Source: an uncultured delta proteobacterium
GTDB taxonomy: Bacteria; Desulfobacterota; Desulfobulbia; Desulfobulbales; SURF-16
Assembly: GCA_963729825.1 (NCBI GenBank)
Contig: CAVSQR010000081.1
Coordinates: forward strand, 1,111 to 65,110
Length of the DNA: 64,000 nt
Reading direction: 5' to 3'
Shown here: positions 1-64,000 of the stretch, in pieces
Position numbering within the stretch: the stretch's first letter is position 1
Layout of the letters: each line of letters starts with the position of its first letter
The notes under the pieces: generated by a model
What the model saw: only the letters and a program-made list of their open reading frames with translations
Database searches by the model: none
What the model was told of the DNA's origin: nothing
Made by a program: the position numbers and the translations under genes

Positions 1-401
<401 letters not shown>

Positions 402-421
402 TCCGCTGTTCATTTTTTATT

Positions 422-477
422 GACAATGTGAAGAAAATTTACCATATACATGGTTCTTCACATTGTCTTGTTTTTTT
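422..477 (+). terminator. rho-independent terminator after groEL
   Basis: 14-bp perfect stem GACAATGTGAAGAA / TTCTTCACATTGTC followed by TTGTTTTTTT. Confidence 0.75.
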
Positions 478-491
478 AATGTTACCTCTGT

Positions 492-520
492 TTGCAGATG
501 GTAACATTTTTCTGTAATAC
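492..520 (+). promoter_or_regulatory. sigma70-like promoter candidate for tRNA-Met
   Basis: TTGCAG, 17-nt spacer, TAATAC, about 27 nt upstream of the tRNA 5' end. Pattern match only. Confidence 0.35.
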
Positions 521-546
521 GCCGGGAAAAGGCGGGTACAGAATTC

Positions 547-623
547 GGCGATGTAGCTCAGATGGTTAGAGCATACGGCTCATATCCGTAGTGTCCGGGG
601 TTCAATTCCCTGCATCGCCACCA
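547..623 (+). tRNA. tRNA-Met (anticodon CAT); a lysidine-type tRNA-Ile2 cannot be excluded
   Basis: 77-nt cloverleaf with acceptor GGCGATG / CATCGCC, anticodon stem ACGG/CCGT with loop CTCATAT, T-arm GGGGTTCAATTCCC, and encoded CCA. The 1:72 position is paired, so it is not initiator-type. Confidence 0.9.
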
Positions 624-636
624 GAAATATAAAAAA

Positions 637-672
637 AGCCGCAACCCTCTTGAGGTTTGCGGCTTTTTTTTT
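637..672 (+). terminator. rho-independent terminator after tRNA-Met
   Basis: Stem AGCCGCAA / TTGCGGCT with an A-run before and a T9 run after. Confidence 0.75.
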
Positions 673-863
673 GGCTCACCACCAACAGCAACTACTGCAT
701 CTGCAATATTCCTTGCCTCACCCCCTCTGCTCTTTTCAACTTTTTAACGCCATCCCTAACAAAAAAGATGCTAATATAGCTCGGAGGGACGAAAAATATG
801 CTGTTTCATGACCGCATTCCAGTTGGAAAACTTTAGATGAAATGATTTAGGAGGATAGCCAAA

Positions 864-1715
864 ATGAAAGCAGGATTTATCGGACTCGGCCACCTTGGCA
901 GAGCAATAGCCGGAAGACTCGTTGAACGTGAACATCCCCTTATCGTCTGGAATAGAAGTGCCGGCAAGACAGAAGGATTAAAATGCAGTGAAGTTGATTC
1001 GCCCTGGGCCGTGGCAGAACAAGCTGACATTCTGTTTTTATGCCTTTTTGACAGCCAGGCCGTACGCAGTGTCCTCACTGGCGAGAAGGGCCTGCTTTCC
1101 GGCAAGATAACGGGTAAAATCATCGTGGATCTGACAACCAACCATTTTACCGACGTTGCCTCATTTCACACCATCTGCAAGGAGGCTGGCGCCTTCTATC
1201 TGGAATCGCCGGTATTGGGCAGCGTTGTCCCGGCCTCCCAGGGGAATTTAACGGTACTTGTCAGCGGCGACCCGTCTGCCTATGAAAAGAGCAAGCCAAT
1301 CCTGGAAGATATCGGTAAAAATATATTCTTTCTTGAAAAACCGGCGCTCGCCACAAAAATGAAACTCATTAACAATCTGACGCTGGGAAGTTTCATGGCA
1401 ACCATTGCCGAGGCAGTCTCCTTTGCAGAACACGTCGGCATGAACAAAAAGGATGTCATTGAAATCTTGTCAGTCGGCGGCGGCAACTCCCTCGTCCTCA
1501 ACGCCAAAAAGGCAAAACTTCTGGAGGAAGATTTTTCAACCCACTTCTCAAATGCCCTCATCTACAAAGACCTGCACTGCCTGATGGATTTGGCCTACAG
1601 CGAGAAAAAACCACTTTTTACCGGAGCCATGGCCAAAGAGCTCTATGCAAAGGCGTTTGCCGATGGGTTTGGCCAGGAAGATTTTTCTTCCATCTACAAG
1701 ATATTTAAGAAATAA
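864..1715 (+). CDS. NAD(P)-dependent beta-hydroxyacid dehydrogenase family oxidoreductase (3-hydroxyisobutyrate DH-like)
   Basis: Intact 283-aa ORF with AGGAGG about 9 nt upstream. It has the N-terminal Rossmann motif MKAGFIGLGHLGRAIAGRL and a length and layout typical of the HIBADH/6PGDH-NAD-binding family. Confidence 0.8.
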   Translation: MKAGFIGLGHLGRAIAGRLVEREHPLIVWNRSAGKTEGLKCSEVDSPWAVAEQADILFLCLFDSQAVRSVLTGEKGLLSGKITGKIIVDLTTNHFTDVASFHTICKEAGAFYLESPVLGSVVPASQGNLTVLVSGDPSAYEKSKPILEDIGKNIFFLEKPALATKMKLINNLTLGSFMATIAEAVSFAEHVGMNKKDVIEILSVGGGNSLVLNAKKAKLLEEDFSTHFSNALIYKDLHCLMDLAYSEKKPLFTGAMAKELYAKAFADGFGQEDFSSIYKIFKK

Positions 1716-1959
1716 ATAGGCTGAAGTCAATGGTTCAATCGGGATTTTTTGCCTCAGAGGAAGCAACCGTTAACCTGCCTGTGGTGCCGTTGCGGTTGAG
1801 GCGACCAAGTGGAAAAGGCTGCAACCTGAATGAACGGAATAAGGTTGCAGCCCAACTTGCGGGGGTGTTACGTATTCTCACGTCGAATCAATACGATCGT
1901 TTCTTTGGCAAAGAAACGGTATGCCGCGATTATACCTCTCCGTGAAACAACCTCGATCA

Positions 1960-2364
1960 TCAACAACACAGTAAACTGTGGTGCTTATCTACTGACAAAT
2001 CATCGTCATCGTCAATCATGGAAGGGATGAATTCATCCTCTTCTTCATCATCCTCTTCTTCTGCCTCCTCCCCATCGTCGACTGACAATTCATCCTCATC
2101 TTCCGCGGCATAGTAAGGTGAAGGTGAATCATCGACTTCTTCCTCATCTGCGTCCTCCCTGACGGCTTTAACCATCTTGGAAGGCGGAAGAACAATCTCG
2201 GTAATCTTTTTCACTTCGGCACGGACGTCAGGATCAGCAAGACATGCTCCACATCCCTTGAGATGTTTTTCCATAAACTCAACCATTCTGGCCGGAGCTA
2301 ATGACTCTTCTTGTACCTGCACATACCATGACCGTACAAGCCTGTTTAAGCGCTCGCATTCCAT
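1960..2364 (-). CDS. hypothetical protein, zinc-finger-like N-terminus (HxxxCxxC) and strongly acidic C-terminal tail
   Basis: ORF 1960-2439 trimmed to the ATG at 2364, which has GGAG upstream. The N-terminus reads MECERL...MEKHLKGCGAC. About half of the last ~66 residues are Asp/Glu (EEAEEEDDEEEDE, DDDDD). Confidence 0.5.
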   Translation of the reverse strand: MECERLNRLVRSWYVQVQEESLAPARMVEFMEKHLKGCGACLADPDVRAEVKKITEIVLPPSKMVKAVREDADEEEVDDSPSPYYAAEDEDELSVDDGEEAEEEDDEEEDEFIPSMIDDDDDLSVDKHHSLLCC

Positions 2365-2534
2365 TTTTTTTAATCTCCGATTAAATATATTAAAACGTTC
2401 TGAGTCCTGCAAAAAAGCACATAAAACAAATCCAAACAACTATTGCAAGCTTTTAAAACCGGACATTACTCACCTTTTATAAAAAAAGTTGCCGTATTGG
2501 GCAAGAAGAATTACTATGATTATGTATGAATTTT

Positions 2535-2563
2535 TTGTCACATTCAAGCGTTACAGCATAATT
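2535..2563 (+). promoter_or_regulatory. sigma70-like promoter candidate for tRNA-Sec
   Basis: TTGTCA, 17-nt spacer, ATAATT, about 23 nt upstream of the tRNA 5' end. Pattern match only. Confidence 0.35.
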
Positions 2564-2585
2564 TTTTTCTTCATTTCAATTCTAA

Positions 2586-2683
2586 GGAAGTGGAAAGGGC
2601 GCTGGTGGCTCTCCCGGACTTCAAATCCGGTGCACCGGGTTAACAGCTTGGTGGGTGGGTTCGATTCCCATGCACTTCCGCCA
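2586..2683 (+). tRNA. selC: tRNA-Sec (selenocysteine, anticodon TCA)
   Basis: 98-nt sequence GGAAGTGG...GGACTTCAAATCCGG...long variable arm...GGTTCGATTCCCATGCACTTCCGCCA. It starts with GGAAG, has a long acceptor stem, the anticodon loop CTTCAAA and a large extra arm, as in E. coli selC. Confidence 0.9.
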
Positions 2684-2705
2684 TTACTTGAGATCGCAAT
2701 AAAAA

Positions 2706-2736
2706 AGGCCCGGGCGCATTGCCCGGGCCTTTTTTA
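2706..2736 (+). terminator. rho-independent terminator after selC (also faces the convergent sulP gene)
   Basis: Stem GGCCCGGGC / GCCCGGGCC flanked by A6 and T6. Confidence 0.75.
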
Positions 2737-2762
2737 TTGCCTGTATCTGAATCGCTCCTGCT

Positions 2763-4929
2763 TTAGGCAGGAATATACTTGGTTAAGGGGCAATCCTTGC
2801 AACCTTCGGTGGGAAGGCCGCTGCTGGTGGTATGAATTTTCTTAATAATGGTCTTAACCGCCTGTTCCGTATCGGGGAATAGACTATCCTTGCCGATTTT
2901 ATTCAGCAACCCGGTACGCTCCATAACAACCATCACCTGCCCCTTGACGCCGCACATGGCAAAACCAAGCCCCGCACTGCGAACCCGCTCAACAAGCAGC
3001 TCCAAGGCCTCCTCGCCGGAGGCATCCATATCATTAATGCCCCGGGCATCCAGCAGGATATAGCGCAGGTCCGGCTGTTCGTTACGGAATTTCATGACCT
3101 GCTCATCGAGATAGCTGGCATTGGCAAAAAATAATGCGCCGTCAAAGCGGACTACGGAGATATGCCGGCAGCCCTTCAGGCGATAGTATTCAGCACTTTT
3201 CAGCACGTTTTCCTCATGCATGGACAGGCTGGCCACCACCGGCCGCATTGATTTGTACAGGAAAACACGCCATGGAAAGGCCCACACCGACCATGATGCC
3301 CTTATCAAGATGCGGGGCAAAGTAAAGGGTCACAAGAAAACTGAGAACGGAAATGGCGCCATCATACCATTGCGCCTTCCAGGCATGGGCAAAGCCCTTG
3401 ATGTTGATCAGCCCGACAACGGCCATCATGATGACCGCGGCCAGCACGGCCTGGGGCAGATGGTAGAGCAGCGGCGTAAAAAACAACAGGGTGGCGACAA
3501 CCATAAGCGAGGTGACAACCGCGGAAATACCGGAAACCGCACCGGCCTGCAGGTTAACGGCGGAACGGGAAAAGGAGCCGGATGTCGCAAAGCTGGAAGT
3601 CAGTGAACCGAGCATGTTGGCCAGGCCCTGGCCGATGAGCTCCTGATTGGGATCGATTTTCTGCCCCGTCTTGGCGGCCATGGCCTTGGCAATGGCGATC
3701 GCCTCCATAAACCCGAGCAGGGCAATGATAACTGCACTGGGCAGCACCTTGAGGAAGCTTGCCAGAGTCAGCTGCGGAATGGTGAATTTCGGCAGTCCTT
3801 TGGGAATATCGCCGACCACGTCACCGCCGCCCATGACCTTGACCTTCGCGGTGTCAAGAGCTGAAGCATTTCTTATCCTGATGCGCCAGGTGTTGCCATC
3901 GGTCTGGACCCCGGCGGGAATAGCGCCTTTGGGATAGAAGGTATAATTTTCCCCCTCTTTCACCCCTTCAAATTTCATCTTGCGGACCGCGGCACGGATA
4001 TCTGCAGCATGTTTCTTTGCTTCTTCCATCTTTACTTCCAGGGTATCGACTTCGCCCTTCAGTTTGATCAGCTCAAGCGACGTGGTGCCGTGTCCTGTTG
4101 CCTTGATGTTTTTCTGCTCTTCTTCCACCTTAAGGCCTTAGGGCCGCCCGTTCCTCACCCAATGTTTTTATTTCTTTTTGCAGCGCTGTTGTAATCAGCA
4201 ATCTGTTGCTGAAGGCCGTCAAGACGAAGGGCGGAAAGATCAACATAGACGTCTTTATTGTAACCGGTGTAGTAGGAAATAAGGGTGGTAACGGCCACCG
4301 CCACCAGAACATTGGGGATGCGGCGGTTGATTTTCTTGAGCACCACCATGATGACCACGGCGGCGATGCCATAAATCAAGGTCGTGAGATGGGTATAATC
4401 CATGGCCGCCTTGAAGACATCCACCATGGTCTGATAATGGTGCGGGAGCCGTGTCGACATAGACCCCGAAAAATTTGGAGAACTGGGATGTGGCAATGAT
4501 AATGGCCGCCGCATTGGTGAAGCCGTTGACCACCGGATGGGAAAGAAAATTCACCACCAGGCCCAGACGCAGAACGCCGAGAGAAAACTGGAAGATACCG
4601 ACGACTGCGGCAAGAACGATCGAATAGGCGATGAATTCCGCTGATCCGGCGGTGGCAAGAGGTGCAAGGGATGCCGCGGACATGAGCGACACAACCGCCA
4701 CAGGTCCGGTGCCGAGCTGGCGGCTGGAGCCGAACAGCGAGGCCACCATGGGTGGCAGAAAGGCGGCATACAATCCGTAATAAGGAGGCAGTCCAGCGAG
4801 CTGGGCATAGGCCATGGACTGAGGAATCAGGACCAGGGCAACGGTAATGCCGGCCATCAGGTCTGCTTTGAATTTGCCGGCATCATAATCGGTGAACCAG
4901 GCAAGAAAGGGGAAAATTTTGTATATCAT
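2763..4929 (-). CDS. SulP/SLC26-family anion permease with C-terminal STAS domain (frameshifted as assembled)
   Basis: Fragments 4255-4929, 4155-4514, 3214-4128 and 2763-3320 join into one protein of about 720 aa. The N-terminus reads FKADLMAGITVALVLIPQSMAYAQLAGLPPYYGLYAAF. It continues with a TM core, an inserted coiled-coil segment, and a STAS domain (VVRFDGALFFANASYLDEQV...GINDMDASGEEAL). Frame changes lie near 4455, 4130-4190 (two) and 3260. Confidence 0.85.
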
Positions 4930-5414
4930 TTAGCTACCTTATCATATCTCGTTCGCCTTTCTACGGGGCCGAAGGCAGCAGAAGGCGACTCTTGTTCTTC
5001 TTCTCTCCGGATCCGTTCGGCACTGAGGCAGCGCGGCTCCGAAAAACCAATTTAACAGTCGGACAACAGCGAGCTTTCACAGCAGGTAGTTTTACGAGAT
5101 TCCAGTCAGGTAAAGACTGGCACTTCCTTGTTGGCCTTAGTTGCCCAGAATCTCTGCAGCGCCTCCACACTGCCGGGCATCTCTGATTCGTCTCTCATTC
5201 TCTTTCTCCTCTCTGGAAAAAATTCAAAACACCAAAACAACCGGGTGAGGATAATGCATAACACCCGGATTCCGTGTGATTTTTGAAAAGTTATTCCACA
5301 CAATTTTTCCAGGTTATAAATAGCTCTCTTGCCGAGAAAGTCAAGGGAAAACTGCGCCGGAAGCCCCTCTCGCATGAAACAAAATGAACCAGGATTCAGC
5401 CAATAGCAAGCCTT

Positions 5415-6251
5415 TTACAAATTACACTTTTTTTCGGCGACCTTTCGGGCGATATTGCGGATTCTGCCGATATAGCGGGTGCGCTCCGCCACACTGATGG
5501 CCTTGCGCGCATCAAGCAGATTAAAGGTATGGGAACATTTCAGGCAATAATCATAGGCCGGCAGCAGCAGATTCTTGTCCAGCAGCTTGAGCGCCTCCTG
5601 TTCACAGGAATTAAAAAAGGAAACCAGAAATTCCACATTGGCGTGTTCAAAATTAAAGGCGGAAAATTCAACCTCTGCCTGATGAAAAATCTGGCCGTAC
5701 TTGACCTCTTTGTTCCAGGCAATATCATAGACGCTGTTGACCCCCTGGAGATACATGGCTATTCGCTCAAGACCATAGGTAATCTCAACGGTAACCGGGC
5801 TGAGCTCCTGACTGCCGGCCTGCTGGAAATAAGTAAACTGGGTGATCTCCATGCCGTCAAGCCACACCTCCCAGCCCAGACCGCTGGCGCCAAGGGTGGG
5901 TGATTCCCAGTCATCCTCGACAAAACGGATATCATGCTGCAGCAGGTTAAGGTTAAAGCGCTTCAGGCTCTCCAGATACAAACCCTGGGAATCCGCCGGC
6001 GAGGGTTTCAGCACGACCTGAAACTGATAATAATGCTGAAGCCGGTTCGGGTTTTCCCCATACCGGCCGTCCGTCGGCCGCCGGGAAGGCTGGACATACG
6101 CCGCCTTCCACGGCTCCGGACCAAGGGCCCGCAACAGGGTGGCAGGGTGAAAGGTTCCCGCTCCGACTTCCATATCGTATGGCTGCTGGATCACGCAGCC
6201 CTGATCAGCCCAATAACGACTTAATTCAAAAATAATATCCTGAAAGTACAT
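5415..6251 (-). CDS. glyQ: glycine--tRNA ligase alpha subunit
   Basis: Intact 278-aa ORF reading [79 protein letters not shown], the classic GlyQ pattern. No glyS lies next to it. Confidence 0.97.
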
Positions 6252-6696
6252 TTTTTCTTTCCTTTAATAAGGTGATGTCGCTGTAAAGTTGATGGCAAAC
6301 GCCTAAAATAAAACAATGAAAGTGTGCAGGCAAGTTAAATATCCGTAACTGATGGCCGCGTGGATGCGAGTGCCTGCCTGGCCTCGACTTGCGGCAAAAC
6401 TGAAAAATGAATGGGCAGTCACGTTGCAAGAGGGTAATGAAAAATTTACAATTGCTTAATTTGCCTTAAATTTTCCCCTCCGGCGCCTGCTGAGCTACTC
6501 AAGCAGTTGGTTAAATTATTATTGACAATACACCTACTTCGAGATAGACATAAAATTATATAAGAAATATTTTTACCGGCTCCGTAGAGCAATCAGCATT
6601 GATCTTGCTGAAAATTCGGCCGCCGGTAAGAATCTTTGGGGGGCAGGCATTTGCTGTTAAATGTCTGCAAATCACATCTTTTTTTTGGAGGGAGAT

Positions 6697-8382
6697 ATGT
6701 TAAAAAAAATCTCGACAATCGCTTTGGCCGGACTCCTCACGCTGCCTGCCATGGCTACCGCCGGCAGCACCAATGCCACCAGTGATCTGGCTGCACAGGT
6801 TGACCGGCTGACCCAGGAACTCGCCAATTTAAAAGCACAGATGGCGGCCATGAAAGAGGGTCAGGGCCCGGCCACTGACATGAAGGCCCAGAAGGAAATC
6901 GCCGATCTGAAAAGCCAGATGAAAGCCCTGGAAGATAACCAGAAACAAGCTTTTGATGATCTTGATGAAAAAAGCGCTGCCTGGGATCTTGCTTCCCGCG
7001 TTCAGCTCTTCGGCGATTTCCGCGCCCGGGGTGACTGGTACAAGAATGATCTGGTTACAACCCCGTTGACAGAGATGCCGTTTGCTGGCATTCTGCAGCA
7101 TATCCAGCTAACGATATGGCATATTGGGGGATCCAGACCAACTTATGAATCCGATGACGAGATGGAAAATACCTCCATATTCACCAACCGTTTCCGGCTG
7201 AATATGCGGGTCAAGGCCACCGAGAACGTGGATTTCAAGGGACGTCTGGCCATGTATAAAACCTGGGGCACCAGCACCCTGCCCCCCAACCTGACCCAGT
7301 TCGGCTACCCCTCTTTTGACGGAACGTCAGCTCCCGTGAGCCGAGTGACTCGATTCTCCGCGTGGACCGCGCCTTTGTCAACTGGAACAATATCGGCGGA
7401 CAGCCGGTCTGGTTTTCCGTCGGCCGTAGGCCCACCACCGATGGCCCTGCTGCCCAGATCCGCATGGGCCTGGATGAGAGAATGGCAACCCCGACCGCAT
7501 ACATGGACTGGCCTTTTGACGGAATTTCCGTGGGTTATGCCTATGCCAACCTGTTCGGCATGCAGGACGCACCCGGCCGGGTTCGTATCTGTTACGGCCG
7601 CGGTTTTGAAAACAGCCTGCAATACGACACCACATCAGTGGATCTGAACGACACGGATTTTGCCGGCGTCAGCTGGGATATCTACAATAAGGGCAATAAA
7701 CTTGCCTATCTGCAGTCTTTCATGGTCTTCAATGCCTTTAATTTTCCGCAATTCGACGATAGTGCCACCAACGATTTTTACACACATGTTCTTGGGATGT
7801 TAGGCCAGCGTGAAAATGTCGGCGATGTGCTGCATACCTCCGGCGTCTATATGGATAAATGGGAGAATTTGAATTATTTTGTTGAAGGTGGCTGGAGCCG
7901 CACCATGCCGGATAGTGATACCGGTATGTTTAATGACATATGTGTCTTCGCCAGCTACAAGGACAACCTGCACCTATACCAATGACGACAATGAGGATGG
8001 CTATAATATCTGGGTAGGCGCCCGCTATGACATGGACGACCTGGGACTCAAATTCGGTCTTGAGTACAACCACGGCTCCCAGTACTGGATCGGCATGACC
8101 CCGGGTCATGATGATCTGTACACCTCCAAACTGGCCACCCGCGGCGATGTCTACGAGGCCTACCTGATCTGGGATCTGCCCACCGGCGAGGCCATTTCCA
8201 AGTATGCCAAGACCTTCATGCGCTTTGGTTATCAGCATTATGACTATGATTACACCGGTGGTTCAGACTGGAATATCAAGCCTTACGACATAATAAAGCA
8301 GAAGGTGAAGCCTTGGCCATGCTTGTTACCCTCCATCGATAAAGCTGATCAGGTCTATGTGACCTTTGAGGTGTACTTCTAA
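6697..8382 (+). CDS. outer-membrane beta-barrel (porin-like) protein with N-terminal coiled coil, possibly DUF3373 family (frameshifted as assembled)
   Basis: Fragments 6661-7647, 7362-7985 and 7879-8382. GGAGGGAG precedes the ATG at 6697. The protein has the signal peptide MLKKISTIALAGLLTLPAMATA, a coiled coil of about 90 aa (LTQELANLKAQMAAMK..KSQMKALEDNQ), and a beta-rich body ending VYVTFEVYF. The family name is from memory, not searched. Frame changes lie near 7330-7360 and 7930-7980. Confidence 0.6.
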
Positions 8383-8460
8383 GTCTTCTCTTGAGCTGGG
8401 CGTAATCGTTGCGGCAATGAACACCCCAACGATTTCAGCCCATTTACCGTAAATCAAAAA

Positions 8461-8491
8461 GGGATGACCCATGCGGGTCATCCCTTTTTTC
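8461..8491 (+). terminator. rho-independent terminator after the porin-like gene
   Basis: Stem GGGATGACCC / GGGTCATCCC with loop ATGC, followed by T6. Confidence 0.8.
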
Positions 8492-8515
8492 TTCCGATTA
8501 CCCACCTCAGCGACC

Positions 8516-9344
8516 ATGCTCACCCCCCTTACCTTCCCAGCATTTGCAAACTGCCCCGCCCTGGGGCATGGTGTTTTCAACCGCCATGGCGGAGTTAGCC
8601 CTCCCCCGTATACTTCGCTCAATGTCAGTTACGGGGTGGATGATGATTCCCGGCGGGTCAAAGAAAACCGGGAACGGATCAGGCAGAGCCTTGGGTTTGA
8701 CATTCTTGTTTCCGGCCAGCAGGTACATGGCAGCCAGGTACAGGTGATCACGGAAAAACCGGAAGCGGATATGGAAATTGCCGGCTGCGACGCCTTTATC
8801 ACCAATGTTGCCGGGGTTGGCCTGCTGATCCAACAGGCGGACTGCCAGGCGGTCATGCTCTTTGATCCGCAGCGGCAGGTGGCGGCCAATATCCACAGCG
8901 GCTGGCGCGGCAGCGTAAACAACATCATCGCCGCAACCATCAGGGTGATGACTGAGGAGTTCGCAACCGATCCGGCGCATCTGCTGGCGGCAATCAGTCC
9001 TTCGCTCGGCCCCTGCTGTGCGGAATTTGTCCATTACCCGCAGGAACTGCCTGGTCATTTCCACCCATTCCAGGTAAAATCCAAATTATTTCGACTTCCG
9101 GGCCATCAGCCGGTGCCAGCTCGAAGAGACCGGGGTAAAACCGGCAAATATCGCGGCAACCACTATCTGTACGGTCTGTGATCCGAACTGGTTTTCCTAT
9201 CGCCGGGAGAAAAAGACCGGCCGGTTCTGCAGTGTTATTGGATGTGAAGGAGTAGGATGTCAGGAGTCAGGAGTCAGGAGATCAGGAATAGATAGGAGCC
9301 GGCAAAAACTCACAACATCAGTTTTTCCATCTTCTGGCTTCTGA
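8516..9344 (+). CDS. pgeF: YfiH/PgeF-family (DUF152, laccase-domain) protein; one frame change, 3' end uncertain
   Basis: ORF 8471-9181 trimmed to the ATG at 8516, which lies after the terminator. Motifs: FNRHGGVSPPPYTSLN, QQVHGSQV, ADCQAVMLFD, HSGWRGS, ISPSLGPCCAEF. After a frame change near 9080 the text continues NYFDFRAISRCQLEETGV...NWFSYRREKKTGRF. The open frame then runs into the repeat element before a TGA near 9342. Confidence 0.8.
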
Positions 9345-9362
9345 ATTCTGACTCCTGTCTTC
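9247..9362. repeat. intergenic imperfect inverted repeat built from AGGAGTC/AGGAGAT heptamers (same family as 50033-50120)
   Basis: Left arm GAAGGAGTAGGATGTCAGGAGTCAGGAGTCAGGAGATCAGGAATAGATAGGAGCCGG. Right arm GGCTTCTGAATTCTGACTCCTGTCTTC. It shares the GGCTTCTGA..GAATTCTGAC core with the element at 50033-50120. Confidence 0.7.
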
Positions 9363-9379
9363 TTTCATAACATTCCACC

Positions 9380-10733
9380 ATGCAAACCAATCCCCGTCAT
9401 CTTGCCATCACCATCCTCTGCCAAAGGCAGGAGACCGGTCAACCGGTTGATCTGATCCGGGACAACATCCTGAACAAGGCCATGCCGGCCAACGCCAAAG
9501 ACTCCCAGCTCGTCACCGCCCTGGTTTACGGCGTGCTCCGCTGGCAGCGCTTTCTTGACGCCATCCTGCAGGATTTTTCCAGCCACCCGTTGGCAAAAAT
9601 GAAAAACCTCACCCTCCAGGCCCTGCGGGTGGGACTTTTTCAACTCTGCTTCATGGACCGCATTCCCCCTTCCGCGGCAGTTAATGAAACGGTCAAGGCA
9701 CTGAAGGAGTCCAGACAGCCCAAATGGCTCACCGGCTTTGTCAACGGTCTGTTACGCAACATTGCCAGACAGACGGAGACCCTGCCCGGCCCCTGGGACA
9801 ATAATCTGATGCCGCCGGCCGTGCGCCTCAGCCATCCGGACTGGCTTTATCAACGGTGGCTTGCCCGCTACGGCGAAAATGTGGCAATACAGAATCTGCA
9901 CAGCAAATAACCACCAGGCCCCTCTGGTTCTCAGGGTCAACACAAAACTCCTGCCGCGGGAAGGCTTTATCCAAGAACTGGAAAAGAGCGGCATAGCCGC
10001 CCAGCCCGGCATTTACTGCCCCGAGGCGGTTGTGCTCCCGGATTACCGGGGGGATATTGCCGGCCTGCCCGGTTACGGGCGCGGCACATTCATGGTGCAG
10101 GATGAGGGGGCCCAGCTGATTTCCCTGCTGCTGGGTCCGTTTGGCCCGGGAAAGTACCTCGATGCCTGCGCCGGTCTGGGCGGCAAAACCGTGCATCTGG
10201 CCCAGCTCATCCCCGAAGACAGCCAGGTGGTGGCCATCGAACCCAATCCGCTGCGCTTTAAACTGCTCCAGGAGAATGCCAATCGCATGGGTCTTGCTGA
10301 CCGGATAAGCTGCCGGCAAACCGGGCTGGCTGACTTTCTGGAGAAGACAGACGAAAATTTTGCAGCCATTTTAGTTGACGCGCCCTGCTCCGGCCTGGGC
10401 GTGATCCGCCGCCATCCGGATATCCGCTGGAACCGCAGCCCGGATGATCTGCAACGCTATCAGGCCGTCCAGCTCACACTACTCTCTCAGGCGGCGGCAC
10501 TTCTTGCTCCCGGCGGGGTGCTGGTCTATGCCACCTGCAGCATCGAGCCGGAAGAGAATGAGGAGGTGGTGGCGCAATTTCTGGCAGCCCAGCCCCAATT
10601 TGCACTCAGCAGTCCACCCTTTTTCCCGCCGGCTGCCCAGCGGTTCGTCAATAACAAAGGTTTTTTCCAGACTCAGCCCGACGAAACCCTGGACGGCTTT
10701 TTTGCCGCCAGACTGGTGAGTCGCAAGGAGTAG
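9380..10733 (+). CDS. rsmB: 16S rRNA (cytosine967-C5)-methyltransferase RsmB/Sun (one frame change)
   Basis: Fragments 9380-9910 and 9861-10733. A NusB-like N-domain is followed by SAM-MTase motifs DACAGLGGKT, ILVDAPCSGLGVIRRHPDIRW and LVYATCSIEPEENE. The frame change is near 9880-9900. Confidence 0.9.
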
Positions 10734-10810
10734 AGGCGGTTCGCGAACCGCCTCTACTCCAGTTCAGTTTCTCCTCACTCCTTACTACCTTACTCCTCAC
10801 TTTTCACTTA
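10730..10810. repeat. 28-nt perfect palindrome (bidirectional terminator-like) plus GTRAGGA heptamer tract; related copy at 63735-63815
   Basis: GTAGAGGCGGTTCGCGAACCGCCTCTAC overlaps the rsmB stop codon. It is followed by CTCCTCACTCCTTACTACCTTACTCCTCACTTTTCACTTA, which reaches the stop of the convergent gene. Confidence 0.8.
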
Positions 10811-11991
10811 CTTCGGCGCACGGATGTCAAAACGCGGCATCCTCATCATCCTGCCGATCTCCTCCTTCAGATTAACCTGATCAGGATTTTCGATGCTGTG
10901 GGTCATCAGATTGGCAAACAGTTCATCCTGCTCCATCGGATGGGCATGCTCGCTGGGACCTTCGCCCTCCAGCTGAATATGGGCTGCCCAGGGAACAAAA
11001 TAGTTCGTTGTCGGGAAATCGTCGTATTCGGAAATATCGAGATTGAGTCCGGCGATATAGAGAAGATTTCTCCCTTTGTAATCCGAACCGCGGCGAATGG
11101 ATTCCACCACCCGGGCGAATTCCAGCTGGATATTGATCTTGGCGGCCCGCAGGGGAGGATTCTGGAGCAGTAACGATGTTGGGCATGAATTCGATGATAT
11201 TTCTTTCCAGCAGGATCGATTCATCCGTTTCATGAAAGTCTTCCCGGAAGAAAAACAGCTCTTCGGTCAGCAGATCGCCGATGGGTTCCCCCGCCCCGCT
11301 CTTCCATCGATAGCCGGTGGCATCAACACGCTGGCGGAAGTCATCGGATACTTCGTAGACCTGTGAGGTGCTTGCTGCGGTAATAGGACGGACCAGGCCG
11401 CCATTGTACATCTTGGCAATATTCTGCAAACGCAGGACCAGGCCATCCTTGACAGGGTGAAAGGCAAAGTCGACAAAGGAATTCTTGACGGTGATCAGAT
11501 ATCTGCCCTGTTCGTCACGGTGCAGAAAAATTCGATCTTTGGCAAACCGGTATTGTTCCAGGTAGGGGGTAATGACATGGGTGAGTTTGCCGCAGGAGTC
11601 GCCGACACATTTGCCGATGCGCTGCGGCCGGGCGTATTTCCCATAAATGCCGGTTTCATGATCATAGCCCACATGGCTTGCCTGGACAATGAGCAAGATC
11701 CTCCCCATGATGGGAGTGGGGACCGTGCCTGTCAATGGCCATGATGCCGCCGACGCGGCCATGATTAAAGGGGAAAATCCCAAAATGCTTGGTGAGCAGA
11801 ATAATGGGCAGGCCTTGATTTTCATCCGAGCAAAAAGCCCTGGACGGCATGATCAACCCTTTTCTGAAGCCAAGCGCTTTACAGAAATTATAGAGCCTGG
11901 GCACAAACTCCGGATAGGGCATTGCCAGACCATCAACCTTGAATGGCGCCAACTTTCTTGTCACGTAGTACTCCCGGTATTGCCTGAACAT
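10808..11991 (-). CDS. conserved hypothetical protein, Cys/His-rich (possible metalloenzyme; frameshifted as assembled)
   Basis: Fragments 11662-11991, 10923-11825 and 10808-11233 join into about 395 aa. The text reads ...SRAFCSDENQGLPIILLTKHFGIFPFNHGRVGGIMAIDRHGPHSHHG...LIVQASHVGYDHETGIYGKYARPQRIGKCVGDSCGKL... and ends RMPRFDIRAPK. No family assignment could be verified. Confidence 0.6.
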
Positions 11992-12263
11992 TTATCGGTA
12001 TCCCCCTTTGCCTGTCTATTATTTTTTGGTCATTTAACTGCATCTCCCTATTATTATTTGGGTAAAATTACTCAATAGATGGAAAATCTTTACAGGTCAA
12101 GAATAAAATAAAATTCATCGGTGCCGCAATTGAACGCGGATGGCCAGGTACTGGCCATGAATCAATGATCCTTACCGCTAAATGGGGCAACACAAAAAGA
12201 TGAAAACAGGCACGCTGAAGCAATTCACTCACCTGAATTTTTCAAGTGAGTGAATTACATTTT

Positions 12264-13034
12264 TTATTTGAAATAATTCAACAGGGCATGCAGGGTGGTG
12301 AGGGGGTGTGGCGGGCAGCCGGGAATATAGAGATCCACCGGAATCAGGCTGTTCAGGTCGCCGACCACCTCGGGGCTTCCCCGGAAAGGCCCGCCGGAAA
12401 TGGAACAGCTGCCGCTGGCAATAACCACCTTCGGCGCCGGGACAGCCTCATAGGTGGTCAGCAGAGCGGCCTGCATATTCCTGGAAATCGGCCCGGTAAC
12501 ATGAATGCCATCGGCATGCCTGGGAGAGGCGACAAACTGGATCCCGAAGCGGGCAAGATCAAAAAACGGGGTATTCAAAACATTGGTATCGGCTTCGCAG
12601 GAATTGCAGCCGGCGGCGGAAACCTGGCGCAGCTGCAGGGAGCGGCCAAACAGTTTTTTAAAATGTTTTTTTGCATTGTCGGCAAGCCTGGGCAGGTTGC
12701 CATCGGTCAGCAGATGTTCTTTTTTGGCAACGCCGAGTTCAAAGTTCTGGGTGAACTGGACAAAATCACCCTTTGACAGGGTTTCGCATTGGCCGCAAAA
12801 AACACAGCGGCCGAGATCAATCAGACCATTATCGGCATCAATCGCATCCTGCGGACACAGGTCGGCGCATTTCTTCATAAGTGCTGCCGGGCAATTCTTG
12901 TGAACTTTCGGCATCCCCCGGTATCTCTTATTGAGGGTAATCGGCGCTTTCGGATATTTTGAGGTGCGGCACCCCTGCTCCATTCTATTCTGTATTATTT
13001 TCAACATTCCAAAATCCTCATTGGCTTTGCGCAA
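12264..13034 (-). CDS. Hyf/Ehr-type small subunit (NuoB/HycG-like) with N-terminal ferredoxin-like extension
   Basis: Intact ORF; the likely start is M10 at 13007. The N-terminal part carries CADLCP and CVFCGQCE Fe-S motifs. The C-terminal part is NuoB-like: GCNSCEAD, PRHADGIHVTGP, ASGSCSISGGPF, YIPGCPPHP. Confidence 0.85.
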   Translation of the reverse strand: MRKANEDFGMLKIIQNRMEQGCRTSKYPKAPITLNKRYRGMPKVHKNCPAALMKKCADLCPQDAIDADNGLIDLGRCVFCGQCETLSKGDFVQFTQNFELGVAKKEHLLTDGNLPRLADNAKKHFKKLFGRSLQLRQVSAAGCNSCEADTNVLNTPFFDLARFGIQFVASPRHADGIHVTGPISRNMQAALLTTYEAVPAPKVVIASGSCSISGGPFRGSPEVVGDLNSLIPVDLYIPGCPPHPLTTLHALLNYFK

Positions 13035-13083
13035 AAGAGCAACAATAGGCAGCGTAGCTGCTCACAAAATCGAAACCAAGCCC

Positions 13084-14592
13084 TTACAGATCAAAGCCGC
13101 AATATGAAAGGTTAAAGCTTTTATTGCAGAGCGGAAAATCCGATATCCCCTGATTGCGAAGCGCCATGGCCAGTCCCGTCCAGTTGTGAAACGAAGGATC
13201 TTTGACCTTGTAGCGCAGGATCTCGCCTTCCGGACCTGTCAGCAGGCAATGGGAAGTTTCTCCCCGCCAGCCTTCATTAATGGTGACGACAAAGGAGGAC
13301 GGCGCAAGCTTGCAGTCGCCGGCCAGAACACTTTCCGTCTCGACCTGTTTTGCCAGCAATGTTTCGATCAACAGAAAGGCATGCGCTATTTCCTCTCTTC
13401 TGACCGTGGCCCGGCTGGCGACATCGCCATCGGTCTTGTTATTAATATTAGCAGGCAATTCAGCATAGCATTCGGTGGGAAAACTGACCCGGGCATCATA
13501 AGCAAGACCTGAGGCCCGTCCCGCATAGCCGACAAGGCCGAGCTTTTCCGCCGTTTCCCGGTCAACCGTCCCCGTGAGATCAAAACGGGCCTGGACGGTG
13601 TGGGCCGTAAACAGCAGATCACAGACATGTTCGACCTCAGGCTTTGTTTCCTTTATTTTGTCGATGAGGAGCTGGCGCTGCTCCTGGCCCATGGTATAGG
13701 CAACGCCTCCGGGCCGGACCAGACCTTTGCCGAAACGGTTGCCGGAAAGCACCAGCAGGAGATTGAGAAATTCGCCTCTGAGCCGACCGAAATAAGCCGC
13801 CGGCGGGTTAAAGGCCACGTCACCGCTCAAGGCGCCGAGATCACCGACATGGTTGGCAATACGTTCCAGCTCAAGGGCAATGGTGCGGACGATTCTGGCC
13901 CCCTCATCAACGGCCAGGGAGCCCAGGGATTCCATGGCCTGGGCGTAGCACAGACTGTGGCCGATGGCGGTATCGCCGGCAATGCCTTCAACGATAATGG
14001 GCATCCGTTTCCTCGGCACCTCAAGCAGCATTTTCTCAACGCCGCGATGCTGATAGCCGAGCTGGATCTCCAGGTGGAGAACCTCTTCGCCGATGCACTG
14101 AAAACGGAAATGCCCCGGCTCAATGATCCCGGCATGCACCGGCCCCACGGCAACCTCATGAATTGCCTCGCCTTCCACCGGGAAATAATCGTAATTGCCG
14201 GGGATATCCTGGGTGTAATCATTGCCGAAGATATCTTCCCGCTGCCGGAAGTTGGCATGATAGCGGACATGTTTGAGCCACGGATGCTCATAAGGCCGCA
14301 CCCCGTACTGTTCGGCGATCTCCCGCTCGAACATGTGAAATTTTTCGCAGTCTGCGGTCAAGGCATGATAGGCTTCGGCAACATCACTGCCGGTGACATA
14401 AAGTCCACCATCATTACGCAAGACGGCCAGGACCTTCAGTACGCCGTTATCCTCATAGGCAAAATAGTGGACGATCTGGCCGCCATCCAAGGCGAATCCC
14501 GATAATTCCTGGCGAAAAACATGAAAAGGCAGATGAGGGATATCGCTTCGTTTTACTGTTTCGCCGTTTGCAATTTTAAGGAGGTTACCCAT
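13084..14592 (-). CDS. Hyf/Ehr-type large subunit (NuoC/NuoD- and HycE-like), canonical Ni-Fe cysteine ligands absent
   Basis: Intact 502-aa ORF with VGPVHAGIIEPGHFRFQCIGEEVLHLEIQLGYQHRGVEK. The position of RxCGxCxxxH reads EGIAGDTAIGH. The C-terminus reads PLCNKSFNLSYCGFDL instead of ..DPCxxCxxR. Confidence 0.85.
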   Translation of the reverse strand: MGNLLKIANGETVKRSDIPHLPFHVFRQELSGFALDGGQIVHYFAYEDNGVLKVLAVLRNDGGLYVTGSDVAEAYHALTADCEKFHMFEREIAEQYGVRPYEHPWLKHVRYHANFRQREDIFGNDYTQDIPGNYDYFPVEGEAIHEVAVGPVHAGIIEPGHFRFQCIGEEVLHLEIQLGYQHRGVEKMLLEVPRKRMPIIVEGIAGDTAIGHSLCYAQAMESLGSLAVDEGARIVRTIALELERIANHVGDLGALSGDVAFNPPAAYFGRLRGEFLNLLLVLSGNRFGKGLVRPGGVAYTMGQEQRQLLIDKIKETKPEVEHVCDLLFTAHTVQARFDLTGTVDRETAEKLGLVGYAGRASGLAYDARVSFPTECYAELPANINNKTDGDVASRATVRREEIAHAFLLIETLLAKQVETESVLAGDCKLAPSSFVVTINEGWRGETSHCLLTGPEGEILRYKVKDPSFHNWTGLAMALRNQGISDFPLCNKSFNLSYCGFDL

Positions 14593-16013
14593 TCAAACCA
14601 CCCCCGATGGCTGTGATTGCGTTGATAATCGTTTGATAAAGACTTTCCGGGAGCCACACACAGAGGACCGCCGAGGTCAACAAAAGCGCATAGGAGGGCA
14701 GGATCCGCAAAAATTTTTCCTGCACCAGGATATCATTATCATGCTGGGCAAATGACATGCGCATGACGAGACGCGCGGCACCGGCAAAAATGAGGATAAG
14801 ACAGAAAATGAAAATGGTGATGCTGACAAAACGGCCGCTGCGGAAGGCTCCGATGATGATCAGCAGCTCACTGATGAATATGCCGAATGGCGGGAAGCCT
14901 GAGATCCCGGCAAAACCGGCAAAAAAGGCGATAAAAGGTCTTGGGCAGCAATTTCGCCATATTGCCTGTGTTCCTGATCAGTTTCGTGCCGTAGCCGAGA
15001 AGAATATTGCCGGACGACAGAAACAGGGAGGACTTAATGAGCGAGTGATGGATCAGATGCAGCATGGCCCCGTACGTGCCCAACCCCCCGATGGCGATAC
15101 CGAAGGCAATGATCCCCATGTTTTCGATACTCGAGTAGGCCAGCATCCGCTTGTAATCGGTCTGATTCATAATAAAAATCGCCGCAACGGACATGGACAG
15201 CAGACCGAAAACAATAAGGACATTGCTCGAATAGGCGCCGAGCCCTGCAGCATAGAGCAGGGTGTGGGTCTTATAGACCCCGAGAAACGCGCAGTTCAGC
15301 AGCGCGCCTGACAAAAGGGCTGAGGCAGGACTGGGAGACTCGCTGTGGGCGTCGGGAAGCCAGGTATGCATGGGCGCAAGTCCCATCTTGGTGCCGTACC
15401 CGATGACCACAAAAACAAATCCCGCCTTGAGCCAGACCTGATCGAGACTTGCGGCCACGGCTTGCAGGGCGGAAAAGGAAAGCGGCACATCCACCTTGCC
15501 GATGTCCATGGACAGGGTGATGAAGAAAGACCCGAGTAGAGCCAGGGCAATGCCCACCGAGCAGATCAGCACGTATTTCCAGGTTGCCTCCAGAGCCTCT
15601 TTGGAGCGATGCACAAAGATCAACGGGGCGCTGACCAGGGTGGTCGCCTCGATGGCTATCCACAGGACGATGAGATGATCAGCCAGAGTCACCATGCTCA
15701 TGGCAGCCAGGAAAAAAAGCATGCAGCCGATAAAAACATGCTCATTCTCCATTTCCGTCTCTTTCATGTAGGAAACGCTATAAATAGAGATGAACAGAAA
15801 GATGAAGGAGGTGACCAGAAGCACCAGGGTGCCTTCCGGAGTGGCGCGGAAATAAGCATCAAACATTGGTGCTGAGATCTTCAGCCAGCACATCCCGGTC
15901 AGCTGCACATGCAAAAGAGCGGCGATGACAAGAATGATCCTGCCGAGCTTCACAGGGAGAAAGGTTGCCATTATTCCGGCAAACAGGGGTATGAGGAAAA
16001 CCAATTCTAACAT
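14585..16013 (-). CDS. Hyf/Ehr-type antiporter-like membrane subunit (NuoN/NuoM/HyfF-like; one frame change)
   Basis: ORF 14868-16013 plus about 95 further codons in another frame (FIAFFAGFAGISGFPPFGIFISELLIIIGAFRSGRF... to TAA at 14585-14587). The frame change sits in a 4-nt homopolymer near 14933-14936. The stop overlaps the next start (ATGGGTAA). Confidence 0.85.
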
Positions 16014-16017
16014 ATTC

Positions 16018-16671
16018 TCAATCCTTTAATCTGCCAAGCAGTGCGGTGTCCACATCGTCAAAAGCGCTGTTGATGTTATGCAGAACAATACCCATAATCA
16101 TCACGCCGACCAACAGATCGAGCAGCACGCCGAATTCAACCACGTACTGAGTATGAGATTCCTTTGCCAATGCCGCGCCCACCAGATAGATACCATTTTC
16201 CATCATCAGGTAACCAATAACCTGGGTAATCGCCTTGCGTCGTGCCATCAACAAAAAAAGACCTGAGGCCATGGTGGTGATGGCGGTGATCAGCAGCAGG
16301 GCATGGCCGCCGGGAAGGGAAATATTCAGTTGTTCAGTAATATAGGCTGAAATAACGATAAAGGCCAAACCGGTAAAAAGTGAGGCATGATAGCCGACAA
16401 ACGGCTCGACCTCCGTTCTGATTTTTACCTTGTTTACGGCAATATACATAAAACCGGGGATAAGGATCCCTTTAATCAGAATCATGATCTGCAGAAAAAG
16501 AATACTGCCGGCGCCAATTCCATGTTGCTGATCAAGAAACAATGGCACCAGGGAAACCAGAACCCCTTGAAAGGCCATTATCCTGACTAATCCTACAAGC
16601 CTGTTTGAACTTAATGACAAAAGAACGGACAGCAGCACAAGGGACAGTATTGCATCGGAAAGCTGTATCAT
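16018..16671 (-). CDS. Hyf/Ehr-type small membrane subunit (HyfE-like)
   Basis: Intact 217-aa polytopic membrane ORF. Its length and position match hydrogenase-4 component E, and it overlaps the upstream gene by 4 nt. Confidence 0.75.
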   Translation of the reverse strand: MIQLSDAILSLVLLSVLLSLSSNRLVGLVRIMAFQGVLVSLVPLFLDQQHGIGAGSILFLQIMILIKGILIPGFMYIAVNKVKIRTEVEPFVGYHASLFTGLAFIVISAYITEQLNISLPGGHALLLITAITTMASGLFLLMARRKAITQVIGYLMMENGIYLVGAALAKESHTQYVVEFGVLLDLLVGVMIMGIVLHNINSAFDDVDTALLGRLKD

Positions 16672-17585
16672 TGGACGAACTCCATGGTAAGAATGGCCGC
16701 AAAAAATACCAGGGCAAAGGAGGTCAGAATAAACTTGGGCACCAGATCCATCTTGTATCTGGCCATAATGGATTCCGTTATCCCCACGAAAACGTAAATC
16801 AGGCCCATGATGCCGTAGAAGATCAGGCCGTTCAGATAGACGTTATCCAGTTGAAAGGGATAAAGCAGACAGGTGATAAAGGCGGAATAAAAAAACAGCT
16901 TCAGGTAGGCGCCCAGTTCAATAAGGGCAAGATCCGGCCCGCTGTGATCAAGAATCATGACCTCGTGAATCATGGTCAACTCAAGATGGGTAGCCGGGTC
17001 ATCCACCGGAACCCTGGAGTTTTCTGTCAAAAGAACGATAAACAAGGCGAAAATGACCAGCAGCAGCAGCGAAGCAACCGGACTCCACAGGTTGATGGCC
17101 GTTGGTCCTGTGAAGAAGGCGGCAAAGCTGAAAGAGCCGTTCAACCGGTAAAAAAGCAGCAGGATAACAAAGAGTGTCGCCTCGGCAAGCGTGGAAAAAT
17201 AGGCCTCTCTGGCCGCTCCCATACCCTCAAAGGGTGAAGCAGTATCCAGGGCGGCTATAATGGTGAAGAATCGGCCAAGCCCCATGAGATATAAGAGGAT
17301 GATCACGTCACCATGAAAGGATAAGAGCGGTTTTATCCCGGCGAAGGGGAAAAAAAGCAGCACCATGACCACGCTGCAGAAGGATACCACCGGCCCCAGC
17401 TTAAAAACAAAACTTGAGCTGGTGCTGTACACCGAACCTTTCTTAAAAAGCTTGGCAAGGGTATAGTACTTTATCAGAATGGGGGGACCCTTTCTTCCGG
17501 CAATGTACGCCTTTACTTTCATAATAATTGCTGACAGGAAAGGTGCAGCAAGTATAGCGAAGCAGAATGATACGATTGATTCCAT
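16668..17585 (-). CDS. Hyf/Ehr-type NuoH/HycD/HyfC-like membrane subunit
   Basis: Intact 305-aa polytopic ORF with NuoH-like segments: ASPFEGMGAAREAYFSTLAEA and VDDPATHLELTMIHEVMILDHSGPDLA. Confidence 0.85.
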   Translation of the reverse strand: MESIVSFCFAILAAPFLSAIIMKVKAYIAGRKGPPILIKYYTLAKLFKKGSVYSTSSSFVFKLGPVVSFCSVVMVLLFFPFAGIKPLLSFHGDVIILLYLMGLGRFFTIIAALDTASPFEGMGAAREAYFSTLAEATLFVILLLFYRLNGSFSFAAFFTGPTAINLWSPVASLLLLVIFALFIVLLTENSRVPVDDPATHLELTMIHEVMILDHSGPDLALIELGAYLKLFFYSAFITCLLYPFQLDNVYLNGLIFYGIMGLIYVFVGITESIMARYKMDLVPKFILTSFALVFFAAILTMEFVQ

Positions 17586-17633
17586 CCATTACCTCTGTAG
17601 ATTTTGCAGTTGTACCGATTCCATGCCTGAACT

Positions 17634-19592
17634 TTAGAGAAACAACAACATCACGATGATTGCCGCAACAATATAGGCGATATAGAGATGAATATTCCCA
17701 TGCTGTATCCAGCGCAGCATCTGCAGCAGATGAAAAAACGGTTTGATTATCATTTCGTGAATTTTGCTTTCCGCGACATCAATTACCTCGGTATGATAAA
17801 TCGTCTGTCCCGGAAAAATCTTCCTGATGCCTGAATAAAAAGTCTTTACCGGGACAAAGGGGCGGTAAAAATCGATCATGGAAGCGGCATAGGAAGTGCC
17901 GGTATACTGCATTCTGACCGTGGGCCTGGTAAAACCGCACCCCCAGGTTGGCCCGGCACTCACTTCCTTCCGCCAGTAAAGCAGCTTGCGCAAGATCGAA
18001 ACGGCCAGAAACAGGGCAATAAAAAGAGCAGCGGTTTTGGCGATGTTGCGCAGGATAACAATAAAAGTATCCGGGTTATAAGCAGCCACCAACGGAAGAT
18101 CGCCGATACCCTTAAAAGCCAGACGGACAAAAGGTTCCGGCAGAACGCCGATCAGCAGACATGCCGCGGCAAGAAAAACCATGGTCAGCTTCATTGAAAA
18201 ACCAACCTCGCTTGCCTGAGCGGCCTTATCGGTCCGCGGCTCACCCAAAAATGCCAGCCCTACCACCTTGGTGAAACAGGCAGTGGCAAGTCCTCCTATT
18301 ACTGCCAGCGAGATGATGGCAAGCGCGGAGAGAATAAACGCGGTGCGCTGGAGATGAATCCCCTGAAAACTGCCGTAATAAATGAGAAATTCGCCGATAA
18401 AGCCACTGAATGGCGGGAGGCCTGAAATTGCCAGAGAGCCGACCAGAAATGTGCGGCCTGTGACAGGCATTCTTTTTAACAGCCCCCCCAGCTGATCGAT
18501 AGATCGTGTTTTTGCCTTATGCAGTACAGCCCCGGCCCCCATAAAGAGAAGGGATTTGAATATCGAATGATTAAAAACATGCATGAAGGCGCCGGCAAAA
18601 CCGAAAAAGGCCATGGCCTGGGTTCCGGTAGCCACCCCGAGCATACCCACTCCGAGACCGATCAGAATAATCCCGATATTCTCGACACTGCTATAGGCCA
18701 GCAGCTTTTTCACGTCCTGGTTGCCAAGGGCATACACCACCCCAAGAACCCCGGTGACCATGCCGACAATCAGGACGATCTGGGCAAAAATCATGGAGGG
18801 TACGGCAAGCAGGGCATACATGCGGATGATACCGTAGATGCCCATCTTGATCATCACTCCGGACATGATCGCCGAAATATGGCTTGGGGCAGCCGGATGG
18901 GCGTAAGGCAGCCAGATGTGCAGCGGAAAGATACCTGCTTTCGAGCCGAAACCGATGAAAGCCAGGACAAAAACCACGAGTTTTACCGTGTCGGGAATTG
19001 CCGCGAATCCCGTGAAAGCAAAACTGCCGGTATAGCTGTAGATAAGCGCAAAGGCGGCAAAGAGAAACATGGCACCGCCCTGGGCAAAGATAAAATAAAG
19101 GTAGCCGGCCTGCCTGGTATCTTTATTTTGAAAGTCATAGACGACAAGAAAATATGAAGAAATCGACATGATTTCCCAGGCCAGGGCAAAGGTGGGAATA
19201 TTGTCTGCACAGGCAACCAGGGCCATGGAAACGATCAGAATCGCGTTAAAGAAATAATTGATCGCCGTTCTGGTGGAATGCTCCGGTTTTTCCATATAAT
19301 GGAAACTATACAGCACGGCCAGCGGTGAAATAATAAAGATCGGGACAAGAAAAAAAGCGGATATACTGTCCATCTGAAAGGACAAGGTAAAGATATGCAA
19401 CCACGGCAGGGAATATGTCGCGGCAGCACCTGGGTGCAAGAGCACGGAAAGGGCGTCAAAGAGTCCCAGTATGCAACCAGCGGCAATCAGGACGCAACAG
19501 CCTGCTTTCATCATCGTGAAATGCCGATGCATGAGGAGAGGCAGAACACCGCCACATACTATCACAGCAAGAGACAGAAAAAAGGTATCCAT
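17634..19592 (-). CDS. Hyf/Ehr-type NuoL/HyfB-like antiporter subunit
   Basis: Intact 652-aa ORF with proton-antiporter motifs (GSKAGIFPLHIWLPYAHPAAPSHISAIMSGVMIKMG, LLAYSSVENIG). It is the first gene of the operon. Confidence 0.88.
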   Translation of the reverse strand: MDTFFLSLAVIVCGGVLPLLMHRHFTMMKAGCCVLIAAGCILGLFDALSVLLHPGAAATYSLPWLHIFTLSFQMDSISAFFLVPIFIISPLAVLYSFHYMEKPEHSTRTAINYFFNAILIVSMALVACADNIPTFALAWEIMSISSYFLVVYDFQNKDTRQAGYLYFIFAQGGAMFLFAAFALIYSYTGSFAFTGFAAIPDTVKLVVFVLAFIGFGSKAGIFPLHIWLPYAHPAAPSHISAIMSGVMIKMGIYGIIRMYALLAVPSMIFAQIVLIVGMVTGVLGVVYALGNQDVKKLLAYSSVENIGIILIGLGVGMLGVATGTQAMAFFGFAGAFMHVFNHSIFKSLLFMGAGAVLHKAKTRSIDQLGGLLKRMPVTGRTFLVGSLAISGLPPFSGFIGEFLIYYGSFQGIHLQRTAFILSALAIISLAVIGGLATACFTKVVGLAFLGEPRTDKAAQASEVGFSMKLTMVFLAAACLLIGVLPEPFVRLAFKGIGDLPLVAAYNPDTFIVILRNIAKTAALFIALFLAVSILRKLLYWRKEVSAGPTWGCGFTRPTVRMQYTGTSYAASMIDFYRPFVPVKTFYSGIRKIFPGQTIYHTEVIDVAESKIHEMIIKPFFHLLQMLRWIQHGNIHLYIAYIVAAIIVMLLFL

Positions 19593-20070
19593 AATCCCCC
19601 TTTTGCAAAAATTACCTTAATGCATATATCAGCGGCAACCCGAAAGTGCACTACCCCCTCACGCTCACTACAGACTATCCTAGTAATCGCATCAATGACG
19701 GCCAGAGGAGTTATTTCAGCCCCTGCCGGCTGTTCTTGGCAGGCGGCGAAATTGTGGCCTTTAATACAGCTCTCATGTTCGTAAAGTCAAGCAAAAAATT
19801 TCTTACAATTTTGTTTTTTTAATTTTTTGATTTTCTATTCGCTAAGTTATCAGTATAATAATAAAAAGAGTGATAATACTTTTCCCTCTCATAAGCGTTA
19901 CTTAAAAAAATTTCTCTCTTTCTCCACGACCAGCCTTCTGATATTATTTTGATCGCCAATACACATCCTGCAGGTTACACTGTTTTTAATTTGTACACTC
20001 TATATTGTTTCCATTCCCATAATAAACCATTTTTCTGTATACTCCTGTATACTCTAAGTTTCTTTACCTT

Positions 20071-22905
20071 ATGGAACCTGACACTATCCGTATCCGGGGC
20101 GCCCGGATGCACAACCTGAAAAATATTGATGTTGATCTGCCGCGCAACCGGCTGATCGTTTTCACGGGCCTGAGCGGCTCCGGCAAATCCAGCCTTGCCT
20201 TTGACACCCTTTATGCCGAAGGGCAACGGCGTTATGTTGAGTCTCTTTCAACCTATGCCCGCCAATTTCTCGGCCAGATGGATAAGCCTGACGTTGACTC
20301 ACTGGAGGGATTATCTCCGGCCGTATCCATCGAGCAGCGCACTACCAGCCGCAATCCCCGCTCCACCGTGGGCACGATCACGGAAATCTATGACTACCTG
20401 CGACTGCTTTTCGCCAGGGTCGGCCATCAGCACTGCCCTGACTGCGGCCGGGAAATCCGTCCCCAGTCCATCGAGAATATGGTTGACACCTTATTGTCCA
20501 TGCCGGAGGGGACCAAGTGCGTTCTGCTTGCTCCCCTTGTTGACGGCAGAAAAGGAGAACATGCCGATATCCTGAATAAACTCCGCAAGGAAGGGTTTGT
20601 CCGCGTCAGGATTGACGGCGAATTCCGCAATCTCGATGAAAAAATCGAGCTTGCCAAAACAAAAAGGCATACCATTGAGGCGGTGGTTGACCGCATTGTC
20701 ATCAAACCTTCAGCCAGACAGCGACTTGCCCAGTCCACCGCCACTGCCGTGCAGCTTACGAATGGTTTTCTGCTGGCCTCTCTTCCTGATACCAATGAGG
20801 AAAAACTTTTCAGCGAGCGGGCGGCATGTGTGCAGTGCGGCACGAGCCTGCTTGATCTGAGTCCCCAGCTCTTTTCCTTTAATAACCCCAAAGGGGCCTG
20901 TGAGGAATGCGGCGGACTCGGGGTGAAGCATTTTTTCGATCCCCATCTGGTTGTTCCCGACCCCAGCCTCTCCCTGCGCCAGGGGGCCATCGCCCCATGG
21001 CGGAATCGGGCATCGTCATCCTATTCCAGTCAACTGCTTGAGGCCCTGGCCAAACATTATTCCTTTACGATGACAACACCTTTTGCCAGGCTGCCGGAGA
21101 AGGCCAGGAATGCTATCCTCTATGGAACAGGCCGGGAGTCCATCTTTTTTCACTATGCGCGGGGCAGCCGCACGCTCACCTCGCAAACGCCTTTTGAGGG
21201 TGTTTTACCGCAGCTTGCCCGGCTTTACCTGGAAACAACCTCAAGCGCCAGCCGGGATGAACTTGCCCTATTCATGAACGAACAAACCTGCCCGGCCTGC
21301 CATGGAGCGCGGCTGAAACCATCTGCTCTGGCGGTACGTGTCGGCCAGTGGGCCATCCATGAACTGACCGCCCTAAGTATTATTCAGCTGGCGGCGGAAT
21401 TACCGCGCATCAATTTCAGCCAGCAGGAACAATTCATCTCCGAGCCTATTATCAAAGAAATCCATAACCGGCTCACCTTTCTGCTTGACGTCGGACTCGG
21501 CTATCTGTCCCTGAACCGGACCGCGGCAACCCTTTCCGGCGGTGAAGCCCAGCGTATACGGCTGGCCTCACAGATCGGCTCACGGCTGGCCGGCGTTCTC
21601 TATATTCTGGATGAGCCGAGTATCGGTCTGCATCAGCGGGATAATGAAAGACTGATCAAAACCCTGACCAATCTCCGCGATATCGGCAACACGGTGATTG
21701 TTGTCGAACATGACAGTGAAACGATCGCTGCCGCCGATCATGTGCTCGACATCGGGCCCGGAGCCGGTGTCCATGGCGGCCAGGTTATTTACAACGGACC
21801 GGTGGCCGGTTTGCTCGCAGAAGAAGCCTCGCTGACCGGGGGCTTTCTTTCCGGCCGTCTTGAAATCCCGATACCGGCCAAAAGACGTCAGCCTCGATCA
21901 AAAAAAGATTGGATTCATCTCGCCGGATCTGCAGTAAACAATTTGAAAAAGGTGGATACAAGTTTTCCCCTCGGATTGATGACATGCGTCACCGGTGTAT
22001 CCGGCTCAGGCAAAAGTTCACTGGTCATGGAATGCCTTTTTAAAGGCGCCAAGGAAGGCTTGGGCAAATCAAGCTATGATGGCGCAGGACAGTTTGGCTC
22101 CATTACCGGTCTTGATAAAATAGACAGCGTTATCGATATTGACCAGAGCCCCATTGGCCGTACGCCCCGCTCAAACCCCGCCACTTACACCGGCGTGCTC
22201 ACCCCGATTCAGAGAACTGCTTGCCCGCCTGCCCGAATCCCGGGCGCGGGGCTATAAACCGGGCCGTTTCAGCTTCAATCTGAAAGGAGGTCGCTGCGAG
22301 GCATGCGAAGGAGACGGGGTGATCAAAATCGCCATGCATTTTCTGCCCGATATCTATGTAACCTGCGAGACATGTAATGGAAAGCGCTACAACCAGGAAA
22401 CACTGGAAATCAGGTACCGCGGGAAAAACATCTGCGGAAATTCTGGCCATGAATGTGGAAGCGGCTCTGCAATTTTTCACCAACATCCCGGCTATCAAAA
22501 ATCGTTTGCAGGCCCTGGTGGACGTGGGCTTGTCCTACATCTCTCTCGGCCAGTCGTCTGTAACCCTTTCCGGCGGGGAGGCCCAGCGGATCAAGCTGGC
22601 CCGCGAACTGCGCAAACGGAGGTACGGGTAAAACCCTCTACATACTTGACGAACCAACCACCGGTCTGCATCCCGCAGACATCAAATACCTGCTGGCAGT
22701 GCTTTCCCGGCTGGTTGACAATGGCAATACGGTTGTTATCATTGAACACAATCTCGATGTGATTAAAACTGCCGATTACCTCGTTGATCTCGGACCCGAA
22801 GGAGGGGATGAGGGTGGTGAGATTGTTGCTGAGGGGACGCCCGAGGAAATAGCAAAAGCACCAAAATCATATACCGGTATGTTTTTAAAGCAGATCCTGA
22901 CATGA
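20071..22905 (+). CDS. uvrA: excinuclease ABC subunit A (three frame changes as assembled)
   Basis: Fragments 20071-22257, 22139-22762, 22377-22631 and 22699-22905. The text reads [52 protein letters not shown], with two ABC modules (LSGGEAQRI twice) and zinc-finger Cys pairs. Frame changes lie near 22205, 22435 and 22625. Confidence 0.95.
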
Positions 22906-23008
22906 GAGAAGTTAATTGGTTGACTGGATAAGCCCTTCAGTGGTAAAGATTTAGCCTGTTAAGCAACAATATCATGCAATTTTTAATCCTCAAAAAAAGG
23001 AACGACCC

Positions 23009-23503
23009 ATGGCTGAACAGAATGAAAAAAATGCTTCCCCACAGGGTGAAGCTCCTGTTTTTAGGTTACAGAAACTGTATCTGAAGGACCTCTCTTTCGA
23101 AAATCCTAATGCTCCGGAAACCTTTCTGGTACCGCAGGAACCGAAAGTTGAAGTGAATCTTGGACTAAAAAATAAGAAACTGGAAAATGATCATTGGGAA
23201 GTCAGCCTGTCGGTAACCGCGACCGTAACCAATAATAAGGATGGGAAAACGCTTTTTATCGTTGAAATCGAACACGCAGGTGTCTTTATCCTGAAAAACA
23301 TCCCGGAAGAACATCTGGCCATGGTTCTCGCAGTTGATTGCCCTACCCTGATATTTCCTTTTACCCGGCAGATCATGAGTCAGGTTTCCGTTGACGGGGG
23401 TTTTATGCCCTTCCTGATGGAACCCGTGAACTTCATGGCCCTTTTCCAAAATGCCATGAGAAAGAAACAGGAACAGGCAAAAGCAAACGAAACACAGCAG
23501 TAA
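23009..23503 (+). CDS. secB: protein-export chaperone SecB
   Basis: Intact 164-aa ORF: FRLQKLYLKDLSFENPNAPE...LFIVEIEHAGVFILKNIPEEHLAMVLAVDCPTLIFPFTRQIMSQVSVDGGFMPFLMEPVNFMALF. Confidence 0.9.
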   Translation: MAEQNEKNASPQGEAPVFRLQKLYLKDLSFENPNAPETFLVPQEPKVEVNLGLKNKKLENDHWEVSLSVTATVTNNKDGKTLFIVEIEHAGVFILKNIPEEHLAMVLAVDCPTLIFPFTRQIMSQVSVDGGFMPFLMEPVNFMALFQNAMRKKQEQAKANETQQ

Positions 23504-23523
23504 TTACAGGCAATTATAAAAAA

Positions 23524-23558
23524 AGGCACCAGATGGTTTTATTAACCACCTGGTGCCT
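23524..23558. terminator. bidirectional terminator hairpin between secB and the secretin gene
   Basis: Stem AGGCACCAGATGG / CCACCTGGTGCCT with one mismatch, an A-run before and T/C-rich sequence after. Confidence 0.6.
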
Positions 23559-23593
23559 TCCGGCATACCGTTATTTTTTCTGCTTTCCTTAAT

Positions 23594-25277
23594 TTACGGC
23601 AAGACAACCGGTCTAAGAAGTATTACCAATTCTTTTCGTTCTTTGAGCCGCGCCGCTTTCTCCAAAGAGTTTGCCGCCCGGGCCCGGAATATCTCCCAGA
23701 CCCGGGATCTGCGACTCGGAATAATCGCTGGTACTATCAATTAATCCGCCGACGATCAGCATCTCGCCGTTTTTTATCTTCACCAGGGTCGTCATTTCCC
23801 GGATATCCACTTCCGGCAGGCCTACTTCACTTCCGGCTGTGCCGAACTGCTTATACTCAATGGGGGTCTTAACCTTTGACGTCACTGGCGTCAAGGTGAG
23901 AATCACTTCATTGTCATCAACGATCGTGGCAATAACAGCCATACCCAGCCCGGACATCACGCTTGAGGTTTCCACACTGTATGTGACCACGCCGTCTTCT
24001 ACACTGACGTCCACGTTGTTAATATAGGTGAGGGTCGAGCCAACGGATATCATGGCCGGTTGGCCGTTCATCACGCTGAGTTTGGGGTTGGAAATAACCT
24101 CCACATGGCCCTGTTCTTCAATGGCATCCAACACAAGGCCAAAGTTCTGGGTATTGATCGTGAGAAATTTATTCTGGGTGCCCAAGTCATGATACAACGG
24201 ATTCAGCTTCTGAAAATCCATGGATAAACTAAAGGGGTTGCCGGGATTCTGCAGCAGATCTTCCCAGTTGATACCTGTCCTGTTGTCCGCAGAGAGGGTC
24301 ACCTCCACAATTTTGGCCTCAATAGACACCTGCCTGTACAGCTCTTTTTTAAGGTTTTCTATATAATTGCCAACTTTTTCCAAAAGTGACCGGGGCGCGG
24401 TAACGGTAATCAGACCGACAGGCTTATCAATTGTATAATATCCTTTGCCGGGTTTCCGGTTGGAGACCACAGCGGGCTGCGCGGTTTCAGCGCCTGCCAG
24501 CATCTGCTGGCCTGCCGGTGCTGCGGGCGGGGTTACAACCTCTTCAGTGGTCCAGATATCGAGTATCTGATCAAGATTCTGCCTGATATTTGCCCAGATA
24601 TCAAAGCTGTTGGCATTTTCAGGCTGACTGGTAATCTGTATTTTGCCTGTCATCTCATGGGATGCCACCTTATTGCCGCCGAGCACATCCCCACCAACGC
24701 CCATATTGAACTGGGGTGACATAAACGGCATGGCAATATGGAATTTTTTGGTTTCCTTGTGTTTGACAATGATGGAATTTCCTTTCACCTCATGAAAATA
24801 ATCCAGCTGACGCAGAATATTGTCAATGGATTCAAAAAAATCATCCTCTGCCCTGATATCAACATCAACAAGAGCACCCTGGTCAACATCATTGGCCCAG
24901 CTGACATTCATCCCCTTCAACACCGCAAGTTTCTTCATAATTTCCCTGAGGGAGACAGGGGCGGCATTAGATGAAATATCTGCTCCCACAGGGATAGCAA
25001 AATCATCTTTCCCGGTATTCTCTGTTTCGGAAAGCAAAAAGGTTGGTTGCTGAAACCGGGAAGGCAATTCGGCCGGCCCAACCTTCTCCTTTTCAGAGTC
25101 GTCCGACTGGAAGGCATCAGCATTAACAGCTTGTGAAGTATGTTTTTTCAGAAAATCCTGCGCTTGCTGTTCTCCTTTGAAATCCGGTGCTTTTTTCGAA
25201 CAACCGGCAAGAAATGAGAACAGCATTAAAGAAACCAGGATCAGTGCGCCACTTCTCAACCTGTGTCTGAAGGGCAT
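23594..25277 (-). CDS. type IV pilus/MSHA-type secretin, lipoprotein form (PilQ/MshL-like; one frame change near the 3' end)
   Basis: ORF 23613-25364 trimmed to M30 (MPFRHRLRSGALILVSLMLFSFLAGC, a lipobox). The secretin core reads RQVSIEAKIVEVTLSADNRTGINWE...VISNPKLSVMNGQPAMISVG...IPGLGDIPGPGGKLF. After an indel in an A4 run near 23634-23637 the text continues KELVILLRPVVLP and stops near 23594. There is no AMIN domain. Confidence 0.85.
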
Positions 25278-25436
25278 ATCGGTGTTTTGCCGATTTTCCA
25301 GGCAAATGCTCCCCTGCGACCCATGACAAGAAAAGCGTGTTATCATTTTCATCTTTATTTCCATACCTTTCGTGGCAGACAGTGGCTGGTAACACTTCAG
25401 CCTGCCCGCAGCCTTTGAGAAATGAAGTCAGGACTT

Positions 25437-26402
25437 CTACCTGTGAAGCCGTTCCTTGATATATTTTTCCAAATCCGCCGGAACCTTGTAACCTGACAGG
25501 AGTATCGTCTGGTACTCTTTAGAGGCATTTTCCGCATCACCCATTTTATCATAAATTCTGGCCTTACTCACCAGAGTCTCTAATGATGTCCCATAAATTT
25601 GTTCAAACCTTTCCAAAAGCGACAATGCCATTTCATTACTGCTGTTCTGCTCACTGAAGGCGGCATAACTCGCCAAGGCCTGCCGTGACGGACGCTCGCC
25701 GCTCACGGCAAAATCAAAGTAGCTCTTTGCCTCTTTTACCATCTCCATGTTTGCCAGACTGAGAGCGGTCTGTAAAGCAACATCGGATCGTGCGGCAGCA
25801 GCTTGGAGGCGATTTGCCCATAGTGGGCGGCCTTGGCATTTAACCCAAGTTTTACCAAAGACAAATAGGTTATCCGTTTGGCAAGATCACCATTTTCAGG
25901 CCACGATTGGAATGCCTTTTCATAGAAAATTACCGCCTCCGCATAATTTCCGGCATCTTCCAGATTTTTTGCTTGGCGGATATACTTTCGCGCTTCCAGT
26001 TTCTCTCTGGGAACTTCCATGCGCTTGGTGACCGAAATGGCCTCTTTTTTAATTGCAAGTTTCTCCTCCGCCCGTTCCGGCCAGGTAAAACCGTCACTTT
26101 TTTGCGAGTCACTTCTCTGCGAAATAACTATCGTATTATAACGTTCTTCCTTGGACAGATCTTTGAGGTTGATGAATGACGTCAAGAACAAAATCCCAGG
26201 GGACATCGTTCAAGGCCAAGGTCAGCGAACCGTTCACTTTCTCATCAACCACTATATTCCGACCGCTGATTTCACCAATGAGGCGAAAAACATTGTGCAG
26301 ATCGATCTTATAAAAATCCACTGAGATTCTTTGCTCAGTGTATCCGGCTAAGGCAAAATCCGTCTTTTTGTCTTTGACGGCAGATTTACTGGATTTTGTC
26401 AC
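25437..26402 (-). CDS. secretin-N0/STN-like domain fused to a TPR region (two frame changes as assembled)
   Basis: Fragments 26136-26402, 25736-26206 and 25437-25748. The N-terminal segment ISVDFYKIDLHNVFRLIGEISGRNIVVDEKVNGSLTLALNDVPWDFVLDVI resembles the PilQ N0 domain. TPR-like helices follow (AKNLEDAGNYAEAVIFYEKAFQSWPENGD..., ...KARIYDKMGDAENASKEYQTIL). A GTG start overlaps the upstream stop (GTGA). Confidence 0.6.
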
Positions 26403-27334
26403 AGACGCAGAGTGCGTTTTTTCTCAGCAGCTTGGGACGCAGCGGCTGCTGTGGGAGTTTTTGCAGCAGAGGATAATGCTGGGGTACCCTGGGCAATCTC
26501 GGCCGCTGACAAGCCCGTGATTTCAGCGATGAGCGGAGTAGGATCTGCCGCTGGCTCAACATTAATCAAAAGCCCGTCTTGCTGGACAGCTATGGAATAA
26601 CGGAAAAGATCGTCTGTTGCAGAATCAAGAATAACACGGGCGCCATCCTTATAATTCTCTGTACGGACAAGACTGATCGGAGAAGCATCATTAGTGGGAA
26701 TGGCATGCCCTTGCGTGGCAATTCCAGGGAGATCCACAATCAATCGAGCGGGATGATCTTTTTCCTTTGCCAGCTCAGTTGACTGATATTTCTGAATCGG
26801 CCCATCAGCCAGCAACTGTACCTTGGTCATGCTTCCTGACCAGTCAATGTTAATGTCCTTGATCAATCGTTCAGGGGCCTTACTCTGGGTCGTTGCCGGC
26901 GCCTGTGTATCATTTTCAAATTGCACAAGAATATCATTGCCGCTGCTTGTTACCGAATATGGGCGGTCATCGGCAAGAAGAAGTTCAATTCGAGCAACAG
27001 CCGGATTCTGGTCGGTGAGCACGACTCCTTTAATCGAGGTGACCGGTCCTTTATCAACCTTGATCGGGAAATTAATTGACCCGACAAAATTTCCATTGGC
27101 AATATCAATAATTAGCCTGTGGGGACTGAATAATTCATACATGGTGTAGGCCGGAACTCTATCACCGTAAATCCGACATAACCAGGAATCTGTATTTTGT
27201 TGCCACTTAAGATCACTGATCTGGTATGAATCCGCCTTGATTTCATCCTCTGCCGCGACCGAATTCAACGGGACACAGAGCAAGATGAGAACGGCTATCA
27301 GACATACATTTTTCAAACGGGTCATCAGGGTCAT
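26399..27334 (-). CDS. secreted protein with two AMIN-like domains (PilQ N-terminal-like)
   Basis: Intact 311-aa ORF with a signal peptide (MTLMTRLKNVCLIAVLILLCVPLNSVAA). Two repeats have the AMIN pattern (HRLIIDIANG...VTSIKGVVL...ARIELLL..YSVTSSGNDILVQF and ARLIVDLPGI...ISLVRTENYKDGARVILD). An Ala/Thr-rich linker follows. Confidence 0.65.
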   Translation of the reverse strand: MTLMTRLKNVCLIAVLILLCVPLNSVAAEDEIKADSYQISDLKWQQNTDSWLCRIYGDRVPAYTMYELFSPHRLIIDIANGNFVGSINFPIKVDKGPVTSIKGVVLTDQNPAVARIELLLADDRPYSVTSSGNDILVQFENDTQAPATTQSKAPERLIKDINIDWSGSMTKVQLLADGPIQKYQSTELAKEKDHPARLIVDLPGIATQGHAIPTNDASPISLVRTENYKDGARVILDSATDDLFRYSIAVQQDGLLINVEPAADPTPLIAEITGLSAAEIAQGTPALSSAAKTPTAAAASQAAEKKRTLRL

Positions 27335-27883
27335 TGTTGCTTTTCCCCCTCTTTCTTTAGAAGCATTTCCACAAATTTATAGCGCTCCTCACCTGCAGTA
27401 GTTTTATACCGCTGCTTGATAACAACTGTGTTATTGGTAATACTGTCGACAATCCCAGCTCTGCCAATCTCGGTTCCATTCCTTATGGTATATCCTCTGC
27501 CAACGGAATCCTCCACCATGGCCAAAGGGCCATCTTCTGTAATAACAATGGCAACAAGAGTGAGCTGACCCGGTTCAAATTTCTGCATCCCCATGAGTTC
27601 CTGTTCGGGAACTTCCAGGCCGGAGGTGACAACCTTTTCCTTTATAAACGGCATAAACGGATCGGAACTGACCCTCTCGATTATAAACAAAAGAATCTGA
27701 TCTCCCTTCCAGAAACTGAATAAGCTCTCTTACTTTCTCGGAATACTCTTCTTGAGCTTGCTGGCTGGAAGCATCGGTATTTTCAGCAGCTCATTTGCCT
27801 GCACCTCAGTCAGCAATAAAAAACCCGCCAACACGAGGACAACACAAAAAAATACTTTTCTGAGTGCTGAAAATATATTCCAT
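27331..27883 (-). CDS. pilP: type IV pilus assembly protein PilP-like (frameshifted as assembled)
   Basis: ORF 27331-27690 (SSDPFMPFIK...FEPGQLTLVAIVITEDGPLAMVEDSVGRGYTIRNGTEIGRAGIVDSITNNTVVIKQ) plus an upstream signal-peptide segment (MEYIFSTQKSIF...) in other frames. The start near 27883 is approximate. Confidence 0.7.
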
Positions 27884-27907
27884 TTTTGCGTGTACATTTG
27901 TGGAGTT

Positions 27908-28574
27908 TTATCCCCCGACTTTCAAATTTACTTTTTCGTTATTTTTTTTCTTGTCTTGTGCCTGCGGTGCAGGCTCAACAAACCGGTATGTGACAAGACT
28001 GAATGTGGTCTCTAGGATCATTTCTCCCGCCTGCGGCTTCGGGCCACCCATATTTATGTTGGAAACCGTGACTATTCTGGACAAATCACTGATTTTATCC
28101 AGAAAAACGCCAACATTATGATACGTTCCCCTCACCTTGATATCCACCGGTATATCGGCGTAAAATTCTTTTCTCATTTCATTTTTGGGGATGAAAGAAA
28201 GAAAATCCAGACCGGAATTTTGCCCAATATCCGAAATGCTTGTTAAAAGTGAAGGGATCTCCTGCTGCTGCGGGAGCAAAGCGGAAGCCTTGGCAAACAT
28301 CAACTTGGTTTCAGCCATTTCCGCGCGGTGCTTCGTTATCTCCCGGGATGCCTTTTCCACCTTTGTTATTTCATCTTCCAATTTTTTCTGCTGAGATAGC
28401 AACTTATTAATCTCAACTGTTTTTGGGGAATAGCTCAAAAAATAAAAAGCAACGACATGGTAATAGAATTGCGCCAACACATATTATAGTCTTATGCAGT
28501 GGCCTGAGCTGGGCAACCTTTTCATCAAGAAATGAGTTGATGGCCTCTTGGATCTTGACTTTATCTATATTCAT
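27908..28574 (-). CDS. pilO: type IV pilus assembly protein PilO-like (one frame change)
   Basis: ORF 27908-28480 has a TM helix, a coiled coil (KKLEDEITKVEKASREITKHRAEMAETK) and a ferredoxin-like C-domain. The N-terminal segment MNIDKVKIQEAINSFLDEKVAQLRPLHK is in another frame. Its ATG overlaps the pilN stop (ATGA). Confidence 0.75.
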
Positions 28575-29155
28575 TTCACTTTATCCTGATCAGCTTGCGC
28601 CTTGTCGCTTTCAGGGTTCTTGATCTCCAAACTCAGGGTAAATGATTTCAAGTCCTGGCCCGCTATCGTGGTCAAAGAAGATTTTCCAAGAGTAGCGCTG
28701 GAAAAATATGGAGACGCAGTTAAACGATCCATGTAATCAGCCAGCCTCGTATTGTCCAAAGCGATTCCGGTAAGAGCGACCGTATCCCCGGACTGTTTTA
28801 AACTCTGCAGCCAGATGCTGTCCGGAGGTGTTGCTTTGGCAATTTCATCAAGTAAATGAACAGTAATTTGCGATGTTGATTTGAGCTGCTTAATGACATC
28901 AATTTTTGCCGTCAATTTTTGTTTATCTTGCTCAAGTTGCTTAATCTCATTAAGAATCACATTATATTTTGCTTTTTTGTCATTCAAATTCTTAATGTTT
29001 GTCTGCAGTGATGTCACCCTCTGGTTCATACTTAACGAAGCCATTACCAACAATGCAAGCAAGACAACCAGTGAGGCTATAAAGGCAATTACCTCATTTC
29101 TGGTGCGCAAACGCTTTTTCATTTGCCGGACAGGCAATAAATTTATTCGTATCAT
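28571..29155 (-). CDS. pilN: type IV pilus assembly protein PilN-like
   Basis: ORF 28571-29209 trimmed to MIRINLLPVRQ (the typical PilN start). It has a TM helix and a coiled coil and overlaps the end of pilM. Confidence 0.8.
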   Translation of the reverse strand: MIRINLLPVRQMKKRLRTRNEVIAFIASLVVLLALLVMASLSMNQRVTSLQTNIKNLNDKKAKYNVILNEIKQLEQDKQKLTAKIDVIKQLKSTSQITVHLLDEIAKATPPDSIWLQSLKQSGDTVALTGIALDNTRLADYMDRLTASPYFSSATLGKSSLTTIAGQDLKSFTLSLEIKNPESDKAQADQDKVK

Positions 29156-29196
29156 GACACTCTTTCGCTTGTACTTAAAAGGTGCATCAAATATAC

Positions 29197-30300
29197 CTAA
29201 AAAGGACAAGGCCTGCTTGCCAGACCCATGGAAATTGCCATTTCAGGCGCAATATTTTTTAAATAATCAGGATCTATTCTGTTTGCATCGACACCGGTCA
29301 TGGCAAAAGGATTGAAAACCTCTACCGGCAATCCTGTCTCTTCACTGAAATACGAATCCAGCCCCTTTACTTTGGCCCCGCCGCCACTCAAAACAAGCTT
29401 GGTCAAAGCACTATCAGGGAAGTTTGAGTTATAAAAATCAATGGCCTTCTTGATCTCCATAATCCACTGGGTCGTCGTGCTGATAAATATTTCCGCAAGC
29501 TCTTCCTGTTTTTCAGCCGGCGGCAATGCACCGATCTTCAAGGATTCAGCCTCTTCAAAATCAAGGTCGAATTTCCCCTGAATCTGTTCGGTGAGCTGTT
29601 TGCTGCCGAGAGCAACGTCCCGGGCAAATAGCGATGCGCCCTTTGAAACAATATTTATGTTCATCTTGGAGGAGCCAATATCAACAAGCACCACATTCCC
29701 TTGCGACCCGTAATTCGTTTCAAAAGAATTCTCTAGGGCAAATGCGTCAACATCAACGAGAACAGTTTTCAAACCAACGTTCCGCAACATATGCAAGTAG
29801 GAGTCAACAACATCTTTTTTTGCTGCCACCAGCATGACGTCGGTCCTGTCTTCACCTTCCGTATTCGTTTTCAAGTCCTGATAATCGAGATAAACATCGG
29901 CCAGGTCAAAAGGAATATATTGTTCCGCCTCTGACTGAATATGTTCCTCCAATTCCTTATCATTCATCACGGAGAGGTTAATTTTCTTGAGAATCACGGA
30001 ATAACCGGAAATGGATATGCCGACTTTTTTCCCCTTGATCTGCAAATTGCCAATGAGAGTTTTGATCACGGATGCCACGGCATCCGGATCTTTTAACTCA
30101 CCGTCTTCAACAGCATTCGCAGGCAAACGGGCACTGCCGAGACTCATAAGTTTCATTCTTTGGCCACCTTCCGAGAGTTCACATACTTTTACCGCATGGG
30201 AACCAATATCGAGCCCTATGGTAAGATTCTGCTGACGGATAAAAGGCAGCTTAAAATTTTTGAAATTAAAATTGAACGTCGGTAAGTTTAGAGGAGCCAT
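29197..30300 (-). CDS. pilM: type IV pilus assembly ATPase-fold protein PilM
   Basis: ORF 29197-30381 trimmed to M28. The actin-like fold motifs are IGLDIGSHAVKVCEL, VLVDIGSSKMNINIV and KLVLSGGGAKVKGL. Confidence 0.85.
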   Translation of the reverse strand: MAPLNLPTFNFNFKNFKLPFIRQQNLTIGLDIGSHAVKVCELSEGGQRMKLMSLGSARLPANAVEDGELKDPDAVASVIKTLIGNLQIKGKKVGISISGYSVILKKINLSVMNDKELEEHIQSEAEQYIPFDLADVYLDYQDLKTNTEGEDRTDVMLVAAKKDVVDSYLHMLRNVGLKTVLVDVDAFALENSFETNYGSQGNVVLVDIGSSKMNINIVSKGASLFARDVALGSKQLTEQIQGKFDLDFEEAESLKIGALPPAEKQEELAEIFISTTTQWIMEIKKAIDFYNSNFPDSALTKLVLSGGGAKVKGLDSYFSEETGLPVEVFNPFAMTGVDANRIDPDYLKNIAPEMAISMGLASRPCPF

Positions 30301-30990
30301 ATGATGGTAACCTGATAAATTTCTCTCTTTTTCTACACACTTTCTTAACCACAGAATGACTTCCACAAAAATATTAAACACTCATCACGAAAAGATTGTC
30401 AACCGCAAACTACTTAAAAATACACGCTAATTTGACAGCTCAAAAAAAATCTTCTGGGGGGAAAATTTTAAACCATCGTTGCGATAATGAACCAATCCTC
30501 TATTTTGTATCAGAAAAAAATCTCATCCACTATATCTAGTGGAACCACAGTTGTTAGAAATCTAATCCATTTTTTATTTTAATTTTAGCATGTTATATTT
30601 TTTTTGCAAACAAGCTGCAAAATGCCTTTTTTTATGCAGCCACCGTTCATTTCCCAGCAAAGCACCATCAGGATCACACTTCCCAAGCAAACCCATACAT
30701 CCCGGTAAAGTCCGAAGAACCCTCTTGTATTTTAACGCCTTATGGAGTATTGATTTTAAGTTTCATTAAATAGCGCTTAAATAACCTCAGTGAATATATC
30801 ATAATTTCTTATTTTTTTGATAAGGCAGCACGAAAGCCCTTGATGCATCTTTCTTCAACATTACTTTCCGGCTTTTCTTCTTGCGGCAAACGTGCATAAA
30901 AATATAAGCATTTTTTGTACCATTTTCTTTTTTTGAAAGTTTTACCAATAATTACCACAGCCAAATCTTTTCAACACAGGGGGCCGTGAG

Positions 30991-31608
30991 TTGTCGCAAA
31001 GCAAGAAAAAATCCATTATCCGCGAGTACTTAGAAGCAATAATCATCGCCCTGATTTTAGCTTTATTCATCAGAACTTTCGTTGTGCAGGCTTTCAAAAT
31101 TCCATCCGGCTCAATGATTCCTACACTGCTCATCGGCGACCATATATTGGTAAATAAATTTTGTTATGGTATTAAAAATCCTTTTACCGGAGAAACTTGG
31201 ATTCCGCTGGGAACCCCTGAAAGACTTGATGTGGTCGTGTTCAAATATCCGGAGAATCCTTCACAGGACTTTATCAAAAGGGTTATCGGTCTGCCTGGGG
31301 ACCGCATAGAAATTCACAACAAAAAAGTATATATTAATGGCAATCTCCTCAATGTGAAATATGCCGTTCACATGGACCCGAATATTTTCCCCGGACCCAA
31401 TCCCCCGCGAGACAATTTTGGGCCGATTACTGTTCCTCCCCACTCTCTTTTTGTCATGGGGGATAACAGAGACAACAGCCACGACAGCAGATTCTGGGGT
31501 TTTGTTGACTATACCGCCTTAAAAGGCAAGGCCTTCATGCTTTATTGGTCATGGAACAAAGAGCAATTTTCTGTACGATGGCGTCGCATTGGTGATATAA
31601 TCCATTAG
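30991..31608 (+). CDS. lepB: signal peptidase I
   Basis: Intact 205-aa ORF with a TTG start. Motifs: IPSGSMIPTLLIGDHILVNKF (Ser box), DFIKRVIGLPGD (Lys box), GDNRDNSHDSRFWGFV. Confidence 0.9.
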   Translation: MSQSKKKSIIREYLEAIIIALILALFIRTFVVQAFKIPSGSMIPTLLIGDHILVNKFCYGIKNPFTGETWIPLGTPERLDVVVFKYPENPSQDFIKRVIGLPGDRIEIHNKKVYINGNLLNVKYAVHMDPNIFPGPNPPRDNFGPITVPPHSLFVMGDNRDNSHDSRFWGFVDYTALKGKAFMLYWSWNKEQFSVRWRRIGDIIH

Positions 31609-31714
31609 TTAATTTTTTGGCAGTTTAGCAATAAATAATTTAAGCATTATCAGCGAGTTATATTTTTCTTCCTCTTTTGCAATTTCAATTCCGCACCGCC
31701 GGATTAAGCCCTTC

Positions 31715-32653
31715 ATGGAATCTGAATACCGTTTTCAGCATAGACATATCTTAGGAATCGAGGAACTTTCAGCCAGTGATATTGGCTTCATCCTTGACAC
31801 CGCCGAATCATTTAAAGAAATATCACAACGTCCGATTAAAAAAGTTCCAACCCTGCGCGGCAAGACAGTTATTCATCTTTTTTTCGAGCCAAGTACCCGC
31901 ACTCGTCTCTCCTTTGAAATTGCGGCCAAACGCATGAGCGCTGATACCTTTAACATCTCTGCCTCCACCAGCAGCGCCAAAAAAGGAGAAACCCTGATTG
32001 ACACGGCTAAAAATCTCACTTCGATGAATCCCGATATCATCGTGATCCGTCACTCAAGTTCCGGTTCACCTCACCTGCTTGCCCGTCACATTAAAGCATC
32101 GGTGATCAATGCCGGGGACGGGACCCATGAGCACCCGAGCCAATCGCTGCTCGATATGATGACTGTCCGTGAGAAGAAAGGCAAAATTGCCGGGTTGAAA
32201 ATAGCAATTATTGGCGATATAAGCCACAGCAGGGTCGCCCATTCCAATATTATCGGTTTTACGAAAATGGGAGCCCACGTTCATGTAAGCGGTCCTGCCA
32301 CCCTGATCCCCGCCGGTATAAAACAACTGGGGGCAATTGTCTGCCATCGGGTCGAAGATGCTGTTGCCGACGCCGATGTGGTCATGGCCCTGCGCATCCA
32401 GAAGGAGCGCCAGCTTGACCCGCTCCTGCCTTCCCTGCGGGAGTATGCAGCATTTTTCGGCATTAACAGAACCCTGTTGAAATCAGCAAAATCGGATGCC
32501 ATTATTATGCATCCCGGCCCCATCAATCGTGGTGTTGAAATGACTTTTGACGTGGCCGATGGCGAACAATCAGTGATTATGGATCAGGTCACCAACGGAG
32601 TAGCGGTCCGCATGGCCTTACTCTATCTGATTATGGGAGGCGAGGACCGATGA
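31715..32653 (+). CDS. pyrB: aspartate carbamoyltransferase catalytic subunit
   Basis: Intact 312-aa ORF with [23 protein letters not shown] and [11 protein letters not shown]. Confidence 0.95.
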
Positions 32654-33945
32654 ATTCAACTCAGGCGTTACTCTTGCAAAATGCTCGCATCATTGACCCC
32701 GCAAATAATATTGATGAGCCCGGCGACCTGCTTATTGTTGATGGTGTAATCCGCCGGAAAGGGAAAGCCCGGTCAATCTCCTGCCCAGCCAACTGTCTGA
32801 CCATCGATCTGCAAGGGAAATGGCTTGTACCCGGCCTCATTGACATGCATGTCCACCTGCGGGAACCCGGCGAGGAATATAAGGAGACAATTGCCAGCGG
32901 CACCAGGGCGGCGGCGGCCGGCGGCTTTACCGCCGTGGCATGTATGCCCAACACCAACCCGGTCAATGACAACCAATCCGTCACATCTCTCATTCTGACC
33001 AAGGCCGCTGCAGAAGGATCTGCCAGGGTCTATCCTGTGGGGGCAATCAGCAAGAACAGCAAGGGAACGGAACTGGCCGAATATGGAGAATTGAAAAAGG
33101 CCGGCGCAGTTGCAGTTTCTGACGATGGACGTCCGGTGGCGAACAGCCAGCTCATGCGCCGCGCCCTTGAATACAGCGGCAATCATAGCCTGCTCGTTAT
33201 TTCCCATTCCGAAGAGGTCAGTTTAAGCGAAAACGGCGTGATGAATGAAGGTGCGCTCTCGACCAGGCTGGGATTACGCGGTATCCCCACGGTCGCGGAA
33301 ACTATCATGATTTACCGGGATCTGGCGTTGGCGGAATATGTCGGACGTCCCATCCATATTGCTCACATCAGCACCAGGGAGTCTGTCGATCTGGTGCGCC
33401 GGGCCAAGAATAAAGGGTGCCAAGTAACAGCGGAAACCGCGCCCCATTACTTTTCTCTTACTGAAGAAGCGGTGGGCATTTATAATACCCGGGCCAAAAT
33501 GAATCCGCCTCTTCGTTCGGCTGATGACCTGGCAGCTATCCGCGATGGACTACGGGACGGCACCATTGATGCCATCGCCACAGACCATGCACCGCACAGC
33601 GCCATGGAAAAAGATGTGGAATTTGATCAGGCGGCCAATGGCATCATCGGCCTGGAAACTGCCGTACCTCTTACCCTGGCCTTGGTCAGGGAAAACATCC
33701 TCACCCCGGCCAGAATGATTGAACTTCTCTCTGTCCATCCGGCAAGAATACTGGGAGTTGCGGGAGGATCACTCGCAGAGGGCAATGCAGCTGATATTAC
33801 GGTAATTGATCCGGAAAAAACTTTTGTTTACCGAGAAGAAGATGTTGTTTCGAAAAGTTTAAATTCCCCGTTTCTTGGCTGGGAATTAAAAGGCAAGGCA
33901 GTGCTGACGCTTGTCGCGGGCAAGATTACCTACAGGGATCTGTGA
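32650..33945 (+). CDS. pyrC: dihydroorotase
   Basis: Intact 431-aa ORF overlapping pyrB by 4 nt, with [24 protein letters not shown] and ATDHAPH. Confidence 0.93.
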
Positions 33946-33992
33946 GAAAATTTTTTCTTTTTCCCTACTATCCACCCAATGCTCAACGGCCT

Positions 33993-34346
33993 TCAACTTT
34001 TAATATCAAGCAAACTTCCCACCATTTCATCAGAGAATTGAATCATCTTCAGATTGGCCTGGTAGAATCTCCGGTTGAGCATGGCCTGAGGAATCTCCTC
34101 GGCTATTTCCACATTTGACTTTTCCACCAGAGCATAACCCTCCGGACTCTGCTCGTAGGACAATGGCCCTGGTGTGTCAACCCTGCTCACCTGAGGTTCA
34201 ACCGCACCAGCCACTTCAGACTGAAAAGTCACCCGTGTCTTTTTAAAACCGTCAGTATTTACATTGGCAGTATTATCGGCAATTGATTCCTGTTTTTTTG
34301 CAAAAGCAGAAAGAGCGGAAAGGGATGAATGAATTGCAGAGATCAT
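33993..34346 (-). CDS. short flagellar basal-body rod protein-like protein (FlgB/FlgC family motifs), orphan
   Basis: Intact 117-aa ORF. It has the N-terminal rod motif SIADNTANVNTDGFKK and the C-terminal motif SNVEIAEEIPQAMLNRRFYQANLKMIQFSDEMVGSLLDI. Confidence 0.65.
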   Translation of the reverse strand: MISAIHSSLSALSAFAKKQESIADNTANVNTDGFKKTRVTFQSEVAGAVEPQVSRVDTPGPLSYEQSPEGYALVEKSNVEIAEEIPQAMLNRRFYQANLKMIQFSDEMVGSLLDIKS

Positions 34347-34454
34347 GTCAACCTCCTGTCGGCTATGCCGAAAACGAAAATTTTTGCCAAGGCAAAGAGA
34401 AAATTGATCTTTTAAAATATTTTAACAATTGACGACAAAGAAATCCAATTTTTT

Positions 34455-36764
34455 TTACACCTCTTCATCCTCGGCAGTCAATTTCTTCATATATCCACAC
34501 TTCTCGTTTGGGCATTTCAGATGAAGGCCCTGTCTTTTATTCTCCTTCTCCAGCAGGTAAGGAGACTGGCAATCCGGACAGGGTTCATTTACCGGTTTAT
34601 CCCATATGGCAAAACGGCATTTCGGGTAGTGATTGCAGCTGTAAAATATCTTTCCCTTTTTGGAGATTTTTTTAATCAGTTCGCCCCCGCATCCCTCCTC
34701 AGGGCAACGCACCCCTGTTTTTTCAGCCGGGATATGCTTACACTCTGGATACCCTGAACAAGCAAGAAATCTGCCGAAGCGGCCATTTTTATAGACCAAG
34801 GGCCGCCCGCATTTTTCACATTTCTCCCCGGAAAGCAGCGGCTCCTCTTTGTCCACGGGCACAATATTGCCCTCATCATCCTTTTTAAAATCCTGGGTAT
34901 TCTTGCATTCCGGATAATTTTCGCAGGCCAGAAATTCTCCTTTGCGGCCCCACTTGATAACCATGACGCCGCCACAGAGTTTGCATTTGATATCCGTGGG
35001 CACAGCGCTGCGCTTGACCGATTTCATATCACTTTTGGCCAGCTCAAGGGCCTGGCGAAAGGGACCATAAAAATCATGCAGAATCCTCAGCCAATCAACA
35101 GAACCCTCTTCAATCCTGTCAAGATTCTGCTCCATGGAGGCGGTGAATTCCGTATTCATTATGGCGGGAAAATGCCTGACCAGAAGGTCGTTGACCAGCT
35201 TGCCGAGATCCGTAGGATAAAACTTGCGCTGCTCCAGTTTCACATATTCCTTTTCCTGGATGGTGGACAAAATAGCGGCATAGGTACTGGGCCGGCCCAC
35301 TCCGTTTTCTTCCAGGGCCTTCACCAGGGTGGCCTCGGTATAGCGCGGAGGCGGCTGGGTAAAATGCTGTCCGGGATCAAGCTTTAACAGCTCAACACTT
35401 TGCCCTTCTTTCAGATCCGGCAAAATGACATCCCTATCCTGGTCCGCCGGCTGCGCGGTTTGGCTCTCATCGCGAGATTCCACATACAGAGTCATGAAAC
35501 CGAGAAAACGCACGATAGAGCCGACGGCCTTGAAACCGTATCTGCCGGCCTCAATGGTCACCGAGGTCTGGTCATAAATGGCCGGGGCCATCTGGCTTGC
35601 GACAAAACGTTTCCAGATCAGGGTATAGAGGGCCAGCATATCCTTCTCCAGATGGCTGGCAAGACTCTCCGGCGTTTTCGCAACATCAGTGGGACGAATT
35701 GCCTCGTGGGCATCCTGGGCTGATTTTTTTGCCCGGTAGATATTTGGTTTGGCCGGGAGATGTTTGTCGCCATATGCCGTGCGGATATAGTCGCGCACCT
35801 GCGCCAGTGCTTCATCATTGATTCGCGTGGAATCGGTACGCATATAGGTGATCAATCCGGTGGGCCCGTCTTCGCCTATGGCGATCCCCTCATAGAGACG
35901 CTGGGCCAGCATCATGGTTTTTTTTGCCGAAAAGCGCAGTTTCCGGTTGGCCTCTATCTGCAGGCTGCTGGTGATAAAGGGCGGACTCGGATTGCGCCGG
36001 GTTTTCTTCTTGTTGACCTTGTCAATAACAAAGGAGCAATCTTTTAATTCGGAGATGATTGCCTGAGCGTTCGCCTCATCGATGATACGATTATCTTGTT
36101 TGTTTGTCAGCTTCTGGCCGTTAATCTGCTCCAGTTGGGCTAAAAATGGAGGAGGGCCGTCCTGCTGTAATTCCGCGGTGATTGACCAGTACTCGATCGA
36201 GGTGAAATCAGCGATCTCCTGTTCCCGTTCGCAGACCATGCGGACCGCCACCGATTGCACCCGTCCGGCGCTGAGCCCCCGCCGCACCTTATCCCACAGC
36301 AAAGGAGAGATCTGATATCCCACCAGCCGGTCCAGAATGCGCCGGGCCTGCTGGGCCTCGAACTTATTCTGGTCAATATCCGTGGCGTTTTCTATGGCTG
36401 CAAGAATGGCCCTTTTGGTCAACTCATGAAACAGAACGCGGCGGACCGGTTTCTTGCCCGCCTCAATCGTCGTGGCGATATGCCAGGCAATGGCCTCCCC
36501 TTCGCGGTCCGGGTCAGGGGCTAAATAAATCTGGTCAGCCTTTTGCGCGGCACCTCGCAGCTCGGTAATAATTTTCGCCTTGCCGCGGATCGTTACATAT
36601 TTCGGCTGAAAATCATGTTCAACATCCACACCCAAAGTCTTTACCGGCAAATCGCAAATATGGCCCACCGAGGCCTTCACGGTAAAAGATTTGCCGAGAT
36701 ATCTCTGCAACGTACGCGCCTTGGCAGGCGACTCAACTATTATTAATGAATTAGACATAATCAC
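34455..36764 (-). CDS. topA: DNA topoisomerase I
   Basis: Intact 769-aa ORF with LIIVESPAKARTLQRYLG (Toprim) and YLAPDPDREGEAIAWH. The C-terminal region carries repeated CxxC zinc ribbons. Confidence 0.95.
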   Translation of the reverse strand: MIMSNSLIIVESPAKARTLQRYLGKSFTVKASVGHICDLPVKTLGVDVEHDFQPKYVTIRGKAKIITELRGAAQKADQIYLAPDPDREGEAIAWHIATTIEAGKKPVRRVLFHELTKRAILAAIENATDIDQNKFEAQQARRILDRLVGYQISPLLWDKVRRGLSAGRVQSVAVRMVCEREQEIADFTSIEYWSITAELQQDGPPPFLAQLEQINGQKLTNKQDNRIIDEANAQAIISELKDCSFVIDKVNKKKTRRNPSPPFITSSLQIEANRKLRFSAKKTMMLAQRLYEGIAIGEDGPTGLITYMRTDSTRINDEALAQVRDYIRTAYGDKHLPAKPNIYRAKKSAQDAHEAIRPTDVAKTPESLASHLEKDMLALYTLIWKRFVASQMAPAIYDQTSVTIEAGRYGFKAVGSIVRFLGFMTLYVESRDESQTAQPADQDRDVILPDLKEGQSVELLKLDPGQHFTQPPPRYTEATLVKALEENGVGRPSTYAAILSTIQEKEYVKLEQRKFYPTDLGKLVNDLLVRHFPAIMNTEFTASMEQNLDRIEEGSVDWLRILHDFYGPFRQALELAKSDMKSVKRSAVPTDIKCKLCGGVMVIKWGRKGEFLACENYPECKNTQDFKKDDEGNIVPVDKEEPLLSGEKCEKCGRPLVYKNGRFGRFLACSGYPECKHIPAEKTGVRCPEEGCGGELIKKISKKGKIFYSCNHYPKCRFAIWDKPVNEPCPDCQSPYLLEKENKRQGLHLKCPNEKCGYMKKLTAEDEEV

Positions 36765-36783
36765 TCAAAATAAAAAAGAAATT

Positions 36784-37902
36784 TTACACTGCCGCCGGGC
36801 ACCGCTTCTGGTATTGATTTCCCGGCAGGGACTCAACCAGCCCTTTCAGCTCCAGCATCAACAGCAATTCACTCACCTTCTGCACCGTCATCCCGCTTTG
36901 CCGGGTAATTTCATCAATGGTCTGCGGGTAGACATCAAGCAAGGCAAAAAGCCCGCTTTCCTCCTCCGTCAAAGCGACAGCATCACAACCCGGCTGCCAG
37001 GAAAGAGAAGAAGCAGGATGAACAGCGGCGGGAAAAGAGAATCTCCTCAACAATATCTTCAACGGTATGAACAAGCTTCGCACCTGCCTGCAGCAGCCGA
37101 TGTGTCCCTTCACTTTTGCAGGAATCTATCCGCCCGGGAACAGCGAAAACCTCCCTCCCCTGCTCCAGGGCAAAGTCTGCCGTGATGAGGGATCCGGATT
37201 TACGGGCCGCTTCAACCACCACAACCCCAAGCGAAAGACCACTTATGATTCTGTTGCGTGCAGGGAAACGGAAGGCTTCCGGCAAGGCGCCCAGGCGATA
37301 CTCGCTGACCAGGGCACCGCGGCAGGCGATTTCTTCATAAAGACTTCCGTTCTGGCGGGGATATACCACATCAAGGCCGCAGCCGAGTACGGCAAGGGTG
37401 GCACCGCTTGCCTGCAATGCACCCTTATGGGCGGCAGTGTCAATACCGAGAGCCAAACCACTTACCACAGTCAGCCCCCGTTGACAAAGCCTTTTGGACA
37501 GATCTTCGGCAATTCTCTGCCCGTAGACGCTTGCTGCTCTGGCTCCGACCACGCCGATGCAGGCACTCTGCAGCAGGGCGGCATTCCCTTTGACGTAGAG
37601 CAGAATGGGCGGGTCATCAATATTACGCAGCAGCTCCGGATATGCTTCCTGCTCCCGGGTGATAATCTCAATGCCCGACCCGGCAGCTCGTTCCAGTTCC
37701 TTTTCCGCAGCTGCACGGAGTTTTTCTTTGTTGATGCCGGCAATGATATTCGCCCTGAGGCCCGGCACCAATTTTCTGATCCGGCTCTGATCTGTCTCCA
37801 GCACCTGCTGCGGGCCGTCAAAAACAGCAGCAGCTTGTTCCAGCTCCTGATCCCCAGTCCAGGGGTCAGAGAGAGAGCCAGCCAGTCTAACAATTTGTTC
37901 AC
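36784..37902 (-). CDS. dprA: DNA-processing protein DprA/Smf (two frame changes as assembled)
   Basis: Fragments 37471-37902, 36983-37804 and 36784-37113, with VVGARAASVYGQRIAEDL, VVSGLALGIDTAAHKGAL and FPARNRIISGLSLGVVVVEAARKSGSLITA. The C-terminus is a winged-helix segment. Confidence 0.88.
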
Positions 37903-37913
37903 AGGCTCGGGAC

Positions 37914-39524
37914 TTATTCTTTAATGAAACTTTCCAGATGTTTTTTGCGGTTCGGGTGTTTCAATTTTTTAAGGGCCTTGGCCTCAATCTGCCGAATTCT
38001 TTCTCTGGTCACGGAAAAGGTTCTGCCAACCTCTTCCAGGGTGAGATCTTTCTCCGTATCAATACCGAACCGCATGCGCAGGACACTCTCCTCCCTCTCG
38101 GTCAGAGAACCGAGCACCTTTCTCAGCTGCTCGCGCAAATTGTCCCGGATGGTGGCCTCATGGGGTGAAACAGCCTCCACGTCTTCGATGAAATCGGTGA
38201 GATTACTTTCATCATCATTACCGATGGGGGTATCAAGCGAGATGGGCTCCTTGCAGATCTTCAGGATATTGCGCACCTTATCCAGATCAACATCCAGACG
38301 TTCCGAAATCTCTTCAGGTGTCGGTTCGCGCCCCTCATCCCGCAGAAATTCTTTCGAACCTTTCAACAGGCGGTTGATGGTATCTATCATGTGCACCGGA
38401 ATGCGGATGGTACGTCCCTGATCGGCAATCGCCCGGTTAATGGCCTGCCGGATCCACCAGGTGGCATAGGTACTGAACTTGAATCCCCGCCGGTATTCAA
38501 ATTTTTCCACGGCCTTCATCAGGCCGATGTTGCCTTCCTGAATCAGGTCAAGCAGCTGCAGGCCGCGATTCATATATTTTTTGGCAACACTGACCACCAG
38601 GCGCAGGTTGGCGTGGGTCAACTCTTTTTTGGCCTCGCGGCTGATCTCCTCGCCGATGGCGATCTGGGCCAGGACCTGCCCCAGTATTTCATAATCGATC
38701 CCGCAATCCTCCTCCAGATTGTAAATCATGGTATCCATTTTTGCGCTGCTGCCAGGATCGGCTTTTTTCCGGGCAAAAATCGCTTCAAACTGCCTCACCA
38801 GCTTTTTAATTTCCTTGATTCCATCATTTATATATTTGTTCTGCAGCAGGTCGTCCTGGAAAAGAGAGACGATGGAGTGAGTGGAACGATCCACCCGGAC
38901 CAAAATATTAACACCCGCAGCCTGATCGACATCTGGTTCCCGCAGATCAGCATGCAAGGCCTTCCGTTCCCGGTCAATACGCAGCGCCTCTGAGATCTGC
39001 CAGAGAAACCGTTCCCTTACCTTATCATTATCCTTATCATTCAAACCCCGGAGCACATCAGCAATTTCACAGTTTTGACCGAGCAGGTCCTCCTGGATAT
39101 CTTTAAGAATTTTAAGCATAAAAGGGCAAACCAACAAGCCGTTCTGGATCTGGCGTTGTCCCTTTTCAATTTTCTTGGCAATTTCTATCTCTTCGCTGGA
39201 AGACAACAGTGAAACAGCGCCCATTTCCCGTAAGTAGGCCTTCACCGGATCAATTTCGCGCATCATGGCGGCAGATGTTTCGCCGAAACTGATCATGTCC
39301 TCATCGCCGGCCGGGCTCTCCTTATCATCTATATCCCGATCATCCGCCGCATCATCACCAAACAGGAAGGTGAGGTCGTCCGCGGCCTCTTCAAACTGAG
39401 TATCCAGCGGTCCGAGATCGCCCGACGCAAAAAAATCGCCGCCCTCAGACATCTCCGCCGCCTCTGTCATATCACTTCCGTCAGTTCCGTCTTGTACAGC
39501 TTTTAATTTCTTTCTTTTTGCCAC
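37914..39524 (-). CDS. rpoD: RNA polymerase sigma factor RpoD (sigma-70)
   Basis: Intact 536-aa ORF with [58 protein letters not shown] and [27 protein letters not shown]. Confidence 0.95.
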
Positions 39525-39583
39525 AAGAATTACTCCTGCTGGGGAAAGTAGATCATTTCATGTAATAAAACGATACCAACATA

Positions 39584-41358
39584 TTATGTATACGAAACTT
39601 CGTCCATTTTTTTTTTCTGTTCCAGAAGCTCCATCAGTAAAACATCGTCACCTTCCAACTGGGCCTGACTGATACGCCGCAACAACCGTGACTTGCGATT
39701 CTGCCATGCCTGCTTGCGCACCCAGGCTGTCAGTTCGTCAATAAGCAGCTCCTTCATGTCGTCTGCGTAGGAGGGGGCCTCAATTAAGCAGACGGGCAAC
39801 CAGAGCCTTTTCCTCTCCCTGCAACCTGTCGAGCAGCACCTCGGCCCCATCCCCCTGACCGGTGAGGTCGAGATCCTTTAGTTGATCAAGAATAATCCTG
39901 GCGGAATCATTTTCATTATCGACAAGCTCATCCAGGCCCGCCTCGAGAAAATGGGGCAGGGCTTCCGGGTAGATGAACAGAAACTCCAACAGCCGTTCAT
40001 GTTGCCTGGACAGCTTCAACCCCGGCTTGCGCTGCTTTGCCGGTAAAGAAGGCCCGGCAGGGTGGATGCCGCCTTCACCTCGGCCAAGCAGGTCCTCTGC
40101 TTTGCAGGCCGAGTTTATCACTAAAATGTGAAACAAAAAGACTTTTTTGCAGCGTCCGGTTGCCGATAGCGGCAATTAAAGGCTGCAGATCCCTGACAAT
40201 TTTATTTTTCCCGGCCAGAGTCAAGCCATGCTCCTTCACCAGCCGGCTGAAAACAAACTCGGACAGCTCCATGGCCTGGGCCACTTTTTCCTCAAAGGCC
40301 TCCTTGCCGAAAGTGCCGACAAAGGTGTCCGGATCATGTTCCTCGGGCAGGACAACAATTTTGGCATCAAGCTGTTCCGTCAGAAAAAGCGGAACCGCCC
40401 GCATGGCCGCCTTCAGACCGGCCTGATCGCCGTCAAAAATCACAACCGCCTCTTCGGCATAACGCTTCAGAATCTTTACATGTTGCGCGGTCAAGGCCGT
40501 GCCGAGAGGGGCGGCGACATACGGCAGACCATGGGCAACCAGGGAAAGAAGATCAAAATTGCCTTCGACTATCAGACAGCGGCCGGCCTCCCGGATGGCG
40601 GATTTATTCTGGTAGAGGCCGAACAGGGTCTGGCTTTTATTAAAAACCGCGGACTCCGGGCTGTTCAGATATTTCGGCTGGCCGTCGCCCAGAATGCGGC
40701 CGCCGAAGCCGGCAACCTGTCCGCTTAAGGAAAAAATGGGAAAAATAACCCGGTCACGGAAGCGATCATACACGCCGCCTTTCTCCTTCTGCACCAGCAG
40801 GCCGGCTGCCACGGCAACCTGCTCGGCTTCGCCGGCGGAAGTCAAGGCCTGGGCCAGAAAATCCCAGCGGTCCGGCGCATAACCGAGCTGAAAACGGCTG
40901 ATCATTTCCCGGGACATCCCTCTCTTTTCCAGATATTGCCTGGCCTTGCCGGCTGCAGGATTTTTCAGCAGGAAGTCATGAAAAATGGTTGCCGCAACTT
41001 TGTTGGCAGCAAAAAGTCCTTCCCGCTCCCGCGTCTTCTTCAGCTCTTCGGGCGAAAGTTTACTCTCTTCAAGCTCAATGCCGTAGCGCTCGGCAAGTCT
41101 TGCCACCGCCTCAGGGAAGGTCAGATTATGATATTTCATCATAAATGACAAAACATCGCCGCTTTCATTACAGCCGAAGCAGTGGTAGAACTGGCGCTCC
41201 CTGTTTACGGTGAAAGACGGTGTTTTTTCAGAATGGAAGGGACAGAGGCCTTTATAGCGCACCCCGGCTTTCTGCAGGTGGACATGCTCACCTATCACCT
41301 CTATGATATCAACGGCATCTTTCACCCGTTGGGCGGAATTCTCCTGCAATGCTGCCAT
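39584..41358 (-). CDS. dnaG: DNA primase (two frame changes as assembled)
   Basis: Fragments 40075-41475 (trimmed to M40 at 41358), 39780-40175 and 39584-39850. It has the zinc finger CPFHSEKTPSFTVNRERQFYHCFGC and Toprim motifs EGNFDLLSL and VIFDGDQAG. It lies directly upstream of rpoD. Confidence 0.92.
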
Positions 41359-41696
41359 GGAACCTTCCTTTACTCTTGCCTGGAAAACATGTCTTCCCGC
41401 CCCGGCCAACGGCCTGGCAGCAGGGCATGATTTCGTGATGGAGAAATTTCCAGGCAAATAAGACTTTTTGCGCACAGCAAACGCTTTTTGCTTTGCCCTT
41501 TACCCTTTTTACTTTATCTTCAATTGTGTCAAGAAAAAAAACTCAGCCCGGCCGGGATCACCCAGGAAAATCCAGTTGGCAAGAGAGATACCATACACGC
41601 CAATGCTTTTATTCACAAGGGATTCCTGGCTTCGGCAGCTTGCCGTAATCTTGTATATAGCTTTTTATACCCTATCCTCGCCAAGGAGTAACGGCA

Positions 41697-42420
41697 ATGA
41701 CTTCCGACATTTCCCAATTTCTCAACTACGAGATCAAAAAGGAATTAGCCGACCGTTACTTCGGATTCCGCAAGCTCATCGAAGAGGACAAGGCCCATCT
41801 GGAAAAAGACATCTACCACCACACCCGCACCGTGGGCCAAAGGATTGTTTTTGATCTGAACCGGATCTACATCATGCTGCAGGATGAAGAGTTGATCCAC
41901 CGGTTTCTCGAAATCACCGGGCTTGAAGAAAAATTTTATTACGATCCCTATATTCTGACCTCGCCAAGCCTTGCGTTGCCGGATCTTTGCCGGGGTGAAA
42001 ACATGGGGCCTCACCGCCTCCGGCCGTTTTAAGCATCTGTTCATGGCAACCTATGAAAAGCTGACCCAGGACGTGGCCGAGTACCGGGAAAAATATGCCG
42101 AACTTGTCGACAGCCAGGAAACCATTGAAGAGGAAATCAAAATTTTTTATCGTAAAAATGACATCTGTACCATCATGAGTTTTTTGCGGGCCATGGATGC
42201 CGCAGATGCGTGCGGCAGCATGGAAGGCGCCATTGACACCGGTTTTTCAGATTACATTGACCGCTCCATGCGGGTGAAGCCCCCGGTACAGGTATGCGTT
42301 GAAATACCACTCATGCCGCCGCTTGTGCCCTTGCCGCAGATCAAAAAAGAGCTGAAAAAACTTGCCGAAGCCGCCTTCCCCCTGCATGAAGACGGCTTTC
42401 AGCTTCCGCAGACCGCTTGA
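41697..42420 (+). CDS. hypothetical protein (one frame change)
   Basis: Fragments 41697-42032 and 41971-42420 join into about 240 aa (MTSDISQFLNYEIKKELADRYFGFRKLIEEDKAHLEKD...). No recognisable motif. Confidence 0.5.
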
Positions 42421-42449
42421 GACAGACCAATGAAGAAGAAGGACAATGC

Positions 42450-44545
42450 ATGAAAAACCGATATGACAGCAACGAAGCGCAGCGTTTTCTCAACGCCTAT
42501 CCGGACCAGCCAGCAGGTCTCTGCCTGCGGGTCTATACCTCGCGGCTTATCGGCAGCGAGGCCGATCTGGTGCTGCACGGCGGCGGCAACACCTCGGTCA
42601 AATGCCGGGTAACCGACCTTCTCGGCGAGGAAAAGGATATCATCTATGTCAAGGGCAGCGGCTGGGACCTGGACGCCATTGAGCCCCAGGGCTTCCCCGG
42701 CCTCGATCTGGCATATCTGCGCAAACTGCGGCGCCTTGACGGTTTAAGCGATGAGGAGATGGTCAACCAGTTCCGCACCCACCTGATCAATGCCGCCTCC
42801 CCCAATCCGTCCATCGAAACCCTGGTGCACGCCTTTCTGCCCCACACCTTCATCGATCACACCCATGCCGACGCCATCGTCACCCTGACCAATACGCCGG
42901 ACTGCGAGGCCCTGCTCAAAAAAGTGCTGGGCGAAGGCATCGGCATCCTGCCCTTTATCATGCCGGGCTTTCCCCTGGCCAAGGCCGTGGCCGACCTTTA
43001 TGAAAAAAATCCGAATATAAACTGCATCATCCTGCTCAACCACGGCATTTTCACCTTTGCCGACGAGGCGAAAACCGCGTATGAGCTGATGATCGACTAT
43101 GTCAGCCGGGCAGAGAGATTTCTGGCGGAGCAGGCCGGCACCAAAACGCCTGCCCCTGCCCCCGGCGCCGCCTGCCCGGATACCGACATCATCCTGCCGC
43201 TTATCCGGGGGGCCATGAGCCATCCCGACGAAAACGGGCAAACCTTTCATCTCCATCTGCGGCAAAACGACAAGATCCTTGCCGCCCTGGACCGGGCCGA
43301 TGCCCGGGAGCTGCTGGTCAGCGGCGTGCTCACCCCGGACCATGTGATCCGCACCAAGAACTATCCCCTTTTTCTTGATTTCAGCCATGACGCTGATGAA
43401 CCGCAGATGGCCCGGCGGATTACCGCAGAATTTGCCGCCTATGAACAGCAATACGACGCCTATTTTCAGCGGCAGCTGGCCGCAAAAAAGGTTACGCGCA
43501 GCAAACTTGATCCCAAACCCCGGGTGATGCTGGTTCGAGGCCTGGGGCTGGTCACCGCCGGCGAAACCCCAAAGGCTGCCATGATTGCCGCCGATATTGC
43601 CGAGCATACCATTGCCGCCAAAATTGCCGGGGCGGCGGTGGCCCCGTACCGGGAGCTTGCCGAGATCATCCATCTTTGACATGGAATACTGGAGCCTGGA
43701 GCAGGCCAAGCTGGGCAAGGGCAAAAAGCCCCTGCTGGCCGGCAGAATCGCCCTGGTCACCGGCGGCGGCGGCGCCATTGCCTGCGGCATCGGCCGACAA
43801 CTCCTGGCCGCCGGCGCCAGGGTCTTTCTCACCGACATCAACCAGGAGCGGCTTGCAACAGGTGCGGGACATGCTGGCCGGACAATTCGGCGCCTGCCAT
43901 GGTATCGTCTCTGGTGATGGATGTGGCGGACAGCCGCTCCGTGCAGCAATGTTTCTCCCGGCTGCTGCGCGAGGCCGGCGGCCTTGACATCCTGGTGCCC
44001 AATGCCGGCATCGCCCATGTCGCGAAGCTGCAGGACCTGGATGAACAAACCTTTCATCAAGGTGCTTGATGTCAATCTCATGGGAGTTTTCCAGGTCATC
44101 AAGGCAGCCATCCCGATCTTCACCCGGCAGGCCACCGGCGGCAACATCATCATCAACAGCTCGAAAAACGTCTTTGCCCCGGGGGAGGCCTTCGGCGCCT
44201 ACAGCGCCTCCAAGGCCGGGGCCCATCAGCTCGGCAAGATCGCCGCCCTGGAGCTGGCCCCGCTCAAGGTGCGGGTGAACATGATCAATGCCGACGCGAT
44301 TTTTGATGACGCCGGGGTGTCATCCGGCCTGTGGGACGTGGTGGGGCCGGACCGCATGAAGGCGCGCCATCTGGACCCGGCAGGGCTGAAAGAGTATTAC
44401 CGCCAGCGCAACCTGCTGAAGACCGAGGTGCTGGCCGATCATGTGGGCAATGCCGTGGTGTTTTTTGCCGCCAACCAGACCCCCACCACCGGCGCCACCC
44501 TGCCGGTGGACGGCGGCATCATGGCGGCATTTCCCACGATAGAGC
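42450..44545 (+). CDS. bifunctional class II aldolase / short-chain dehydrogenase (rhamnulose-1-phosphate aldolase/alcohol dehydrogenase-like; several frame changes)
   Basis: Fragments 42417-43679, 43585-43917, 43676-43987 and 43921-44616. The aldolase part reads DLVLHGGGNTSVK...HTFIDHTHAD. The SDR part reads GRIALVTGGGGAIACGIG...YSASKAGAHQL...TGATLPVDGG. The 3' end near 44545 is approximate. Confidence 0.8.
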
Positions 44546-44587
44546 GAGGCCGATGGTTGCAAAGGCAAGCCAGCCATTCTGCAACCC

Positions 44588-44869
44588 TTACCAGTAGCGG
44601 ATCTCAAAGGCAGTGAACTGCTCGTCCGGCTCCATCTCCTCCAGGGTTACCCGGCTGACCCGGGACGAGGGTGAGCCCTGATGCAGCCAGGCAAGCATGC
44701 GCTCCACCTGGTCCGCCTCCCCTGAAACCAGTGCCTCCACGGAGCCATCGGGCAGGTTGCGCACCCACCCTTTCACCCCGTAGCGTAGCGCCGCTTCCCG
44801 CGTATAGGCCCGGAAGCAAACCCCCTGCACCCGGCCGGCAACAACTGCCCGTATGGTTTTTTGTGCCAT
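44588..44869 (-). CDS. acyP: acylphosphatase
   Basis: Intact 93-aa ORF: VAGRVQGVCFRAYTREAALRYGVKGWVRNLPDGSVEALVSGE. Confidence 0.9.
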   Translation of the reverse strand: MAQKTIRAVVAGRVQGVCFRAYTREAALRYGVKGWVRNLPDGSVEALVSGEADQVERMLAWLHQGSPSSRVSRVTLEEMEPDEQFTAFEIRYW

Positions 44870-44884
44870 GGTTTCATCCCTGCT

Positions 44885-47098
<2,214 letters not shown>

Positions 47099-47239
47099 GA
47101 TGTCCTCCTCTGGGTTAAATTCATGGTATTTTTTACTGCACGCAAACGCCTTGCCATTTTAACAAAATAAATTATTTTTTCATCACACTTTGCGCCTGAC
47201 CAAAAAATTAGAAACTAAGGCCTTTGCCTGCCCACAACT

Positions 47240-48070
47240 TTGCGTTACAATCATGCCATGATACCAGCCACAGCCTGTCCCGCAGATCCCTTCTGGCAAA
47301 AAATGGCCGGAACCGCCGAATTATCCGGTCACCCGCTGATCGTGCTTACCGAGACCGTCTCCACCAACAGCGATGCCCTGGAGCTGGGCCGCGGGGGTGC
47401 GCCGTCCGGCACCGTGGTCATGGCCCGCAGCCAGACCGGCGGACGGGGGCGGCTGGGCAAGACGTGGCTCTCGCCGGCGGACAGCGGTCTGTACTTTTCC
47501 CTGCTCCTGCGGCCAGCCCTTGATCCGGCCGATCTGCCGAAAATCACCCTGGCCGCGGGTGTCGCGTTGTGCCGGGCGGTCGCCCGGTTCTGTCATACGG
47601 CACCTCAGATGAAATGGCCCAATGACCTGCTGCTCGATGGAAAAAAGTGCGGCGGGATCCTGACGGAAAGCGAATTCGGCAAAGCCCCCCATCCCCTTGT
47701 CGTGCTGGGCATCGGCTTAAACGTCTCCACCCCGCCTGCGGTTTTTCCGGAAGAATTGCGGGACAAGGTCACCTCGCTTTGTCAGCACAGCCGGGAACCA
47801 ATCTGCCGGACCACCCTGCTGGAAAACATTCTGGCCGCCCTTGACACGATCATGGCGAGGATGGAAGCCGGAGATTTTGCCGCCCTGCTGGCTGAGTGGC
47901 GCAGCTTTGATGCCACCCTGGGCAGGCGGCTGACCTGGGTCACCACCGGCCGCCAGGCGGTAAACGGCGTCTCGCTGGGCCCGGACGAGGAAGGCAGGCT
48001 GCACATCAGAGACGATCAGGGCAGGACCCATGAGGTGCTGTCCGGAGATATCCGTCTTCAATCATCCTGA
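47240..48070 (+). CDS. birA: biotin--[acetyl-CoA-carboxylase] ligase
   Basis: Intact ORF with SQTGGRGRLGKTWLSPADSGLYFSLLLRP and KWPNDLLLDGKKCGGILTE. No N-terminal HTH is evident. Confidence 0.88.
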   Translation: MRYNHAMIPATACPADPFWQKMAGTAELSGHPLIVLTETVSTNSDALELGRGGAPSGTVVMARSQTGGRGRLGKTWLSPADSGLYFSLLLRPALDPADLPKITLAAGVALCRAVARFCHTAPQMKWPNDLLLDGKKCGGILTESEFGKAPHPLVVLGIGLNVSTPPAVFPEELRDKVTSLCQHSREPICRTTLLENILAALDTIMARMEAGDFAALLAEWRSFDATLGRRLTWVTTGRQAVNGVSLGPDEEGRLHIRDDQGRTHEVLSGDIRLQSS

Positions 48071-48965
48071 CCCGGCGGACCAGCTCGCGGTTGACCGGCG
48101 CATCGATACCAAGCTCTGCGGCCTTGGCAAGCAGAGCACCGTTGATGGCCCCGATCTCCGTGGGCCGGCCCCTGCGCACATCCTGCAGCATGGAGGAAAT
48201 ATTGCCGGCCGTAGCCTCACAGACCGTAAGCGTCTGGCTGACCGGATCAGGGGGCACCTTGAGGCCTAAGGCGCGGGCCACGGCGTGCCCCTCCTGCACT
48301 GCGGCAACCAGCTTGGCCCGGGCCTCGGCATTGACCAGCAGATCCCCGTTGGGGCAGTCATAAATCACGGTGAGCGCGTTGATTCCCACATTGACCAGCA
48401 GCTTGGCCCAGACAAAATCAAGGATATTGTCCACCCGTTCCGCCGGCATGCCTGCCTGCCGGAACAAAACTGCGACGCTTTCGAGCTGTGTTTCCTTTTC
48501 ACTGGGGACCGGAGAGAGAAAGCCCATTCGGGTCAGCCCCTGGCCGCCATGGCAGACATGCCCGGGAGCCTTGAGGGTGGCGCCCATGGCGGTTACCCCA
48601 ATGGCAGGCTGCACGGGAAGTTTCATCCGTGCCAGGGTATCGAGATGGCTGATGCCGTTCTGGAAGGTGATGAGGCTGGTTGCCGGGGTGTAAAGAGGTT
48701 GGGCGGCGGTGATGCCTGCCGCCACGTCGCGTGACTTGACGCAGAGCAGGACAAGATCTGCCGGACCAATGCGGGCTGCGTCGGCGCTGACGGAGACCAA
48801 ACGGCAAAACTCCTGCTCACCAACGGTCAGCAGGAGTTTCCCATTCATGCGCGCCGCCCGCTCAGCATCATGATCGAGCAGCCACACCTCATTATCAGCC
48901 CGGCCGGCAAGCCCGGCTGCAAAGAGAGAGCCGAGCGCGCCGGGACCGATAATGACTGTTTTCAT
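48006..48965 (-). CDS. panE: 2-dehydropantoate 2-reductase (ketopantoate reductase)
   Basis: Intact 319-aa ORF with MKTVIIGPGALGSLFAAGLA, WAKLLVNVGINALT and SSMLQDVRRGRPTEI. Its 3' end overlaps the convergent birA by about 65 nt. Confidence 0.85.
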   Translation of the reverse strand: MKTVIIGPGALGSLFAAGLAGRADNEVWLLDHDAERAARMNGKLLLTVGEQEFCRLVSVSADAARIGPADLVLLCVKSRDVAAGITAAQPLYTPATSLITFQNGISHLDTLARMKLPVQPAIGVTAMGATLKAPGHVCHGGQGLTRMGFLSPVPSEKETQLESVAVLFRQAGMPAERVDNILDFVWAKLLVNVGINALTVIYDCPNGDLLVNAEARAKLVAAVQEGHAVARALGLKVPPDPVSQTLTVCEATAGNISSMLQDVRRGRPTEIGAINGALLAKAAELGIDAPVNRELVRRVRMIEDGYLRTAPHGSCPDRL

Positions 48966-48977
48966 GTCAACAGCATG

Positions 48978-49896
48978 CTACTTGCTGACAGTAGCCCCTT
49001 CCACAATAACGTTATAAAAGTAGCCTGCGCCGAAATCCTTGTCCTTGGCCAGATCTCCCTCAATAACCACTATGGAATTCACCTCCGGCACATCGGCGGA
49101 GGTAACCACCAGGTCATGGGTGTTGTTCTTCGGATCTCCGGTGCCGTCCTGCAGATGAATCCAGGTGCGGCCCATGATCCCGGGTGACACCTTGACCACC
49201 TTGCCGCGGATTTTCACCTTTTTGCCGGCCAGATCGGCAGCAGAGGTGAACAGCTCTCCCACCTGATAGCCATTTGCGCCTTCAGCCTTCTCCACCTTGA
49301 TTTCCTGCAGCGGGGTGATGGCCTTGACGCTGCCGCCGCTGCTTTCCTCCGCACCCATTCCCGCTGCCGCAGGAGGCATTGCCCCTCCTCCTTCACCTTG
49401 CATGGCCTGAGAAAAACTCTGGCCCATACCCGCATGGGGGGCGGCATTTGCTCCCGCCAGACCGGAAGAAAAGATAATTTCCGGGAAAGTACGGTCTAAG
49501 CTTTTACTGTGAAAATCACGCATCACCGGCCCGTTAAGCAGACTGATCTTGTCTCCGACAGCCACTTTCGTCTGGCCGATGGCGGCCCATACCTTATCAC
49601 GTGCCCTGGTCAAGCTGAATATAGGTATAGCCGCCGCTGTCAAAGGTTTCGACCACTGTACCGGTCAAAGCACCCTGGGGGGCCTCTGCCTCAGGCTGCA
49701 CTGCGGCGGCAACCGAGGCCTCGGCGGTTGCCTGGGCAGGCATGGCGCTATCTTTATTGGTCTCCTGGGTCGCCACCGCCGCGGTCTGATTTTCGGGAGC
49801 GGCGGTTTCTGCTTTCTTCTCATTCTGATTGCAGCCGGTAAACGCCAGGGCGAGAACCAGGGCAGTGGTCATGTAAATTTTTTTCGCGTGTTTCAT
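48978..49896 (-). CDS. hypothetical lipoprotein with two OB-fold-like repeats and a Met/Gly-rich linker (one frame change)
   Basis: Fragments 49597-49896 (lipobox LALAFTGC) and 48978-49643. The repeats read GTVVETFDSGGYTYIQLDQG and KIRGKVVKVSPGIMGRTWIHLQDGTG. The linker reads HAGMGQSFSQAMQGEGGGAMPPAAAGMG. Confidence 0.55.
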
Positions 49897-50032
49897 TGGT
49901 AATCCTTTCTACATAAATGGGTGATGTGTGATTGAGACAAAAAAATCTTCAGAAAGAGTTGGCGGGGCTGCATCGTTCTGCGGGTCAGTGTATAAATGGC
50001 TGAGGATGAGCGTCGCAACAAGTAATTTCCCT

Positions 50033-50120
50033 AGGAGACAGGAGACAGAATGCAGAAGCCGGAATAAACTGATTATTTTTCACCTTGCTCCCCGGCTTCT
50101 GACTACTGAATTCTGACTTC
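50033..50120. repeat. intergenic inverted repeat, same family as 9247-9362
   Basis: Left arm AGGAGACAGGAGACAGAATGCAGAAGCCGG, a spacer of about 30 nt, then right arm CCGGCTTCTGACTACTGAATTCTGACTTC. Confidence 0.7.
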
Positions 50121-50244
50121 GCATACAATTAAAATAAATTAACCGACTTGGCAAGAAAAGCCTGCAACAGGCTAACCCCGGAACTCCGGGGAAGTGCTAT
50201 ATAAAAGATTGATATAAACTGCAAAAGTTCCGGGCTCAATCTTT

Positions 50245-52482
50245 TTATTTTCTTTCAGCCTCCGGATTGTAGGTAAATGCCAGTCTCTCCGCCGGCCGGT
50301 CAACCGTTACGGTTCCACCCCGGGACAACTGGCCAAAGAGGATCTCCTCGGTGATCTTGTCGCCGATTTCACTCATGATAAGCCGTCGCAGCGGCCGTGC
50401 CCCATAATCCGGGTCATGCCCTGCCGTTGCCAGCCACTTGCGGGCCTTTTCCGTCAGGGTGATGCTCACCTTCTTTTCCTGCAGCCGGTCCCGCAGCTCA
50501 TTGATCATCTTATCAACGATCATTTCCATCACCGGCATCTCCAGGGCATTGAAGGTGATGATGGCATCAAGACGATTCCTGAACTCCGGGGAAAACAGAT
50601 TTTTAATGGCCTTCTGGCCGCCCCCTTTTTTACTGGTCATAAAGCCGATGGACTGCCCGCTTAATTCCCTTGCCCCGGCATTGGTGGTCATAATCAGGAT
50701 AACATTGCGGAAATCCGCCTTGCGGCCGGCATTATCGGTCAAGGTTGAATGATCCATCACCTGCAGGAGAATGCTGAAGATGTCCGGATGGGCCTTTTCT
50801 ATCTCATCAAGCAGCAGCACGCTGTACGGATGCTTTCTGATGGCGTCGGTAAGCAGTCCGCCCTGATCAAATCCCACATAACCCGGAGGAGCGCCGATCA
50901 ATCTTGCCACCGCATGCTTTTCCATATACTCGCTCATGTCGAACCGCTCGAAATGCACGGCAAGGGCGGACGCCAGCTGTTTGGCCACCTCTGTTTTGCC
51001 TACCCCGGTGGGACCGGCAAAAAGGAATGAGCCGGTGGGCCGCTCCGGGTCCTTCAGCCCGGCCCTGCTCCGCTTGACCGCCGTGACAATGGCCGTAAGC
51101 GCCTGGTCCTGGCCGAAAATCCGGCCCTGCAAGGTCTGCTGCAGATCTTTCAGCTGCTGCATATCGGACCCGGAAATATTCTTGGCAGGCACCCTGGCCA
51201 TCCGGGCAATGACGGTTTCAATATCATGGGTGGTGACATTTTTTCTTTTTTTGTCAGGCTTGGCCAGACGCATGGATGCGCCCACCTCGTCCAGCACATC
51301 GATGGCCTTGTCCGGCAGAAAACGGTCGTTGAGATAGCGGGCCGCCAGGTCGGCTGCCGCCCTGACGGCGGTGTTTGAAAATTTCACGCCGTGATGCTCT
51401 TCGTAGCGGGACTTCAGCCCCTTGAGGATCTCAAAGGTTTCATCCACGGAAGGTTCTTCGATGTCAACTTTCTGGAAACGCCGGGACAGGGCCCGGTCCT
51501 TTTCCACATAATTTTTATACTCCTCATAGGTGGTGGAACCGATGCAGCGCAGGGTGCCGGCCTGCAGGGCGGGTTTGAGCAGATTGGAGGCATCCATGCT
51601 GCCGCCGCTGGTGGCGCCGGCGCCGACGATGGTGTGGATTTCATCAATCAGCAGAATGATGTTCGGCTGCTTTTCCACCTCGGTGATGATCGCCTTCAGC
51701 CGTTCCTCAAAATCACCCCGGTACTTGGTGCCGGAGAGCAGCGCCCCCATATCCAGCAGATGGATGGAGGCATCCCGGAGGAGATCCGGCACCTCGCCCT
51801 CATGGATGCGCAGGGCCAGGCCTTCGGCAATGGCGGTTTTGCCCACCCCGGGCTCGCCCACCAGCAGGGGATTGTTTTTGCGCCGGCGGCAGAGGATCTG
51901 CATCACCCGGGTCAGTTCCCGGTTGCGGCCGATAAGCGGATCAATCAGGCCCTGCTCTGCCCGGCGGGAAAAGCTGACGGTGAATTTCTCCAGGGCGGTG
52001 CCCGGTTTTTCCGCTTCCTTTTTCTGCCCGTCCCGGGGAATGGCCACCGGCGCCGCGGGCAGCTTGTGGGAGATGTAGCGCACCACCTCGAACTTGCTCA
52101 GCCCCTCTTTCTCCAGGAAATAAACGGCAAAGGACTCCGGCTCGGAGAAAATTGCCGTGATCACATCGCCGGAATCCACCTCGGCCTTGCCGCAGCTCTG
52201 CACATGGGCGATGGCCCGCTGCAGAACCCGATTGAAGCCGATGGTCTGCACCGGATCGGCAGCGGTGGTTTCATCCAGCACCGGCAGATTCAGCACAAAA
52301 AAGGACTCGAGATCCTTGAGCAGATTTTCCCGGTTGCCGCCGCAGCCCTCTATAATTTTGACCGCCATTTCATCATGCAGCAACCCGTAGAGGATATGTT
52401 CCACAGTCACATGTTCATGCCTGCGTTTTTTGGCCTCACGAATTGCCATCACCAGGGCCATTTCCACTTTTTGATTAATCAT
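50245..52482 (-). CDS. clpA: ATP-dependent Clp protease ATP-binding subunit ClpA
   Basis: ORF 50245-52521 trimmed to M14. It has a Clp N-domain and two AAA+ modules (GEPGVGKTAIAEGLA; FAGPTGVGKTEVAKQLA) and lies downstream of clpS. Confidence 0.93.
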   Translation of the reverse strand: MINQKVEMALVMAIREAKKRRHEHVTVEHILYGLLHDEMAVKIIEGCGGNRENLLKDLESFFVLNLPVLDETTAADPVQTIGFNRVLQRAIAHVQSCGKAEVDSGDVITAIFSEPESFAVYFLEKEGLSKFEVVRYISHKLPAAPVAIPRDGQKKEAEKPGTALEKFTVSFSRRAEQGLIDPLIGRNRELTRVMQILCRRRKNNPLLVGEPGVGKTAIAEGLALRIHEGEVPDLLRDASIHLLDMGALLSGTKYRGDFEERLKAIITEVEKQPNIILLIDEIHTIVGAGATSGGSMDASNLLKPALQAGTLRCIGSTTYEEYKNYVEKDRALSRRFQKVDIEEPSVDETFEILKGLKSRYEEHHGVKFSNTAVRAAADLAARYLNDRFLPDKAIDVLDEVGASMRLAKPDKKRKNVTTHDIETVIARMARVPAKNISGSDMQQLKDLQQTLQGRIFGQDQALTAIVTAVKRSRAGLKDPERPTGSFLFAGPTGVGKTEVAKQLASALAVHFERFDMSEYMEKHAVARLIGAPPGYVGFDQGGLLTDAIRKHPYSVLLLDEIEKAHPDIFSILLQVMDHSTLTDNAGRKADFRNVILIMTTNAGARELSGQSIGFMTSKKGGGQKAIKNLFSPEFRNRLDAIITFNALEMPVMEMIVDKMINELRDRLQEKKVSITLTEKARKWLATAGHDPDYGARPLRRLIMSEIGDKITEEILFGQLSRGGTVTVDRPAERLAFTYNPEAERK

Positions 52483-52573
52483 ATCTTTTCCAAGAAATTC
52501 CGCCTCGCCCGCTTTGAGCAAAGGGCCTTTCTTCCTTTGTTTATCTGCCAGGCCGTCTTGGCCGTGACAGTTT

Positions 52574-52888
52574 TTATGCCTGCTCCATGGAGCATTTCAA
52601 CGGGAATTCGTTGCGCCGGGCCAGATCGTGCACGATGTGAATTTTGGTATCGGCAATCTCCCTGGTATAAATTCCGGCAAGGCCTATTCCCTGCTGGTGG
52701 ACATTCAACATGATCCTGGTCGCCTCGCCGGGATCTTTATAAAAAACCGTTTCCAGAATGGTGACGACAAAATCCATGGTCGTATAGTCGTCATTATGCA
52801 GCAGAACCTTGTACAGCGGCGGTTCAAGCACCTTCTGTTTTTCATCGGTGAGCACACCGCCTGCCGTCTTTTTATCCGGTACACTCAT
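52574..52888 (-). CDS. clpS: ATP-dependent Clp protease adaptor ClpS
   Basis: Intact 104-aa ORF: PPLYKVLLHNDDYTTMDFVVTILETVF. Confidence 0.93.
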   Translation of the reverse strand: MSVPDKKTAGGVLTDEKQKVLEPPLYKVLLHNDDYTTMDFVVTILETVFYKDPGEATRIMLNVHQQGIGLAGIYTREIADTKIHIVHDLARRNEFPLKCSMEQA

Positions 52889-53025
52889 TTTTACTCCTCG
52901 TCATTTTCCGGTTTTTTCTTTTTCTTATTGTAACCACTCGCAGGCATGCTGGCAAGAGAGTGAAGTCAAATGAACAGGCGGGGGAAGGCAAAAGAGCAAA
53001 AATAGCAATCGGTCCGGCCAGTTGC

Positions 53026-54400
53026 CTAAAGGGTCTTTTTCCCCCGGGATTCCGCGCCCAGCAAGGCAAAAAGAAATCTCTCCAGCACCAGCCTGGGCGG
53101 CAGACCGCTGCTCTTCAACTGGAACTCGGCTTCCAGCAATTGCCTAAGCGCCTCCTGCAGGGTCTGCAGATCAAAATTGCCCGCCTGCTGAAAACTTTTA
53201 TACAAAACAAAGGGGTGGCCGGCCAGAAAGGGCGACTTGCCATAATCCGTACTTTTCAGTTCAGCCAGATAGCCCTTCTGAAAGGCCGGAAAAGAGAGCT
53301 CCGCAGAGTAGCAGGGCTGCCGCCGCTCCCGCAGCGCCCGGAAAAAGAGCAGTTTGCGCAGCAGATTGCGCAGTCCGGCCACCAGGGCCAGGGGATGCAG
53401 CCCACCGGCATGCAGCCGGCCGACCAGCTCCAGCGACCGGGCCAGATTTGCCGAGGCCACCGCATCATTTAATTCATAGATGGCCTCTTCCCTGGTCTGG
53501 CCGATAATCGCATCCACATCCGCCTGGGTCGACCACCTGGGCATCGCCGGCATAAAGGGCCAGCTTTTCCGTCTCGCGCACAGCGGCCACCGGATGAAAA
53601 CCCACCCGGTCAAGCAGGCTGTCGACCACCCCGGGTCCCGGCTTTTTGCCCATCTCAGCCAGGGTGCGGACCACCAGATCGCGGATGACCGCATCACGCC
53701 CCTTCTGGGCCGCGGATGCCGCCCCGCTGTCCACCGACAGGTCAATCACCGCACCGAGATCGCCGATCAGCTTATAAAGTTTTTTGCGCTTATCAACCGC
53801 CTCAGTCACCAGGATCAGCACGTTGCTTTTGGGTATCCCTTTCTCCAGCACCTGCAGCACCAGTTCATCCCCGGCCGCTGATTTTTCATCAGACAACCCG
53901 GACGGCAAAACCAGATCATCACACCAGGCCACATCCGCGGGCTTGTCAAAACCGAATAGCTTTTTCCATTGCGCCTCGGAAAGATCCGGCAATGATTCAT
54001 CCCGGTCAAGCCCGGCGGCCTGGATCATTTTCAGCAGATAGCGTCCCGCCTTTTCCGCCTTTGCCTCGCCTGCCGCCTTTTTCGCCTTATCCCAGAAATT
54101 TTTGGCCACCGCCTTGGAAAAAAAGAGCTGGGAATCCATCACCCTGATCACCTGGCGGCCGGCAAAAAGGCTGTAGGTCTGCAGATGGCTCATGGTCTGC
54201 GCCACATCCTCCTGCTCGCCATCGATGCGCCTGAGGCCCAGGTTGCGTTGTTTCTCATCCGGCAGCAGATGGCGGACCAGGTCATCCGCCACCTCCCGGC
54301 AGAGATAACGCTCCCCGGAAATCAGGTATACGGGCCTGATGACGCCGCCGTTGATTTCATCGAGCAATCCGGCTATATTTTGTTGTTGATAGATCGGCAT
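53026..54400 (-). CDS. holA: DNA polymerase III delta subunit (one frame change)
   Basis: Fragments 53474-54547 (trimmed to M50 at 54400, MPIYQQQNIAGLLDEINGGVIRPVYLISGERYL) and 53026-53745. The length and helical C-domain are typical of HolA. The part of the ORF upstream of M50 translates the repeat element. Confidence 0.72.
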
Positions 54401-54420
54401 GAGGGGAAATGTACCATTTG

Positions 54421-54572
54421 AAGTGAGGAGTGAGGAGTGAAAAGTGAGGAGTGAAGTGAGGAGTGAAAGGCAAAAGGCAAAAGGCAAAAGGCAAAAGATA
54501 TTCTCACAATTGCAGTTTGTGTAAAGTTTTTTCTCCTCACTCCTCACTCCTCACTTTTCACCTCTCCTCACT
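54421..54572. repeat. about 150-bp inverted repeat of GTGAGGA heptamers flanking a (GGCAAAA)4 tandem core
   Basis: Left arm AAGTGAGGAGTGAGGAGTGAAAAGTGAGGAGTGAAGTGAGGAGTGAAAGG. The core is CAAAAGGCAAAAGGCAAAAGGCAAAAG plus about 35 nt. The right arm CTCCTCACTCCTCACTCCTCACTTTTCACCTCTCCTCACTT is its reverse complement. Confidence 0.85.
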
Positions 54573-56032
54573 TGAAATCCAGCTGCACCGGGCAATGATC
54601 CGAGCCCATGACGTCCTTGAGAATGGCCGCGCCCTGCACCCGGTTCCTGCTTTTCTCATCCACGCAGAAATAGTCAATCCGCCAGCCGATGTCCTTGGCC
54701 CGGGCGTTAAAGCGGTAACTCCACCAGGTATAGTGGCCGGCTTCATTGTTGAACATGCGGAAGGTATCGACAAAGCCCGCGGCCAGAAAGGCATCCATCC
54801 AGCTTCTTTCCTGTGGGGTGAAGCCGGCATTGTGTTCGTTGCTTTTGGGGTTCTTCAGGTCGATTTCCTGGTGGGCCACATTGTAATCGCCGCACAGCAC
54901 CACCGACTTTTGCGCGGCCAGGCCCTGGGCAAATTCCAGCAGGGCGCGGTTAAAGGCGAGCTTGAAGTCCAGCCGCTTCAACCCTTCTCCGGCATTGGGA
55001 AAATAGCAGTTGATCAGGAAAAAATCGGCAAACTCCAGGGTGAGCACCCGGCCCTCATTGTCAAAGGCGGGATCATTCAGGCCATAGCGGACGCTTAGCG
55101 GCGCCATGCGGCTGTAGACCGCCACCCCGGCATAGCCCTTGCGCTCGGCGCAGTGCCAGAAGGACTGATAGCCCTCGATATTTTTCAATTCGTCGCTTAC
55201 CTGCTCCTCCTGAATCTTGGTTTCCTGGAGGGCCAGGATATCCGGGTCCAGATCCCTGACCAGTTCGGCAAAACCCTTTTTTTCCACGGCCCGGATGCCG
55301 TTGACATTCCAGCAGAGAAGCTTCAGCGGTTGCGCCACGGCAGCAGTTCTCCTGCTGCCCGGCACCCGGCGCGGGGTGACGCCGATCTGCGGACAGTACT
55401 GCCGGATGACGCAGCGGTCGCAATGGGGGGAAATGGGCTGGCAGGTGCCCTGGCCAAAGGCCACCAGGATGGAATTGACCGTGAGCCAGTGCCTCTCGCG
55501 GCAGTTTGCCGCGCAGGGCCATCTCCGTTTCCAGGGGTGTTTTGGTCTGCACGTAACCCCAGATATTCATGATGCGGTGCACATGGGTGTCCACACAGAT
55601 GGCAGGTTTGTGGAAGGCCACACTGACCACCAGATTTGCCGTCTTGCGTCCCACGCCGGGAAGCCTGGTCAGCGTGTCCACCTCAGCGGGGATCACGCCC
55701 GCCCATGCTGTTCACCGCCGCGGGCAACCGGGCCAGATAACCCGCCTTGTTGCGGTAAAAGCCCACCGGATAGATGAGGCGGGCAATCTCCTCTTCGGAG
55801 AGCGCGGCCAGGCTTCTGCAGATCAGGGGCCCTGGCAAACAGCCGGGCCGCGGCCCCGGCCGTGGTCTCGTCCTTGGTGCGGGCGGACAGGATGGTCGCC
55901 ACCAGCACCTGGTAAGGGTCCCTGGCTCTGCACGGCGATGAGGTCCACCACCGGCACCTTATAGTCGGCCACCTCTTTAGCCAGCATGGCCAGGATCAGG
56001 TCGATGTCAAATTCCATCTTCTTTACTTCCAT
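54568..56032 (-). CDS. endonuclease III (Nth) fused in frame to exodeoxyribonuclease III (XthA) (three frame changes in the nth part as assembled)
   Basis: Fragments 55823-56032, 55693-55908 and 55073-55696 read as Nth ([46 protein letters not shown]). ORF 54568-55464 begins with the Nth Fe-S loop [23 protein letters not shown]. It continues without a stop through a linker of about 22 aa into XthA ([11 protein letters not shown]...LALQETK...[12 protein letters not shown]...[11 protein letters not shown]). Confidence 0.75.
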
Positions 56033-56123
56033 TTTTCTGCGTTGACATGACCGATTGTAATCATAAACGATATGATCATTGTTATTGCCGGTACGTCATA
56101 CCGGTTTTCTTGGCTCAAGCCGA

Positions 56124-56194
56124 AGGAGCGGGCCTTGCCCGCGACAGTTTTATGAGACCGGAATACTAATTAATCGCGGGCATGGCCCGCTCCT
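56124..56194. repeat. REP-like inverted pair (REPIN-like)
   Basis: AGGAGCGGGCCTTGCCCGCGA, about 29 nt, then TCGCGGGCATGGCCCGCTCCT. The arms are 20/21 complementary and each arm is itself a GC-rich imperfect palindrome. Confidence 0.7.
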
Positions 56195-56256
56195 ACAAGA
56201 CGTTACTCTCACATTAACAAAACAGGAAATCAAGTTACACCCGTCCAGGCAAGGAG

Positions 56257-56290
56257 AAAAAAAAAGCCCTGCACAAGGCAGGGCTTTTTG
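56257..56290 (-). terminator. rho-independent terminator after the second porin-like gene (bidirectional shape)
   Basis: Stem AGCCCTGC / GCAGGGCT with loop ACAAG, flanked by A9 and T5. Confidence 0.75.
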
Positions 56291-56315
56291 AATCACACTT
56301 CTAATTTAAGAAAAA

Positions 56316-57754
56316 TTAGAAGGTCATGGTCAGGTGGTGGCTGAGCAGATACAGATCCTCAGACTCCTGGCCTGCCTGTCAGTGGCGATATCATCAAAGA
56401 AGTCGCCGGTGTTGAAGTAGGCGGCATGTACCTCGTAGGTGAGGTTGTCAAGCAGTTTGTACTTGGCGCCCAGGTCGATCTCCCAGCCGTACTCGTCATC
56501 AACGCTTACACCATAAGCAGCCTCAACCACATCGGTGGTATCAGCCCAGGCATAGCCAATGGCGCCGTGCAGGGACAACTGGTCGGAAACCTGGAAATCG
56601 GAATGAACGCCGATGGCATTCACACCACTGGTGGTCATGTTGGGGTCAGCATTGAAGACATCGCTGTTCAGCATGCCGGTCAGGTCGCCGGTGAGGATGT
56701 AGTAGGGGTTGAAGTCGTCACCGAGACCGTCTTCCAGGGCGCTGTTCATGGCGGCGGTTACGTCAGCGTCAGCGTCGGTCAAAATGTCGTCATCCTGGCC
56801 CTCGGCCCAGAAGTACATCAGGCCGACATTCAGCTTGTCGAATTGGCCGCTGCCGTCCAGCATAACGGCCATGGCGTCAACATCCTGATCTTCCTGCACG
56901 CCGGCAATTTCCGTGTCATAATCTCTCCAGCTGCCGAACTGCCAGCCCCATTCGCCCTCGATGGTGAAGTTGGCGATCTTGCCCACCCCATAGAGTCTCA
57001 GCTTGTTGTCAGCGCGATCATAGTTAGAGTTGCTTTTGTAGTTGTAATAATCGTAACCGCCCAACAGCAGCAGATTATCGGTCTTGTAGGTCAGGTCGAT
57101 CTCGTAGACATCATTGTCTGCGTCATCATTATTGTTGTACCAGTCGTTCTCCTGGCTTTTCTGGGTGAAGACCAGCAGTTCGAAAGGATCAGCCACAAAG
57201 CTCGGCCACCACATGAGACGGTCGGCATGGGAGTAAGTGCTCAGGAAGTCGCCGCCCCAGGGGGGTACCGCACAGCGGCCGGCGCGGATCTTACCAACCG
57301 GTGACAGGTACTCCATGTACAGGGTATACACATCGATGTTGTTCTGGTCATTAGCGTAAAGATCGGAGTTGCTGGCGGTTCCATAGTTGTTATCCGTGCC
57401 CCAGACATTATACCTGGCAAAACGGAGTTCGGAGAACATGGCGATCTTGTCATTGACCTGCAGTTTCGGTTTGATAATGAAGGTATGCAGCCAGGCTGAA
57501 TCGGTGCCGGCATTCGTCATTATAGGGGTCGAAACCGCCGTCCTTGGCTTAGAAAGATCAAGCAATGTATAAACATCATCCATGGCATTATCGAGAGCAC
57601 CTCGGCAACGTCCATTGTCCCCGCCGTCAGCATTGTTCAGCATGTAACCTTCGAGGATGTACTCGCCGCTCATGGAAAAATCCATCGCGGATGCGGTGCC
57701 GGCCACACCTACTACCAGGCCGAGGGCGGCAACTGTTGAAATAATTTTTTTCAT
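56316..57754 (-). CDS. outer-membrane beta-barrel (porin-like) protein (one frame change near the 3' end)
   Basis: ORF 56330-57826 trimmed to M25 (signal peptide MKKIISTVAALGLVVGVAGTASA). The body is Asp/Asn/Tyr/Gly-rich with alternating strands. After a frame change near 56375 the text ends ESEDLYLLSHHLTMTF, with a terminal Phe, stopping near 56316. Confidence 0.65.
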
Positions 57755-58117
57755 CTTAAATCTCCTTTTCTCTTGTAAGAAAGATGAATGATAAAAAGCG
57801 GGCTCCACCATGGAACCCATCCCCATACCGTCAGGTGCCCCGCGTCTTTTCCCGGAAATAATTTCTATCCCCCCCGCAAAAAGAGCACATAAGCAGCTGA
57901 CAATACTCGATTCATATTGAACCTCTTATTTCTTACCCCAATCCGTGAGGTTTGGCAAGAAATAATCGCATACGAATCCTCACTTACCATATTATTATTT
58001 AGATTTTTTCCTGAATCAATGTCAAGTTATTTTCTCTCTTTTATGAATATCCGCTCATTGCACCCGTGTATTTTTTGCCACTGCAGCATGAATAATTGCT
58101 AACGCCTCCTCATAATT

Positions 58118-58750
58118 ATGTTAGAATATTTTCCCATGAAAGGCATCACCCACACCATACCGAAACGGGCCAACGTGCTCTCCTCTTTTGGCCGGACCTC
58201 CGAACCGGCCATCAGCCGCCGTTTTGCGGTGCTGGTCTGGAATATCCACAAGGCAAAAAAAATCCAATGGGCCGCTGATTTCCAGCAGCTGCTGCTCGGC
58301 AAGGACCTGGTTCTGCTGCAGGAGGCGTTCCTGCGGCCCGCCATGCTCAATGTTCTCCAGCAGACCCCTGATCTGCGCTCGGACCTGGCCGCCGGTTTCA
58401 CCCGGCGGCTGGACGCCATGTGACGCAGGGGTGATGACAGGTTGCCGCGCCAACCCACGCAGCTCGGCATTTCGTTTCTCCGCTCGCCCGGTGCGTGAAT
58501 CCCTGGTGCGGCTGCCGAAACATGGCCATCGGCACTCCGCTACGCCTTAGGGTTCAGCGCCGAGAACTGCTGGTTCTCAATGTCCACGCCATCAATTCTG
58601 CTGCGGATAAACAAATTCAAACGGCAGATGCACCATCTTGACAGCAGAACGTTGAGCACGCCATCGACAGCCCACCTGCTCGCGCGGCATTCACCACCTG
58701 TGCGTGGCACAGCCACGTCGTAGACAGGTCTCGGAGAAGTCACTCGCAAT
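58118..58750 (+). pseudogene. degraded upstream copy of the endonuclease/exonuclease/phosphatase (EEP) family gene
   Basis: The first ~300 nt are nearly identical to 59108-59400. A premature TGA at 58421-58423 replaces ATTGAC of the intact copy. The 3' part is progressively diverged and ends at the IS relic. Confidence 0.8.
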
Positions 58751-59045
58751 TTATCCGCAGGGAAATAGGTGCCTTGATTGGTGTTGCCCCGTTAATCGCG
58801 ATTCAGGTCAGATGCGGGCGAGCGAGTTCCGTTTGGCGGTCCTACATGGCGGTCTCTACTGCTGCTATCCGTTTCTTCAAATCAGGTTATCCAGAGGTTT
58901 TATGAGCGTCTCGTTGCTGCCGGAAAGCCAAAAAAAGTTGCTATAGTCCGTATGCGTAAACTCCTCACCATCCTTAACGCGATGGTGGAATCCCAAAAAA
59001 CGTGGGATGAATCTTTACATTTAACTTGACCCCAAAGACAGTTGC
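58750..59045 (+). mobile_element. IS110-family transposase 3' remnant (C-terminal Transposase_20-like region only, frameshifted)
   Basis: Across three frames the text reads FIRREIGALIGVAPLNRDSGQMR.. / ..YMAVSTAAIRF.. / FYERLVAAGKPKKVAIVRMRKLLTILNAMVESQKTWDESLHLT with a stop near 59027. This is the characteristic IS110/IS1111 C-terminus. The DEDD N-terminal domain and left end are absent. Confidence 0.85.
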
Positions 59046-59107
59046 TCATGGCACCCGAGTTTTTTTGCCATTGCAGCATGAATAATTGCTAACGCCTCAT
59101 CATATTT

Positions 59108-59905
59108 ATGTTAGAATATTTTCCCATGAAAGGCATCACCCACACCATACCGAAACGGGCCAATGTACTCTCCTCTTTTGGACGGACCTCCGAGCCGGCC
59201 ATCAGCCGCCGTTTTGCGGTGCTGGTCTGGAATATCCACAAGGCAAAAAAAATCCAATGGGCCGCGGATTTCCTGCAGCTGCTGCACGGCAAGGACCTGG
59301 TTCTGCTGCAGGAGGCTTTCCTGCGGCCCGCCATGCTCAATATTCTCCAGCAGACCCCTGATCTGCGCTGGGACCTGGCCGCCGGTTTCACCCGGCGGCT
59401 GGACGCCATTGACATAGGCGTCATGACAGGCTGCCGCGCCAACCCCCGCAGCCTTTTCTTTCTCCGCTCCCCGGTGTACGAGCCGCTGGTGCGGCTGCCG
59501 AAAATGGCCATCGGCACCAGATATGCCCTGGAATTCAGCGACCGGGAACTGCTGGTGCTCAATGTCCACGCCATCAATTTTGTGCGGATAAACAAATTCA
59601 AACGGCAGATGCGGCAACTGGAAGCGGAACTTGACAGCCATGACGGCCCTATCCTGCTCGGCGGGGATTTCAACACCTGGCTGGCCAGCCGGACCGACTT
59701 TCTCCGGGAGATGACCGGCAACCTGCACATGGATCTGGCCACCTTCCAGCCGGACCGCCGCTCCCGTTATTTCGGCCAGGTCCTGGACCATGTTTTTGTC
59801 CGCGGCCTGAAAATCGTGTCCGCCTCCTGCCATTACCATATCAGAAGCTCGGACCATCAGCCCATCGAGCTGGTGCTGGGAGGGGAGGAATGGGGTGCGG
59901 GATAA
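59108..59905 (+). CDS. endonuclease/exonuclease/phosphatase (EEP) family protein (YafD-like)
   Basis: Intact 265-aa ORF with VLVWNIHKAK, LVLLQEAF, LLVLNVHAINF, ILLGGDFNTW and IRSSDHQPIELVL, the typical EEP catalytic motif series. Confidence 0.8.
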   Translation: MLEYFPMKGITHTIPKRANVLSSFGRTSEPAISRRFAVLVWNIHKAKKIQWAADFLQLLHGKDLVLLQEAFLRPAMLNILQQTPDLRWDLAAGFTRRLDAIDIGVMTGCRANPRSLFFLRSPVYEPLVRLPKMAIGTRYALEFSDRELLVLNVHAINFVRINKFKRQMRQLEAELDSHDGPILLGGDFNTWLASRTDFLREMTGNLHMDLATFQPDRRSRYFGQVLDHVFVRGLKIVSASCHYHIRSSDHQPIELVLGGEEWGAG

Positions 59906-60143
59906 GACAAAATAAGGATAACGGTCTGAGGGAATGTTATCCCCCAGTCACTTATTATTGACATTTACCAAAGCGATGCAGTTTCATGGCACAGAGCTGA
60001 AAAAAGCCCATCCTGCATGAAAAACCCCTGAACAACTTTAGAATAGAATCCAGCAATCGGCACCGGTCGTATATGGCTTGCCCTGCTCCCTGCTCTTAGA
60101 CTTTTGCCTCACGCCTCACTTTTATAAGGATACACCGCCATAA

Positions 60144-62271
60144 AAACAGCCGCCCCACACCGGGCAACCAAACCGCCTGATCAACGAAAAGAGCCCCTAC
60201 CTGCTGCAGCACGCCTATAACCCGGTGCAGTGGCTGCCCTGGGGGGAAGAGGCCTTTGCCAGGGCCAGCCGGGAAAACAAGCCGATTTTTCTCTCCGTCG
60301 GCTACTCCACCTGCCACTGGTGCCATGTCATGGCCCACGAATCCTTTGAGGATGAGGAAATTGCGGCCTTTCTCAACGACTTTTTCATCTGCATCAAGGT
60401 TGACCGGGAGGAAAGGCCGGATATCGACCGCATTTACATGGCCGCCACCCTGGCCCTGACCGGCGGCGGAGGCTGGCCCATGTCCGTTTTTCTCCTGCCC
60501 GACCGCACCCCTTTTTATGCCGGCACCTATTTCCCGCCCCGGGCTGGCCTCGGCAGGCCGGGCTTTCTCGACCTGCTGCAGGCCCTGCACCAGGCCTGGC
60601 AGGATGATCCCGGTCGCGTCCGGCAGGCAGCCGCCTCCATGGCCGCCCATCTGCAGAGCCTGGCAACCGCCCAGGAGCAGGGCAAGGTCGATCCAGGGGT
60701 GCCTGACGCCGCTTTTGGCCAGCTCCGCAGCAGCTACGACCAAAAATTCGGCGGCTTCGGCCCGGCCCCCAAGTTTCCCCGGCCGGTGACCTTTTATTTT
60801 CTGCTGCGCCACGACCTGGGCCGGGATGACGGCCAGGCCCGCCTCATGACCCTGGACACCCTGCGCCGCATGGCAGAGGGCGGCATGTATGATCTGCTGG
60901 GCGGCGGCTTTCACCGCTATTCGGTGGATGACCAGTGGCGGGTCCCCCACTTTGAAAAGATGCTCTATGACCAGGCCCAGCTTGCCGTGGCCTACTTTGA
61001 GGCCTTCCAGATCAGCGGCGATCCCTTTTTTCGCCGCATCGGCACCGAGACCCTGGATTATGTGCGGCGGGATATGACCGATGCTTCAGGCGGCTTCTTT
61101 TCCGCCGAGGACGCGGACAGCGCCGAGCCGGATGAGCCGGGCAAACATGGCGAAGGCGCCTTTTATACCTGGAAGGCACGAGGAGATCACGGAAGTCCTC
61201 GGCAGTGAAGCCGCGGCAATTTTCAACTTCCACTATGGGGTTGAGGCCCGCGGCAATGCCCTGGCTGATCCGCTGGATGAATTCACCGGCAAAAATATCC
61301 TTTACGCGGCCCACACCCTGGCGGAAACCACGGCACATTGCGGCCGCAGCGAAGAGGACGCCGCCGCGGTATTAGCCGCGGCCAGGGAGCAGCTTGCCCT
61401 GGTCCGGGCCAAAAGACCCCGGCCCCACCTGGATGACAAGGTCCTCTGCGCCTGGAACGGCCTGATGATCTCCGCCCTGGCCAAGGGGTATCAGGTCACC
61501 GGCAACAGGGCCTATCTGCAGGCGGCGCAGCGCTCGGCTGATTTTATCCTGGCCACCCTCCACGATCGCGAAAAAGGAACCCTGCTGCGCCGCTATCGCC
61601 AGGGCGAGGCCGGACTTGCCGCCCACCTTGATGATTACGCCTTTTTCGTCCAGGGCCTGCTTGATCTCTATGGGGCATCCTTTGCCGTCACCTACCTGCA
61701 ACGGGCCATCGACCTTACCCGCAAACAGATCGAACTTTTCGCAGATGAGGCGGGGGGCGGCTTTTTTGAGACCACGGACCAGGATGCGAGCCTGCTGCTG
61801 CGGATGAAGGGGGATTACGACGGGGCGGAACCGGCGGCAAATTCCGTGGCAGCGCTTAATCTGCTGCGGCTGGCCACCTTTGTCAGCGAGGACTGGCGGC
61901 AGCGGGCCCGCAACACCATCGACGCCTTTGCCGCCCAGATCAACGAAAACCCCACGGCCATGCCCCTGATGCTGGTTGCCCTGGATTTCTACCGGCACCA
62001 GCCTGAGCAGATCATCATCGCCGGCCGGCCCGAAGCGCCGGATACCCGGGCCATGCTCGCCGCCGTGCATGCCATCTTTCTGCCCCATACCACGCTGCTG
62101 CTGGCCGACGGCGGACCGGGCCAGCAGTTTTTAGGCGAAAAAATTCCCTCTGCCGCAGGTCTTGCCCCGCAGAACGGCAAGGCCTGCGCCCAGGTGTGCC
62201 GCAACCTGGCCTGCAGCCTGCCCATCACGGACATCCAGGAGCTGGTGAAAATGCTGAAGAGCGCGGGCTGA
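60144..62271 (+). CDS. thioredoxin-domain protein YyaL/DUF255 with (alpha/alpha)6 barrel (one frame change; start codon unresolved)
   Basis: Fragments 60225-61208 and 61081-62271, with [51 protein letters not shown]. The conserved N-terminal [21 protein letters not shown] is encoded upstream of the first ATG/GTG/TTG, in a frame open from 60144. The frame change is near 61170. Confidence 0.85.
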
Positions 62272-62315
62272 TGGTTTGACCGGTTGACGGGGCCGGCTGT
62301 TAATGGTATTTTGCT

Positions 62316-62366
62316 TAGGAGCCGTTACGAAATAACCTCGGCTTTCTGAACCATTTCGTTACGGCT
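62316..62366 (+). terminator. long hairpin downstream of yyaL (terminator-like, no clear U-tract)
   Basis: AGGAGCCGTTACGAAAT, 19 nt, then ATTTCGTTACGGCTCCT; 16/17 bp pair. Confidence 0.45.
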
Positions 62367-62466
62367 CCTTATGCCGTTTTACAAGCCAGATGAGGACATT
62401 ATTTTGTTACAACGGCTTAGCATTTTCCGCTTTGCATCTCTCAAAATTCAGCAAATAAAAAATAAA

Positions 62467-63723
62467 ATGAACAGCAAACACATTTTCTCTCTCTTACTGG
62501 TCCTTTTGATCATCCTGCCCGGCTGCGGTAAAAGGCTGCATACCGAAGATGCCGTTGAACAGGGCGCGAAACAGCTCTCCTATGACGACATCCTCGGGAT
62601 TGTCTCGGAAAAAACCCTGCACATCGTCAGCTGGGACAAGTCGGTGGAGGCGGATGTCACCTTATACGGCAGCGGCAAAATCGCAGCCGTCAACACCCTC
62701 GGCAATAAATCCGACGGCAAGTGGAAGGTCGACCAGAACAACACCCTCTGCCTCCGCTATGACCAATGGGCCAATCGGGACATGCAGTGTTTCAGCGTCT
62801 TCAAAATGGATGACGGCTTCAAGATGTTCCGGGCGGACGGAGGACTGGAATCCACCTTTACCGTGGCCGGCGGGGAGCAGGAACAACAGGTTATCAGCGG
62901 CATAGGGCTGGGCCAGGCCATGCCGGGCAGCAGCGTCCGCTCAGAGGTTATTCCGGAACCGGAGACCAACCGCACCCAGGTGATACCGGACCCCGGGGCC
63001 GTCTCCTCCCAGGATGATAGCGGCACCAGGCATGACAGCTGGTGGAAGTTCGGCTTGTTCAAGGGTGAGGCGGAGAACAACCCCAGGAAACAATGGGGGA
63101 TTATGCGGCCCCGCCCGCTGCCCCTTTCCAGGGAGATGACCCATCTGCTGGATGAAAAGGAATGCGTGCACTGTGATCTCACCAGTCAGAATCTGCAGAA
63201 GGCCAGCCTGAAAAAGGCGGACCTTGAACAGGCCGATCTGTCCGGCGCCGATCTCTCCGGCGCCTTTCTCAAAAATGCCAATCTGAAAAAGGCCACCTTG
63301 GCGGGCGCCAAACTTTCCGGGGCCGACCTTGAGGGCGCGGATCTCTCCGGCGCCAATCTGGAGGGCGCCAATCTGGAGGGCGCGAACCTGGAGGATGCCA
63401 ATCTGGAAGGGGCCAGTCTCACCAAGGCAAGACTGGTGGATGCCGTTCTCGTCAGCGCCGTGCTGAAAAATGCCGATCTGGGCCAGGCCAATCTGCACTG
63501 GGCCAATCTGAGCGAAGCGGATTTAACCGGGGCCAGCCTGAAAGGCAGTTATCTGGTCAAAACCATGTTTTACAAGGCAGACCTGACCAACGCCGACCTG
63601 ACCGATGCGGTGATCCAGCGGACCAATTTCGACTCCGTCCAGGGTTATACCCCCGCTGCCGGCGACACCGGCAGCGAGAAAAAAGAGGAAGAAAAGAAGA
63701 AATCCCTCTTCGGCCTGTTTTGA
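62467..63723 (+). CDS. lipoprotein with N-terminal globular domain and C-terminal pentapeptide-repeat domain
   Basis: ORF 62371-63723 trimmed to M33 ([20 protein letters not shown], a lipobox). About 35 consecutive A(D/N)LxX pentapeptides follow ([68 protein letters not shown]...). The tail is Lys/Glu-rich. Confidence 0.8.
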
Positions 63724-63734
63724 GAGAAGGGGAA

Positions 63735-63815
63735 AAGTAAGGAGTAAGGAGATGTAGGGGCTGGCCTTGTGCCTGCCCTGGGAGAAGTAGGGGCGGTTCG
63801 CGAACCGCCCCGAGC
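63735..63815. repeat. GTAAGGA heptamers plus 22-nt palindrome GGGGCGGTTCGCGAACCGCCCC (second copy of the 10730-10810 element)
   Basis: The sequence reads AAGTAAGGAGTAAGGAGATGTAGGGG...GAAGTAGGGGCGGTTCGCGAACCGCCCCGAG. The central 18 nt are identical to those at 10735-10752. It lies between convergent genes. Confidence 0.8.
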
Positions 63816-63823
63816 AGGAACCA

Positions 63824-64000
63824 TCAGCCATTCTTCTTCTGCAGAACCGTATCCTTCAACCAGTTCACATCGTCCCGTTCGGGATATTCCACCATGTAAT
63901 GCAGGCCCCGGGACTCCTTGCGGATCAGGGCGCTTTTGACGATCAGCTCAGCCACCAGGGCAATGTTGCGCAATTCAATGAGATCCGGGGTCAGCAGGTA
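63824..64000 (-). CDS. nadB: L-aspartate oxidase, C-terminal end (gene continues beyond window)
   Basis: The reverse strand reads YLLTPDLIELRNIALVAELIVKSALIRKESRGLHYMVEYPERDDVNWLKDTVLQKKNG followed by a stop. ESRGLHY..YPE is typical of the NadB / flavoprotein C-terminus. Confidence 0.7.
   Translation of the reverse strand, partial: YLLTPDLIELRNIALVAELIVKSALIRKESRGLHYMVEYPERDDVNWLKDTVLQKKNG

Follow-up and report, generated by a model that had tools for sequence, protein, structure and literature searches.

The Ehr complexes are relatives of group-4 hydrogenases and complex I, and are defined by the absence of Ni-Fe ligands (PMC6349859; PMC10284858; PMC12342949). Their function has been described as unknown in these studies, and is still called so in the literature up to 2025-2026 (PMC12342949). 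In Geobacter grown on formate, Ehr subunits are abundant (PMC7894505), and H2 does not induce Ehr in Nitrospira moscoviensis (PMC12342949). It is also an established principle that vectorial carbonic anhydrases work on complex-I-type modules (bioRxiv 10.64898/2026.03.13.711513). The locus described here, found in a 64-kb stretch of Desulfobulbales DNA (the window), belongs to the known Ehr class and is of the Geobacter ehrABCDLS type. A sequence-only reading had proposed this assignment, and alignments, Geobacter orthologues and published trees support it.

Gene content of the operon

On the minus strand, positions 19592-12264 encode HyfB-, HyfC-, HyfE-, HyfF- and HyfG-like proteins and a fused HyfH/HyfI-like protein. 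We regard it as very probable that they form a six-gene operon, ehrABCDLS, for an Ehr complex resembling both Hyf (formate hydrogenlyase-2) and complex I, that this complex is functional and not a decaying hydrogenase, and that it can neither produce nor use H2 because EhrL lacks the Ni-Fe site. The co-directional, tightly packed arrangement read earlier was borne out, with proteins of 652, 305, 217, ~475 and 502 aa and a small subunit. The earlier count of seven genes has to be reduced to six, since the seventh ORF is the product of one extra T in ehrD. Pfam and NCBIfam agree with the NuoL/HyfB-, NuoH-, HyfE- and HyfF-like identities given before, and also with NuoD/49-kDa and NuoB; in direct alignments, the best E. 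coli match of every Ehr protein is its Hyf/Hyc counterpart.

The first gene, ehrA (17634..19592; this and all features below are on the minus strand), encodes a HyfB/NuoL-like antiporter-type membrane subunit (Pfam Proton_antipo_M, 2.8e-58). It is 36% identical to E. coli HyfB and scores 562 bits against NCBIfam 'hydrogenase 4 subunit B', under the cut-off of 667. The HyfC/HycD/NuoH-like membrane subunit encoded by ehrB (16668..17585; Pfam NADHdh, 3.2e-32) is 29-31% identical to HycD/HyfC but 20% to NuoH of E. coli. By 4 nt ehrB overlaps ehrC (16018..16671), whose HyfE-like membrane product (NCBIfam 'hydrogenase 4 membrane subunit', 2.5e-22; 32% identical to E. coli HyfE) has a NuoK-like C-terminal half with a weak Pfam Oxidored_q2 match at residues 126-205. 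The HyfF/NuoN-like antiporter-type subunit (38% identical to E. coli HyfF) is encoded by ehrD (14585..16013), which overlaps ehrL by 8 nt and, being two ORFs as read, was obtained by three-frame translation. Both EhrA and EhrD have the proton-channel residues of complex I (TM5 Glu, TM7 Lys and TM12 Glu), with E140, K218, K249, K346 and E401 retained in the former and E122, K209, K327 and E382 in the latter.

The interruption of ehrD is an assembly error. Compared with a syntenic locus that is 89% identical (L003), one surplus T in a T-run at ~14936 splits the gene, visible as a single-base gap in a TTTT/TTT run, and ehrD is an intact 475-aa ORF in L001, L003 and L084-L086. At least seven more genes of the window are frameshifted (uvrA, rsmB, sulP, DUF3373, ligA, an aldolase/SDR gene and the LCIB-like gene discussed below), giving about eight in all, every one intact in the syntenic relative. 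Such a number of other frameshifts points to assembly indels.

A candidate sigma-70-like promoter is located at 19761..19790 (TTGACT, an 18-nt spacer and TATTAA, preceded by an A/T-rich tract). The promoter-like block AAATTTTTTnCTTGACTTTACnAACATGAGAGCTGTATTAA is kept in L003, and the leader 3' of it diverges. No sigma-54 consensus was found upstream of the operon. The putative 5' leader of ~170 nt (19593..19760), between this block and the ATG of ehrA, is weakly conserved against L003 and matches no family in an Rfam search. As noted before, hyp, hycI, FDH, CODH and HycB/HyfA genes are absent among the annotated ORFs of the window. An acylphosphatase gene at 44588-44869 was rejected as hypF, as it stands alone.

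The large and small subunits

The NuoC+NuoD/HyfG-like 'large subunit' without Ni-Fe ligands is encoded by ehrL (13084..14592). Its closest solved relatives are HycE (7Z0S_E, 5e-39), MbhL (6CFW_L, 1.7e-36), Nqo4 (1.7e-22) and MbsL (2.6e-18), and it is 26-29% identical to E. coli HycE/HyfG. The sequence-only reading held that all four Ni-Fe cysteines are replaced and proposed an alignment of the ligand columns. In alignments by HMMER against PDB 7Z0S chain E, and by MAFFT with E. coli HycE, HyfG and NuoCD, all four columns are indeed non-Cys, and C,C,C,C of HycE and HyfG is changed into A,T,S,G. At L1, HycE has DRVCGICGFAHS, whereas EhrL has EGIAGDTAIGHS; the motif EGIAGDTAIGH (residues 202-212; 13957..13989) replaces RxCGxCxxxH, with Ala205 and Thr208 in place of Cys, and Gly206-Asp207 is near-invariant in the Ehr family. 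At L2, HycE has PLIIGSLDPCYSCTDR and a 32-aa tail, whereas EhrL has PLCNKSFNLSYCGFDL (residues 487-502; 13087..13134), with Ser496 and Gly499 in place of Cys and a stop codon directly after. EhrL thus ends at the L2 motif, and the earlier statement that it carries no cleavable C-terminal extension holds. The one Cys of SYCG is positioned a residue before the fourth ligand column, not in it, and is S or A in many members of the family.

Conservation in EhrL is highest in the segments of the former active site. Invariant columns cluster around this site, at residues 149-164, G206/D207 and 486-501, and the final 18 residues are almost identical across Desulfobacterota, Planctomycetota, Chlamydiota and Melainabacteria.

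In the small subunit, encoded by ehrS (12264..13007), a HycF/HyfH/NuoI-like domain (~residues 1-115) is fused to a HycG/HyfI/NuoB-like one (~116-247). The previously given length of 256 aa corresponds to a TTG start; the most likely start is the ATG at 13007, which gives 247 aa as in homologues and leaves a gap of 76 nt to ehrL. In the 256-aa ORF, the NCBIfam NuoB family matches residues 141-253 (2e-32) and 'formate hydrogenlyase iron-sulfur subunit' matches residues 10-114 (4.2e-18). EhrS is 37-41% identical to HycG/HyfI and 31% to HycF/HyfH of E. coli. All four NuoB-type cysteines (C134, C137, C201 and C231) are present, in agreement with the earlier claim of retained Fe-S cysteines, and are near-invariant in the family (53-55 of 55 homologues). 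The extra N-terminal ferredoxin-like segment also exists as a HycF/NuoI-like part, but in this clade its cysteines suffice for a single complete [4Fe-4S] cluster: C51 and C68/C71/C74 are retained and the second set is absent, whereas eight cysteines are found in this part in most members of the family at large.

Conservation of the family and a possible mechanism

The replacement motifs occur in at least 598 GTDB species of many phyla, and the A-B-C-D-L-S gene order is kept across phyla. In a survey of EhrL, ~100 of the nearest 50%-identity clusters show the same replacement motifs, and the pattern is common to ~89 of the 93 alignable representatives. Orthologues with identical motifs and the same gene order are found in G. 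pickeringii (46% identical, full length), Geobacter sp. and Geomonas. The nearest Cys-bearing relatives, which are group-4f-like (ERICGVCAASHA ... NKSFELCYSCTDR), are only 33-35% identical, in agreement with published trees (PMC10284858). Against L003, dN/dS for five of the six genes (all except ehrD) is 0.115 for ehrA, 0.048 for ehrB, 0.062 for ehrC, 0.107 for ehrL and 0.074 for ehrS. Decay of a former hydrogenase is rejected by these values of 0.05-0.12, together with the near-invariant N2-type cysteines, retained channel residues and conserved active-site segments.

How would such a complex work? We lean towards a redox-coupled ion pump, in which a cytoplasmic donor of low potential (ferredoxin being the most plausible one) would reduce the sole [4Fe-4S] cluster in the NuoI-like domain of EhrS, which its motif position suggests is equivalent to N6b. 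The NuoB-like domain, with its N2-type cluster, would receive the electron next, and reduction and protonation events would follow at a remodelled, extremely conserved pocket in place of the Ni-Fe site. This pocket would lie where EhrL, EhrS and EhrB meet and would consist of (A/S)-G-D-(T/S), NKSFNLSYxGxDL and the GPVHAGIIEPGHFRF loop. It counts against this picture that the two residues for the quinone head group in complex I (His38/Tyr87 of T. thermophilus Nqo4) are absent in EhrL and align with I157/G206. The events in the pocket may be relayed via EhrB and EhrC to the antiporter-like EhrA and EhrD, which would transport H+ or Na+ across the membrane. Against this donor route, the ferredoxin-like domain has lost its distal cluster in this clade, which would leave the donor with no obvious place to dock.

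A carbonic-anhydrase-like neighbour

A candidate partner of the complex is encoded 272 nt downstream of ehrS by a co-directional LCIB/theta-carbonic-anhydrase-like gene (10808..11991), with no terminator-like site in between by a simple scan. It has two frameshifts here, is intact in L003, and encodes 393-397 aa in relatives. For its AlphaFold model (pLDDT 71.6, pTM 0.76), the five best Foldseek hits are to PtLCIB4 and 6KFS, with probabilities of 0.99-1.00 and a target TM of 0.60-0.64; its CSDE and SHVG motifs line up with PtLCIB4, and C54, D56, H106 and C133 are invariant among such proteins. However, it scores 19-23.5 bits against Pfam LCIB_C_CA, just below the cut-off of 25 (~25 of 120 homologues have a precomputed match), and pLDDT falls below 50 in the loop of the putative metal site (residues 47-96). 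Position 58 is Asn, and neither the third ligand of the candidate zinc site nor the arginine of an Asp-Arg dyad was confirmed.

In Desulfobulbales including cable bacteria, the 393-aa gene flanks Ehr operons at 29 of ~44 informative metagenome loci, and all four proteins looked up by identity are encoded directly upstream of an Ehr operon. The adjacency involves three different Ehr lineages, and the LCIB-like gene may either precede ehrA or follow ehrS. In the window, about 6 kb beyond the LCIB-like gene on the downstream side, is a frameshifted SulP/STAS anion transporter gene (3214..4929; Pfam Sulfate_transp on both fragments), a possible accessory. SulP adjoins ehrS or the LCIB-like gene at ten loci (L085, L088, L089, L094, L095, L100, L101, L116, L135 and L137), and a beta-carbonic anhydrase gene directly follows ehrS at two (L086 and L140). 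Whether the SulP of the window belongs to the system is uncertain; it fits the NCBIfam sulP family (412 bits) and reaches only 132 bits against the BicA model (cut-off 880), and SulP may be a plain sulfate permease in these sulfur-metabolising bacteria.

A tentative proposal, which we hold to be rather improbable, is that Ehr and the LCIB-like protein of Desulfobulbales perform energy-coupled CO2/bicarbonate conversion. Ehr would act with the adjacent cytoplasmic protein, often with SulP, and couple proton translocation to directional CO2/HCO3- interconversion, by analogy with CupA on cyanobacterial NDH-1MS and DabA on DabB. Against it, the LCIB-like gene has no Ehr genes near it at ~15 loci whose flanks are usable, and Ehr operons of the Desulfocapsaceae type (L001, L007 and L009) are without this neighbour; outside Desulfobulbales, no LCIB-like neighbour of Ehr was found. 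Taken as a whole, Ehr identity, ion pumping and this carbonic-anhydrase layer make up what is probably the best explanation of the locus. The carbonic-anhydrase-like gene beside Ehr, overlooked in the sequence-only reading, is new here and suggests a testable role for the complex.

The operon and its class

The ehr operon lies on the minus strand at 19592-12264 and comprises six genes (subunit names as used in PMC7894505). All of them were assigned with Pfam and NCBIfam models, and they encode a HyfB/NuoL-like protein of 652 aa (ehrA, 17634-19592), a HyfC/NuoH-like protein of 305 aa (ehrB, 16668-17585), a HyfE-like protein of 217 aa (ehrC, 16018-16671, overlapping ehrB by 4 nt), a HyfF/NuoN-like protein of about 475 aa (ehrD, 14585-16013), a NuoC+NuoD/HyfG-like large subunit of 502 aa (ehrL, 13084-14592, overlapping ehrD by 8 nt) and a small subunit of 247 aa (ehrS, 12264-13007). 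The Ehr set and order, namely NuoL-like A, NuoH-like B, HyfE-like C, NuoN-like D, L and S, is complete in the window. EhrS is a fusion, in which residues 1-105 resemble HycF/HyfH/NuoI and residues 97-243 resemble HyfI/HycG/NuoB in BLASTP. Its most likely start is the ATG at 13007, since homologues measure 239-250 aa and the match to the HycF-like model begins there. The proximal [4Fe-4S] motif (CxxC...C...C) is found in EhrS at C134, C137, C201 and C231, and 53-55 of 55 small subunits have the N2-type cluster cysteines. In EhrA and EhrD, the TM5 Glu, TM7 Lys, TM8-region Lys and TM12 Glu of the NuoL/M/N proton channels are kept. A sigma-70-like promoter block at 19761-19790 (minus strand) is conserved with L003, a syntenic locus of 89% identity. 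A search for sigma-54 promoters, prompted by the sigma-54 two-component regulators flanking related loci, gave no match upstream of ehrA and window-wide match counts below chance. FDH, NuoEF and CODH genes were found beside the operon neither in the window nor in the Desulfobulbales loci, so that the FDH-Ehr idea of PMC6349859 is unsupported here, and no gene for HyfA/HycB, HyfD, HyfJ, FdhF or Hyp proteins occurs near the Ehr operon.

The sequence-only reading had counted seven genes. The number drops to six because ehrD is split into two ORFs by one extra T, leaving a 381-aa ORF and a C-terminal piece in another frame. This T, in a T-run at about 14936, is the sole gap of ehrD against L003, which derives from a Desulfurivibrio sp. 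metagenome bin and carries an intact gene of 475 aa. Similarly, L003 has intact copies of uvrA (20071-22762 in the window), rsmB (9380-10733), the DUF3373 gene (6661-8382), sulP (3214-4929) and the LCIB-like gene, all of which are split in the window, as are ligA (45243-46971) and an aldolase/SDR gene (42417-44616). The base-level check covered ehrD alone, where a single homopolymer T was found. Given so many split genes that are intact in relatives, the assembly is error-prone and ehrD is no pseudogene. Indel errors seem to be systematic in this assembly, and apparent pseudogenes in the window are thus untrustworthy.

Elsewhere in the window, an ordinary tRNA gene lies at 547-620 (plus strand) and a type IV pilus assembly cluster at 23613-30381 (minus strand), with a PilQ-like secretin (23613-25364), an AMIN-domain protein and PilM (29197-30381). 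The G+C content of the pilus stretch (0.40-0.47) is below that of the rest of the window; it reaches 0.59-0.63 at 42000-48000 and 60000-62000, compared with about 0.50 near the operon. The high-G+C stretches contain long spurious antisense ORFs; one example, at 42744-44156 (minus strand), matches no family.

Ehr is defined by a large subunit that is homologous to those of group-4 hydrogenases and to NuoD and is devoid of the Ni-Fe cysteines (PMC6349859, PMC10284858). EhrL of the window is homologous to HycE (5e-39) and MbhL (1.7e-36), with a residue other than Cys in all four ligand columns. This homology, together with the subunit set and order, supports the earlier assignment to Ehr. Judged by its sequence, the locus belongs to Ehr and is not a [NiFe]-hydrogenase, a quinone-type complex I or MBS. 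The class has reportedly been known since work by Coppi in 2005 and Marreiros in 2013, with GSU0739-0745 of G. sulfurreducens (EhrA-1, B, C, D, L, S) as a representative. The comparison here was made with G. pickeringii and Geobacter-lineage loci. In these, the same six subunit types follow one another as in the window, with a large subunit devoid of the Ni-Fe cysteines and a small subunit that retains the proximal cluster. Probable orthologues in the genus Geobacter are 43-46% identical, with AGDT and DFPLCNKSFNLSYCGFDL motifs identical to those of the window; the G. pickeringii homologue is 46% identical over its full length and has identical motifs. The Geobacter type and most other phyla differ from the window in having an HTH_17 + PTS-EIIA gene upstream, and most of the family has two NuoI-like clusters, whereas the clade of the window has one, plus the link to an LCIB-like gene. 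The function of Ehr is still called unknown in papers up to 2025-2026 (PMC12342949).

The closest well-studied counterparts are Hyf (HyfA-J; FHL-2) and Hyc (HycB-G, FHL-1; 7Z0S) of E. coli. In BLASTP against Hyc, Hyf and Nuo of E. coli K-12, the best match of every Ehr subunit was its Hyf/Hyc counterpart, at 26-41% identity. The EPGHFRF loop, the CxxC...C...C motif of the small subunit and the channel residues of the antiporter-like subunits are common to both. Unlike Hyf/Hyc, Ehr has no Ni-Fe ligands and no extension cleaved by HycI, and its counterparts of HyfH and HyfI are fused.

Genes around the operon and clade-specific traits

The gene at 10808-11991 (minus strand) lies 272 nt downstream of ehrS and is co-directional with it. 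It carries two frameshifts in the window, is intact in relatives (393-397 aa) and is annotated as hypothetical everywhere. Matches to Pfam PF18599 (LCIB_C_CA) of 19.0 and 23.5 bits stay below the gathering cut-off of 25, and some homologues carry a precomputed match. An AlphaFold model of moderate quality (pLDDT 71.6, pTM 0.76) was built from 30 homologues. The top five PDB matches of this model in Foldseek were PtLCIB4 (5B5Y/5B5Z/5B60) and 6KFS, with probability 0.99-1.00, target TM 0.60-0.64 and E 2.5e-3 to 2.7e-2; all other matches had a probability of at most 0.12. A single-sequence phmmer search of PDB found nothing, and the family profile gave a marginal match to PtLCIB4 (E 0.2), which pairs the invariant CSDE (C54, D56) and SHVG (H106) with the corresponding motifs of PtLCIB4. 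In beta and theta carbonic anhydrases, the first zinc-site Cys, the catalytic Asp and the zinc-site His reportedly reside in these motifs (work of Jin and colleagues in 2016). C133 is also invariant and has the expected spacing; it lies outside the aligned stretch. The neighbour is thus taken, with moderate confidence in the fold, as an LCIB/theta-carbonic-anhydrase-like protein. As no hydrophobic signal sequence is obvious by eye at its N-terminus, it is regarded as cytoplasmic, on the same side as the peripheral arm of Ehr.

The family of this protein comprises 2413 members at E <= 0.001 (for example L003 12610-13803, L006 3518-4699, L008 3706-4878 and members in L084-L167), with invariant CSDE, SHVG and SCGK, and its genes are usually adjacent to Ehr operons. 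The matches that bear organism names are all labelled Desulfobulbales or, more broadly, Thermodesulfobacteriota or 'Proteobacteria', and most matches are unnamed. All four LCIB-like proteins that were located by exact identity are encoded directly upstream of an Ehr operon. The LCIB-like profile retrieved 80 metagenome loci, of which about 44 have usable flanks, and in 29 of these 44 Ehr genes adjoin the LCIB-like gene; neighbours were counted by tblastn because simple ORF calling performed poorly in high-GC loci. Two arrangements occur: the LCIB-like gene precedes ehrA…S, or follows it as in the window, and L143 has one on both sides. The link recurs with an Ehr paralogue in L087, which has an EIIA gene, an extra antiporter subunit and an EhrL of 46% identity, and with a divergent LCIB-like/Ehr pair in L162. 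Some 15 LCIB-like loci with flanks have neither Ehr nor any other consistent neighbour nearby, three Desulfocapsaceae-type Ehr loci are without the LCIB-like gene, and no Ehr locus outside the Desulfobulbales has one. A recurrent link between Ehr and LCIB-like genes was not found in the literature searched. The proposed link is drawn from gene neighbourhood and the moderate-confidence fold.

Other genes of this theme are found in the same region. A beta-carbonic anhydrase gene directly follows ehrS in L086 (19182-19772) and L140, and about ten loci have a SulP/STAS transporter gene as a direct neighbour, whereas the one in the window is some 6 kb away from the operon; Pro_CA or SulP/STAS genes directly after ehrS were also noted in L085 (19238-21182), L088, L089, L135 and L137. 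They reinforce the inorganic-carbon or anion theme around the operon. In L121, a related metagenome contig, a canonical nuoH-I-J-K-L-M-N operon (478-7941) lies just upstream of a GAF-PAS kinase gene and an LCIB-like gene, so that this organism has a standard complex I and presumably Ehr. This locus was considered as an independent association of the LCIB-like gene with nuo genes and rejected; its upstream GAF-PAS kinase matches the arrangement of L085, and the contig ends 252 nt past the LCIB-like gene.

Outside the Desulfobulbales, a gene for an HTH_17/excisionase-type domain fused to a PtsN-like PTS-EIIA domain is located directly upstream of ehrA in 39 of about 83 loci (within L020-L083), typically at a distance of about 100-800 nt; examples are L023 4136-4924 and L087 11251-11937. 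Its hosts are Planctomycetota, Verrucomicrobiota, Spirochaetota, Geobacterales, Gemmatimonadota and Acidobacteriota. No other accessory gene of the Ehr family is as conserved; the window lacks it, and it is presumably the seventh gene of the Geobacter cluster GSU0739-0745. Desulfocapsaceae-type loci have a sigma-54 two-component pair and one or two proteins of about 80 aa upstream. The latter (IGITQxP … VGPF … W..Y … W(Y/F)GFTFE) are encoded upstream of ehrA or of the LCIB-like gene, often adjoining the sigma-54 response regulator and sensor kinase genes (L001 4144-4386 and 4500-4766; L007 4231-4830; L008 3411-3641; L009 4013-4324; L086 9740-9982), and they match no Pfam or NCBIfam family.

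An N-terminal ferredoxin-like segment had been described for EhrS. The segment is indeed present, but it keeps only one of two clusters: most family members have eight cysteines (two [4Fe-4S] clusters) in the NuoI-like domain, whereas the Desulfobulbales clade including the window has only C51 and C68/C71/C74. By the ligand pattern of Nqo9, we take the remaining cluster to be the N6b equivalent, next to N2. Within residues 36-80, three of the eight cysteines of the 2x[4Fe-4S] pattern are lost in the Desulfobulbales clade and one more in a Desulfobacterales clade (L010-L018), so that in some lineages the electron wire is being shortened. A tie between loss of the distal cluster and the LCIB-like neighbour was rejected, since the whole clade shows the loss, and loci that lack the LCIB-like gene are no exception.

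Candidate functions of the complex

In the Desulfobulbales (cable bacteria and Desulfurivibrio relatives), Ehr and the LCIB-like protein might together form an energy-coupled, or vectorial, carbonic anhydrase, a reading proposed here tentatively. As for the Ehr complex itself, a low-potential donor such as ferredoxin probably delivers electrons to the N6b-like and then to the N2-like cluster; redox and protonation changes at the remodelled pocket would be relayed via EhrB and EhrC, and EhrA and EhrD would in turn translocate H+ or Na+. In this lineage, the proton-translocating module would be coupled to the LCIB-like protein for directional CO2/HCO3- interconversion. By analogy such a coupling appears plausible, if far from assured. 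Precedents are the ferredoxin-driven NDH-1MS-CupA and the membrane-potential-driven DabAB (bioRxiv 10.64898/2026.03.13.711513). As in NDH-1MS/MS' (CupA/CupB) and DAB (DabA-DabB), a carbonic-anhydrase-type protein is tied genetically to NuoL-type antiporter-like subunits, and the likeness extends to the recurrence near Ehr of SulP, a bicarbonate-type transporter family, and of beta-carbonic anhydrase. The protein of the window differs in being of the LCIB/theta type and neither CupA nor DabA, and the Ehr/LCIB-like hosts are anaerobic, unlike those of the systems compared. Related cable bacteria are reported to be autotrophs with the Wood-Ljungdahl pathway (PMC6976610). This pathway consumes CO2, so that either direction of the conversion could be useful. 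A vectorial carbonic anhydrase of this kind would have an Fe-S-wired, Hyf-derived module that drives or gates CO2/HCO3- conversion, assisted by a SulP-type anion transporter and sometimes also by a beta-carbonic anhydrase.

It is also conceivable, with some doubt, that Ehr is a ferredoxin:menaquinone oxidoreductase, that is, a stripped-down, ion-pumping complex I that would reduce membrane quinone at the remodelled pocket and in which the carbonic-anhydrase-like neighbour would have no part. The Fe-S wire and the ion channels are intact, the architecture parallels the established one of ferredoxin-dependent NDH-1/Fpo-type enzymes, and Desulfobulbales are users of menaquinone. However, T. thermophilus Nqo4 His38 (in the beta1-beta2 loop) and Tyr87, which we take to be the quinone head-group ligands of complex I, align with Ile157 and Gly206 of EhrL. 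HycE and MbhL are also much closer relatives of EhrL than NuoD is (5e-39 against 1e-10 to 1e-22). Complex I has NuoA, NuoJ, NuoK and three antiporter-like subunits, whereas Ehr has two antiporter-like subunits, one HyfE-like subunit and no NuoA; N2 is ligated by a tandem CC in complex I and by a hydrogenase-type CNSC in EhrS. Moreover, the nuoH-N operon of L121 would make Ehr redundant there. An Ehr-quinone interaction has been speculated (bioRxiv 10.1101/765248), but Ehr is also found in Riflemargulisbacteria, in which no quinone biosynthesis pathway was found (PMC6349859).

Less probably, Ehr works as an Mrp-like cation/proton antiporter that is independent of redox reactions or merely gated by them, with an Fe-S arm of structural or regulatory use. 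The antiporter-like subunits are intact, no conserved partner oxidoreductase is encoded beside the operon, and the distal Fe-S cluster is lost in the clade of the window. TrkAH follows the operon in L001, and the gene with HTH_17 and a PtsN-like EIIA is the commonest neighbour elsewhere; PtsN-type proteins regulate K+ and ion homeostasis in E. coli. In addition, the DAB2 vectorial carbonic anhydrase operates without electron transfer (bioRxiv 10.64898/2026.03.13.711513). Against this, the N2-type cysteines and the N6b-type cluster are strictly conserved, and conservation is highest in the former catalytic pocket, which is hard to square with a purely structural arm.

An MBS/MBX-like sulfane-sulfur (polysulfide) reductase, which would fit sulfur-disproportionating Desulfobulbales, is improbable. 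MBS of P. furiosus is likewise a relative of group-4 hydrogenases without the Ni-Fe site and reportedly reduces polysulfide at an Fe-S cluster (work of Wu in 2018 and Yu in 2020). MBS/MBX (6U8Y) shares with Ehr the retained Fe-S wire and ion translocation, and the hosts metabolise sulfur (PMC6976610). However, the match of EhrL to MbsL (6U8Y_L, 2.6e-18) is far weaker than those to HycE, by 20 orders, and MbhL, and the subunit set is Hyf-like and not the 13-subunit set of MBS with its Mrp-type module. The near-identical pocket also occurs in Planctomycetota, Verrucomicrobiota, Chlamydiota and Melainabacteria, for which we know of no sulfur respiration. The sequence comparison gave no specific support for an MBS-like sulfur substrate.

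The former Ni-Fe site and what it means

Among 1.84 billion cluster representatives, all of which were searched, 703 clusters matched EhrL at E <= 1e-30. In about 89 of the 93 alignable nearest representatives, (A/S/C)-G-D-(T/S/N) and S-Y-x-G replace both CxxC motifs. All cysteines are kept only in four homologues of 33-35% identity (P0211, P0234, P0260 and P0270; ERICGVCAASHA … NKSFELCYSCTDR), a pattern that corresponds to the group-4f neighbours of Ehr in published trees (PMC10284858). These putative group 4f [NiFe]-hydrogenases (Ehf), the nearest relatives with ligands, share with Ehr GPIHAGIIEPGHFRF and PLINKSF...Y..DR/L at the very C-terminus without an extension, and differ from it by keeping CGxC and CxxC. 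At least 598 Ehr loci were found in a scan of one genome per GTDB species. Among Desulfobacterota the carriers include Candidatus Electrothrix gigas, Geobacter, Geomonas and Pelobacter, and other carriers belong to Planctomycetota, Verrucomicrobiota, Spirochaetota, Gemmatimonadota, Acidobacteriota, Omnitrophota, Melainabacteria, Chlamydiota and further groups. Most of 80 loci, which come from many phyla and among which are those of Geobacter, Geomonas and Pelobacter, have the A-B-C-D-L-S order, and the last 18 residues of EhrL, DFPLCNKSFNLSYCG(F/H/N)DL, are almost identical across the carrier phyla. In 43 sequences of 39% mean identity, the invariant columns of EhrL cluster at 149-164 (the GPVHAGIIEPGHFRF loop), G206/D207 and 486-501, segments whose counterparts in true hydrogenases surround the Ni-Fe site. 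When the window is compared with L003, five of the six genes have a dN/dS of 0.05-0.12.

These data leave hardly any room for a non-functional hydrogenase relic under relaxed selection, an idea to which the loss of all four catalytic ligands, the seeming frameshift in one gene of the window and a suggestion of non-functionality for Geobacter KN400 (PMC13194489) might lead. The low dN/dS, the conserved gene order in at least 598 species and the near-invariance of the replacement motifs and Fe-S ligands all speak against it, the frameshift is a homopolymer indel in an error-rich assembly, and in Geobacter, Ehr proteins have been detected and found to be regulated (PMC7894505). The statement of non-functionality in PMC13194489 is contradicted by the selection data obtained here. 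The constraint across the family, the kept Fe-S ligands and the kept channel residues indicate that the Ehr complex is functional, carries Fe-S clusters and is built for ion movement, and that it is no hydrogenase.

The ligand columns themselves agree with this. In L1, EGIAGDTAIGH stands opposite DRVCGICGFAHS of HycE/HyfG, with Cys replaced by Ala205 and Thr208; in L2, NLSYCGFDL stands opposite DPCYSCTDR, with Cys replaced by Ser496 and Gly499. The same register was obtained with HMMER against PDB (EGIAGDTAIGHS opposite DRVCGICGFAHS of HycE, and PLCNKSFNLSY opposite PLIIGSLDPCY; 7Z0S chain E, E 5e-39) and with MAFFT (HycE, HyfG and NuoCD). Cys498 is one column off the L2 ligand position and variable among family members; Cys489/Cys498 was considered as a new metal site and rejected as a trait of the family at large, since the two co-occur weakly (CC 34, xx 31, Cx 22, xC 6). 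In the MAFFT alignment of the family with E. coli HycE, HyfG and NuoCD, EhrL stops (…SYCGFDL) at the end of mature HycE (…CYSCTDR), and the 32-residue extension is absent. Neither hyp nor hycI was found among the annotated ORFs of the window. The sequence-only reading had claimed the loss of the four cysteines, the lack of a cleavable extension and the absence of maturation genes from the window, and on all of these it holds. A candidate hypF start at 44588-44869 was dismissed, since the acylphosphatase is encoded by a stand-alone gene of 93 aa beside ligA and the aldolase/SDR gene. A selenocysteine tRNA gene is located at 2586-2679 (plus strand; Rfam tRNA-Sec, 71.5 bits), which makes it probable that the organism produces selenoproteins, such as a formate dehydrogenase or hydrogenases with genes elsewhere. 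As no in-frame TGA is present at the ligand columns, selenocysteine is ruled out there despite this tRNA.

That the locus encodes a true Hyf/Hyc-type [NiFe]-hydrogenase, with ligands overlooked because of a wrong register, an assembly indel or selenocysteine, is therefore next to impossible: the public names of homologues, the tRNA-Sec gene and the existence of Sec-containing group-4 hydrogenases (PMC13582414) speak for it, but two independent alignment methods agree, anchored by GH after L1 and DFPL/NKS/D-L/R around L2, the residues are identical in more than 200 homologues from independent assemblies, and the absence of TGA codons, the end of the ORF and the lack of hyp and hycI in the window all point the other way. 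H2 chemistry can thus be regarded as excluded for the Ehr complex from its ligand columns, which is consistent with the lacking H2 induction in Nitrospira (PMC12342949).

The Ehr class is very widespread, and its proteins routinely bear the names of hydrogenases or NADH dehydrogenase subunits, so that hydrogen metabolism is over-predicted. Indeed, public names of Ehr large subunits (P0002-P0120 and P0391-P0510) include 'hydrogenase' and 'Ni,Fe-hydrogenase III large subunit', and further ones are 'NADH-quinone oxidoreductase subunit C' and 'carbon monoxide-induced hydrogenase'. These names are misleading, and the 'Hyf-type hydrogenase' of groundwater cable bacteria (PMC6976610) may be a misannotated Ehr. 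Ehr stands at the evolutionary junction of hydrogenases and complex I. What this locus adds is the quantitative evidence of strong constraint exactly at the former Ni-Fe site, and the recurrent link of Ehr to a carbonic-anhydrase-like gene, which leads to a concrete inorganic-carbon hypothesis for cable bacteria and their relatives. If it is true, carbonic anhydrase would have been recruited to a complex-I-type antiporter module on a further, independent occasion, after the precedents of CupA/B, DabA and the gamma-carbonic anhydrases of mitochondrial complex I. It would also be the first vectorial carbonic anhydrase system in strict anaerobes, and would provide the first functional handle on the Ehr class, which has been unexplained for about twenty years since its naming.
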